NCBI GenBank assembly: GCA_001949185.1
Contig: BDGG01000006.1
Coordinates: 1,098,827-1,162,826 of the forward strand
Reading direction: 5' to 3'
DNA: 64,000 bases
From: Ramazzottius varieornatus
Lineage: Eukaryota > Animalia > Tardigrada
The notes below the pieces were generated by a model. That model saw nothing but the letters and a program-made list of their open reading frames with translations, was not told where the DNA came from and ran no database searches. The position numbers were made by a program, and so were the translations under genes. Shown here in pieces: positions 1-64,000 of this stretch. The stretch's first letter is position 1. Each line of letters opens with the position of its first letter.

Positions 1-420
1 GCTGTGCAAGCCGAAAACATGACTTGCGAATAATGATGAGCATTACACGTAGATGGTCCGTGTAATGTAAATTGTAATACAGTTTACACCAGTTTTACAA
101 ACCAGGCGGTTAAAAGTGGTACGGAACGACGAGAACGATAAACCAGCTATGTCTGCGTTTGCATAAAATATAGATCATACTAACTGTCTTCCAGAAATAG
201 TTGAAAATACGGTTACAAAATGACCATACCCAGGAGGTTTCTGACTTTTCACACGTAAGTCAGCTGAATTTTAGATTTCCAGCGGCAAAATACTCAAAAC
301 ACTGCAGATTTTGGCTTTGAAAAGTTGTAATTGCATCTTACATTTACATTACAACTTTTCGGTGGTTGTAATGTACTCTAATTAACGACCAGATTTTGAA
401 CTCTGATTAACTCCAGACAA

Positions 421-1400
421 ACGGTGGTGGAAAGGTGGTATTAGGAGACTAGGTGGCGAGGGGTGGTATGCGGAGACAATGGTTGTTTTTCAGTGGTGTG
501 CGGAGCACTTTCCCTAAGTCTTACTCCCGAGATTTAGTTTTACTCCTGACCAACTTAGTGTTTCTCTTTCCGAAAATTTGGTCTTGCGAGCTCGAATTTC
601 AGTCCTGCGATTCAGTTTCAGTCCCGAAAAATTCAGACTGACATTTTTCAGGATATTTTAGTCTTTTGAATCTGAATGTTAGTCCTGACTCTGAATATCA
701 GTTTCAGTATTTACAAAACCGGATGTTCTTCAAAACGGTAGCTTACTTCCAAGACCTATTTAACGCCAGTCCACGGCCGCATTATTTGGTCTTAAGGGTT
801 TCTTGGTCTTGTGGGTTTCCATGTTTGGAATTCACGGTCCATTCTTTCGGATTCATTACGGTAAATTTCGAACTGAACAACGGTATAAGGATTTCCGGAA
901 CGGAAATGGAAATCGAGAGAACTGAAGCAGAGCCGCTAACATTCCGCCATACCATTACCCAATCCGTACCTTGCAGAGCAGACTGTCACAGTGGCCACAG
1001 CACTAACAGGCCAAATAATACAGAAAAGAATGAGAGCGTGATCTAGCTTTCTTCTGAGACTAAATAATGAAAACCAATCTGGCAAAAAGTGGTGCTCGAA
1101 GTCCTTGGTGGTGGCCCTTAGTTAGAAAGTGGTGTACGGAGTAAACGGTGATGATTTGGAATTGAAAGGTGGTATAGGAACTACGGTGGTGAAAGGTGGT
1201 ATCAGGAGGACTATGGTGGTAAAAGGTGGTGTGCGGAGCCTTCCCCAAAACTTAATTTTGGAAGAGTAAAATGCCGTTGAACAAGAATAAAACTTAGTTG
1301 GTCGGGAGTAAAACTAAATCTCGGGAGTAAAACTGGAATTCGGAAGAGTAAAATGCTTTTGAACGAAAGTAAAACTAAATTGGTTGGGAGAAAAACAGAA
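421..1400. repeat. Cluster of short direct (GGTGGT-rich) and inverted repeats, probable non-autonomous transposon remnants
   Basis: TTACTCCCGAGATTTAGTTTTACTCCTGACCAACT (~521-555) is the near reverse complement of AGTTGGTCGGGAGTAAAACTAAATCTCGGGAGTAA (~1296-1330). GGTGGT...GTGCGGAGC units occur at ~421-510 and ~1160-1245. Confidence 0.55.
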
Positions 1401-4367
1401 TCGTAAGAACTGGAACTGAAAACCGTGGGTGCTGACTAATGATATTTATGTTTAGTCATGAGTCTACAAATTACTTGGCTGTTTGATCTAATCAGGAATG
1501 ACATAGAGACCGTTCAAGTATTACGTAAGGCGCCCAGAGGGGGGGGGGGGTACTGGTCGAGGTAGTCTTACAGAAGTCTTAGGGGAAGGGGGTAGAGGTC
1601 TCAAGAATCATATGTAAGAGAATTAAAAATCAAATATTTAATTGAAGTAGTTACCAAAGCCTGTAAAGGCCCCACTTTTGGGACTCGAACCGTCACTCGC
1701 TGCTTCAACCAGCTGATTATTGGCCCTAAGCGACCCCCCAGACATACATATACCTACTCTGCGCATCCGTGCTTGATCCCTTCCACCGCTGCGCCGTTCT
1801 GTCTCTGTTTTTTCTTTAGCCCGCAAAAAAACATGGTGTGAGCAAGCGTTGCGAACTCTACCATTCTACTCAGGTTGCGGTCAAGTTACACCAGTGTGCG
1901 GAACCTTCGGAGGACAACCAAAATCATGAACTCGACGATGTCATGGAAGTGGAAGAGGCGGCGAGACCAACCGTAGTCGACGAGGATGCGAGGGACCGGA
2001 AGCTGTGACTCATGTTTTAAGCTGGATTCGATCCGACGATGTTAACGTCGATCAAGATGCACAGTAGATTTGAAGTTTGGCTAGGGTATTCATGTTTGAA
2101 AACTTCCGGTAGTGAGAACCGAACTCAGCTTGCACCACCGTCCCCGTTTCCTTCGGTGGAAGTGCGTTGTTTTTGGCGTCTCATGGGGTCTTGAAAATCT
2201 TACGTGATAAATTGGTTTCAGGTAGTGGCTCTGGGAATCTTACGCAGTTCTTACGGGAGGGGGTAGGGGTAGCACTTTGCCACTGGCCGAAAGCGGTTTC
2301 TCCCGGCTAAACCGACAATCAATCAAAGCCTCGCCGCTTTCGGCCTTTGGCCAAAACTTTCGACCCAGCAAATAATTAGGTTATGCGCACGTACGTTCCC
2401 GTTAGAGCTGATTTTGATTGAGGGAAAGGTTTTTTGCCAAGCCGAACCAACTATCTCGGGTCTTCCAAACGGTCGGTAGGGGTTTACCTCGCTTACACTG
2501 CGTCAGTGCGTCTATGTGCAGAATGCAGATGCGGAATTTGAAAATGAAAAAAGTTTCACAGTACGAGGTAAACGAAATAATTCGGGTACAGTGATTTTTC
2601 AATCGTAATTTGGACATATTTTTTCTCACCTCCTGCTGCGCGTAATGAACTGCTTTTTGTTTCGTGAGGTAGACTGATCCCTTTTCTTGCGATTTCAATA
2701 GGTCCGAGAACGACAAAACGTTGTGAATCACGGGAATTTGGCCTGGGAGAGAGATGGGTCTGTCCAATGTTAAAAAGCCCAGTGGTGTATCAACAGGCTT
2801 ACAATGAGAGATGAATCAAGCGTTGACGATCATATTCAAACTTTTCGCGTTGCCCGAAATTATGGTGCGAAACCGATATGCCCGAATTAAGTCGTATACG
2901 TTGTATATTATGTTGTATATTGTGTCGTATTGTGACTTACCTCGTATACAAGATTTCAAGTTCTCGCTCCGCACCCGAAGTTTGCCATGTTAAAGAATTT
3001 GCCCGGTCAGCTCCATTTCGTTAGTGTCTAGCGCCCTAACAAATTTTCAAGTGAACAGCATAAATTTCATTTTTTGTAATTTTGTACGACCTGTGTCCAT
3101 TTTATCACGGCACACGGAGTCGGCAGAGTTTAGACCCTGATGAAGTCTGTCGGCCATGTGTTGGCGAGAAACGGGAAATTATTGACTCGTACGCCGGTCC
3201 TACAACCCGGTTATACACACCGCGCCAGTTGACCTGTAGAGCGCACAGTTGGCTGTCCGTCCAAATGAGCCATGGGGCCGTGGGCAGAGTAACTCAGGTA
3301 TGACGTCACGAAATCTGGGTTGTTAAGAGATCGCGAGGTGAGCTCATGTTTGGCTTTGAAGACGTCATAGTGCTGGTTGGTCGATCGTCACATAATGACT
3401 CACATTCGCGTAAAAAAACCGCCGGCTGACGACACGATGGCGACAGACATCCACACCAGAGCTCGTCTGCAATCGCTCAACAAGTCGCATGTTTACCACG
3501 TGACACCTCAGTTGCTTTGCCCACTGGTCAAATATAGTACATGCGCAAGATGTGGTTTCAGGGCGTGGTTTGGCCCTGGAACCGTGAGTACCGATACGCC
3601 CTTGGCGTGGCTTGATTCTTGTCAATTTCTTGAGGATTCTGGCTGAATCACGAAAGCTCCGCCCAGAAAGCTGGCCTTCCAGCCGAGCTTTAGAATGAAT
3701 CATAGACCTTTTGAGCCATTGTAGAAAGCTGTTCATGCATTCTAAAGCCCTGAAATTGGGGTGAACTATGGCAAGCCTGAGGCTCTGAGCTAATGGCGGA
3801 AGAACAGAGGAGCATGANNNNNNNNNNNNNNNNNNNNNNNNNNNNNNNNNNNNNNNNNNNNNNNNNNAAGCGCGGTGCCCCTACGTGGGGGTCATGGGGC
3901 CAAATCAGCAATCAGCTTGTTTCTTCGTTTTGTCGCCGCAAGACCCTCATATAGGGGCACTGCGCTTGCCCCAACGCTTACACCGTTCCAGGCGTCATGC
4001 TCCCCTGCCGGAAGATCACAGAGACATTTTTTTGGACCGAAAGGGGTCTCAACCCAGTAATCGTCTGTTGTACGTACGCTTGTTCCACACATAAGCAATG
4101 GCACATACGCCACATGGGCAACGTCTGTGACGGCCAGCACCTGGTACAGGCTGTACAGTAGTCACCTGGCCCACTAGCCGCCAGCAAACAGTAGTTCTAT
4201 CCTAGCGGCCGACCCACTAAATCCAATGGTCAATCGAGCAACACCGATTGTCAGCCACCTGCAGTCAGTCTAGCACGAACAATGGTCAACTGTTGGTAGT
4301 CAATCTAGTGACAGTGGCAAGACCCATGGTGGTGGGTCTACATATACCCTGCTAATCGTGCAGGGCC

Positions 4368-4785
4368 TAGAGCACGGAATCTGGCCACATGCGCTGCACT
4401 GCACTGCAGCTGTGCTGTGCTGCAGTGAGTGAACTGACGAAACTTGTGCGGCACAGCACAGCATACAGCAGAAAGCCATAGACTACCGTGCAGATGCACC
4501 TACCGAAACCTAACAAACATTACGGTGTTTGGGCATTCGAACGTCAGCCGTCTCAGCTTTGCCGTACTTTAGGGCGACGTTCTCCAGGTTGACTACCGAT
4601 TTCGCTGACTGAATTACAAACCACGTCAATACATCGGCGTTCTTCGCAGTTGCACCAGGTCAACGTGCGTCTGCGGCACAGCTGATTAGCCACTGGGCAT
4701 GAAAGTTGTGCAGCACAGCGCAGCGCCCTGGTAATAAACGCAGCACAGTTACCGCGTACTTCTGGACCTGCGGCCCAGTGCTCTA
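4368..4785. mobile_element. hAT-type MITE (418 bp)
   Basis: Termini TAGAGCAC...GTGCTCTA with a perfect 8-bp target duplication GCAGGGCC at 4360-4367 and 4786-4793. Interior is rich in inverted GCACAG/CTGTGC subterminal repeats; no coding capacity. Confidence 0.88.
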
Positions 4786-5752
4786 GCAGGGCCAAAGTTG
4801 TTCTATCGACAGGGTCATCAATTCCGTATTAATCAAGACGCGAATATCTTCGAATGATCAGTACAGAATTGATTGATCACATCCGACATCACGACTCATG
4901 ACTCATCAAAAACATGCAAAAATCTGTCAATAAATTTAGAAAAATCAGAGAGATTCGTGGAATCAAGGATCGTGCTGTGTGGAACTCAAGCATCCGTGAT
5001 GAGTTTGCGATTCAGAGTCCCTTGGGTATTGCTTCTTCGAATCGGCGTCTGACTCTGGTGAGTTCAATACAGCGATGGATGGGTGATTACCCAGTGAAGT
5101 ACGGTAAACACGGAACGGCCCTCGAAGATTAAGAACGGCCCAACAACAATGTTTCCCAGTCTGCAAAACCCGTCTCTAATGTCGCTCGATCACTGGCTCT
5201 CTTGACTAGCAAAGATATGATTTCCGCACCGATGATCAAGTTGCCAGTTCTTGTGGTTCGGGACAGGTGGCACGCGGCAACTGCGTGTTTTTCGATATTA
5301 GGCTGGGTAAGTCATCCGCCCATCGCTGGTTCGAAATAGCGGTACGCATTTGTGATTGAGTGCTTGAAATGCGTCGACAGCAGTTACAACGTAACGTGAG
5401 AGCCCTTAATTTGCAGAAGTTGTCTGTGGCAAGCCTGAGCCCATGGCGATTGGCGGATAGATCAAAGGGGATAACGATGTGTTGTTCACCCCACTACGTC
5501 ATTTAATGTCCGTCAGTCAACCAATCAACCCATCAACTCCGCCCACGCCCGGTGCTACGTCCTCAAAGGCCTGTTGTCAGTCATATTACACGACAAATTC
5601 CAGAAGAATTCGGAAAAATTCCAGAAAGATTTAGGGAAGATGCAGAGCCTTTCTAATGCGTACCGGAATGCCTGACGAGGTATGACTCAGACTCTCCGGA
5701 GGATTTACTCAGTATAGTGCACTGCCAGAGTTGACTTCGGCTGACTGGCGTT

Positions 5753-6371
5753 TGGTGCTGGCAAAAATACGATAAAATTCGATACGATATTTTTCGATAC
5801 AATATCGGCGGGTAGTTTATCGCGGTCTTCGATATTCATTGGATATCGATATTTCGATACGATATTTTTTGTTACCGTATTTTCGATGTATCGTATCATA
5901 TCGCAGCGATACCTCGATATTTCTGGAATTTTAGTTTTTCGGAAATGCACTGGTCCAAGCCCAAAAACTCGAGAAGCCGATTTCCACATAAAGTGTTAGT
6001 AAGATCGAAAGCGTCGGATGCAGCAAAGACATGATTATACCAAGACTTCAAACATATGGAAACCTGGACAGAATTAGTACCAGAACCGAATAGGTGGAGT
6101 GTGCTCGGTACACCAAGGCCAAAATCAAGTTTTGGAATCAACCATGGTCCCCCGTAAACAAGATATCACTGGCGAGTTCGCCATTCAGCAAAATACCGAT
6201 ATATCGAAAATATATCGATATGGCGCGATACGATATCGCCGAATATCTTACTGGATTTTTCGATACGAGTTTCATATCGATATTTTCGATACGATATCTG
6301 CCGCATATTTTATCGCAAAGATTCGATGTATTTCGATACGATTTCGGTATACCGTATCGTTGCCAGCACTA
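5753..6371. mobile_element. MITE with CGATA/TATCG subterminal arrays (hAT-like)
   Basis: Left end TGGTGCTGGCAA and right end TTGCCAGCACTA form an inverted pair, with dense CGATA/GATATCG repeats at both ends. No TSD recognised. Confidence 0.65.
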
Positions 6372-6374
6372 GTA

Positions 6375-6537
6375 ACTCGTGTTAGTCAGCCTCCGTGCAC
6401 ATCCCGTATTAGATGTCTAACACAATCAAAAGCTAACTAATTCTCGATGTATAGTGTATTGCTAAAAAAATCCTGTAATAATTTGAGTTATTAAACACAG
6501 TCCTGAAAGACATCCAAAGTTTCAAAAATGAGTAATT
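6375..6537 (-). pseudogene. cob: Mitochondrial cytochrome b N-terminal fragment (in NUMT)
   Basis: Minus strand reads approximately [46 protein letters not shown] (TGA=Trp), with an indel. Confidence 0.8.
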
Positions 6538-6539
6538 AA

Positions 6540-7278
6540 GTTTATTAAGTTGCCCCTTATGGGGTCCACTTATGACTGCCGAAAGCTCACGTTGAAGCTC
6601 AGGGTCAATGGTTCTGGCTGCTGTCTTATTAAAGTTAAGATTGTACCGATTTTATCGCATTTTGCCTTTAATAAAACCCTTGTTATTCTTCTTTTTTGCC
6701 TTAGTTTTTATGTTATGGGGGGCTTTATTAAGTAGATTAGTGTGTTTGTGACAAACAGATATGAAATCTTTAATTGCGTATTCTTCGGTCGGGCATATGG
6801 GTATTATACTTGGTGGGCTTTTCTTTTTTAGACAAATGGGGCTGAAGGCAGCCATAATTATTATGTTGTCCCATGCTTTTTGTTCTAGTGCTCTCTTTTA
6901 TTTTGTAAATCTAGCTTACAAGCGCTCCCATCCTCGTCAAATTTTCAATAACCGCGGTCAGTCTATTTTTTTGGGTTACTTATATCTTTTTGATTTTTGT
7001 TTATTGTAATGAACTTTTCGGCACCCCCCTTTTTGTCCCTAGTGGGGGGATTAGGCGTTTTTATAAGATCTTTTTCAGAAGATTTATCCTATATAGACAT
7101 CTTAGGTTTAACAAGTTTTGTTGTAGCAGCCTTTTGTATTCATTTGTATAGGGTGGTGGTACACGGATTAGGGTTGAAGAATTATATCCTACAAGTGGAG
7201 ATAGATTTGAACTTTTTTGTTCTGTTATATCATTCTTTACCTGCTTTGTTTATAATTATTGTATTAGACTTTTTTTAA
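6540..7278 (+). pseudogene. nad4: Mitochondrial NADH dehydrogenase subunit 4, 3' part (in NUMT)
   Basis: DMKSLIAYSSVGHMG, MLSHAFCSSALF and NFSAPPFLSL motifs, split across frames by frameshifts. Confidence 0.9.
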
Positions 7279-7284
7279 TGATAA

Positions 7285-7345
7285 TTGATGTAATTTAAGT
7301 GTAAAATATTGTATTGTGGTTACAAAAATGGCTTCCCAATTAATA
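7285..7345 (+). tRNA. trnH: mt tRNA-His copy (in NUMT)
   Basis: Anticodon arm TTGTA-TTGTGGT-TACAA (GTG) between nad4 and nad5. Confidence 0.7.
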
Positions 7346-8885
7346 CTGACTTTAAGGTTCAGAGGGTGTTTATTTTTATTACATCTTTTTTTTATTTAAC
7401 AGGGGTATTATAGTTATTGAACTACAATCATTTGACTCTCTTTTTACTTCTTTATCTATTTCGTTCGTAATTGACTTTTACTCCATTTTATTTGCTTCAA
7501 TTGTTAGTCTTATTTCTTCAATAATGTTCTTTCTCGGTTTTAATTTTTAGTCCTAATTTATTTTTCTACTTCTTGGGTGGGATGGTTTGGGTTTAGTTTC
7601 CTCTTTATTAGTAGTTTTTTACATGAGAGTTTCTAGCTCAGTCGCGGGGATATTAACCTTTTTAATAAATCGCGTAGGGGATATTTTTTTCTTCTTCTCT
7701 ATTAGCTTGTTCTCTCTGTTCTCCTGATTTTCGTATTTTGACAGAAAAGCTTTAGGCTTTGCTCAGTTTGATGCTTTTTTTATTCGTTACTTTTACTACT
7801 AAAAGAGCTCGAATTCCTTTTTCATCATGGCTCCCAGCTGCTATGGCTGCCCCCACACCAGTGTCGTCATTAGTTCACTCTTCCACCCTTATAAAAGCCG
7901 GTGTTTGTTTCTGACTCGTTTTAGTCCTTTAATATCGAGAGCTTGTTACCTTCTCATGGTTGTGTCAGTCTTTTCTATATTAATAGCTGGAACAATGGCT
8001 AATTTAGAATGGGACATCAAAAAAATTATTGCTTACTCACCTAAGACAACTTTCTTCCATGATACTTTCCTGTTCAACAGGTTTAATTATGTTTTGTTTC
8101 TTTCATCTATTAACTCTTGCTTTATTTTTAGCCTCCCTTTTTATAAGGGGGCGGCTGGTGATTCATAGGGAAGATAGAAGACAAGATTTTCGTAACGTAT
8201 TTCCCTTTTCTTCTGGCAAAAAATTATTTGCGTCTTCATTTATAGTGTGAATTTTATCCCTGTGTGGCTTTCCTTTTTTGTCTGGTTTTTTTTCTAAAGA
8301 TTTAATTTTGGATGCTCTGTTGAGTAGGATGACATTTATTATTTTATTTATATTTGGGGTATTTTTAACCATTATACACTCGCTACGATTTTCTTATTAT
8401 ATAGTCATTTCCCTTTCTTCTTTCCGTTCAGCCTTATCGGGGGTTTAAGAAACTTTGAAGTACTTGATTTTTCCCATTTGAACATTAATTTGTATGTCTA
8501 TTGCTATAGGTTCTTTTTGAAGAGAGTTCTTTTCAATTTTCGTTTTTTACTTATTTGTTATCGATTTGAAAAGTTCTTTATGTGATATCAGCAATACTTT
8601 GTCGGTGTCTTATCTTATTTTGAAGAAACGTTCTTCTTAAATTATATTTTCTTAGTTTTATGTGGTTTTTAAATCAAAATATAAGTGCCTGAGATTTGAA
8701 AATATTTAATATAAAAGCCGATAAAGTTTTTTGTTTTGTTGATCATGGATGACTAGAATTTTATGGGCCTCAAAAAATTTTTGTTTCTCTCACTTTCGTC
8801 TCTATGGTAATAATGTCTTTTGTAAGATGAAGACTGGCGTACTCTTTTGCAGTCTTTATTTTATTATTAGCTTTTTTCTATTTGT
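7346..8885 (+). pseudogene. nad5: Mitochondrial NADH dehydrogenase subunit 5 (in NUMT)
   Basis: [51 protein letters not shown] and SLCGFPFLSGFFSKD motifs; frameshifts and an internal deletion. Confidence 0.92.
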
Positions 8886-8946
8886 TTAAGTAGCTTATAT
8901 TAAAGCTTAGATTTGAAGAGTCTAATAAAAGTAATTTTCTTTTACA
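8884..8946 (+). tRNA. trnF: mt tRNA-Phe copy (in NUMT)
   Basis: Anticodon arm TTAGA-TTTGAAGAG-TCTAA (GAA) directly after nad5. Confidence 0.7.
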
Positions 8947-8949
8947 AAA

Positions 8950-9244
8950 TAAAGCCTTTGGCATTTTATAATGAAATTATAATATGTTATTTTACATTAT
9001 CTATTCTAAGAATTTTCGTGATATGCTCAATTATAAAATTAGCGGCTTTAAATTTTAAATTCTTTAAATTAAAGTTTTCTTATGATTTTAGTTAACGTCT
9101 AAACACTGTTTCAATCTCAGTTTATAATAAATATGGATTAAAGAATCAAAAAGTAGGTCGAAACTACTGATATGTTATTTTTGGGTGAGGCCACTGACAA
9201 TTTTTAATTGCAATTAAAATTTTATTATTCTAAATACACTCTCA
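8950..9244 (-). tRNA. mt tRNA cluster Ala-Arg-Asn-Ser1-Glu copies (in NUMT)
   Basis: Minus-strand anticodon loops TGC (~9210), TCG (~9160), GTT (~9095), GCT (~9042) and TTC (~8983), in the canonical A-R-N-S1-E order. Confidence 0.72.
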
Positions 9245-9585
9245 TGATCACTCTAGAACACCTTGTTGTCATTCAAAAATTAAACCCCCGAACAACAAAG
9301 TGAAAAATGATCAGTTAATTAGTGTTCTTGTTTTAATATAAAGACTTTCTTCTACTATCGGGCTTGGAAGAATCACAGCAATTTCGATATCAAAAACTAA
9401 AAAGATTACTGTAATAGTAAAGAACCGTAAGGAGAACGCTATTCGGTTGGTGTGGTTGGAGTCAAACCCACATTCAAAATTTCTTATCTTTTCTTGTCAT
9501 TTACTTCGATTCTGGGTTTTTAATAAATGGAGCAGGACTATACGAAAAATAATAATTGTAATAAGGTTAAATATTGGTATTAAAA
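9245..9585 (-). pseudogene. nad3: Mitochondrial NADH dehydrogenase subunit 3 (in NUMT)
   Basis: FECGFD...FSLRFF...FLVFDIEIAVILP on the minus strand. Confidence 0.88.
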
Positions 9586-9587
9586 TT

Positions 9588-9648
9588 ACACTATTCAGTA
9601 AAAACTTTTTGATTGGAAATCAAATATACTAAATATTAAAAGTGTAAA
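9588..9648 (-). tRNA. trnG: mt tRNA-Gly copy (in NUMT)
   Basis: Minus-strand anticodon arm TTTGA-TTTCCAA-TCAAA (TCC) between cox3 and nad3. Confidence 0.68.
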
Positions 9649-9649
9649 A

Positions 9650-10093
9650 ACATCATTAATATGGAAAACTATACAGAGATAACCACACCACGTCAACGAA
9701 ATGCCAATATCAGATAGCGGCTTCTAAACCTAAGTGATGGTTGAGAGAGTATATGTTCATGTTATGTCGTACCAATACCACTAATAAAAACATTGTCCCC
9801 ACTAATACGTGTAGCCCATGAAATCCAGTTGCTAAAAAGAAGGTTCTCCCAAATCTTGAGTCTCTGAGTGAATAAGATGATTCCCAGTATTCTCAACCTT
9901 GAAGGCTGGTAAAATATGAACCCATAATAACTGTAATTAATATATTTATTTTTGTAACTTTGTTGTTTTGTTCAATCAAGCCATGGTGGGCTCAAGTTAC
10001 AAAACTCCCTCTTGCGAGTAAAACGGAGGTATCTAAAAGCGGAACTTGGAAAGGGTTAATTGCTGCAACCCCTAAAGGGGGTCATGTTAGTCC
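9650..10093 (-). pseudogene. cox3: Mitochondrial cytochrome c oxidase subunit 3, 3' part (in NUMT)
   Basis: WPPLGV..INPFQVPLL, TWAHHG, FFLATGFHGLHV and AAIWYWHFVDVVWL motifs; truncated by the N gap. Confidence 0.92.
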
Positions 10094-10199
10094 ANNNNNN
10101 NNNNNNNNNNNNNNNNNNNNNNNNNNNNNNNNNNNNNNNNNNNNGCCAATAATAAGGCCAGGCTCGTGTACTCCTTCGGCGTAAATTCCCACTTTTAAG

Positions 10200-11240
10200 A
10201 CAGAAATTAATCCAACTGAACGGTGCTGGTTAAAAACCCAACTGACTCAGTGTAACTCGAAACATCCAAATGATTTTTCGGGTAAAGGGCGCAATAAAAA
10301 TGGTTTGCTGCAATGCCCTTCTGTCGTGTCAAGTCAACCCGTCTTCCCCTTAATTTATCCTTAAGGTCAGGAAAGACTGGTCCGATGTCACCGATGACTA
10401 ACATGAATGTGGGGAGGTCGTCCGTTTGTGCAGTATGACTGCGTCTGTCTCATCAGAGTGTGAAGAAACTGTCGGTCACAGAGGTCTGCTGAATTTGAGT
10501 GTCGCCCGAGTTCATCATCTCGCAGTTTGATAGGCGGACATACGGAGTCTTGTATGCCGAGCGACCGAGATTAGGTCGCTCTTGGTATTGCAGCTACGAG
10601 TGCCTGTAACGTTGTCTGAGTCGCGGTAACAAGACATCAGCTCCAGGTATCGCTTACCCTGCTCCAGCGCCGTGATCTGAAAGCTTCGCAAATACATGTC
10701 CACCTGCCTTGTCATTTTTATTACTCTATTCTTCTTACTCTATCAAATGTCAGTACGTTTTCTTTCTCGACTGCAAGAAAAAGGTAGGCACCTCACGCGG
10801 CAAATCTGGGAGAGCTGGGTATAATCTTCAAGCTTCGAGAAGGGAGGACCAGGTTGGGAAATATACTGGGTGATGGACCATTAAGTAAGTCGCTACCGGC
10901 CAGCTTTCTCCCAAACAACTTTGAAACCTGTGAAGGGATAAATGAATTGTGGGCAAGCATATTGTTTATCTCGTCGAAGTCTATCGAATGGGGGGGGGGG
11001 GGGANNNNNNNNNNNNNNNNNNNNNNNNNNNNNNNNNNNNNNNNNNNNNNNNNNTGGGGGGGGGGGGGGAGGGGTAGGTTTACCGAATGTCTCGATAGTC
11101 GAAATTTCGGTAAAAACCGGAATGATCTTGGACGATCAGGCTTAAATTTGTTAAAAAGGCACAACGACGGTAACCAGCAGATCGCAAGTACCACCTCTGT
11201 GTGACTGCGATATTTGACATACGCATGTGTGGCGCTCAAG
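10200..11240 (-). mobile_element. Possible highly decayed Penelope-like retroelement fragments
   Basis: Weak resemblance only: RPRSFRFLPKF (cf. PLE P.FYGLPK), DEINNMLAHNSFIP (cf. PLE C-terminal helix) and FPDLKDKL. Spans an N gap. Confidence 0.25.
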
Positions 11241-13824
11241 TCGCTAACGTCCTTCTGTGGACAGGAACCATGCGTGCAGGGTGGTTCTTTGTTATCGGTC
11301 TAAGCTTTGCACGAGCCACGTCAAGGCTCCTGCGGAGTTTGGCATGTCGCTTCGGCGTACGAAGTCACCGCCGTCCCCGGGACTTCATATCGGCAGTTGA
11401 ATGCCAGTTCCAGCTTGGTGCCAGCTTCGATTGTTTTCAATGATTACCATCTTTCAACATGGCCGTTCATCCGTGGTAGTCCAGTTTTCCACGTCGCAGT
11501 TAGGCATGCAGCAGAACTTGATCGAGTTCCATGCGATGGGCATCAACACCGACTCTACCACCCGAAAATTCCATGATATATCCGCCCTGCCGCTCATGAA
11601 CGTCCCGGCTTTCAAGCCTGGGGACTCTCGGGATGACGTCTCCTCGATGTTCGACTAACTTAAAATAAAAACTAATTCCACAGGAATTTCTTCTTTTTCT
11701 CCGCTTGATCAACTCTTTCATCCTTTTGACCTTTTTGGAGGCGTTCCAGGTTGAGGCAGGGCGACGGACAAGGTACCGACCAAACCCTCAGTTTACTGCC
11801 GTGGTTAGTCCAGGCTTTTCTGCCGTCCATCTCGTCTTCCGGTATCGTCCACAGGGCGAAGGACGCAGTGAACGACCAATTTGGTATGCCATTGTATGGT
11901 GAAAGTCGTATCATACATATCCATCTCTTGATGATCGATTTCTGTTCTGGAAAGTAACGATTGGCAGAGCTGTCGGTCTTTAAACGTGAGGGACAGTTTG
12001 ACCTGTGTCGTGCTGCAAAGGTTTTCTACAAAGGGCAAAATGCCCAAGAATATCGGCTCAAGATATAGGGCAGTCGCCTCCGTAGAACTCCCGATGAACA
12101 CCTCGATACAAAGTTTTACGTCCGGTAGCGAGGAATATTTATTTAGACGTCAATCTAAATTGATAGAATAAAAGGACTCGGCAAACTCGGTCAAGCTGTA
12201 ATTTCCCTACACCAACTCACACGTCAGTATCCCCCCCGCACTTCCTGTCGGTCAAATGTCCAGTAACCTCGCACCACAAAGCTTCCTGCACTCCAATAAA
12301 TTAGGCAAAGGCCTCACCTGTACTTCACACCGCTAGCTACCTGTAAATCTTACGACTTACCTCGCTTCGGTCTACAGATAGGAAGAAGTCCTCGAAGATC
12401 CGACGTTAGTCCCTTTTGAAGAGGCTACTGGCCGAATCCTGGATACCTTATCCTACTGTCCGCGGGTGCAGTGCTACCTGATTAGTTGAAGGTCGCCGAA
12501 GGTCCTTGGAGGCACTTAGCCTTGTTAGAGAGGAAAGACAGATGAAACCGTTGAGAAAAACGGGAGGGAACTTAATTCCGCACGAACTCCCACCAAAACT
12601 GAAGACTCCGTCTCTCGGCCAAGACGGCCAACAGCTTCCCCTCACTTCTTCCGCCACCAAACTCTGTGCGAGACGGAAGTACGTACAACACCTAAGCTCA
12701 AGAGCTATCACCAATGAAACCACATGGCTCCTCCCGAAAGAAAGGCATTCGATCTTCGCCCACGAAGGCGTTTAGATGTACTGTAAAGTCGAATTTAAAT
12801 TCCCAACCAAATCTCCTCAACAGTCGAATGTCTCCGGCTGCAGGATTATGCAGGAAGTATGGCCGGGCGGTAACTGCCCGCATTTCGGTACATCGCCGTC
12901 AAAGAAATCCGTTCCGGTCGGCGATTGATCCAGTGAGATCAGCCATGTTTTATCGTGAATAAACACAGTGGCAGCACAATGAAGAAACGCCCTGATACGT
13001 TACTCATGCGCCGTTGGCGAAACCTGTTATCTTGAACACGAGCGCTGTATTGAGTCGCCGACTGGTATTTTGTTCAACAAACGATAAGTAAAACTTTGGA
13101 TCCCTTTGCACTTGCTTCCGTCAGGGACAAGTCAGATTGGCAGGGTTGGCTTCTTGTGTTCATAACCGGACTGCAGATTTAGGGCACGATTCGCAATGTG
13201 CTCTTTCATCGCTACCCGGTGTTCGTACAGTAGAGCAAACTTTTGTGTAACGCACTCTCCTGTTCCGAGATACCTGTCTAGTTCTCTTGATCCTGAGCTC
13301 TATTGTTGATCTTCTGTATTACACGGGTAGGTTTTCACGTATGCATTTCCGATGGAACATTTTAATTCTACGTTTTAATATCACTGTCTAAACGTTCCGA
13401 ATTGAAAGTTTTCTCGTTCGATGATTCCATATCACGACCGGAGAACCTTCCGTTCGGAAACTACGGACGAGAACAACTTCACAACCCAACAACTTCAGGA
13501 GTAACTTGTGTGTACACTTGAAAAACGTAACGTGGAACCGACCTTATCGACTTGCTTTACTGCATGCGATTATGCTCAATTTCGAATTTCTAGTTTCAAA
13601 ATGCAACGACGGACACAATTGCTAGGAGATAGGGTAACTACAAAAGGCTGTGAATACGCGCCAGAGAGCACAGTTAGCACAAAGCGTGAGACAGTCGAGT
13701 TTTGTTGTACCTCTGTATGCTGGTTCTCTTAGAGGCGCCACTGTCGTTTGCTCTAGCAGCTACGCTGAAGTCGCCTTGTTCACCACGCACGTATTGGAAG
13801 GGAATTGCCTGTACCGTTCGCTAT

Positions 13825-14052
13825 AATGGCCGACGCGTCAGCAATCAGAAAGTCATTATAATGTTCACAAAAAGGATGAAAGGGAGATATTACGGGTAAA
13901 GCTTACCGCATTACGGAAGATGGCTTATCGGCTCAATGACAGAATCCATTTTCTGTCTCCTTTGTACAAAGGACAACTGTCTGTCGCTTTTGCATATTTG
14001 TCTCTTGCGTCACCTGCAGGCTAAGTGCCAGACATGCTTCTTTGCGCCGTAC
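13825..14052 (+). repeat. Non-coding block X, direct copy at 22721-22953
   Basis: GAAAGGGAGATATTACGGGTAAAGCTT...GCCAGACATGCTTCTT (~165 bp) is identical in both copies; edges diverged. Confidence 0.9.
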
Positions 14053-16035
14053 TGACACCCAACTTCACGAGATCAACGCATTAAGACGAAAACTAACCTA
14101 ATCAAGGAATTCACATATGCAAAGATGGTCGAGAAACAGAGGCTCTCCGTGAACGAATTCCATAGTGCATACTTGACTCACTATGCGGAAGCGCCATAAC
14201 ACCGAAAACCACATCTCTGGAATGTGAATAGACAGGTTACGGGCCGATGAGCGCAGGCAGAGACGAGCCAGGTTAATCAGAAAATAAAACTCATTGTGGA
14301 CAATGTCGATGAAATTTACTCAAAGAACGGCCATCGCTTTTGATTAGCCTCGAGCGTCGCATTCGCGGTTATAACCTCAGATATCAATAATAGGTTAAGC
14401 CTATCTTTTCGAGACCTTCTGCTCTTTTCATTACAATGTCAGGTCTGCGCTTTGTCACACTCCAAAACCAAGACAGACGTCTCATAAAATACCATTTGTA
14501 CCGCGCTCATACAAATTCGTCCATCTGAATTAAGTAATTCTCGCTGTGCATTTTTAGAGGAAAATCTCTGGACCATGAATAATCAATGGAATTTTAAATC
14601 CAGGTGTAATTAACCTTTCAGACAAGGCTCGATTGACGGGACATACAGAAGCGTAGCCAGAAACGCGTGACGGCAGTTAGCGGCCACCGTCCAGCTTGAC
14701 AACGCTAAGCGTGTCTTTGCTGTACATTCGGTGGTGTCGAAGCGTGACTAGCTGCTCATTTTACAAAGAAGATACACTGGNNNNNNNNNNNNNNNNNNNN
14801 NNNNNNNNNNNNNNNNNNNNNNNNNNNNNNCTCTGTTGGGGATGAATGCGAAGTTTGTACAGGATAATGGCGCTATTTTCAGCCCTTGCTTATCCCGTCA
14901 CACGTCACGATATTCAACTGATTGTGTAACAAGTCCAAGCATAAATATTAGATTTACATGGACCCTTATTCATCAGGACGACACCACCAATTTCCATACT
15001 TTCCACCTCCAGCAGACAACTTCACGAGCAGCGCAGTCCAAAAGTACGCCCTTATTACTGTAGAACAGACCTCGTGAATTGTTCTTTAGGTGCATCGCGT
15101 TTTTGATATCTGGTCGGCAGTACAAACTAAAATTACCGGCAGTTGTGCAGGTACATTGACCCGATGTGTCCAACCCTTACCGGCCAATTTGGTCTGTTTG
15201 TTTTATAAAGAAAATGTTATTTGTGATAGCGGGAAAACCAATTGAGTTTCGATTGTATTGCTTCTCGACTGAAACAATGGCCTAATAAGGAGAGGAAACA
15301 AATCAGAAAGGCAATTCGTGTTTGGATTTGACACTATTGAAGTGACTGGACATATACCCCAACAACCTCGTAAAGCCAAACCGATTGAGAGATAGGCAAA
15401 TATTCGACAGGCAAAAATCCCCCTCTGATTAACAAAGACATAATTACCGGCCTGACAAGCCGCCATCCGACATACCGGCTGCCAACCTTCAGGCCACTCT
15501 AACGACCGATAACAGAGCTTCGATAACCACACTGTCCATTGACTGCAATATTTTCGTCCGTAACTTTAAAACACTTAGTTTTTAGGTTTTTAAACCTTCC
15601 TGCGGTTCGTGATAAATGTCTTTGAGCAGTACCAACCAACTTATTGTTCTCTGCTTCTCAATCTGCTTTGCGTTCTCCTGCTTTTGAATGAACAAAGCCG
15701 ATTACGCAGTAAAGTAGTATCACACATGAAAGAGCACCCAGGCTGTACGCGAATTCCGCTTTCGCGCATTGTTCACTGTCCTGCTGGCTTAACACGGGCT
15801 AGCTTTGGCGTCCACGGTTTGTGGAATTATTAATGGAATTCGTGCGCTTGGCCTGCTCGCCGTAGATAGCCTGCTGAGCCTCCCGCCAGCGTCATTCCCG
15901 AAAGGGCGTCAGAGCTTGGGAAGACGAGGTGGGCGTTCCCCCTTTTCTGCTGTCAAACTGAAAGCAGCCCAAGCTGCAAGCTCCACCCGCTCCCCTCTCC
16001 CTTTTTACAGGTTGCGGCACGCTTGCCAAATTGGC

Positions 16036-16070
16036 TATAAAAGCAAAGCGCGCGATGCTTGCCACGCGAC
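16036..16070 (+). promoter_or_regulatory. TATA box and class-C (CACGCG) bHLH-repressor-type site of neurogenin copy 1
   Basis: GGCTATAAAAGC...GCCACGCGACCACTTCAAC ~190 bp upstream of the ATG; conserved in the otherwise diverged promoter of copy 2 (27226-27285, minus). Confidence 0.6.
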
Positions 16071-16226
16071 CACTTCAACTTGACGAATAAATCCGACGCT
16101 CGAAGCCCATTTCCTTGTCGTTCGCATCGGATCTTTTCTGCCACCATTGTCTTGTGATTGGACTATCTCAGGCATTTCGTCTCTTGATCTCCTTATTTTT
16201 CTGCGGAGTACGATATTTAACACAGG

Positions 16227-16949
16227 ATGGCCGAATTTTCAAGTCAGGTACGCTCCGCGGAATCAAGCCCGTCGCATTTTGCCAAGGCTACCACGCCCAT
16301 GTCACCAACCGAACTTCCCTCCAAAGCACCGACGATTAAAAAGACCAAGCGTTACAGTCGTCCACGCGTTCGATGTCGCAGTCCTACGGTTATCCAGCGT
16401 CTGAAGAAGACTCGTCGCGTCAAAGCCAACGATCGCGAGCGGAACCGAATGCACAGCCTGAACCACGCTCTGGAAAAGTTACGGGTTGTCCTGCCCGCGT
16501 CGTCCTTCCCGGAAGAGTCCACCAAGCTGACCAAGATCGAGACGCTACGCTTCGCCTACAACTACATTTGGGTGTTGACGGAGACCCTGAAGATGAACGG
16601 TAAGATGCAAGAGTACGAAGCGGCCGGACTGCCCAACCCACTGCCCACCCACCACAACCTGGCCAGTGGACACTTTACGGACGCCGAAGTCAAGAACGAG
16701 AGCCACCTTGTGGATTATTCCAGCTGGATAGCTAGTCCGGACAACACAACAGCGTCCTCAGTGTCGGGCTTCGAGTCCAACTCGGACGAGAGCTTCATGA
16801 ATCTGGATGGATCCTTTGGCTGTGCGGACCAGCTCGGCGCATTTCCGATGGATATGAACCAGCCCTTTTTTCAGCCGAGTAACCTTTTTTGCGATGAGAA
16901 TAATGTGCCTTCCTTTCAGCCGTACATCAGTGCGCCTTTCCCCATGTGA
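16227..16949 (+). CDS. ngn: Neurogenin/tap-family proneural bHLH transcription factor, copy 1 (single exon, 240 aa)
   Basis: [40 protein letters not shown]...[23 protein letters not shown] is a neurogenin-type basic region and HLH. Confidence 0.93.
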
Positions 16950-19900
16950 GAACTTCATAATTTACTTTCTGTAGCATGATCGCAGTTTTGCCTTGTTTCA
17001 AATAACCCGTCCAGCAACCCGCACTTGTGCGGCTATGAGGCAGCAAATGTGTTCAGAGCTTTTGCACATTGTTACTGGCTCCATGTAAAATCATTCGTAC
17101 GGACTAAAGTGTACAAAGTATACGGTAGCAAATATTCCCATTTGTAACACTCACAGCCCAACTTAGACCCGTCTTTCGCATTGCAAATCAATTCCGAAGC
17201 GCGTCAGTTTTCTGACTAGAGGCGGAACACTGGTGAGGGAATGAATAGGAAATCTTTCTAACCCACTGATCTCGCGCGTGGCCGGTGAAGTATCCCTGAA
17301 TACAGACCGGGGAACAATAGGCCCGCTCGCCATGTGGTCGCCGCCATCTTGATACAGTACAGGCTTCGCCACATCTCAATACAAAATTTTATCAAAACCA
17401 ATGCTTTTATAACTTTCTATTCGGCAGTTCCATCTATCGTTGGCTGGTGCACAACCTGTTACATTTCCACTCCGCCACCTGTGCCTCAATCTATCCCTCT
17501 GGACTTCCTCTTTCCTCCCTTTTAGTCAACTCTAATCTGGACGCAGTAAAATCAACGCTACAAAGTCTGGCTAATAACCACAGACCGCGTCCAAAGTCAC
17601 CTGCCGAACCATCCAGCAAATCCAACGTTCAATTCCGCCATTTAGATTTGATTCCTGTTTATGCTTTCCCTCTTGTTCTCTCCCACATTTTCCTGCGGAA
17701 TGTGGCGCGGGCTTATCAGGTAATCTAACACCCGTCAATCGTGACGGACCATGTCCATTCACCAGTAATCAAAAGCGAGACCGAAGACGCAAGTGACACC
17801 GACTGCATTCAGCAGGTCGACGAAGCTTCTTATCAGATTCCCCAATAAATCTCATTGGCTTTTAATTGTTGTTAATTGACTTCCGGCATTTCGGTGGTGC
17901 ACGTCATTTAGAGACAAAAAATCCCTAGGACCCGTGATAGTGATCGTCGTAAATGGGCTTATGTACTCTACTTTATTGAATGAGGCAATTAGTGGCAGAC
18001 AAGCAATAAATCTTACTCTGTCGGACCAAAGCTTCGAATTATCCACCAGACCCCGTGCACAAAAATCAAAACTGACACTGGGTTCGGCAGCTGGACATTC
18101 GGGGTAGATTCGGCCTCCAATGTATCATCATTCAGTAAACCGCTGACAGCGGCTTGGGCCTTCATCTGCTGAACGAACGGCGGACTACGAGAAGTTGATT
18201 ATTGTTCTTGAAATGGGGTGATCAAACCGTGATGCAAGAAGAGAAACAAGAATGACACGCTGTAGCATTACATGGGGGGATAGCTTAATTAAAGAGAAGA
18301 AAATGACGCTCGCGTCTTGTGTCAGAATAACAAGCTGCACGCGAATGACAAAATAATCACTGCTGTGGACGGAATATTACATTTTGAACCTGTCGACTGG
18401 TTAATTTAGTAAAATATGAGCACTTCCCCGAGGAGCGTCTGCTGTAATGTGCAGTGTGTCTAAATGCTGCCCCTTTGGTTTTCGTCGATGTTGGGTACAT
18501 GGCTGCGAATTTATCGTGTATTGTACATGCCACAAACTAGACCCTTTCTGAACTTTGCTTCTGAGGGAAGAGCTCATGGTTTTTGCCCCAAAATAACGGC
18601 AGACAGAAAGACTAGGCTTGAAGATTGATGAGTACAAACAATAGTGAAAAAGCCGAAGCGGAGTTGAACTGTGTGGTATTTCTTCCATTCGAGTGATTAC
18701 AGTGTCTCAATCAGCGGAGACACAGAAAATGAAGTGCAGTTTAATTTTATGCACTGATCAGGGTAGCAATTAGTGCTGAGCCGCCCTCATTAACCTCAAT
18801 AACCTCTCCTGGAATAAATGGAGATAGGCAATGGACGACGGCCGGCGCTACACTGAACTCGTCCTCTTATGATTGTCGCACCGTGTCTTGAAGCTTTTTG
18901 ACGATTGCTCAGGCGAGTGAAAATCATTTCATCACAGATTAATGACAGAGAATGGAAAGTGTGCATATGATTAACAATGCAAACTGGGCCTTGTTCCTCT
19001 ATTGCCCACCTGCTCCATACTCGGCACACGGGTATATATGGCCTTAAAGTATCTTTGGTGTCCTTGTGTTGGGCACTGCTTATATCTCGGCCGTCATGCG
19101 ATTGCGTTGATTGCAAATACGAAGGACTCAAAGGCAGTCGGCCGATCGAAGTGTGCCTTCCATCCAGCAAAATCAACATTCACTTCATCCAGCCCTAAAA
19201 CCATAAACTTTGATCCATGGCTCTCATGCAATCGTCATCACTGCAATCGACGACTTGAAGCATACCCGTGCCTGGCTTCTTCCTGCGAAAGGTCTGACTA
19301 AGCCTGCATTTCGTCATGTTCTCCTCTTATGATTTTCCGAAGCTTTTTTCTCTGGAAAGACCGCATCGAATACTTTTCACCATTGTTTCGAAGTATCTTC
19401 TTAGCGCATTGACTCTTGTCCTGTGGTGGCCGACCATTGTCCGTCTGCGGCATTATTGCTGGCTAATCTGAGCGTGTTATCTCCCGCCTGGTCAAAACAT
19501 GACGCAACTGGCGATTCCCCTCTGCAGTGTAATGCCACCAACAGGGAAGCGCGCCGCTCTTTTGTTTGCTCTGCCTCTTGAACCAGACAAGGACCATCTT
19601 CTCCTTTCGCTCCTTACGCAATGTAATGGATTGCTTCACTGGTCCGGAATTACCCATTTCAACGCAATGATAATTACGGCTGCGGACAAAAGAGCTACCT
19701 TTCACTTGCGAGCCTCGAGTTGTGTATCAAGTAGACGACGACAGACGGTGCTTGTTACAAGGTGTTTCATTTCGCTCGTCTGTCCTCCGTAACTTCCTTC
19801 AATCAGCTCAAGTGGACAATGGTCAGCGCTGTCCTGAAGAAACCTCTTTGCGGCAAGACAGAAGACGGTTTCCAAGGATACTCTCCTCCCAGTTTACCTC

Positions 19901-20279
19901 GACTCTTCATTCCAAAATGAATCGGCTTACAAGCTGGTTGTTAAACAAGACATAACAATCATTGCCGTCAACGCTCTATTTATCCGTTTGTAGTCCTCCA
20001 ATCAGTCTACGTCAACCGAAGCAAAGCATTTCATTCGAACAGCTATAAACGAAAGAATTCACTCAGAGGCGAGCAAACATTCGTGAAATCCAATCCAGTT
20101 TTCCGCGGAAATTAAGCAGGATAACCGAACAACGACATATATCCTCGTGAAACTCCGCTGTACTATCAATATCAAATTGACATGATGTGTTACAAAAAGC
20201 ACTGAAAAAGCTTGCATGAAGTCACAGGCAAACTGCCAAATTCAGAAGCGCGACTTACGTAGTTGCTGATACTGAATTT

Positions 20280-20440
20280 CCAAATTTTCAGCCCATTAAG
20301 CAGCGCTTTGACAGTGAAGAACTCCAGCCGTCAAGTGGACACAAGCCGAAGGGCATTATCAAACCATTAGCCGTCTATGCAAATACAAAATGGGCAATGC
20401 ATGACTGCAATTTCAAAATGGTACTTCATATTCGTCAACT
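20280..20440 (+). repeat. Non-coding block Y, direct copy at 29600-29765
   Basis: GCCCATTAAGCAG.GCTTTGACAGT...AAACCATTAGCCGTCT.TGCAAATACAAAATGGGCAATGCATG.CTGCAAT.TCAAAATGGT is shared; moderately diverged. Confidence 0.85.
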
Positions 20441-22720
20441 GACACCAAAATCAGTGAAAAGAGCGTGATTGCGACGTCCGAGCTTCTACGTAGCCTGAAC
20501 TCGAGAAAGAACCGCCGAAGGGCTTCTGAGATTTCGTTCGCTTCCAGACTGTCGGCTTCCGAAGCGGCGCCAACGTCGCTGTTGTGCTGACGATGCGCTC
20601 TCCGTCACCCGGTAACACAACGAACACAACAGGGGAAATATCGAAACGATCCCTGCGCAACCCGATTAGACCACTCGACGCCAGCATTGAAAGTACTTTT
20701 CTTGGTCATATCCGTTATTCACCCTGCCTTTTTCCATCATTTTGTGTGTTGAACGCTGGGATGTACTTTAATATTCACGGCCTTCAGCCATGTTGCTTCT
20801 TCCTCGTGGCCCATGGGTTTTTGCACTTGCGTTCAAACCCGCTACCATATCTTGAAATCTCATACCTCGGCTTGCAATAATGGTTGGTATTAAATGGTTA
20901 TCAGCCTCATTTGTGAAGTTAAGGAAAAGCTATTCGCAAGCTGCTAATAAGCGATTGCACAATGTTGAAAGTGCATCCCTTCCGGGGCATAGCTTACAGT
21001 TCACCAAACCAATCAAAACATTGCACCGGAAGGGATGCACTTTCAACACTGTAGTATTGCAACGAAACCGCATTCACTCCATTCCAGTGATGGCTTTTCG
21101 GACGGTCTCCTGCGCAGCGACCGATCTTTCTTGTGGGATTACCGCAAATCGGTCCCCAACCATCAGCCGTGTGATGCCTTGTTTTTCAAGTACCGATTGA
21201 AACTGTCGGCCTGGGGATGCCCAGACAGAAGTGATCGTGCCATTTTTATCCATATTATAACTTTCTTGCAAAGACTTTACTGCGGTCTCAAGTCAATAAA
21301 AAACTACTCCGGCCCGTTGTCGCTCATCTTTTGCTCATTTTGAGTCTATATCGCACCCCATTCGCAGTAAGATGCGCAATAACTACATATGACTCAAAGA
21401 GAGATACCGCGCCGAAGAGATTGCATCACGCGCAGAGCATCTTGCGGGAAGTTTAGCACCTCGTAAGCTTATGGGAAAAAGGATGAGTCTCTGTGCAAAG
21501 TTACCAAATAATTTTTGTTTCTAACGCTTTTTCCCGCCAGAGTTTTGTAATTGAGGGGGGGGGGAGTTCAGAGCTTGGCATGTCCAATCAGACTATCGAC
21601 GCGCCTCCACTAAAGTCGCGCTGATAACCCTGTCTTGATATGGCTGTAAAATCATACGCACCGTCAGTTTGAAGGCTTTTCCCATCTCAAAACCTGAGAT
21701 TTCTGTTTTAAGGACAAACGCCGACACTGTGTTGCGACCTAAGTAAATATGTAGGCTGATACTCACAATTTCTAAACTTTGAACCAGACATGATACTCGA
21801 TTTTGGACACTAAATTACTCTTCCGAAGGGGAATTCGCGCAGTCGAGGATTGTCATTACGAGGGGCGAAATTCCTTTTTCGGAAACGGTGGTCAGAACGT
21901 CGACCTGCAGCCTGGTGAGCTCTGTGATTACTTTGCTGCTAAATGACACCCAGGTTTATGGAAATCTTAGCTTTTAATGGATAACTGTCGCCAGCAGTTT
22001 GTTGCTGGGAAACAAACCAAACTTCCTGTTGGTTTACTCTAGCTCGATCGAAACTTGAATCATCACTCGATTCACGCTTTCCAGCTGTCTCCCATCCAAA
22101 GCTGTAGTCCCCACAGACAATGCGAAAAACTGAGATAAATGATGGAAAATTGACATGAAAAAGAGTCCGCAAAGACGATTATATACAGTGGCTCCTTGAG
22201 CGGTGTCTTCTTCTGGTACGGTTCAGCAGTGTCTTATAGTATAACGTCTCAGAAGCGGAGTTGGGTTGCGGACCAAACTATGCACAGCTTTCGTAAGAGT
22301 GGAATGATCCAGAAATTAATTTCATTTAAATCTCCAACACCCGCGACCGCCTCTCGCGAGAATACCCGCTCCAGCATCCAGCACGAGACTGCATATCGTG
22401 AGCCTGTTGCTGCTCACCTCCGCTGGCCGCGCCTGGTGAATTTATCCGGCTTGATCAGGCATCTTTTGAAAATGAGCCGCTCGGAAGAATGTCTCACATT
22501 ACGCAATTACTGTCCACTTTGTTCTTTGTTTCATCACAAGTTAACGAAGCTAGTATACAACCGCTGTGAAATTTATATCGAGTCTTCTTCTCACATCGGT
22601 TTGAACTTGGTCCTTGCAGGCGAAGAAGTTTCGAAAATTTCGATGTCGATCACTGATTTCTTAGCGCCGAAGAATGGAACTACTGTGGTTTTCTCGGACG
22701 GACAATGATGCAAGGCTCCG

Positions 22721-22953
22721 TAATGGCTGACGCGTCAGCAATCAGCAAGTCATTATAATGTCAACGGAATGGGTGAAAGGGAGATATTACGGGTAAAGCT
22801 TACCGCATTACGGAAGATGGCTTATCGGCTCAATGACAGAATCCATTTTCTGTCTCCTTTGTACAAAGGACAACTGTCTGTCGCTTTTGCATATTTGTCT
22901 CTTGCGTCACCTGCAGGCTAAGTGCCAGACATGCTTCTTCACGCCTTACTGAC
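22721..22953 (+). repeat. Non-coding block X', direct copy of 13825-14052
   Basis: See block X. Confidence 0.9.
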
Positions 22954-23279
22954 GTCGAACTTCGCGGGACTCACGGACCGACTCGAGGGTCCTTACAGGC
23001 TTCACACAGACAGTTGTACCTAAACTGCCACCGAGGACATCAAGTGTAGACCCGGATAAACCATCTACATATTCAACTGCAAGCCTCCTCACAAAAACAT
23101 GTTAGGTGCGTACTCCTTTACTGCACACCTAAATCAGAATGTTGATCGGATTTCAGGTTTGTTTGCACTACCGGCATTCAATGGATTATTTTCATTGTGA
23201 CTGCTTGATGAAATATTTTCCTTTACTCAGTTGTTCCGACCAAGGAATTCAAAACAGGAGGAACGAGTCAATACAACAG

Positions 23280-26200
23280 CGATTGTAATGTCTTGTTTAA
23301 CAATCAGCTTGTAAGCCGATTCATTTTGGAATGAAGAGTCGAGGTAAACTGGGAGGGGAGTATCCTTGGAAACCGTCTTCTGTCTTGCCGCAAAGAGGTT
23401 TCTTCAGGACAGCGCTGACCATTGTCCACTTGAGCTGATTGAAGGAAGTTACGGAGGACAGACGAGCGAAATGAAACACCTTGTAACAAGCACCGTCTGT
23501 CGTCGTCTACTTGATACACAACTCGAGGCTCGCAAGTGAAAGGTAGCTCTTTTGTCCGCAGCCGTAATTATCATTGCGTTGAAATGGGTAATTCCGGACC
23601 AGTGAAGCAATCCATTACATTGCGTAAGGAGCGAAAGGAGAAGATGGTCCTTGTCTGGTTCAAGAGGCAGAGCAAACAAAAGAGCGGCGCGCTTCCCTGT
23701 TGGTGGCATTACACTGCAGAGGGGAATCGCCAGTTGCGTCATGTTTTGACCAGGCGGGAGATAACACGCTCAGATTAGCCAGCAATAATGCCGCAGACGG
23801 ACAATGGTCGGCCACCACAGGACAAGAGTCAATGCGCTAAGAAGATACCCCGAAACAATGGCGGAAAATACAATATTCGGTCTCTTCTGCGCAACAAATG
23901 TATTGCAGTTTTAGGTTAAGAGAACCAACTTGAGCGTGATCATGGTCCAACAAAACCTTCAATTTCAGAAGGAACATGCTTTGGGCCCTGGCACGCTTTG
24001 AATTCTCGATTGCGGTACTGCCGATAGATAACAAGGACAATGGTTTAAAGTTTATTCTTTTAGTACTGGATGAAGTCGCTGTTGATTTTGCTTGATGAAT
24101 GCCAAGTTATCCTGTCGGTCGCTCCGTCTCCGGCTAGTCATATTCGTGTTCAGTGCAACTGACGGCCGAGCAAAGCTCGAGTGCGATAGCAGTGACTGAA
24201 AAGTGCATACAGTACACGCTATGGATATTTTAAGGCGATATGCACGTGTGTTGAGTGCTGAGCAGGTGGGCAATAGAGGAACAAGGCCCAGTTTGCATTG
24301 TTAATCATATGCACACTTTCCATTCTCTGTCATTAATCTGTGATGAAATGATTTTCACTCGCCTGAGCAATCGTCAAAAAGCTTCAAGACACGGTGCGAC
24401 AATCATAAGAGGACGAGTTCAGTGTAGCGCCGGCCGTCGTCCATTGCCTATCTCCATTTATTCCAGGAGAGGTTATTGAGGTTAATGAGGGCGGCTCAGC
24501 ACTAATTGCTACCCTGATCAGTGCATAAAATTAAACTGCACTTCATTTTCTGTGTCTCCGCTGATTGAGACACTGTAATCACTCGAATGGAAGAAATACC
24601 ACACAGTTCAACTCCGCTTCGGCTTTTTCACTATTGTTTGTACTCATCAATCTTCAAGCCTAGTCTTTATGTCCACCATTTTTCCTGGTGATTGACGATG
24701 ACCTCTTCTCCTACGAACAAAAGTCGAAAGGTGCATGTGTTATTTTTTTAGTCCACCATACCATAAATCTGCAGCCATGTAGCCGACAAGGACGAAAACA
24801 AAACTATCGTGCAGTGTAAGCACACACCGCATATTACAGCAGACGTTCGAGAAGGAAGTGCTCTTCCTGTGAAACTGACAAGTTGACAGGTACTAAACGC
24901 AACATTTTGTCCAATGTAGTGATTAGCATGTCCTTTGGTTCAAGCCTGTAATTTTGACGTAAGACGCGAGCGTATCATTTGCTCTGTAATTTAGCCATCT
25001 CCTCATATAACGCTACAGCGCATCATCCTTGTTTTCCCTCTTTGCGTCATGACATCTCAAGAAGGGTAATTAACATGTCTCACTCTGCCTCCCAGCTGCA
25101 GGTAAAGACGCATGCGGCTGTCAACGATCTACTTAAGCATGACACATCAAGAAATAAATCTAGCTTAAATATTCAGCTAACCTAGCCATACGAATACTAA
25201 TGTGTAGTACGAAGTCTATTTTTTGTGCCAGTAATGAGGAGGCGATCGCAGCAAGTCCGACCAAGGCTCTGTGGCCGGTCCTTGCCCGACAGAGGAAGTT
25301 TTATTGCCCGTCTGCCAATGATTGCCTCATTCAGTAGAGTGAGCCCATTCGATGCGATCACTATCACGGGTCGTGAAAAAAAATTTTCTATCTGAACAGA
25401 CGTGCGCTACCGAAATACCGAAAGTCAATTAACGACAATTAAAGACCAATGAGGGTTAATGGGGTATCTGATAAGAAGCTTCGTCGACCTGCTGAATGCA
25501 GTCGGTGTTACTTGCGTCTTCGGTCTCGCTTTTGATTACTGGTGAATGGACATGGTCCGTCACGATTGACGGGTGTTAGATTACCTGATAAGCCCGCGCC
25601 ACATTCCGCGGGAATATCTGGGGAAGAAGAACGGGGGAAATCTGAAGAGGAATCAGAGCTAAATGTGAAAGATGAATGGAGCATTTGCTGGCTGGTTCAG
25701 CAGGTGATTTTCGACTCGTTCTTTCATCTCTCAGCCAGATTTGGCAAGCGCCAATTTTACTACGTCCAGATTAGAGTTGACTAAAGGGTATGAAAAAGGG
25801 AGTCCAGAGGGATAGTATACAGTGAGGCACAGGTGGCGGAGTGGAAATGTGACAGGTTGTGCACTAGCAAACGATATCGATGGAACAGAATGGAAAGTTA
25901 TAAAAGCCTTGCCTCTGATAAAAATTCATATTGAGATGTGGCGAAGCCTGCAGTGTATCAAGATGGCCCTGACCACATGGCGAGCGGGCCTATTGTTCCT
26001 CAGTTTGTGTTCAGGAATATGGCACGGGCTACGCGCCAGATCACTGGGTTAAAAAGACTCCCTTTTCTGTCCCTCCTCTTGTTCCGCCTTTACTTCAAAA
26101 TTCACGCCTCGGGTTTAAGTTTCTACATGCGACAGACGGATCAGTTGATCGAACTGCGAGTTTTTGGAATTCACAGCAGATTATATATTTCTCGAAGTGT

Positions 26201-29200
26201 AATGTCCGTTTACTGCGCATGAGAAATTTGATTTGCAGCCGAAAATCATATTCAGAGATCCCGAAAAAGTCAGATTGTAAAGCACTGCGCAAATGTGTTT
26301 GATGAACGGGTATGCCTATAACAAGATCAAACACTTCAGTCCGTTTTCTCACATGGAAAAAGGCATGTACGGCTGATAAAAAGGCACATTGTTCGCGTCG
26401 TAAGGAAGAATACTCTGTTGGGAAAAAGGCTGGCTCATATCCATGGGGAATGTGCTGAGCTGGTCCGGAAAGGGAAATATTCCATCCAGATTCATGAAGC
26501 TCTCGTCCGAGTTGGACTCGAAGCCCGACACTGAGGACGCTGTTGTGTTGTCCGGACTAGCTATCCAGCTGGAATAATCCACAAGGTGGCTCTCGTTCTT
26601 GACTTCGGCGTCCGTAAAGTGTCCACTGGCCAGGTTGTGGTGGGTGGGCAGTGGGTTGGGCAGTCCGGCCGCTTCGTACTCTTGCATCTTACCGTTCATC
26701 TTCAGGGTCTCCGTCAACACCCAAATGTAGTTGTAGGCGAAGCGTAGCGTCTCGATCTTGGTCAGCTTGGTGGACTCTTCCGGGAAGGACGACGCGGGCA
26801 GGACAACCCGTAACTTTTCCAGAGCGTGGTTCAGGCTGTGCATTCGGTTCCGCTCGCGATCGTTGGCTTTGACGCGACGAGTCTTCTTCAGACGCTGGAT
26901 AACCGTAGGACTGCGACATCGAACGCGTGGACGACTGTAACGCTTGGTCTTCTTCGCCGCCGGAGTTTCAGAGGATGGTTCCATGGCTGACATGGGCGTG
27001 GAACCTGTCAGAGTATGTGGAAGACCCGTTTCTGCCGCTGATAAATCACTCGAATATTCAGCCATGCTGGAAAGACGGTAGTCCACACAGCGATAGGCAA
27101 ATAGATATACAAAAATCTCAAGATACAGTAGTCAAGTGACGCAAAGACTGGGAGGATGCGGTGCGGACGACGGGGATAATACAGTAAGGTGAAGTCAGCT
27201 AGCGCCTTCCAGATTTGTTCGTCAGGTTGAAGTGGTCGCGTGGCGTTTACATGACAGGCATCGCGCGCGCTTGGCTTTTATAGCCACTTTAGCAAGCGTG
27301 GAAGGTATTATGGATTTCCGTAAGTACAAGTACGGAAAAGGAAAGGCGGAAAGCAGCCTGTAAAGGGGAAGAGGCGAGCGGGTTGAAAGGTGGAGCTTTT
27401 GCCGCTTGTGGTGCTTTCACTCAGTGAGCAGAAATGGACATGAAATAAGGGGACGCCCACCTCGTTGTCTGCCCAGCCTTGACGCCCGTTCGGAAAGGGA
27501 GTTAGCGGGACTCTCCACAGGCTGTCTCCAGCGAGCAAGCCAAGCGCACGGATCCTATTAATAATTCCGCAAAAATGTGCACGCCAAAGTAAAGCTGGTC
27601 AAGGCTACGCCAGGAGAACAACACACAATGAGCGAGGCATGCAGTGTGCTTCCCGGTGCTCTTTCAAGTGCCACACTACCCGACCCGAGTGTGTAGGTTT
27701 ATGTCTGCCATCACTCGTAATCGCCTTTGGTCATTCATAAAGCCAAAGAGTGTAAAGCCGATTGAGCTATACATATTAAATATTAAAGGGATAATCTGTA
27801 GTACTTTTCAAAACTTACGGGTTTATTGCAATTCCTTAGGAAAGTACCAGCAGCTGAGTCTGCGAGAGCTGCGGTCAAAAAATAATGCAGTTAATAATGA
27901 AAAAGGATTGTTTGAGTTGTTTATCGAAGCTCTGTTATCGGTCATTGGAGTGGCCTGAAGGTTGGCAGCCGGTATGTCGGATGGCGGCTTGTCAGGCCGG
28001 TAATTATGTCTTTGTTAATCAGAGGGGGATTTTTGCCTGTCGAATATTTGCCTATCTCTCAATCGGTTTGGCTTTACGAGGTTGTTGGGGTATATGTCCA
28101 GTCACTTCAATAGTGTCAAATCCAAACACGAATTGCCTTTCTGATTTGTTTCCTCTCCTTATTAGGCCATTGTTTCAGTCGAGAAGCAATACAATCGAAA
28201 CTCAATTGGTTTTCCCGCTATCACAAATAACATTTTCTTTATAAAACAAACAGACCAAATTGGCCGGTAAGGGTTGGACACATCGGGTCAATGTACCTGC
28301 ACAACTGCCGGTAATTTTAGTTTGTACTGCCGACCAGATATCAAAAACGCGATGCACCTAAAGAACAATTCACGAGGTCTGTTCTACAGTAATAAGGGCG
28401 TACTTTTGGACTGCGCTGCTCGTGAAGTTGTCTGCTGGAGGTGGAAAGTATGGAAATTGGTGGTGTCGTCCTGATGAATAAGGGTCCATGTAAATCTAAT
28501 ATTTATGCTTGGACTTGTTACACAATCAGTTGAATATCGTGACGTGTGACGGGATAAGCAAGGGCTGAAAATAGCGCCATTATCCTGTACAAACTTCGCA
28601 TTCATCCCCAACAGAGCCAAAGTGCAGTAAGGATGGCGTGTGGTTGTCGACCGATTTATGTAATTCTTCCGTCACGCACCGCAGTCACTATCAAAACAGC
28701 GGTCGGCATGTCGCGCTCTTCTTCGGACCATACGTCTATTTTGTTCTGCATTACCTGCGGGACACAGACAATAGAGCACCGTTTAACCCCGACATCGGCC
28801 AGTGTATCTTCTTTGTAAAATGAGCAGCTAGTCACGCTTCGACACCACCGAATGTACAGCAAAGACACGCTTAGCGTTGTCAAGCTGGACGGTGGCCGCT
28901 AACTGCCGTCACGCGTTTCTGGCTACGCTTCTGTATGTCCCGTCAATCGAGCCTTGTCTGAAAGGTTAATTACACCTGGATTTAAAATTCCATTGATTAT
29001 TCATGGTCCAGAGATTTTCCTCTAAAAATGCACAGCGAGAATTACTTAATTCAGATGGACGAATTTGTATGAGCGCGGTACAAATGGTATTTTATGAGAC
29101 GTCTGTCTTGGTTTTGGAGTGTGACAAAGCGCAGACCTGACATTGTAATGAAAAGAGCAGAAGGTCTCGAAAAGATAGGCTTAACCTATTATCTGAGGTT

Positions 29201-29355
29201 ATAACCGCGAATGCGACGCTCGAGGCTAATCAAAAGCGATGGCCGTTCTTTGAGTAAATTTCATCGACATTGTCCACAATGAGTTTTATTTTCTGATTAA
29301 CCTGGCTCGTCTCTGCCTGCGCCCATCGAAGCGTGATCCGTCTATTCACTCTCCA
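23280..29355 (-). repeat. Right arm of inverted segmental duplication
   Basis: Reverse complement of 14215-19965, with alternating identical and diverged blocks. Confidence 0.95.
26349..27065 (-). CDS. ngn: Neurogenin/tap-family bHLH, copy 2 (238 aa from ATG 27065)
   Basis: Same bHLH as copy 1. MAEYSS aligns with MAEFSS of copy 1, so ATG 27065 is preferred over the GTG at 27086. N- and C-terminal tails diverged but in frame. Confidence 0.93.
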
Positions 29356-29599
29356 TTTTCCATAACGTAGAATTCAGCGATTTCGCGATGTTTGAAAATG
29401 CGGCAAACCTTTCAGACCGACGGGGAAGTGGAAAGCAGCAGATGGAGTGACAGGCGTATGTTGAATCTGACTCGAACTGATGTGCGCGGTTCTGATATTT
29501 TCGCGCAGTATGCTGTAGCTTCAACCAGCACTCAATGTTTTGCTGAACAGGGAGAATGGTGGAAAAGGCCTAGATAGCGTTTTCGAATCAGTGATTTGC

Positions 29600-29765
29600 A
29601 CAATATTTCGGCCCATTAAGCAGTGCTTTGACAGTTCAGAACTTTTGCCCTCAAGTGGATGGACACAGGCCGAAAGACATCATGAAACCATTAGCCGTCT
29701 GTGCAAATACAAAATGGGCAATGCATGGCTGCAATATCAAAATGGTTCTTCACATTCATCAACCC
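29600..29765 (+). repeat. Non-coding block Y', direct copy of 20280-20440
   Basis: See block Y. Confidence 0.85.
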
Positions 29766-30287
29766 ATACCGACTTCGGGCACAGAAGTATCGCCTTCCAT
29801 TCGACAACCGAAATTCAAAACCTCTGGTTATCGGTGGCCACAGTAGCCGACAAGGAAAAACTGTACGTGTTTGTATGATAGTTTAATGGTATTAGGTGCA
29901 AAGCAAAAGCAGCTCATCTTGTTCGTGAGAAAATAACAGAAGCAAAAAAAACCACTTCGGAATGCAGAGACGTTCTACCACTGCCTACACGTTCTACGAT
30001 ACGCTAGGTATGTAGGCCTAAAGGTCCCGGAGGTGCATGCTCGACAGATCTTACAAACATATGTTGGCTCGTAAATGGACGATCTTGCTACGTTATTTGG
30101 TTGTCTTTGCCTTCACACAAGAGCTGACAACATAAGCCACGTTCTGCGCGCTGGGACATGCTATCTTTTCCGCCTCGCAGTACTCTTTTGTGCTAGCTAC
30201 AGGAGAAGAAAAAACATTCATAAAGATTTGTACAATCGATTTTACAGACCAAGTACCTTGCAATGATGAAGAACAATAAGTTCAAAT

Positions 30288-32174
30288 TCAAGTGTCATTA
30301 CCCATAATTTTGTCGAAAATAGGGCTGGCTTCTCCCTGGATGATTTTATGGAACGTGAAGCCGGCTTTGGACATGATCTCTGGCCATTCTTTACGGTCCA
30401 TTACTTTCTGGATTTCGCTCTGGACAAACACTTCCCATTTCCGACGCGCATCGCTGCCAGATTTCGCCTCCAGCCCCTGCTTCTGGACGCCCTTTTGAAC
30501 AACGGCAGCTGCTCCAGCCGACGCATCTTTACCCACCAACGGAGGCAACCTACCTACTTTGTAAGCCAGCTAAAAAAGACACCGAATTCTACTGTTCCGA
30601 TCTACTGTAAGTCACAAATATTTATTTCCAACTGAAATAAAAATAATATTGTGTTCTGAATGAAATAGATATCAAAGTTCGGCTTCCTTACCTCGATTCG
30701 TTTCGTGGCTGGTGTTCCGCCACCATCCGTACTATCTACTCCGGTCTCGAGTTTTCTTTTCTTTGCAATTGTTGGAACCACTCCTGTGTATCCAGCGTGA
30801 GCCAAAGCCTCAGCCACAGAAGGTTCGGCGATCTCAACGCGTTCTCGGTCGTCAGAGGGCGCTCGTCGGACAGCCAGTGGCATTTCATCGTCGGACTCGG
30901 TGCTGCTCTCACCGGCCTTACTTTGGTTTTCCCCAACTTGCACCTTCGGCGCGGCAGCACTTGGTTCCTCTTCCATCGAAGCTTCACCGACCCCATAGCT
31001 GTGCTCCAGCAGCACGTTCGCAGCTATAGCCGGAAGTGAGTTGGGGTGAGCGTTCGGGTGGACAGGTTCGTCACTCTCCGCCACTGCATGTTCGACCGTG
31101 CGGAAAATGTTCTTTGGAAAAGTCAGCTTGATTGGTCCAGATCGACTTCGCGAACGGGTAGCAACTGCCAAAACAGGCGAAAACGATGACAAGACCATAG
31201 CCAAGAACGAAAAAGGGAAATGGGAAACTCGACAAGATTGTCTTCCAAGTGGCGGAAGCTTTCAGTAAAATCGGCTGAAAAGGTGCGCCAGTTGGAAAGC
31301 GATCTCGTCGAGTTTGTCTGCACAGCTCCCAAATAACGTGTCCAAGTATCAATATTGATGGAAACCGGGGCACTTGTCAATGTCCCGCTGCGTAGATATA
31401 CCTCGGCTTTTATATATGTATTCGAATCGATACTTACTCGGAGATTTAACTCGGGTTTCCTTCTCCTCCACGTCTGCCACTTGTTTAGCCTTCCTTGGGC
31501 GTCCGACGTTCTGCGCAGCTGGACTGACATTTATCAAAGACGAGCTAGGTTCCGTTTCGTTCGCGGTAGCCGGGGCGAAGGCGTTGCCTTCGATCTTGGG
31601 AGATCGAACTACACTCTTACGTCCCGCTGGTGGGCGACGTCGACGTGGCGGCGCCGCGAAGGGTGTAGTCTTTCTGGGAACTGGACAGTTCTGCATTATG
31701 GAACGTGGTTCTTCTGGCTGAGTCAAAGCATTCATCAGTTCAGATGACTGTTCGGCCAACGGGACTGACGGATTTGGTGGAAGCGAAGACAGTGACATGT
31801 GCATCGATTCGAATGTGTCGAGAGACTCTTCGCCACTGGCGCTGCCGCTCGTGATGGAGTCTTTGTCGTGGTGGATGTAGGCGAGAACCTCTTCGACCTT
31901 ATCTTTGAGGTAGAGCAGACCCTCGTACAGCGCGGTGACCTTCATGTTGAGAGCGAATGTCTCGGCGTGAAGCGTGGCTAGTTCTTTGCTGGACCCGGAA
32001 GATCCGAAGGCCTCTTCGAGTTTAGCGCGGACGTCCAAGGCCATGCTTGTTGGCTTTCGTATTGCTCCCTGAAAAAAGAACAGCAGAGACACTGCAGCTT
32101 GCGGTGGTTATGTACAATCTGAGCTGTGGAGAAAATTGAGCGAACTTACCCCACTTTTAATAGTCCCCGACATT
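30288..32174 (-). CDS. Uncharacterised multi-exon protein: N-terminal coiled-coil-like helix, disordered Ser/Pro-rich middle with AT-hook-like VGRPRK, helical C-terminus
   Basis: Three long minus-strand ORFs (31349-32092, 30602-31204, 30288-30548) bounded by GT-AG sites; probable first exon MSGTIKSG at ~32149-32174. Confidence 0.62.
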
Positions 32175-33107
32175 GTGCTTCCGGTAGACCGTCTGAACTT
32201 GATGCGTTAGCTTTCGCGTCCACTCTTGCCGACAGAGAAATCCGCTGAATCCAGAGATGACCCCAGGTCTTGCAGAACGAATGAATGAAAACCTAAGGAC
32301 GAAAACTAGAAGGTATATACTGAGAACGATAAAACCGAGCTTCACAATCATCCTTCTTGAGCTTGATTGCAAATTATTGTTGATTGAGTTCGATACTGGA
32401 TGACTTAGCGTATCCATTTTTCGATGCGGGCAAATTATTAAACTGACGGTTGGTATCGTACGTTCAGATACGGACCAGTCTCGTCGTTTTTCTACATTTG
32501 TTTCAGCAGACCTATGTCGTTCGAACCCGAACACGAGCTCGCCAGCATTTATGGAGGACAGCAAAGGTTTGTCTCTCAGCGATTGCAAACAGGTGTAACA
32601 ACAATGGGTTCAGTATGATTAGAATAAATAGGGAAGGAAACTAAATAGTTGATAAAAAACACTGGAATGGAACCGTTGCTTCCAAGAACTGAATTAACAT
32701 ACCAAACAACGATTTCGCAAAAGTAAAACGCGTACCGAAAAGGCGAAAACTTAAGCAGGAAAAATTTGATGACACAAGAAATCAACAGCGCTGACCAGGA
32801 AGTAAGCACGTCAGGACACCTGCCAAACCACGGCCCAACCGTTCGCAAAAGCTTCGCGGTGGCGAGGAAGGGAAAGTCCGACTACTTTCAAACGGGCAAA
32901 ACTACGAAAACCACGTCCGAAAAACTTGAATATAAGAGGTCAAGAACTTACTAATCACGAGAAAATACGATTATAATAAATAGTTGAAAATTAAGAAAAT
33001 TGGTGCTGAGAAAAAAAGTTGGGAATGCGTTAACTCGGGCAGGAAATGCACTACTATTAATATTATTCCTCTTGGTTCTCCACACTCTGTCTTCTTCATT
33101 TTAGTCA

Positions 33108-36083
33108 CTAGAAACTTCCGTCAGTTTCCATCTTGATACCGCTACTCGTACTCGGCACAGCCTGGAAGGAAGCGTAGCCGGACGAGTTGAAGGACACCGA
33201 AGCCCACTGGTCCGCCAGTCGTCGTCGGCATTTCTGCAACAACTCCGGAGTCTCCTGAAAACAAAAAAGGCGAATCGTAATAGCTCGTTGAACCAACACG
33301 ACAAGGCTGTTTTTCACGTGGCGCACGCTTTCATCCAGTGACACTTTAAGAGTGCGCCACGTGAGCACAAAGCTCACAAGATCTTGTTACAAGTGGCGCA
33401 CGTTCTAGGTGTTATTGGCTGAAGTGGTGCGCTACTTGGGGGTAAGTCAACAAGATTACTGAGCCGCCAAATATCTCTATGTTCATTTCATGGCAAAAAC
33501 ATTAGCAGAAACAACTTACGGTGACCACGCGGACGGAAGAACATCCGCTGACATCCAGGGCGTGCTTCACCGCGCTTCCGTTCAGTTCTCCATCGATCAG
33601 TTCGCTCGCGTCGCTGAACAGTCGTCCTGGACTATTCAACTGCAAAGAAGAAGGACGGTAATTCGAATTTCTGTAGCGAAGAAGCTTGTGGACTTACGTC
33701 TTCAGGGCTGATGTTGCTTCGGTTCAAGTCCGATCTCGCCAGCGCTTCCCTGATGGGTTGCGGCGTCTTAATGACGACACTTCCCAGCTTGACCGGACTC
33801 CACGCCAGCGTCAACTTACTGGGCGACCACTCGGCACTCTCGTTATGGCCAGAAGTGTCGGTCGAGGAACGCTTGATGGGTGAGAGAAAGTTGGTCTCGT
33901 CAGCCAAGTAGCCCATGAAAGGCGTGCCGCTGTTCATCTGGCGCATGCCGTGGAAGGGCGAGAAGACTGACGCTCCACATTCCGACGCCAACGGGACGTT
34001 GTACGATGGCGTCTTCAACGGTGTGGAAGTCACTGTCATACCATGCTTACCAAAGTACATGGGCGAACCCATCGAAAAGTCCGCGCGAACTGCGCGCTAA
34101 AATCAGAACATCAAAATTAATTCTGAAACACATTCCAGAAAAAAAGACATAAAGTGGTCAGCTTGGTGGATCGAACCATAACCAGTCACTACTACCAAAT
34201 TACCACCTTGCTACCACCATGTTACCAACATGTGGCCGCCACTTAAGAAAGTCACAACTTCACCACCTCACACAAGTACTTACCGACCACAACGGGTCGC
34301 CGCTCATGGCTTGTTGGGAGACTCCGCCATCCTCCACGACCACTTCAGAGGCGTACCCCGGAATGGGACTGCGGAACCCGTTCAGCTCACCGAACATGGT
34401 ACCACACCCACTGCCGTTCAGCAGGATGTCCATGTCCGGCTTCTCGTCGACCTCACTGTGTGCTTGGTGGTGGTACCGTGGGTAGTGCTGCTGTGGCGCG
34501 GTCAAGTGGCTGTAAATGCTGAAGTGACCACCGGTGGGACTGGTGATGATGCTCACATTCTCTTCCCCTTCGTCCTGGAAAGACGAGTCGGGTGTCAGCT
34601 TCATGGTCCAAGCGGTAGCAGCGTAGGTTCGGGAAGGACCGGGGTCGGTGGCGTTGTGGTCTTTGGGCTTCCGGCCGCGCTTGGACGGCTTACCAGCTTC
34701 TCGCTTGGACGACTTCTTGGATGGTCGAGGTGGCTTTGATACCATCGACGCCTGAAAACAATGAAACAAACTGTTGACTCTGACAATACCGCCAAACCGT
34801 CGCAAATGAATGGGCTCATCAAACGTGAACTCAGCAGAAAACCTCGACTAGACTGTCTTCCCAAACGGCGCCCGCGACCATCGCTTTTACAAGTGGCGCA
34901 CGCTTCCAGCTGATGTCACAGGAAACGTGCGCCACTAGGGAAAACAACCTTGTCGAGTCTGTTTGCCGATCTCCCGTTCAATAATATTCGAAAAGTTCGA
35001 GAAACTGAACTTACAGCAGCGGCGACCGAGTTGAAATCTTCCGTGAAGCATTGGCTTCGTTCGTTCTCCTTCTTCGAAACGGAGAAATACGGCAAGCGGT
35101 CGATGCGGTTCTGGCGTTCCGACAAGAAGTTCTCGATCATGGGAATCAGCATATCGCGAAACTGTCCATCTTCGAAGTCGTCATCCTGTAAATACTACGC
35201 ATTTGAAGGGAAAAAAGGGGCAACAAGGCGTGAAAGAGTGTGAAAGTGGTCTTACCTCAGCGTCGGCAATGGTCTGGTAGAAATGAGCGTGAGCTTCTTC
35301 CATAAAGTTAAAGTAGGGCTTGTCGCGGGTCAAGCGTCGTTTCATGTGGCAGTTCCAGTGGTTCTTGACGCGGTTATCCGAGCGACCGTCCAGTAGACGG
35401 GAGATCCTAGCCCACTGGCTGTTCCATACGCGCCAGCACAGGTAGATGACCACTTCCTCGCAGAAGCTCCAGCGACCCTTGTTGATATCCGGACGAAGAT
35501 GATTATGCCATCTGCAACCAGACCAATCAACAATCAATCGAACGGCTATGAACCAAACTTGACATTATCGCTCGACTGAACGCAGCAGTTCAACCGTATG
35601 GAACAGGCGGATCGGAAACGAACAAACCGGAAGTAATCAGTCTAACTGTTCTTACCGTTCTCGGCACTGTTTCCCAACGCGTCCAGGGAGTTCTTTGGCG
35701 ATTTCTGACCAGCGGGTGGAGGCGATGGCCACTTTGTAGTTCTTCTTGTCTTCCAGCGACTGATGAACCAGCTCGATCAGACGTTCGTCTTCCGCGTCCG
35801 TCCAGTTTCCCTTGACGATGACGGATCCATCGGAGCGCGTCTTGCCCGTCAAACCGGAGGAACCTTTCACGCGTTTCAGCTTCGGTTCCGAGTAGGACAA
35901 CTTCAAGACACGCTTCTTGTAGGGACGCTTGCCGGAAACCAAACGGTTATCTTCCCCGTCCATTCCACTGGGAACAGACTGTCGTTGGGCAGGAGTGATG
36001 GGTCGGAGGAAGGTACCTGAAAAGGAAGAAGTCATTTCGTGCAGAGGTCGAACGTAGTTTCGGGGTGCGTCCCAGAAAGCCAT
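33108..36083 (-). CDS. Myb: Myb-family transcription factor with two Myb repeats (R2R3) and an SP/TP-rich C-terminus; multi-exon
   Basis: VKGNWTDAEDERLIELV...RWSEIAKELPGRVGKQCRER|WHNHLRPDINKGRWS..EE......WARISRLLDGRSDNRVKNHWN. Downstream exons with GT-AG boundaries contain KTPQPIREALA (cf. the Myb C-terminal conserved TPTPF..AL). Confidence 0.88.
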
Positions 36084-38430
36084 TCAATCAAATCAATCAA
36101 TGCAATGGTTGACTTCAGAAAACCAGTGGCCAGCAAAGAAACCATGGCAAAGATTCCAATCAAATATGACATCCGTGACTGAGCAAAAAGAGAACTCTTG
36201 AATTTTTCAGGGCGAAAGTAAAACAAAATCAAAACATGTAAGTCAAAATAACTTTTCCCAACTGATACTTCTGGACAGTTTTATCTGTGAACGCTCGACC
36301 GTTGGAATAAGATTGTTTTTATTACACCTGCTTCTGTGAACATTTGTTTGTTTGGCCTTCTATTTACTTTATGGCTGTGAAAAGTGACGGCAACATCAAA
36401 ATGGATCGCTTCGTTATCACTCCGACAACTGTTTTTATCAACGGAATGTCAGACAGGACTGCTTTTTCTGTCTGGCTTCATGTTCCTTCTCACCGAGCAA
36501 AGAGAAACTGGCGGCGGTAAAACGATCGACAAAGGAGTGGAAAGCGCCAAATACCATATTTGCAAGGAATTCATAATTGGGATGCAGGCTGCCGTTTACG
36601 ACCTGCCAGACACTTTATCTAAGGCTCGTAATGGCGAGCCGAGAAGGAAAATCTAACATTCGCCAAATTTCACGGTTACAGCCGCACATGACGTCACACT
36701 ATGTGACTACTATCTGCGCGCCGAAGCTTCTTGCACCTGCAGGCACAGGTGCTATGTCATCCTACCGCTGCGCACCAGCGGATAGATGCACAGTGCGCAA
36801 CGCGCACAGTTTCTCGTTAGTTCTGTTTGCCATCGAATGGCTTCACCACAAAAAAATGATGTCGTTCAGAACTCCTTAGAGTTTTCTCTCAAAGGAACCT
36901 CATCTGCCATGATCAGATAATTATCGGGGTAGAAAAACTAGCACAATCCTTATCAACAAGTGTCTGTCAACATTCGCGAACCCGCAGGAAGTTCATACCG
37001 CGCCTGTCGCCTTCTCAAGCGCCTTATCTTCTCTTTTGACGTTGCCCAACATCAACAATGACAGAAAGCACCCAATATGTCGCTTCTTATCATTATAACA
37101 CCACCTAACCCATTATGAGAAGTCCTGTGACGATTCCATCGAGAGAGAAAGCAAAGAACATTACGGAAAGACGAATGAAGCGAAACAGAAGCTGCGTTTC
37201 ACTGCCGACTTGATTGTTTGAATCCCCTTGACGAGAACCTGATCAAGTAACGCACCACCAGTGCTTCAAGAGCGTTCCGCTGCGCCACCTCCAAGGGTGA
37301 CGCCCAGTCAGCTGATGGAATGGTTTAAGAATCGTCCTAGCTGCTTGCAGTAAGATTTCGTTACGAACGCAATGAACAGCAAGATGTAAATCAGACTGAT
37401 AAACAATTAATCCATCAGACAAACAAATTCTTACCTGGATCGACCGCAGATTCCACGAAGATGTCACCGCAGAAATGAATGGACTTCGGCGCTGGGTTTC
37501 TTTCTTTACCGAGCTCTGTCAGAATAATGTCCACGTGCGATTAGCGCCCGGATGCACCAGGTAGAAAGATCCTACAGCAACCTGTGAAGTCTAGGCGATT
37601 GTTTGTAATTACAAGCAAACAATGTCTCATTCGGGAACGAAGGTGGATCAAAGGGAAGAAAAACTTGGCTGCTGAACGTGACGACGCACAAAGACGAACT
37701 TTCCAGGCCGAAAAGTTCTTCTGGTGCATCTACTGCTTTAAGCAAAACAGCTCCGCCCACTTTTCAATGGATGCGCATGTGCACGCGATATCGAGCTACC
37801 AATCAGCTGGACCGTCTGACGACTCCCGGCACATAAATTTTGCCCTCTCTGACTCTCTGTCTAATCGACTTGGCAGCTTTTCTATGGAGTGAAACCAGAC
37901 AGGCCACCGGAGAGAGAGCCGCCAAATCGGCGGCTGATATCCACCCGGGCCATACTTTCAAATTATCGGTCCTTCTTCAGACTTGTCCGTAAATAATGCC
38001 CGAGGTTGTCGACGACGGTAAACTACTTGATTGGTTTGGTGTACGTTCCCGCACTGCTGTCAGTTGATTGCTTAGGCTTGATTGTTTGGGTTCAAATGGG
38101 GTGAAAATAAGAGCACGCTTCGCACAGATGATCGCCGATTATGACTTCTTCGATCGATATTCTTTCTCGTAATCAAACTTTTTCCTGTTGTATAGCATAG
38201 GTGGAAAATGTAGAGACGTCTTTGGAATACTTGTGAGTGTGGGAGATCATCTCCAAGTGGTTTGCTTCGTGGGGGAAGAGCGAATCCTTGAAGATGGCCT
38301 CGCCAAGCGATCATCTGCCTTTAGAGATTCGCGCGGATGAGAGGATCATGGAAGCGTAAGAATTTTTCTTATGGATGGCGGTCTGTGGTAAGATGTGTGG
38401 AAGTATGATGGGTTATATTGCACTTGGCAG

Positions 38431-41400
38431 GCATCGGATGGATTCGCTGAACATTCTAATCTACCTTCTCCTGATGGTGCTGACGGTGGTTACGGTGTGG
38501 ATGTTCAAGCATCGCCGCTTCCAGTACATCCACGAAACCGGACTGGCCATCATCTACGGGCTGATAATCGGCGCTATCATCAAGTAAGAAGATTTAGCAG
38601 TTCTATCCGATATCGTCCAAGGCCAAGTTCATCCAGAAAAGCTGTTTGAAACGCTGGAAGTAACTCCTGCTGTTTAGCTTGCTTTCTGCTCGTTAGGTTA
38701 GTATGTCAGTTAGCCTTGGAGTATAAATTGAGACTATTCCACGTGTGCTTCATCATACTGGGCCCTGGTTTCTACTCAGGTGTATAGTTGATCTGTAGCG
38801 TGAGAAAGAGAAACGAGTGTGCGATACGGGGTTTTGCAATTATCTTTCAACGTTCTGAATTTCTTTTCACAGATATGCAAGTCCAGCGTCCGAGATGTCG
38901 CACGTAGAAGTGCATCCCGTGGATTCACATAATCTTCAAGATGCGACAACCTACCAGAATGTTACGTCCACGACGACCACATCGGCCACAACTTCAACGA
39001 AATCATCCAGTAGTTCCTCCAGCACTAGCAGTGCAGCCAGTACGACCGAAACAGACCGAGTACTACGAGCGCCACCTGACAGTGTCTGGATGGAGTTGGA
39101 AGTGCAGAAAGATGCGAGAAGGTTGGAGAACAGAACGTATGCTTACATGCTACGCGGAGAAGTAGTCAACCGCGGGAAGGACAGTGAGACGTCCGGCAAG
39201 TTGCTTCAGCAGAAAGCCACCTTCGATCCGGAAATTTTCTTCAACATTATCCTACCTCCCATCATCTTTTCCGCTGGCTACTCCATGAAGCGCAGGCACT
39301 TCTTCCAGAACTTCGGAGCCATCTTCACGTTCGCCATCTTTGGTTCCATCATCTCGGTGTTCGTCGTGGCTGCCGTCACCTTCGCCTTCACGCGACTTAT
39401 GCCAGCTTTGGCCTTCACGTTCAACGGTAATTATTTTTTATTCTCGTGTAGATTTTGCTTTTCAATAGTTATCCGTACATTCTTGCCGACGGTGGGCTTC
39501 TTTGAACTGCCTCCTAATTTTCGCGACCGCAAGCGGCTCAAAGATCCAAGAGAATAAACAATAGCTTCGGCACGGCCTTGAGTTTCATGGCTTGTCCGCT
39601 CAAGGTCCACTCTAGACCGGAAATGGCTGTCTGATTGCTAAAAGCGTCAGCTCGAACTTTCGCTTTGCTTTACAGATTGTCTCTTTTTCGGTGCCATCAT
39701 TTCCTCCACCGATCCCGTCACAGTCCTCGCCATCTTCCACGACATCCGCGTCGACGTAACACTTCACGCTTTGGTCTTCGGCGAGTCAGCCTTGAACGAT
39801 GCAGTGGCCATCGTTTTCGCCAATTCAGTCCAGTCTTACGCCTACTACCGATCAGGCGAAGAGTTCGACTTGAAAGCTTTTTTCCGAGCCTTCGGCAACT
39901 TCTTCGGAGCTTTCTTTGGCTCTTCAGCCATCGGAGCAGCTCTTGGCTGTGCCACGGCGTTACTAACCAAGTTCACGCACTTGGCCGAGTATCCTTTACT
40001 GGAGACCGCGCTCTTCGTCCTGATGTCTTACTCGGTACTTTAAAGTTTAAACTACCTTTTAATCCAAATTCCATGGGACGCAGATTAATCAAGTCGACCA
40101 GATCGGTTTTTCTAGTGGCGCATGCTGTCACCCAGTAACACCGAAAACGTGCGCCACTTGGGAAATCGATAAGATCGCTTTTCTGTGTGGCGCGCTCTTC
40201 CAGCCAATAACACCGAGGACGTGCGTCACTTGACGAAGAAATTTTGCTGCGCCTTTTTGCCGAACTCAGAACAGTCAAAAGTAATTTCGTGACTGAGTGT
40301 TTCTTTTTCCAGACGTTCCTGATAGCCGAAGCAGCTGAACTGACAGGCATTGTGGCTGTCCTGTTTTGTGGGATCTTCCAAGCCCACTACACGTACAATA
40401 ACCTGTCGAAGGAGTCGCAGTTGCATTCCAAGTTTTCGTTTGAGTTGTTGAGTTTCCTGGCGGAAAATTTTATTTTCTCGTACATTGGTGTCTCCATGTT
40501 CACGTTTCCTTTCCACTACTGGTCAGTCCCCTTCATCATGGTGGCGTTCTTAGCGGTGATCCTCGGCAGGGTGTGCAACATTTACCCGTTGTCCGCCTTG
40601 CTGAACCTGGGAAGAAAGCGGAAAATCCCGCTAAACTTCCAGCACATGATGTTCTTCAGCGGTCTTCGTGGCGCCATTTCATGTGAGGAACTTTGTCTTT
40701 CCGAACGAATTCATTACACTTGTATGAATGTGTCCCTTTCTGTCGTAGTTGCATTGGCTATAAGGAACACGGTGACACCCGCGCGTCAAGCCATGCTGAC
40801 AGCCACCTCGGTGATCGTTATCGTGACCGTAACGGTGGCGGGTGGCGGCGCTGGCGAACTCCTTCACTTCCTCCGCATTCCCACTGGGGTTCCGGAGACG
40901 ACGAACGACTCTCGTCGACTTTCGATGTCGATCTCCGAGTCGACCCTCGCGCCACCTGGCAACGCTTACGGGACACTGGGCAACTCTTCCTCACGAGACC
41001 GAACATGGGCGGCCAGACTTTGGTAAGTGCCCGCACGACTTTCGGACTGCCTTTTTTCCCGCTCTTCGACTTTTAATTACCTTACTGAATATTTAAAATT
41101 TCATTCTTTCCATCTAATGGTTTTTTAGTGGTCTATCTGAGAGCTCGGCCAGATTGTGTTCCTAAGCGGCGCACGTTCTCAGTGTTGTCAGCTGGAAAAG
41201 TGCGCCACTTGGAACAACGATCCTGTGGAATCTATTTGCCGAACTCACATTTTCTTCGAGTTTCTTAAGTTATTGCTTTGTGCGCTGATTGCTGGGTAAT
41301 TTTGTTCCTGGTGTTCAGGCGGTCATTTGACGTGAGTTACGTGAAGCCCCTACTGACTCACAGTCGACCCACGCTGATGGATACCTGTCCGGAGTGTTGT

Positions 41401-41658
41401 GCGCCACTCGCTCGCTTCCTGACCAGTAGCCGCCAGTTCGGCAAGGATCGGTGGAGGGACGATGACGATGATGATCGATCTGGGTTCGCCAACCATGACA
41501 GCGTGCTGGAGAACGACAGCGACACGGTCATCACTATGCGTCCTTCAGAGTCCATAGTGGCCATGTCTACAGTTACATCCGCGCAACCTAGAGCGTCTCC
41601 TTCTGCCATCAGCGGACTGTCCCCGTCGGTGCTTGATAACCGTGACTTACCTGCTTGA
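38431..41658 (+). CDS. Organellar Na+/H+ exchanger, NHE6/7/9 (SLC9A6/7/9, Drosophila Nhe3) type; 5' exons further upstream not resolved
   Basis: [11 protein letters not shown]...[75 protein letters not shown] and [13 protein letters not shown] motifs in GT-AG-separated exons. Confidence 0.93.
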
Positions 41659-42384
41659 GAGGCAGCGTTTTCGTTCTTTTTTGAAGAAATTACGACAAGT
41701 TGTGATTTTTTGTTTCCCCAACTTTTTCTTTTTTTTCCGGTGTAGCAGCTCTTTCTCAGATGTGAAAGTTTTAGAAATTCCAATATTACGATCGACTCAA
41801 GTCTTCGGTCTCTTTTTGGTGGTTTACTTTTGTGTCGTTCGTCCTTGCATATTTGTACCAGATGCACTTTTGTTGTTTGCTGGTGTCGCGTATACTGTGT
41901 CGAATTACTTGGTTTAAACTAATTTCAAGTGCGGTTTGCGTCGTACTGTAGCTTTGAGCTTCGACTAGGTGAGCCATAAAATTAATCGGCAAAAAAACTC
42001 TTTCTGAGGCTGAAGACTTAGACGGTTAGACCGTAATCAAAAATAAGGTGTAGCGAAGTGTTGCCTTTTTCTTATGGGGAAAACCAGCTCTGCGTGCCAG
42101 CGCTGCTTCTTTTTCCGCGCTTCCAGGGAGATTTTTTCAGTTTTTTCGGGGGTTGCAGGTCCCAGAGCGATTTCATTTTCTTTGGGATATGTATAGAGAA
42201 GGTTAGGATTAGGCGTGAAAGGCAAAGCTTTTCCTTCAGGAATTCGTCGCCGAATTTCATCATAGAGGATCGCAGCGTCAGCATTGAGGTTAGCGCCTTT
42301 GCCGACTACGCGATGAAAATAATTAACAATGTTGGCTTCGAGCGTAAGATTCCCTAAGCGGATACCACTCGTATCCTCATTGTA

Positions 42385-45255
42385 CGAGGTGAAGTGCCAA
42401 ACTTTACTAGCGGCTAAAACATTACTACCTTGGGTTTCAAGGTGGCGTTGCGGTGCTGGAAAATCTAACAAGAAGCAGCCAGAGCAAGCCTTGCTGTGAG
42501 AGAAAAGTTAGTAAAGTTTCCGCGGAGATTTTCGTTTGGCCGAACTGTAATAGAAATCACTGTAGTTTTACTGTCACAAAGGTGGCACTGGACAAGGCTT
42601 TCTGCTTTAACCGCCTAGAACCTCGGCGAGGTAGCATTTGAACGACCTGATCTGGACAAAGAGTCGTTTTTAAAAAACAAAATTCGATACAATTATCTGC
42701 TACCGACTTCACTGTTTCTTTGCTCTGGGCTTCCTCGGCTTGGGAGGTGCTTTCAATGCGGAATTCGCACATTCGACGGCTTTCTTTGCGGTTCTGGCTA
42801 GCCGGGCTCGACCTGGAGCCTTGCTGGTGGATGGAACGGACGAATCTACTGGAACTTCGCTGGTCTTTGGCGTCTTCGGAGTTGCTTTCCGTGTGCGTGG
42901 GTTCTTCTTGGCGCTTACAGGGACATCATCGGGACGAGCAACAGCATCTTTCTTGTTCTGTTTCTTGGTCTTGGCTTTTTGTTCTTTGGCCTTGCGGATT
43001 GCGTCCAATTTGACACTGATGAATTCTGATCGAGTTAAAGCTAGCCGTGCTTGGGATCAAGACGAGAATCTTTTAGCTGTCTTTTTCTCTTTGGTGCCGC
43101 TTTCAGCAGATGAGCGTGGAAGTCAGTAGCGATAACTTGAGCAGCTGATGCGCGCTGGACAATCTGTTTGATCTGGATTAGGCATGTTCTAGTCTTGTCC
43201 TCGTCTAGGCCCAGGCTTTCTTGAAGAAATTTGGAAATCTCACCGTAATGGTACTTACGCGCGATCACTTCTTGATCCTCATCCTCATCTTCGTCCACCG
43301 GTAGATTTGGATAACGGTTGCTCTTAGTACGTCAGAGCTGAAGGGAAAGAGTCCTGTCAGCTCAAAGCCATGTTTCAAAGGACCGCCTAGGTTGAACGAA
43401 TATGGCGAAGCATTCGGAGCCCATAACTTGACAATATGCGACGGAAAGTTTTGACGAGTCACCTAAAATGAGCGGTTCAGAAAGACGAGAACTAGACAGG
43501 GGCTGATCAAGTCAGAAGCAAAAATTAAGTTCTTACGTCGATATCAGTGTTCATCCTTGAATCTTGAAGATACTGGCGCCACTTTTGTTTCACACCACCG
43601 AATACCTTCTTGTCCAAAGGTTGGAGGCAACTGGTTTGGCCGGAAGGTAAACACACCACTTCGATGCTCCTTTCCATACAAGCGGCGAGAAGTGCAAGGC
43701 AGTTCAGATGTGAACAATGGCCATCGTAGAATAAGATATTCTGAAAATGTAGATTATTTTTTTCGAAAATTTTTCAAGAATCAAATTTGTCTAGCCGAGC
43801 CGTACCTTTTCACAGGTTAGAGATGGAAGCCATTCTTTCTCAAGGTAATCCGTCAGCACAAAGGTGTCCATCACACCAGAAGCATTGGTACTTAGGAAAC
43901 ACTGGTCATCAATCTCGTCAAAGTGACTTTCGATGTGAAGTTTCCCGCTATACAGTATCAACGGCCGCAGCATCTTTCCGCTGGCGTTTCCCACAGCTAA
44001 AAGTGTCATATTGTCGCGATCACTTGCCGAACCTTTGACGTACCCAGTAACATTGGGCGTTCCTTTCTGGGCCTATCCTTTATCGTACATTTCAGCAAGC
44101 TTGAATCCGCTCTCATCGAGATTCCAAATTCCATCTGGATTACTCAAATATCCATCATCAGCGTATTCCTGCAGCAACTTGATCCATCCTTCACATCGAT
44201 CTCTGGTCCATTCTCTTGACTTCTTCATGCTTACAGCACAAAGCGTTCGCAACGACACCTCCTTATGCCTGCCCAAAAGATCTCGGTGCCACCGAGAACC
44301 GAACTTTCCTTCGTCAATGCCTATAAATAATACCATTCCACACATGAACAGAAACAGCTTCGCTAGCCCACTAGGTAGTTAAATTGACATGGGAATACCC
44401 GATCGGCGGAAGAGGAAGAGCTTTGATTACGGCACCTGTTTACGAAGAAGATTTACCTTTGTGAAGTGCAATTGTTCGGACGATTTCCATCAGTTTCCTC
44501 TTGTTGAGCGGTGCTCCAACCTTTGCGCAGCACAGTAAGATGTCACAGATCTCTTTCTCCTCCTCATCCGTAAAAGTTCGAGGTCTGCCAACCTTCTTCG
44601 TATGAACTCCGTTGATCTTATTGCTCAGCGTCTTCTGAGGGATACCGAAGTGTTTTGAGGCTCGGTTCGTAGTCGTCGCTCCGCTCTCGATTGCTGCCAA
44701 CGCATCCAGCAGACCAGTATGATTTCCGTTGTACTTCCTCACAGGCTTCTCCATGTTCGCACAGCAGTATTACAGCGATAATATTATCGCAGTCAAAGAA
44801 GAACAGAAAGGACTAGCGAGGACAGCAAATTTCAGCAATGCTGAATGATTTACAAAATGAAATTCACAAAACTTTTAAGTGGGAAACATTTAATATCAAT
44901 TAATCAAGGACTTGTCCTTGGGATAATCTGGTGCTGCGGAAACATTATTAACTTTTCAAGCGACGAGGCAGGCTGCTGCCTTACTCAGGTGAAGTCAGCT
45001 GACCGACCGGAAACGTGTGGCGCCGCTCTTCAGGGAGTGTTTTCCCTAATATCGAGGAAGAGTCTGGACAGTTTAAATTCCTGTGTCTGTATCCCTACTC
45101 GTTTTTCAGTTCGCCTCACCAAAAGCCAAGACAAGAGCCTGCTGAATTTTTTAAGAAAAGGAGCAAGCAAATCTATCCAATACGCGTTGAGAAATCCTTC
45201 TCTAAAGGTGCTTAGCAATGTTTTAGCCGCTAGTAAAGTTTTGCACTTCACCTCG
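42385..45255 (-). mobile_element. pogo/Fot-like DNA transposon, 2871 bp, 43-bp TIRs, TA target duplication
   Basis: TIR CGAGGTGAAGTGC(C/A)AAACTTTACTAGCGGCTAAAACATT(A/G)CTA at 42385-42427 and, inverted, at 45213-45255; TA at 42383-84 and 45256-57. Confidence 0.93.
42709..44754 (-). pseudogene. Intron-containing pogo-type DDD transposase (HTH_psq + CENP-B HTH + DDE_1) with an in-frame stop
   Basis: ASKHFGIPQKTLSNKING and GRPRTFTDEEEKEI (HTH); IWNLDESGF; FYDGHCSH...CLQPLD with 36 residues between the last two Asp; TAG at ~44073; basic C-terminal tail. Confidence 0.85.
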
Positions 45256-45927
45256 TACTGAAGGTCTTGCTGTCGCTTTAGCTAGTTGAGTGATTTCTGA
45301 CCTTCAAATTTAGCAGTCGCTGGTAGATCCTTTGTTAAGCGCTTAATTTGCTCGTCTGTTAAGCCGTGAGCAGTGGCCGACGTCTTTGTCTTCGGCTGCG
45401 GCGCTGACGTCGACGACCCACGAGTATTGGTTCGTTGATCATTGGAAGAGTAGGCTGTGGCGGCGCTGCCGACCGCCTACGCCGGATGGGCGTCGACGTG
45501 AGGATCGGCGTAACCGGTCTCGGTGCTGGGAAGGGCGTCGACGCCGCCGGAAACCGCCATGCCCCATCGACAGACGGCGGGGTCGCCGTTGGGGGGGGGG
45601 GAGGGACGGTGTTGCGTAACCTCTGTTTCTGTTCCGCTACCTCGGCTTGCAGGTGTCGCAGACGAGAACTGGCGAATTGCAGAGTCATGTTTTAGAAAGA
45701 GAAATTCTAATAGTAAGCTACCAAATCGGTGGCTTTTATAATCGTCATCCAGTGATGGCTAGACTGGCACTAGACTGTAACGAACGACGGGACGGTTCAT
45801 TATTGTTTTCAGTATTGCTGGAAGGACTGCTTTGGGCTTTCAGCGCTGGTCTACAGCGCTTAAAATATCTCAAAGTGACTTCAGCTAAGCGACGTAAAGG
45901 TTCGTAGCAACCTTTCTTAGTCAAACA

Positions 45928-46197
45928 CTATTTTGAAATCTTTTTACTGGTCCAACTGTTGGCTAGAATACGCAACAATGACTTATGGCGGCGAAAAAAA
46001 GCGATGCCGTCATCGTCGTCGGTCAACGGTAAGTTGCCGCAGAGTAAATTATAGCACAGTTCAGCTAAACCCTTGGTCAGCTCAGGTGTCAGAGTACGAA
46101 GAAGGGCGTACCCAATTTCTGGACCTTCGTTGGCCAGGACATGTAGCAGAGATTTTATTCGAAAGATATTCGATGGTAATCTGCCAGGTAGAACCAT
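45928..46197 (-). CDS. Small Polinton/adintovirus-type conserved protein
   Basis: LAELCYNLLCGNLPLT...RRHKSLLRILA resembles the 'CECxLNxLxGNVPL' ORF that commonly lies next to the Polinton ATPase. Confidence 0.55.
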   Translation of the reverse strand: MVLPGRLPSNIFRIKSLLHVLANEGPEIGYALLRTLTPELTKGLAELCYNLLCGNLPLTDDDDGIAFFRRHKSLLRILANSWTSKKISK

Positions 46198-46276
46198 TTA
46201 TCTCTGGGATAGGTAGATAGAATTGAAACGATCTACTCCGAAAATGTCTGAACGCAGACGTCCCTTCTCTGGACAA

Positions 46277-46850
46277 TTACATGTCAAGTCGACGACTAAA
46301 ATAGGCAAATGGCCGTCCTTGAGTACATGACTGGTAGGCCGAAATGAGGTTGTGACAGACACTGCTGAGTTTTCTGCCTAACAGAGCGATTTGCGTGGCA
46401 AATCGATGGCTTTTAAGCAGAATAATATATCGACTGTTCAGCGCGGCCACGCGAAACTGTTCATTATCGAAAAACAGTGTCTGCGTTAGCAAAACAATCG
46501 AACAGGCTGAGTGATGCGAATGCACACTAAAAAACCTAGCTAATACATCGTCCTTGTTATTGATTTCAAATAGCAAGTCATCAACAATCAACAAAATGTT
46601 GTGACACTCTTTGAGGAATTCGGTATTCTCAAAGTCTGGTAGGCCAATTCGTAAGACAACGTTAGGGACTGTCTGGAGCAATTCGTCGTGCAGTGCTTGT
46701 TGGGTGCCTGCAGGGAAATACCGTTGTATTTTTTACGGAAAGGTTCAGTTGGTCGTTCTTGCAGTACGCACTTCCAAAACTCACTCTTACCCGACTGCGT
46801 TGCTCCACCACAGAGTGCCGTAACGGGAGCTTCAAACCGGAATGGTTTGA
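46277..46850 (-). pseudogene. Polinton DNA-packaging ATPase (FtsK/A32-like), frameshifted
   Basis: Walker A GGATQSGKS (~46780-46810), Walker B LLIVDDL, SHH..SIVLLTQ.LF and LNSRYIILLKS. Confidence 0.82.
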
Positions 46851-46852
46851 GG

Positions 46853-47760
46853 TTAACACAGTCGGAGAGGGCTAGTGTGGATGCCTTCGTCAGCCACGCA
46901 ACGTTTGTAGTAGAAATAGGACAGTGCCGTCTTATGCTGCTCTACCGTTAACGTATGCCCGTTTTCGTAGAGAAAACTTCGGTTTACACCCTGAATAGGC
47001 TGGTGGTTTTGTAAAACCGCCAAAAATTCTTCCACCCGTAAGTCATTATGACTTTTCTGAACCCCTTTACAAGCGCGTTTCGTTTCATTGTGGCCATAGG
47101 CAATGTGCAGTTTTGGTCCTAGTGCGACAACGCCTTGGCCTTCAAACTCCAGTTTGAAGAGACCGCGTTTCCGCTGAGCTCCTTATGATTCGGCGCATTG
47201 CGGTCAGGCACCAGCCATTCATCACGCTCGCGAAGAAACACTTCGCGGTAACGTGCCTTGACCATCTCTATCCATGATGTACGCGCAAAGGCAATGTACA
47301 GGCTGTCAGTGTCTGTCAGAATCAGTTCGAACATGTTGCGATCTAGAAATCTATACAAAAAATCATGATAAACTTCCAACATGCTTAATTTTGCATATCC
47401 GTACCCACATTCCACAAATGATGCCAAACGGATGCGATGAGGTATATCGTCTGTCATATACCTCATCGCTTCCGTATCGCGTGTCCGGGAGGGCATTCAG
47501 AAGCGGATGTTTGGGGGAAGCGGAAGTGTCGACAGATACTGATTCGCAGTTTTCTTACACGCATCCGCAGTTCGAAAATGTAGCCTACAGACACTGAGAA
47601 TCCTACCTCTTTCACAATTTTGGATGCTCAATAGAGAGAAACGGGAGGCTAGTTGAATCGACGGCGAGACTTTTCACAAAGGTCCATCATCAGATTCGAA
47701 AACTAGGTCTTTGGATTGTACTCCTGAAGTACCCTCGCCGGGGTCCATACTCTTTCTCAT
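46853..47760 (-). pseudogene. Protein-primed family B DNA polymerase, C-terminal part
   Basis: YAKLSMLEVYHDFL...ELILTDTDSLYIA (Pol B DTDS motif) and terminal KTALSYFYYKRCV.DEGIHTSPL. Confidence 0.82.
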
Positions 47761-49299
47761 GTTGTACAGCCGTTTGCCAAACGCTATGACCACTTCGGTA
47801 CTGGTGGCTCTTGCTCGCTCGTCATGCATGGAAACCGGATGAAAGGACTTAATCCAACCTGAGAAGAAACATTGCCATTAGAAATAGATCTTGAACTTGA
47901 ACAAGCGGTAGACGAAAATCCTCTTACCGACAATGTCAGTAACGACACCGTTCCCCAGGGCCGCCTGAAGCCCAAATCCACGACCCACGAACAAATCCAG
48001 AGCGTTGTGCCTTGGACCAAAGAACAGTAGGGCTAAATCGACCGCGTCGATAAACGGGTTCCTATGGAGTTCACTCTTGCAGGTTTTGAAACGAGTGCCG
48101 CAGACCCACACGTTGCTTCGAGGAACAGTTCCACCTTGCCGAAGTCTCCCGTCTTCAGTGACAGCCTGGTTTCCTCCAGAGTTCTACGCTGATTAGGATT
48201 CAGCTCGCCTACAAAAACTGAGTTAGTTTTTAGTACCTGAAAAACTGCAGAAAATTTTCATAAATTTTCTGTGTATGTCTATGTAACCTGTTGAAGTACG
48301 AGTCGTCTCGAAAGGGAGAAATTTTCCGCGGCCAAACACAGGTCTGGGAGCCGTCTTCAGAGACTGTGGGGATCGAAGAACTTGGACTTCCGACTACGGA
48401 GTGTAACTCCCGATGGCTGAAGGAGTTACTTGCAAATGTATGAAGTCGGTCGTAGGTATGAAGGTGCACTTTACGATAAAGATTTCGAACATACTAGACT
48501 GTTTCGGTAGTTTAACTGCACCTGAAAGTACAAATGGTGATCAGAATAGGGTTCCAGGGATGATTGAACGTCCAGTCACTTACCGGAAGTCCCTACATCA
48601 GACGGCTTCGCCTGCTTCTTCTCGCCTCCCTCGGACTTTCTTCCTCTGGAAGATCCCGGTTTTGCCATACCTGCAATACAGAACACAGGAAACTTCGTCA
48701 AGGTGCAGCCTCACCTTTAACTGTAATCAGCATCAGCTCTGAAATTACTCCGGAATAATCGCGAAAAAAATTACAAGACTAAAATTGTCAAGCAAGAAGT
48801 ACCGCTACCGCTAACGGCTTACAAGGGGTACACCCCAGGCTTATCCGGACCGGGAAATGCAAAACGTGTGACAGACCAGGGTACAAATTTCCCAAACACC
48901 ATATGTTTTTGGCTCCAAAAACCAGGTTCTTGGTCAGAAAAATTTTCCAGCTAGGGAAAAATGCGCCGAAAGCAAATGATTGGTTGAAATTTAGTATTCG
49001 GCCTACTGACTAAAACCATGTGTGCGCTTACACGTCCTACTGCACTGCGAAATCGCTGGTTGAAAATCTCCTTTTTTTCTTTCAGAGTTTGTTTTCTCGT
49101 TTGAACTATCAAGAAAATTATACCTCATAACATGGAACGGAAAAGATCACACCGGAAATCCTCTGCGTACTGGATAGCTGCTACTGAAGGCCGGATCAAG
49201 AGTCGCAAACTGCTGCGTTGTCGGGGCCCGAAAGCTGACGTATTAACCAAACAGCCATTGGTGTTATTACGAATATAAATAATATCATTTTTTTAGGTT

Positions 49300-51902
49300 A
49301 CCGTCCAGGCACCGGAAGGAAGCGAGTCAGATATTGACGATTCGATAGCGGACGTAAATGATGCCTTCTTCCAGGCCAACGGACCCGATCCTGTCGACAG
49401 CGATAAAGAGACCGATGCGAAGGTGGACTCCACGGATGATGCTTCGGAAGAATCGGAAGAGCGAAACGAAGACATCGTAAGAGACGAAGAAACCTTCGTT
49501 GTGGTTGTTGGTTTCTTGAAAGACATCCAAGGCATGGCGAGAATACATCAGAAGAAGATGCTTCAGCACATCAGCAGTCATCACAAAAGACTGCCGAATT
49601 TCCCAAGTAATTTGTATTACATGGACAAATTTCTAAGGCCCTACTACCTGACGCCTCTCAAGCACTTATTCTTTCTTCAACACGGAAACTACATAGGGCT
49701 GGCTAGTGAGAATAATGGAGTGATCTCCTGTAGTTCGGAAGCTTGCGAAATCCGTTTGAGCGGAAGGGAGACAGACAGAAAGATAGTTTTCTCATTCCAT
49801 ACGATCAGTATAAAAGAGACGCTGCGCCCTTACCTTGAGTCCCTTGTAGGCGAAGATGTGTTTCTGAGATGAAAGACCGGACATCCGGAGGCTGATACAT
49901 TTGACATCCAAGACGGCCAGATGTATCAGCAGCTTCAGATTGGGGCAAACGGTATTTCCCTCACATTTTTTATAGACGACGGCCAAACATTCGGTATTCA
50001 CGGGAGCAAGAACGGCTCTACCAAAATTCTCTCGTACATTATCGATGAACTGCCATCTAGAAAAGATACCGACACCGTTTTCTCTTCGGAATAGCAGTGG
50101 GAACCACCCAACCCTCCATACAGATAATGCTGGACTTTTTTCGAAAGATGTAGAAAAACAATGGAGTCGATTTTGTCAATCTGAGGGGTGAACGCCAAAA
50201 CTCTCCTGTCGCAGACCCTTTGCTGAACTGTGATGCAGTAGCAAGGTGGGATGCTTTGGGACACCTGACTTTCCTAGCAGAGCAAGGTTGTACTACGTGT
50301 CTCGATCCTGGCATTCTATGGAACAAAAGTAGGAGGTATCCAGCGGGAACAAGATTTGTCCTCCGTGACAGACGCACCGCTATCAAGTGCGCTAAAAGGG
50401 CGGCGCTCACAGGTACACCCCATAAAGGAATTTAGAGCGCGTCCAGGCTGCTTCGAATAAACAGTTTCTGCCCTGTGCGGGGTGCAGGACACGACTACAT
50501 GCACAGCACTGCCCTCGGGCACTTCAGAACTGGCCTCTTGAGAAACTGGATAGAGCTGAAGAAAACAAAACTTCCTTGGCACGCGAGAAAAGCTCATCGT
50601 AGACCAGCGTCTCTTGCTATTACGCTTTCCTTCCTACTTCAAAAGAACATTGCTGCGGTTAACCCGTATCTCCGAGAGTCACGCATCAGAGCACCTCAAC
50701 TTTCTACTGTACGGGATGTTCTGTGGGCTTAAAGACGTCCTGCCTCAACCGCTCCTCGACAACGCCATGCTTTTGTCACTCGCAACCCATCTGTTATTGA
50801 CGGATATCAAGGTAGCAAGCAATCTTGAGCAACTTTTTCAAGAAAGTTTGTGGGGTATACCCCAGTGTACGAAGGGTAAACAACATTGATATCGGGGAAA
50901 TGGGCCGTGGGGCACCTTCAAATCAACAAATGAAACAAATCAAACAGACAGTTTCATTCGGGCTGTTTTCAGAAACGCAGCGTACGCCATCCGTACCGGT
51001 GCCTACCCCACAAATTTTCTGGAAGATCAACCAATAGCTGAAGAAAGCTGGGTAATCTTTTTAGTTAGTCGGAACAACGTTCAAGAACAACTGCGAGAAC
51101 GCAAAGCTGCTCATGGAGAAACACAGCAAAACCTACCAGGCGATCTATGGTTTGTTTCGCATGCTGTATAATACGCATCAGGGAAGACACCAGGCGCGTA
51201 ACGTCGAAGACTGGGGCCCGATTTACTACCTGGGGTGCTTTTACTTCGAAGATCTTCTTGGCAGAGAAATGCGATCTGTTAAGAGGTCTGTGTATCTGGA
51301 AAGTCAAATGCTACGGCGATACTTGCAGGAGAATTTCCTACATCGCTTTCTTATCCCTGAGAGAAACTATAACTATATCATGGGTGGAGACACAATCGAA
51401 AATACTGTTCACTACTATCTACTGAAAGAGACCCCTCAGAAGATCGAAGAGCTGAGCGAAGAAAGTTTGCAGATTATTGGGGTGAACCCCTTATGTCGAG
51501 TTGGTTTAGACAAGCGCACGATTTCTTTCCCAGTTAAAATGCAGCGAGACGATGAGATCGTACTGGAAACTGCAGCTCGGCAGAGGAGTTCAAGGTATAA
51601 CAACAGCTATTTCTGCTTGAGCGACGGAGAAATCGTTCAAATCATGCATCTGATTGTGGCTGACAGCGAGCGCAAGTCTGGTGTTTTGTGTCTTGTTAGA
51701 AAGCTTACTTCTCAACCACTTGAGACTTATCGTCTTCCAGATGGATCTTTCCCTAGATTTCTTCGACGTTGCTTTCGAGAATTACATTCTTACATGTTTG
51801 CCTGCCGATTGTTTGAAACGTCCCGTCGTTGTGATTTTGGATAATGATCTATTGCAAGTTGACTATGCTGTTATACCCCCTTCTGTCCACAGTATCATGT
51901 AA
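49300..51902 (+). pseudogene. EnSpm/CACTA-type transposase, degenerate
   Basis: DIQDGQMYQQ..ISLTFFIDDGQTF..IIDELP, CDAVAR..GCTTCLDPG..YP, HDYMHSTALGHFR and YNNSYF motifs in the order typical of animal CACTA transposases; many stops. Element ends not found. Confidence 0.68.
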
Positions 51903-52099
51903 GAAAGAAACACGTAATAATCAAGAAGGACCGAAAAACGAAAGCAGGAAGACCGTACTGCTCCATCTGACACAACTTCCCCGAAAATCACATGAAAACT
52001 TCACGAAGAAACCGTACCGGGTATACCCCTTAAACAGAAGGAAAAGAGAATTCAATGTAGTCAGGAGTAAGCTCCAACATGACTCGAACTGAAGACAAA

Positions 52100-53830
52100 A
52101 TAACAGGAAACGGCACGTCCGGGAGGACCACACCGACAGGAGACGGCTTCTCTCGACCCGTGGCGTGGGTCATGGTGGAGGCGATAGGGGTTCTTCGCTG
52201 AGCGCAGCCTCTGCTCGATGGACCTAAGCTGAGCTGGTTCGTCGCACTTCGCGCAGCGTTCATCAGTAACATACTGGAAGACAAAACCATCAGTAAATCA
52301 TATGCAACTTGGTCAAATGGTTTGTGCCAGATCATTTTTCCTCTTGGTGCAGGCTTCCAGCCAATGACATCAAAAACGTGCGCCACTTGAAAGTTCGATC
52401 TGCCCAAGTTTGCCGGACTACGTCCGATATGCGGACAAAAGAAAATAACATGGCTCACATCGTGAATCATCGCTAGGTGAATGTCAAGATCACCATAAGG
52501 AACCATGGCGGAAGTTCGAGGAAAAAGCCAGCAGGGACTTGCGGGCTGCCAAGGCACCATTCCACTCACTAACTTTCCCTGATAATCACATCAGACAAAA
52601 CCATCAGCCAATAAACAATACACAAGAGCTGAGCAATCAAAACGTGCGAGATTGTCGTCCTGAGTCGCGCACCTCTGCAGCCAATAACCATGAAAACATG
52701 CGCCATTTGGTATGTTGATCGTGACATTTCGATCGCCCAGCTCCCATACTAGAAAGGCAAACGAGTACACTAGTTTTGACTTACTCGGTTGTCTTCCACA
52801 CCAGTCTGTCGAGGCAGCTCAGGATAAACATGTACTTGAGGTCCATCCCGGGAAGGTCGCATTCAGATCGGATGCCAGCCGATATTCCCAGAACTGCAGG
52901 GAGCTCTCGGGCGAACAAGGACCTCCACGTGTTACGTCGTACACGCAGGATGTGCCAGCCAGTCATCTCGGTTCTCGTGTCGACGCTTGTAACCAACTCG
53001 GTATTACTGGAACCATCTTCGGTTGCCGGCGCAACATACTGGGGTGTACCCCGCACCTCAAAATTGAGTCGACGACGGAGTCGCATGATCTCGGCTTCCT
53101 TCTCCTCGGCAGCTTAACGAAGGTGGCTGATCTCCACATCCTTCACCGCAGACTCCCGCTGAGTAGCTTGAAGTCCTCTCTGAAGATCACGGTGGCGGAT
53201 GACCAACTGATTGGATGCCAGCGAGACAGCACACAAACTTTCGTACACGTCGGCACCCAGAGGAACGCACTCTCTGACCTTGATCGTCTTCCCAAAAATA
53301 AATACAGCCGGGTGTCACCCCTCACACATGGGATTTGAAAGACGTCATGTCCGGAGTTGGGCAAACGATACGCACAAGATCGCTGTTTTAACTGGCGCAC
53401 GTTTTCGTGGTTATTGACAGCAAAGGTGCGTCACTCAGGATAATAATCCTGCGCGCTCTGTTTACTGAGCTCCTATTTCGTTCGTCACAAAACTTTCTCC
53501 CCACGGGAAGTCATACCGATCAACTTTTCCAAACTTACTCGCAGTGGAAGCACTTTGTGGCATACTCTGGGTGTTTGCCCTTTCCCGGCAATAACAGAAC
53601 CAACTTAAGACATCCACGATGGAAGAGCTTTCCGCAGCTCTCGAACCTTTCACCTCCCCACGCCAAATGAACGTTATGGACGACCATCTCAGCGTCTCGT
53701 CCTTCACAGCGGTACTGCATCATGCAAAGCGCAGTTACTTGATTGAGCTCTTGAATGGCTGCTTTCACTTCCCCGGGAAAGGCTATTTCGCGCGGATGCC
53801 ACAGGGTATGTTTTGCACCACGTCACAGCG
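52100..53830 (-). CDS. Spliced gene or pseudogene convergent with the CACTA transposase; PHD-like Cys/His finger; possible CACTA accessory (TnpA-like) gene
   Basis: CMMQYRC...SCGKLFHRGCL...KCFHC (53535-53768); WRSLFARELPAVLG segment weakly reminiscent of BEN domains; exon structure uncertain. Confidence 0.4.
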
Positions 53831-53970
53831 ATACGGAAGTCGCCGTCAAAATTTTTGTAATTAGGGGTAGACAAAAAACCCAAATTTTGTATTGGTCGAG
53901 TACAACGAGCCAGCTTTTTCACGGATGAAATCTAAAAAAGAGTCGGTGTAAAAAGACTCCTCGGCGTCAC

Positions 53971-54030
53971 GAAAGACATCCCTGCGTAATTGTTGATTGT
54001 ACTTTGAAAGACATCCCTGCGTAATTGTCT
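53971..54030. repeat. Short direct duplication (35-bp period)
   Basis: GAAAGACATCCCTGCGTAATTGT occurs twice. Confidence 0.75.
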
Positions 54031-55081
54031 ATTGATATAGTGCGTTATTGAGAGGGAATGATTATTGGTCAAGAAAACTTGGGAGAGTCTTTTCATACTC
54101 TTCCGAGGTATCGTACTCTTCATTCACGTCCTAGCGGAACTGGCGTCGTCTCCTTCCATCGCAGTGAGGGCGTCGAGCTGGGTCAGGTTCCTGGTTGGGT
54201 CCTTCAGCGTCATCGTGCAGAAGGTTCACTTCGTTGTCGTTGTCGTTGTTTCCGTCATGCTCGGAGCGGGGGTTCCCGGTCCGTCCATATTCGCGCTTGT
54301 GCCATCTGTGCTTACCGTGACCGCCACCACTATTTCCCCAGAGTCCGTTTCCACGCCCTCCGTGTCCACCACCATGGCGTCCTCGGTAGTGTCCGACGCC
54401 ACTGTGTCCATTGTGACGACCACCACCGCGTCCACTGTGATTCCGTCGTACGTAGCTCCCGGGTGCTTTCTGGCTGTTTCTTCCTTTGGGACCTTGTCGC
54501 CGGTCACCGGCGCTGTTACCCGACCTTCGGTCGTTCAAGCGGTGATTTTTGATGTGGTTTTAAGCGTTCTAATGGAAGGGTGCTCGATCACCGAGCCGAT
54601 TTCGGGCGAATGGTTTATGCGGCGGACCATTCGAGCGGAAGCCCATTTTCACGTCGGGCCTGCCGGTGTTGACGTAGGTCTCCATCACGTCGGCTTGTTG
54701 GGCGTTCGGTTGGCATGGCTGTTGGGTATGGACAGGAGGAAGAACTGCCTGCTGCTGAGGCGTTACCGCGCCCGCGATGGTTCGTCATAGATTTATCTGG
54801 TTGTAGCGAGAGCCCCCATCAGAGGGATACTGGGCGGAGGGCCCATGGGGAGCCCTAGTGGAAGACCCAGAGGGAGACCAGTCGGAATACCCGCGGTCAG
54901 CCCGGGCATGTGGTAGTGAGCGTATCCTCCGTTCATCCCACCAAATAGGTTGAACGGGAAGTTCATGGTCTGAAAGAGTCAGTATATTATCGGATCCTTC
55001 TGGTCTTTTGTCCACCATGTAACGGCCACAGCTCATGCGGCCGTGTGTTCATGCAGTACAATGGCAGTGCAACAAGAAATG

Positions 55082-58000
55082 TCATGCTCTGTTCGGGGCT
55101 GATGGAGGACCGTGTTGGACTGGTCCTAGGCATGCTTTGTACAGGACGGGGTGACTCAGGATTTTATGGAAGAACCTTGCAAATGACAGGCAAGCAGGAA
55201 CATGCGAGGCTGATAGAGAGCTTATGAGTGGGGTGAGCAGGTCGGTATGACATTCGACCCCGTGACAGGTCCTACCGGGGACCGTCAAACAGGGGACAGT
55301 CTCCATGAAGTGGTGTGTGTCTTCAATGCCTTGTGAGCAAAGGCAACACTTGCGGTCTACCCGTGGTACGCGGCCACCGGCCCGTCTCGACAGAGAGGTT
55401 ATCTGAAGATAGTAGGACCAGGCACATTGTGTGCGCGAATCGAGCGGCGATGTTAACGCTATCAGAAAGCCAGGCCGATAGGGCGTCAGCAGATGGGATT
55501 TGCACGAAAATATCCAGCTTGGGCGACAGCCGGACCATATTGTGAACATCAGCAAAGAACTTTGTTTTGGCTAACGCGATAAATTCCGTTTGATTGAACT
55601 CACGTATTTTTGCGATGGAATTCTCTGCTGAGGCTGAGTCGTCCAACCCAAAGACTGGTTGGAGGAACCTTCTGCATAGGGAACCTCGCAACTTTCGGTT
55701 CACAAGGATTTTTTTTAGGGCGCAGGCTTAGTCGGACGACGAGCGCGCCATCTTGATATAGAATTTGACGGTCACCTGGGAAATTTGAAGAGTGAGGGGA
55801 AGTATATCCGTGATGTGTTACAATCCGCAGTCCGAGGTAGCTCGCCTTACACCAAGCAGAGTTTTCGCACACCGGGTTAAAACTTGGTTCAGCTTGTCTT
55901 TCTTCAGAAGAGGTGACTCAGGTGGGAACCACTCATTGGAAATGACATGATCTGTGGACGCCACCGACTTCACGAAGGTACCAAAGAGTTTCACTCCCAT
56001 GTCAACTGGCGCATGCACAACTGTTCGTGTAAGACCGCGAAGCACTACAGCCGAGCGGCGCACAAGGTGGGCACGTTCGATAGCCTCGTCTGCGTCTAAC
56101 TGTTGGAGCTGTTGATCGTGGCTCCGAGGTATTTGATCTGAGTTACCTTCTCGACTTCCGTCTGTTCGATGAACAAGGACGGAGGTGATTGCAGACGCGT
56201 TTTGGTTTTACTGATGTGCATTACTGCGCACTTGGGAACGTTTAGGGAGAGATTAAGAGTCTTAATATATTCACAGACGCGGTTGATGGTCAACTGCGCG
56301 TGTTCAGCAGAGATCGAGAGTATTACAATGTCGTCAGCGTACAGCAGGAGCAAACCTGGGCGACCGCCTAAGGTGATTTCTGCTTGCCTGCCTGCGCTTA
56401 CGTACAAATGGAGCATCGAGAGGTAAAAATGAAGAGCTCCCCCGACGCTGGGTCCCCGTGCTTTACACCTCTCGAAATTCTGAAGGGTTCCCCCTAATCA
56501 CCGTTCGCAAAAACACTGCACGATGAGTTACTGTAGAGGTGTTTGATGATTCTAAAAAGGGGAGAGGGCGTCATAGAGAGGTCAAGCAGTGTGAGCAATG
56601 CACCATGGTTAACCGTGTCGAAGACGGCTTTGAGGTCGAGGAAGACCGCTATACAGTAGTTATTTTTGGACAGGGTGGTCTCGACTGCGGCCGCATATGT
56701 GCGAAGTCCTTCAGAGCAGGACTTGCCAGTTGTGAAACCAAACTGATGGGCGGCGTGGGGAAGATAAGAGATTATCCTTCCACACACGAGCTTGATGAAG
56801 ATCCTAATGGGTGGCGCCATGATAGAAATTGTGCGTAGGTTCTCTAGAGAGACACTTTTTTCGTTTCTTTGGGATGGTTACGATTTTCAATAGGAGCCAT
56901 TCGGGAGGTGCTGTACCAGCAAGTATCATGTCGTTAAAACATGATAGCACCAGCGACTGAAAGTCGTGGTGGTACAGTAGAAGCTTGTAGAGCTTAGTTG
57001 GTAACTTGCCGGGTCCACTGGAGTTCTTTGACTGAATGTTCGCAACTGCCACCAAAAGCTCCTCGCGTGTAAGAAGCTCGTGACAGGCTTTCGTAACTGT
57101 TGAACGAAAGAGAAGCTGTATCGCCTCGTCAACCGGAAGTGGTTCAGTTAGCCCTCCCATAATACGCGAAGAGTACGCAGTGATATCACACACGGTGAAG
57201 GGTAGAGAGTTGTTACTGTGTGGGTCTCTGAACATTTTCCAAAAACCACCCGTGTTTCGATGCTGTGCCCGTAGGAGTGATTGAAGGGAGGTTAGGTGCT
57301 CGTTGGTGTACAATAACGTCACCGTGCGGCGCATTCTTGCAGCTAATGTTCTTCTAGCTTTCTTATCGCAGGTACTAGAGTATGCCGCTTTGCTCTCTTT
57401 CAGGTTCTCACGAAGAGAGTTCGATTGTGAGTCGCACTGTGGCACATGTGGCTGATACAAGTGTCCTCTTCACAGCCGTGCGACCATGTTCGGCGCCATT
57501 TCGAGAAGTGCTGACCTTCCATCACATTCCCCAGAAGTGAAGGATGACGTCAAGGGACCGATAATCTGCTGGGCCAGGGTAGCCCAGTTGGTGCGGACTT
57601 TCGGTTGATCAAAAGGCATAAGGCTAGCCTTTCCCCTTGTATCCCCTGTGTGTTCAGTTTGATCTCCACACTCAGGAGTAGATGATCCGAGATGCCGAGG
57701 TGTCGGTCCAGCAGCTCAGAGGTGGATATGAAGGACACCTCGGTGGACCGCACCAGACAGTAGTCAACGGTTGAACGCTGGACCGAACTATGACAGTGCC
57801 TTTCAAAGGTATATCTGGGAGGGAAACTCTTGTCAAAATCATTGAGCCCATTTAGACTAAAGAGGTCTCCTTCTCGGGCGTAGTCGAAGAAGAGCTTTGA
57901 CCGATAGTTGTTGGGGGTTCGGTCTAAATTGTCGCTGTATTTCACCGGGACAAGCTCTTGATTGTCATAAGGTCCGTCGATCAAAACACTGAAAGATAGG

Positions 58001-60220
58001 TCACGTAGCTGCGTGTTGAAATCACCCGCGACGACCAGTGGACGCGCGGTGTTGAGTCTGTAAGTTAGTGAAGTTAACTCTTCCCACATTTCATATTCTC
58101 TTTCTTGGGATATGTAGGCCGATCGGCTTGGGGGAATGTATACCACAACCACTGTACACACGATGGAGCCATCCTTGTCGGTCACTTCGACGGCGAGAAA
58201 TTCATCCGAGAATTGTGGTTCGACTTTTCTCAGATAGTAGGAGCCCGATGCAACCATGATTCCGCCTCGCTTCGACCACGAACCCAATGTGGCGTTGTGG
58301 GTAATTACGGATAGTGACGGCAAAATCGTTCGGTCGAAAAACGAATGGTATTCAGCGAATTGTAAAGGAGCGCTGTAGGCTGCTGCAGGCTCTCGCAGCC
58401 AGCTCCCCCAACGCAGGTTTTTTGAAGCGAGAGAGGTGGTCGGTCGGGAGGCAGCGTCATTCCCGACGCTGCTTGACATGCCAACCTGCACTGCGCTGCC
58501 GGTTACACCGTGGTCTCGGCCAACACCACCATGGCCGCCACCATCATAATCCCTACCACCATCGTGACCAGCATTGCGATGTATCATGCCATAACGGCCG
58601 ATGCCGCCCTGACCGCCGTGGTGTTCATGGCTGCCACCGCCGTGCGCAGCGCCCCGGCGAAGCACTGCATTTGCAAGTGCTTGACCTGACGGGCATCAAC
58701 GTTTCTGCGGTGCGAATGAAAATTATTTCTATGCTTCGAGCTGTTTATGAAAACTCGAGTTTTGGTGGAATACACGGCGTGCACGTATCGGCACTCAGTT
58801 CCCCACCCGCAGTAGCCGGTGTTGTTATTCCAAGAGATTTCCGTTGATATGCGGAATTGTGCCTGGTTCGGGACAGGTGCACGAGTGTCTCCTGACCTAC
58901 CTAGATTACTCTGTGGACGGACGTGCAAGAAGTTACAGGCATCCCCTTTGTTACAATAGCCGCGTGCGTGGTACCGGCAGGGTTTGGTTCGCCAATACCT
59001 TCCTCTGCTATTGCCACTTCTGTCTAGCGTTGCGCATCAAGCACCGACTGTTGCCTGTTTGACGTTTGATGTGCAGGTGGGTCTGATGGTGCCGCATCAT
59101 TTGCCGTTAATTGGGAGGGCAGCGGGATCTCCGCAGAGGTCACCGGTGGGGCGACACTGGCCGGTGAGGGTTGGCTATTCCCCGTATATTCGCATGCCGA
59201 CGAGACAACATGGCAGGTGGCTTCCGTGTATGGTATTGCATGCTTTACCCGGTAATTTTCGCATCTACTGCAGGAGTTCTGAAAGGCAGACAGCGTACAT
59301 CCTAGCTGCTTTTCGAGTTCCTCAGCGAGGGTACCCTTTACCGCCCGCAGCCGGCGCTGCATCACTGAGTTTTTCCTATCGTGCCCAACGCGAAATTTCG
59401 AGCAAAGCGCTTTCAGTTGGCAATGCTTCATAGTGCAGAGCTCGGATAATTCGAGTTTTGCGGACAGTAGGGCATTGTTGCGTTTTGGCGTTTCATCAGA
59501 AAGAGCCAGGGGGGAGGGACAACATACATTTGCAAATCACTCGACGCGGTGTTCGTAGCCAGCTCGCCGACGTTTGCGCTCGCAGTATTGAGAGAGACTA
59601 TCGAAAACTCGCTGGACAAACATGCATCGTCGTCCGAAGACGATAAAACCACTTCCTCTCGGAGGACTGTCAAGGCCGTGTTACTCTCGGCCGGGTACGC
59701 GATTTCGTGCTCATTCCGTGACCTTTCAACGGGACTCTGTGTCTTGTGGCTCATAGCAAACTCGTACTGATCAACCAGCTTATCAGATAGGGGAGATTTC
59801 AATGTGTCGGGATTATTTTGGTCTGCACCCGTGGTGCCATCTATGAGTGGCACTTTGTGGGGTGGGGTCGCTCGAGCACCATTATGATCAGTGGCTTGAT
59901 CCTCCACCTGAGGCGGCAGCTCCTCCCTGTCTTGTGGGTTCATGGCGGAGCGTTTAAGGTGTCGCGATATATGCCTCAGGTGTTCAAGCGTCAAAGACGC
60001 AGCATGCCATATGAGAGGAGAGAAAGGATGCAGGCATAGCTGGAGGATGGAGAAGACCAGATAGCCAAAGTGGGGTGCAAGAGAACAGGGAGAGTTGCGA
60101 GCAAAAACAAGGCAATAAAAAGTGGCCTTGAACAAATTCGAGCTTCAGAGATCGTGCAAATCTGACATCCTTTGTTTCGATATAACATGGGTTCAGTCAC
60201 GTGACCGAAGGATCCACACA
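55082..60220 (-). mobile_element. Decayed non-LTR retrotransposon (LINE): ORF1-like region plus APE endonuclease-RT ORF2
   Basis: APE motifs VYIPPS, AGDFN, YTF, STVDYCLV and SDHLLL (57550-58400); RT motifs SSGPG, QFGF..FLDLKAVFDTVNH and LLYADDIV (56096-57100); C-terminal CCLCSQGIEDTHHF knuckle; multiple frameshifts. Confidence 0.88.
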
Positions 60221-60359
60221 CAAGGAAACTTCAGACGTTTAAGAAGCGTGCAGGGTTTGCCATAACTGAATGTAGTTCAAAAGTTTAGTACCAGGATGCG
60301 ATTTACTGGTTGCGGTTTTTGCGTGAAGGTTGAGCTTCGAGGTAAAGCCGTGGTTGTAT

Positions 60360-60395
60360 GAAGCGATTGAAGCGATTGAAGCGATTGAAGCGATT
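60360..60395. repeat. Tandem 9-mer (GAAGCGATT)x4
   Basis: Directly visible. Confidence 0.85.
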
Positions 60396-61185
60396 ATTCC
60401 CTAAATATTCCGTAGATATTAATACGGCAGAACACCAAAGGAGAGAGTCAAGAAGTTGACGGCATACACAGTGATTGCACAGCCAAATGCACAAAGGCGT
60501 CAATCAAGTAATTGACTGCCCGATTTGATCATTTTGCCAGCTGCGTTTCGCACAATCAATCCAGGTTTCGCTCTGATGGGGCTTTTTCATTTTTTATCCG
60601 TCCTTGTTCATTTTTTATCCGGGGTGACAATTACTTATTCGCGGATAAAAAATGGATAAAAACCGTCATCCTATCTCGTCCGTGAGAAACCCTGTGCATG
60701 ATGATCGATTGTGGTTGTTTACAAGATGTGTCTGGCTTCATGGTGCTATGACGAAAGAACATGCCTATTCACGTGCTTTATCTGATTGCAGATGGATATA
60801 CGACTTTCTCTGATTTGACCAGATTGCACATGAGCAACCACGGTCCACCCGACAAACGTCTACACGGACAGAAGAATTGCCTGTTAATATTCGTCCTCGC
60901 GGGTAGCTTTTTGCAACTACAAAAAGATAGGTTTTCGCAGGAAGAGTTGGGTAATAGCGCCATTCTATACAATACAGATACGGTAAATCAAATGTTGGGG
61001 ACTTGTCACTGCGCATCTGCCGATCCGACTGAACCTTCCACTCCAGCAAGCAACAGCTATGACGGCTACTCACGCGTACACTGGCGGCATGAGAACTCGA
61101 ATAAGGATATAGTAGGTTTGGGTCGTACACGATGCATTTGATTTCACAAAGAGTATTCTGCCATCTAAGAAAAGACGCCGGCCCG

Positions 61186-63520
61186 TCATGAAACCACACC
61201 ACACACCGCAGAGTTATCGTGAATTTTCACGGCGTCGTTCTTGCTCTTTCCACCTCGCTTCATCCAGCAAGTTCCTCGCTGCCAATGGAAATGCGTACAA
61301 CCCTGGGATTGCGCACATGCAGGTCCGCATTGCGCTGCAGAGACAGTGACGGTAGACATGTCATTCCCGAGAAAATCGCATCCATTTGCCCAGTTATCGT
61401 ACCACTCGATAGCCCGTTCGCTTAGCGGCGGCACCACGCCGCAGACCACAGCATCATCGGCGACCCGGACAGCATCTTCCTTTCTCTTACCACCCTGTTT
61501 CAGTCGGCAGGTTCCTCCGTCCGCACTTGACCAAGTAAAGTGTGTACAGTCAGGTGTGGTCAAACAGGCGGGACCGCAGTCCGGCCCAGATACTTTTACA
61601 ATAGACAGATCGTCGCCCGGGAACTCACACCCGTATGCCCAGTCGTCTTCCTTCCATTCAATCGCTCGTTCGGCTTGTGGAACTACCACGCCACACACCA
61701 CAGCGTTATCGTAGACTCTAACAGCATCTTCTTTCCTCTTCTCACCCTGCTTCAGGTAGCAGTTACCTCCGATCCAATGGAAATGAGTACAGCCTTCTTG
61801 TCGAAGACATGTCGGTCCGCACTGAGCGCCCGCAACCTCGACGCTGGTCAGACTGTTTCCGGGAAAGTCACACCCAAATGCCCAGTTCTCCTTATTCCAG
61901 TCAATGGTACGTTTCATCAAGGGTTTCACCACGCCGCACACCACAGAACTATCGGCGACCTTGACGGCATCTTCTTTCCTTTTACCACCCTGTTTTAGCC
62001 GGCAGGTACCTCCCTCACTTTTTGACCATGTGAAATGTGTGCAACCGTGAGTGCTTTCACAAGTACGCCCACAGTTTCTCCCGGGAATCTTGACGGTGGA
62101 CAAATCATTACCGGGGAAGTCACAGCCGTGAGCATAGTTCTCATCGGTCCACCGTATTCCTGAAAAACAGTCGCTCAATAGGAGGTTAGAAAAATAAAAG
62201 CCTCTGAGCGAGTTACTCGTCCGAGCGTACCTTCGTTCGATCCACGTGGTATCGTCGGGCTACTGCATTCGTAAAGCCGGTTGATTTTTTCCACGTCCAA
62301 AAGACTGAGACCTTCTCGGTTCCCCAGCTTGACGCCCCGTATCCTTGGCACAATGGTCGGTTTCATAGAATCGATGGCGAACGCGTTTTCTTCGTAGTGC
62401 TGCAGAGATTAACGAATATCCCACCCTTAATCCGCTAGTACGCCATTCCCAAGCTGAAGGTGACTTACCATGATCGACGCATAGTCATACGGCATATTCA
62501 AATTATCCGTCCTTTCTGCATTGAAGTTCTTGTTTTTTGTACCTGCTTACAGAAAAAAATCATACTGTAAATATTCGCTGCGTCCGCGCAGTACGTCATC
62601 GTATAGGTGAAGTACAGCCCCGGTCCGGTTTCACGGATTGCGCAACCCCCTGCGTGGGTGCATTGTCACGTACGTGTACGTACTGCGCGGACGCAGCAAA
62701 TATTTACAGTAATCATTTGAAGAGTGTATGCACCTACCTACAGATCAACTACTCGTACCGTTCACAACGTTGTCCCACACGATGGTTACGTACTCATCAC
62801 GATCGTTTCGACTCTGCTCGTGGAAAAAGCCTATCTCGTGCAGAATCTCGTGCTGGACCGTACCGAAAGTTTCACACCCGATACCAAGGTTGATCAGTTG
62901 TCCCCGACCGTCATTTTTCCTGCGCCGGGCAATGTCGGAATAGCACCTTTGAACCGGAAGTTACTACATATGTATTTCCTTTTCTAGAAATGCGTATGAC
63001 ATAGCGTTCGAACAAGGTTGCCATGATCCTGATGTGATCTTACCCTTCTGGCGACTCTCTCGCAAATCTGATAAAATGTGGTTCGGCGATGCGCGGAACG
63101 AACCGAACACAAGTCTTGGCCATTAGATCTCTCAGCGCTTCCTCAATGATTTGTTTTTCTTCCCCCGAAGCTGAAATGGAAACTTGCCGAATAAACATGG
63201 TCCAAATGAAGTGCACAGCGCTATCACGAAGAGCTTATATCCTAAAGCAAAGCCATGGCTTTGTCCAAAGCCTCGGAAACCCCGTACCGAAAGCTAGACC
63301 AAGCTGATACGGTACCAAACCATTCTTCCATCGTAGTCTTCGGTCGAAAATGGCGTTGTTCAACTGCATATCCTGTGAATACAAAACCGACTTTAAGATT
63401 CGATGTACACTGTGCGCTACAGTACAACAGGTGGATCTTCGTTCATCTGACCGTGAAAGCGAAATCGGTCCTCTCATCCATTCCATCAATCCAAATGTCA
63501 CCCTCGTAAAGATAAGCTCC
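61186..63520 (-). CDS. Astacin (M12A) zinc metalloprotease with four C-terminal PAN/Apple repeats; first exon(s) not resolved
   Basis: Pro-domain YEGDI; RWKNGLVPY; TCVRFVPR; GCYSDI; HEILHEIGFFHEQSRNDRD (62795-62853); PYDYASIM|HY Met-turn; then four W..GCDFPGN..CG..C....CTHF.W...C.LK repeats in the last exon. Confidence 0.93.
62565..62709. mobile_element. Tc1/mariner-type MITE (145 bp) in an astacin intron
   Basis: TIR CTGTAAATATT(C/T)GCTGCGTCCGCGCAGTACGT at both ends, flanked by TA at 62563-64 and 62710-11. Confidence 0.88.
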
Positions 63521-64000
63521 AGCAAACGTCGACATGTATATGAAAAAGAAAGACATTAAAGAGGCTCGGGAGTAACGCCTTTCGAAATTCCATGTCCCAC
63601 AAAGGTCATTCATGCTTCCCAGCTCACGGATGACAGGAAGTTCTAAGCGCGATGATGCTTTGACAAAAGCAACGCCAGTAAATGGCAAAAATTTAAACAA
63701 CGCGAAATACGTGTGCTTTTGTTGTGAGAAATAGCTAGACAGCTCGACAAGACTGAAGCTTGTTTAAAGAGATAATAATCAGCTCAAATTATCAGGAAAC
63801 TAAGTTAACCCGTCAGACAACACTCACATGCATCACAAAAAACATTGGGAATGACGTGATCGGCTCGCTTTATCTGGAATGTAATGCAATGTTCTCTGAA
63901 ATTTTACCAGAATAGGTCCAGATGATAATAAGGATAAATTCAGAGCATTTTCACTGAGCAATCACTCGAAAGCTGCAAGTCACAGTCCGGTCGCTCGAGA

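Follow-up and report, generated by a model that had tools for sequence, protein, structure and literature searches.

The analysed window comprises 64,000 nucleotides of the tardigrade Ramazzottius varieornatus (assembly GCA_001949185.1, contig BDGG01000006.1, positions 1,098,827 to 1,162,826 of the forward strand) and contains two intact neurogenin-type bHLH genes. The left gene (L, positions 16227–16949, plus strand) encodes 240 amino acids in a single open frame; the right gene (R, 26349–27065, minus strand) encodes 238 amino acids from its ATG, and its open frame extends further to a GTG at 27086. Both predicted proteins carry an HLH domain (Pfam: PF00010), located in L at residues 63–114 (E = 2e-15) and in R at residues 70–121 of the GTG-started frame (E = 1.6e-15). 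Named database matches, with E-values of 1e-25 to 1e-29, are mostly neurogenin-1/2/3-like proteins or TAP, with a few auto-named NeuroD entries, and include onychophoran and tardigrade neurogenins. Judged by this domain and by the closest named relatives, both genes are Neurogenin/Tap-type bHLH transcription factors. The genome contains exactly two genes of this type; the next bHLH gene is 43% identical (E = 3e-12). In the coding tails of L and R, dN/dS is about 0.3, hence both genes are under purifying selection. A TATA-box core promoter is predicted 191 bp upstream of the ATG of L (16036–16041, plus strand) and 217 bp upstream of the ATG of R (27277–27282, minus strand), outside the near-identical blocks discussed below. 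A preliminary description of the locus had stated that the promoter has drifted; this is true of the region overall, which is 67% identical between L and R, whereas the predicted TATA core promoter itself is kept in both copies at about 80% identity.

The genes face each other within inverted cores of about 5.9 kb each, the L core on the plus strand at 14218–20095 and the R core on the minus strand at 23144–29355. The two arms, and with them the genes, are separated by a spacer of about 3 kb (3.05–3.3 kb, weak inverted homology extending to 20095/23144). Thus the arms of about 6 kb, the spacer of about 3.3 kb and the two intact facing genes are as described previously, and the locus shows the classical arrangement of a palindrome, i.e. 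inverted arms around a short spacer (14218–20095 versus 29355–23144). What does not agree with a palindrome is the orientation of the flanking DNA. To the left of the L core lies a segment D1 (13824–14072), which is directly repeated to the left of the R core as D1' (22721–22969; 94% identity, K2P 0.068); to the right of the L core lies D2 (20276–20446), with a direct repeat D2' at 29594–29770 (85% identity, K2P 0.16). In a genome search each of these flanks was found in two copies, none of them beyond this locus. Because unique flanks surround both cores in direct orientation, and the R core is inverted relative to its own flanks, the locus is no simple palindrome but a tandem duplication in which one core has been turned around; mirror symmetry extending to the outer boundaries is ruled out. 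The arms of Y-type palindromes are near-identical over their whole length, which ranges from tens of kb to Mb. Such a structure can also be ruled out here, where about half of each arm is just 68% identical to the other.

A heterozygous inversion, too, would look like direct flanks that enclose an inverted core. One could therefore imagine a single locus per haplotype, whose diverged alleles, one of them inverted, were laid out serially by the assembler, with the near-identical blocks representing allelic conversion or loss of heterozygosity; in another tardigrade, early assemblies did suffer from haplotypes left uncollapsed (PMC5531438). We regard this as very unlikely. The two units are separated by a middle segment of 2.27 kb (20447–22720) that is single-copy except for a foldback element at 20959–21052, and the outer DNA is non-homologous, both to the left of D1 versus D1' and to the right of D2 versus D2'. 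Furthermore, the sequence from 14831 to 64000 contains no N, so that the L arm to the right of its only gap, the spacer and the R arm form one contiguous stretch; 3.5-kb clone and fosmid mate pairs were used in the assembly; and a non-coding divergence of 32% is far above the allelic level.

Within the cores, five collinear blocks, measuring between 144 and about 1,380 bp, which make up roughly half of each core, are near-identical between the arms. The preliminary description had placed both the inverted repeat and the five blocks correctly, and a genome search reveals no further occurrence of the blocks. Block 1 (L 14251–15499, R 27948–29322) is situated 0.7–2 kb upstream of the ATG. It consists of exact runs at L 14251–14380 = R 29322–29193, L 14387–14780 = R 29192–28799 (394 bp) and L 14831–15499 = R 28616–27948 (669 bp), which are interrupted by a 6-bp indel (14381–14386) and an assembly gap and are otherwise without differences; exact identity reaches only to 15499 and is followed by two mismatches by 15533. 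Block 2 (L 16341–16811, plus strand; R 26481–26951) spans codons 39–195 without a single difference in 471 bp. Block 3 (L 17695–17838, R 25466–25609; 143 of 144 positions identical) begins about 750 bp past the stop codon, and is followed by block 4 (L 18607–19015, R 24260–24668; 409/409) and, at the inner end of the core, block 5 (L 19393–19936, R 23305–23848; 543/544). The gap in block 1 is given as 50 N (14781–14830). Its edges match the R arm collinearly and without a difference (14780 = 28799, 14831 = 28616), which shows that the 50 N represent about 182 bp of ordinary sequence (28617–28798); since it lies about 1.4 kb upstream of the ATG, the gap is non-coding and affects no reading frame. 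Three more gaps occur within 11 kb of it.

The exact identity of the blocks, their copy number and their linkage to both sets of flanks are read from one assembly, and the quality of this assembly deserves consideration. It is built on Sanger data (PCAP.REP, with 3.5-kb clones, fosmid ends and primer walking; no polishing is described), and SOAPdenovo contigs were merged into it to resolve problem regions (PMC5034306). A collapsed contig may hence be present in both arms at some places. It is conceivable, though we think it improbable, that the mosaic is real while its exact identity is inflated: the blocks would truly be about 97–99% alike and share a consensus that goes back to misassigned reads or to the collapse of a short-read contig, and the homogenizing events would be older and rarer than they appear. 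Besides the merged SOAPdenovo contigs, this explanation can point to the gap within block 1 with three others in its neighborhood, and to the length of block 1, which exceeds a Sanger read. Yet block 1 is alone in this respect, and it also holds the sole gap among the blocks; for each of blocks 2 to 5 (144–544 bp), a single Sanger read with its anchor in diverged flanking DNA can reach across. Blocks 1, 3 and 5 contain copy-specific differences, i.e. two single-base differences and the 6-bp indel, which indicates that the L and R copies were assembled separately and argues against the simple double pasting of one contig. In a 264-kb sample, comparable blocks are missing from other diverged duplicates, whose exact runs are only 25–38 bp long. 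Even if the identity were inflated, stretches of more than 95% identity in surroundings of 68%, with homogenized silent sites, would still require conversion.

The contrast between blocks and intervals is striking. Inside the blocks, two mismatches and one 6-bp indel are found in 2,761 aligned columns (K2P 0.0007); outside, 910 mismatches occur in 2,858 columns (68% identity, K2P 0.42), together with many indels. The sharp alternation noticed previously is thus evident from the alignment: in windows of 50 bp, identity is bimodal, with 93 windows at 100% and the others centered on 60–70%. A permutation analysis of the GENECONV type likewise agrees with an excess of identical tracts over chance; the longest observed runs are 1193, 491, 471 and 409 bp (the first of them merging the 394- and 669-bp runs, because N columns were dropped), whereas shuffling the differences in 2,000 trials yielded no run longer than 77 bp. 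In the coding region the same borders are visible at silent sites. Block 2 has dS = 0 and dN = 0 over 157 codons with about 109 synonymous sites; the N-terminal tail has dS 1.24 and dN 0.43, the C-terminal tail dS 0.69 and dN 0.22. The claims that silent sites are identical in the coding block and that both coding tails have drifted are therefore borne out by these values. The blocks show no elevated GC content (0.47 versus 0.46 outside), so that the common signature of GC-biased conversion is absent.

The non-coding K2P of 0.42 and the tail dS of 0.7–1.2 also speak for an old duplication, as had been proposed. The opposite model, in which the duplication is young, the blocks display its true age and the intervals were hypermutated or replaced later, draws on the fact that the blocks cover about half of each core and are all equally near zero divergence. 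It has very little probability in our estimation, because the intervals show many indels and substitutions of an ordinary kind (494 transitions, 416 transversions), the D1 and D2 flanks are intermediate in divergence, the tail dN/dS of about 0.3 is expected from long purifying selection, and the genome contains no third copy that could have served as a donor.

Could constraint account for the blocks? If purifying selection alone were at work, the blocks would be ultraconserved coding or regulatory elements, and no conversion would be needed. The bHLH domain does lie inside block 2, and the blocks are collinear in both arms and absent elsewhere in the genome. Nevertheless, this model is close to refuted. 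About 109 synonymous sites are identical next to coding sequence with dS 0.7–1.2, block 1 has 1.2 kb of non-coding DNA without differences, and the TATA promoter, itself a probable functional element, is conserved at only about 80%. In addition, block 2 does not stop at the domain: the coding block comprises residues 39–195, the bHLH domain residues 63–114, and the block continues for 81 codons beyond it. These codons vary between species. The comparison, which is at the protein level only, uses two database proteins, P0003 and P0004, one of them partial. In residues 115–195, L and R differ at 0 of 81 positions, P0004 (a putative sister-species protein) at 8/81 and P0003 at 29/81; in the C-terminal tail, differences amount to 17/43 between L and R, 16/45 between L and P0004, and 15/43 between R and P0004. 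Hence, at this protein level, the paralogs are closer to each other than to the putative ortholog inside the tract, and not in the C-terminal tail. Islands equally invariant across species, as pure constraint implies, are not what is seen in these residues.

The same observations bear on the function attributed to the blocks. It had been suggested that conversion keeps the DNA-binding core locked together; however, half of block 2 is situated beyond the bHLH domain and varies freely from species to species, and the block thus follows no functional module. The description of the remaining blocks as enhancer-like modules is likewise not supported: neither Rfam nor Pfam matches were found in them, proneural E-boxes are not enriched, and a selection-free model fits equally well. 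From the earlier interpretation as a whole, we retain the old duplication and gene conversion, correct the palindrome, and find no support for the locking of the core and the enhancer modules.

We consider it probable that the locus holds two old copies, in which gene conversion from one to the other, recent or still going on, has homogenized five blocks and is limited to stretches that are similar enough to recombine. According to this model, an ancient tandem duplication would have copied a segment of about 7 kb with the animal's neurogenin gene, and one of the copies would afterwards have had its 5.9-kb core inverted. Most of the duplicated DNA would then have diverged nearly to saturation, with both genes remaining intact under purifying selection, while five collinear stretches were repeatedly overwritten, one copy by the other. 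What most likely underlies the observed anatomy, run statistics, silent-site identity and contrast between and within species is repair between the arms, a divergence barrier, and conversion that is still under way. A break in one arm would be mended without crossover, with the other arm as template, leaving short converted tracts. Because mismatches abort strand exchange, repair would start and extend solely in near-identical stretches; converted stretches would stay convertible, and those that have drifted too far would escape permanently. Such a self-reinforcing loop would yield the sharp borders and the bimodal distribution of 100% versus about 68% identity; selection on the blocks would not be needed. 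A rare crossover between the inverted arms would flip the intervening DNA and delete no gene, and the pair could therefore persist more easily. One recent complex repair event instead of ongoing conversion could also have produced the pattern, given that all five blocks are near zero divergence simultaneously.

A further possibility, to which we give little credence, is that the blocks are units in which selection favors homogenization, and not mere survivors of a divergence barrier. If so, the central protein segment and the distal regulatory DNA would be shared between the copies, while the tails and the proximal promoters specialize; selection on conversion tracts would have split a developmental regulator into a shared part and two private ones.

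The locus illustrates a well-known process very cleanly and represents neither a new kind of system nor a new class of mechanism. It is an unusually clean natural case of the all-or-nothing outcome predicted by divergence-threshold conversion models: K is 0.0007 inside versus 0.42 outside, the borders are sharp to a few bases, and coding and non-coding DNA behave alike. The species possesses two intact, selected neurogenin genes with an identical central segment, and with different N- and C-terminal tails and proximal upstream DNA. Hence, copy-specific probes must target the tails, and a tree or dating based on the homogenized central part would falsely show a brand-new duplication. The block structure also accounts for the assembly gap at this locus.

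Among the closest known systems are the palindromic gene pairs Hsp70Aa/Ab and Amy-p/Amy-d of Drosophila, which undergo concerted evolution by ectopic gene conversion (reviewed in PMC3924832). Here as there, two linked paralogs lie in mirror image, the identity understates the age of the duplication, and paralogs within a species are more similar than orthologs between species, in our case at the protein level only (PMC3924832). In both systems, a crossover in mirror orientation inverts the intervening DNA without a deletion; in Amy, too, concerted evolution is limited to part of the unit, with independently evolving flanks (PMC3924832). Unlike in the fly genes, the homogenized tardigrade DNA forms five separate blocks, four of them non-coding, conversion covers only the middle two thirds of the CDS, from which the tails have escaped, and the contrast is more extreme (K 0.0007 versus 0.42). 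The fly evidence includes shared polymorphism, whereas the tardigrade case is read from one assembly. The human Y palindromes P1–P8 (PMC8600007) share the inverted arms, the spacer and conversion within the same chromosome, but the tardigrade arms are half diverged to 68% and their flanks are direct.

A developmental transcription-factor gene duplicated into a close inverted pair is also known from Capitella teleta, where Dlx, usually single-copy in non-chordates, is present as Dlx-a and Dlx-b (PMC3199776). The pair is arranged tail-to-tail, as in the tardigrade; evidence of the GENECONV type indicates conversion over the DNA-binding domain, just as the tardigrade tract covers the bHLH; and the tracts' GC content is not raised (PMC3199776). 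However, the Dlx tracts measure 150 bp and 31 bp, in contrast to 144 to about 1,380 bp and roughly half of the 5.9-kb cores in the tardigrade, and no direct flanks enclosing an inverted core are described there (PMC3199776). For the non-coding blocks, a parallel is the BGW element in the 5'-UTR of the BEX, WEX and GASP genes of mammals, which is homogenized by repeated conversion independently of the adjacent CDS and gives rise to chimeric histories within one gene (PMC1274310). It differs in its raised G+C and in its presence in many genes of three families (PMC1274310), as opposed to two copies and no G+C signal in the tardigrade. Finally, the divergence-threshold models of Teshima & Innan 2004, in the form in which they are cited in bioRxiv 10.1101/2025.10.29.685298, suppress conversion past a threshold, and in the HMA4 copies studied there the effective conversion rate varies along the gene, which leads to a divergence mosaic. 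Such a mosaic and threshold suppression are the mechanism we propose for the tardigrade locus. The HMA4 copies are tandem and young, and their divergence is graded, with exons below introns; the tardigrade pair, in contrast, is old, inverted and all-or-nothing.

The two genes of neurogenin type lie in inverted homologous arms, the L core (14218-20095) and the R core (23144-29355). The L bHLH gene occupies 16227-16949 on the plus strand with an open frame of 240 aa, and the R bHLH gene occupies 26349-27065 on the minus strand with an open frame of 238 aa from its ATG; in the protein database, the best named relatives of both products are neurogenins or Tap. The genome (55.8 Mb, 200 contigs) contains no further gene of this type. 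The published Ramazzottius varieornatus assembly consists of 199 nuclear scaffolds, accounting for 99.7% of 56.0 Mb, and the mitochondrial genome (PMC5034306). No publication on duplicated neurogenin genes of tardigrades turned up in a literature search.

The preliminary description called the locus a palindrome, but it is not a simple one, because the cores are bordered by flanks that are repeated in direct orientation. To the left of the L core lies D1 (13824-14072, 249 bp), whose counterpart D1' (22721-22969) lies to the left of the R core and is 94% identical; to the right of the L core lies D2 (20276-20446, about 171 bp), matched at 85% identity by D2' (29594-29770) to the right of the R core. 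The full layout hence reads D1, forward core, D2, 2.27 kb of single-copy DNA, D1', reversed core, D2'. Both flank stretches are found at this locus only and are therefore part of the duplication. This layout is that of a tandem duplication with one core inverted. In the short segments joining the direct flanks to the inverted cores, no homology reaches significance, whether they are compared in direct or in inverted orientation (best z 4.8, matched by the best shuffle). A dispersed-repeat or transposon origin of blocks or flanks was considered and rejected, since each is present at this locus only.

Other small elements occur in and near the duplication. The single-copy middle segment contains a near-perfect foldback (20959-21052) with a stem of about 31 bp, a predicted energy of -55 kcal/mol and a z-score of -10.6. 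Copies of its arms occur at no fewer than 12 other places on at least seven contigs, in many cases facing each other at a distance of about 100 bp, which suggests a small, dispersed, MITE-like foldback element; its Rfam matches are weak, microRNA-like and far under the gathering scores. Just to the right of the duplication, three short self-complementary stretches (31225-31330, 33315-33439 and 34880-34975) are mutually related at 65-77% identity and may represent another foldback family.

The inverted repeat and the five near-identical blocks are found at the positions given in the preliminary description, with L copies at 14251-15499, 16341-16811 (the coding block), 17695-17838, 18607-19015 and 19393-19936. 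In the assembled sequence, the blocks differ by two transitions and one 6-bp indel over 2,761 aligned columns (K2P 0.0007); outside the blocks, we count 910 substitutions over 2,858 columns and many indels (68% identity, K2P 0.42). When the differences are shuffled, the longest identical run is at most 77 bp, whereas the observed runs range from 409 to 1193 bp. Identity in 50-bp windows is bimodal. At some block borders it falls from 100% to about 60% over a few bases, and at others there are short shoulders (15500-15533, 17839-17881, 19937-19960). Windows at 86-98% are border windows with one exception: 17291-17508 (R arm about 25800-26020), 350-560 bp past the stop codon, is the sole non-block stretch at 86-94% identity; an older conversion tract and a constrained element of the 3' UTR are both possible explanations.

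Could the assembly have produced this pattern? The assembly was Sanger-based (PCAP.REP, 3.5-kb clones, fosmid ends, primer walking); SOAPdenovo contigs came in only where gaps had to be closed or problematic regions resolved, and the description mentions no polishing (PMC5034306). Of the five blocks, all but one fall below the length of a Sanger read and have diverged flanks in which they can be anchored; the single gap is in the one that exceeds this length. This gap, 50 N at 14781-14830 within block 1, precedes the ATG by about 1.4 kb, so that the reading frame is not in question; the sequence on either side matches the R arm perfectly and in collinear order, and the missing part corresponds to about 182 bp of ordinary sequence at 28617-28798. 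The rest of the window, from 14831 on, contains no N; hence, both cores and the spacer form one contiguous sequence. Copy-specific differences in blocks 1, 3 and 5 indicate that no single contig was pasted twice. A patching artefact could have lifted an identity of about 97-99% to 100% in places, but could not produce near-identity amid surroundings at 68%. A 264-kb sample of the contig contains further duplicates of 76-88% identity, whose exact runs measure only 25-38 bp. Diverged alleles placed end to end are also an unlikely explanation of the two units, given that the sequence is contiguous, that a middle segment of single-copy DNA lies between the units, and that past D1/D1' and past D2/D2' the DNA is non-homologous.

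Further to the left, an AT-rich block (6001-10000; GC 0.30-0.36, AT skew down to -0.22) is accompanied by three further 50-N gaps (3818-3867, 10095-10144, 11005-11054); assembly was clearly difficult in this part of the scaffold. At 4369-4785, the window contains a repeat of about 400 bp (76-88% identical) that is also found about 12 kb upstream of the window, there as an inverted pair (L018:6660-7060, L018:8133-8567). Two direct repeats of 391 bp (G000:C6:1041466-1041856 and 1049599-1049989) lie 8.1 kb from each other and share 96% identity; they are possible ends of a young LTR-type element.

In the coding block, L and R show dS = 0 and dN = 0 over 157 codons with about 109 synonymous sites; the coding ends outside it have diverged (N tail: dS 1.24, dN 0.43; C tail: dS 0.69, dN 0.22). 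The TATA-box core promoters, 191 and 217 bp before the ATG and outside the blocks, are conserved with substitutions at about 80% identity, which implies that ordinary constraint at this locus does not yield 100%. The bHLH domain spans aa 63-114, and the coding block (codons 39-195) extends 81 codons beyond it. Over these 81 codons L and R are equal, whereas P0004, the protein of a close relative (86% overall identity), has 8 differing residues and the more distant P0003 has 29. In the C tail, differences amount to 17/43 between L and R, 16/45 between L and P0004, and 15/43 between R and P0004, and the site patterns are almost even (two sites group L with P0004, one groups R with P0004). A test named beforehand, that paralogues should be closer within species inside the block and not outside it, thus gave the expected pattern, at the protein level only. 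Gene conversion, not constraint, is the best reading of the identity that the sequences show in the coding block. When the last 100 aa and the first 80 aa were used as protein-database queries, the only matches were P0004 again and P0121, a distant uninformative fragment. P0004 itself, the closest foreign relative, comes from a Logan contig of 1,900 bp and begins at a Met matching aa 75, within the bHLH domain; hence, that record either lacks the upstream part or has it out of frame or interrupted. Its C tail carries mostly ancestral residues, and L and R each have changes of their own.

It had been proposed that conversion keeps the DNA-binding core and enhancer-like modules locked together. 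The first part is not supported, as the coding block and the DNA-binding domain differ in extent, and nothing indicates the second: in the non-coding blocks, an Rfam scan gave no match near the gathering score, a Pfam search of block ORFs found no family, RNA folding of block 3 is not unusual, and proneural E-boxes are not in excess (0.87/kb in blocks vs 0.76 in intervals and 0.99 in the whole window). A modular, selected arrangement is a minority possibility. The GC content of the blocks is not raised, i.e. the signature of GC-biased conversion is absent.

The best reading of the sequence pattern is repeated short-tract gene conversion between the cores without crossover, although one recent complex repair event touching all five blocks, instead of ongoing conversion, could also account for it. 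Repeated conversion would be limited to stretches similar enough for strand exchange, and the likelihood of conversion is known to depend on sequence identity (PMC3924832). Such a process would sustain itself: converted stretches would be kept in a convertible state, and stretches drifting past the barrier would escape permanently, from which bimodal identity with stable sharp borders would follow. The divergence-threshold idea, as cited in the HMA4 modelling preprint (bioRxiv 10.1101/2025.10.29.685298), is the mechanism invoked here. Crossovers would be harmless because the inverted orientation leads to inversion instead of deletion, and in this respect we liken the cores to the palindromic Hsp70 pairs of flies, where crossover inverts and does not delete (PMC3924832).

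The same phenomenon is seen in the Drosophila Hsp70 and Amy palindromic pairs (PMC3924832), the Capitella inverted Dlx pair (PMC3199776), the BEX/WEX/GASP non-coding element (PMC1274310) and the HMA4 mosaic (bioRxiv 10.1101/2025.10.29.685298). The neurogenin pair is a very clean further case of this already known phenomenon. It differs from these systems in degree and layout, namely in its five separate blocks, four of them non-coding, in the confinement of conversion within the CDS to the middle, in the extreme contrast, and in a core that is inverted inside direct flanks.
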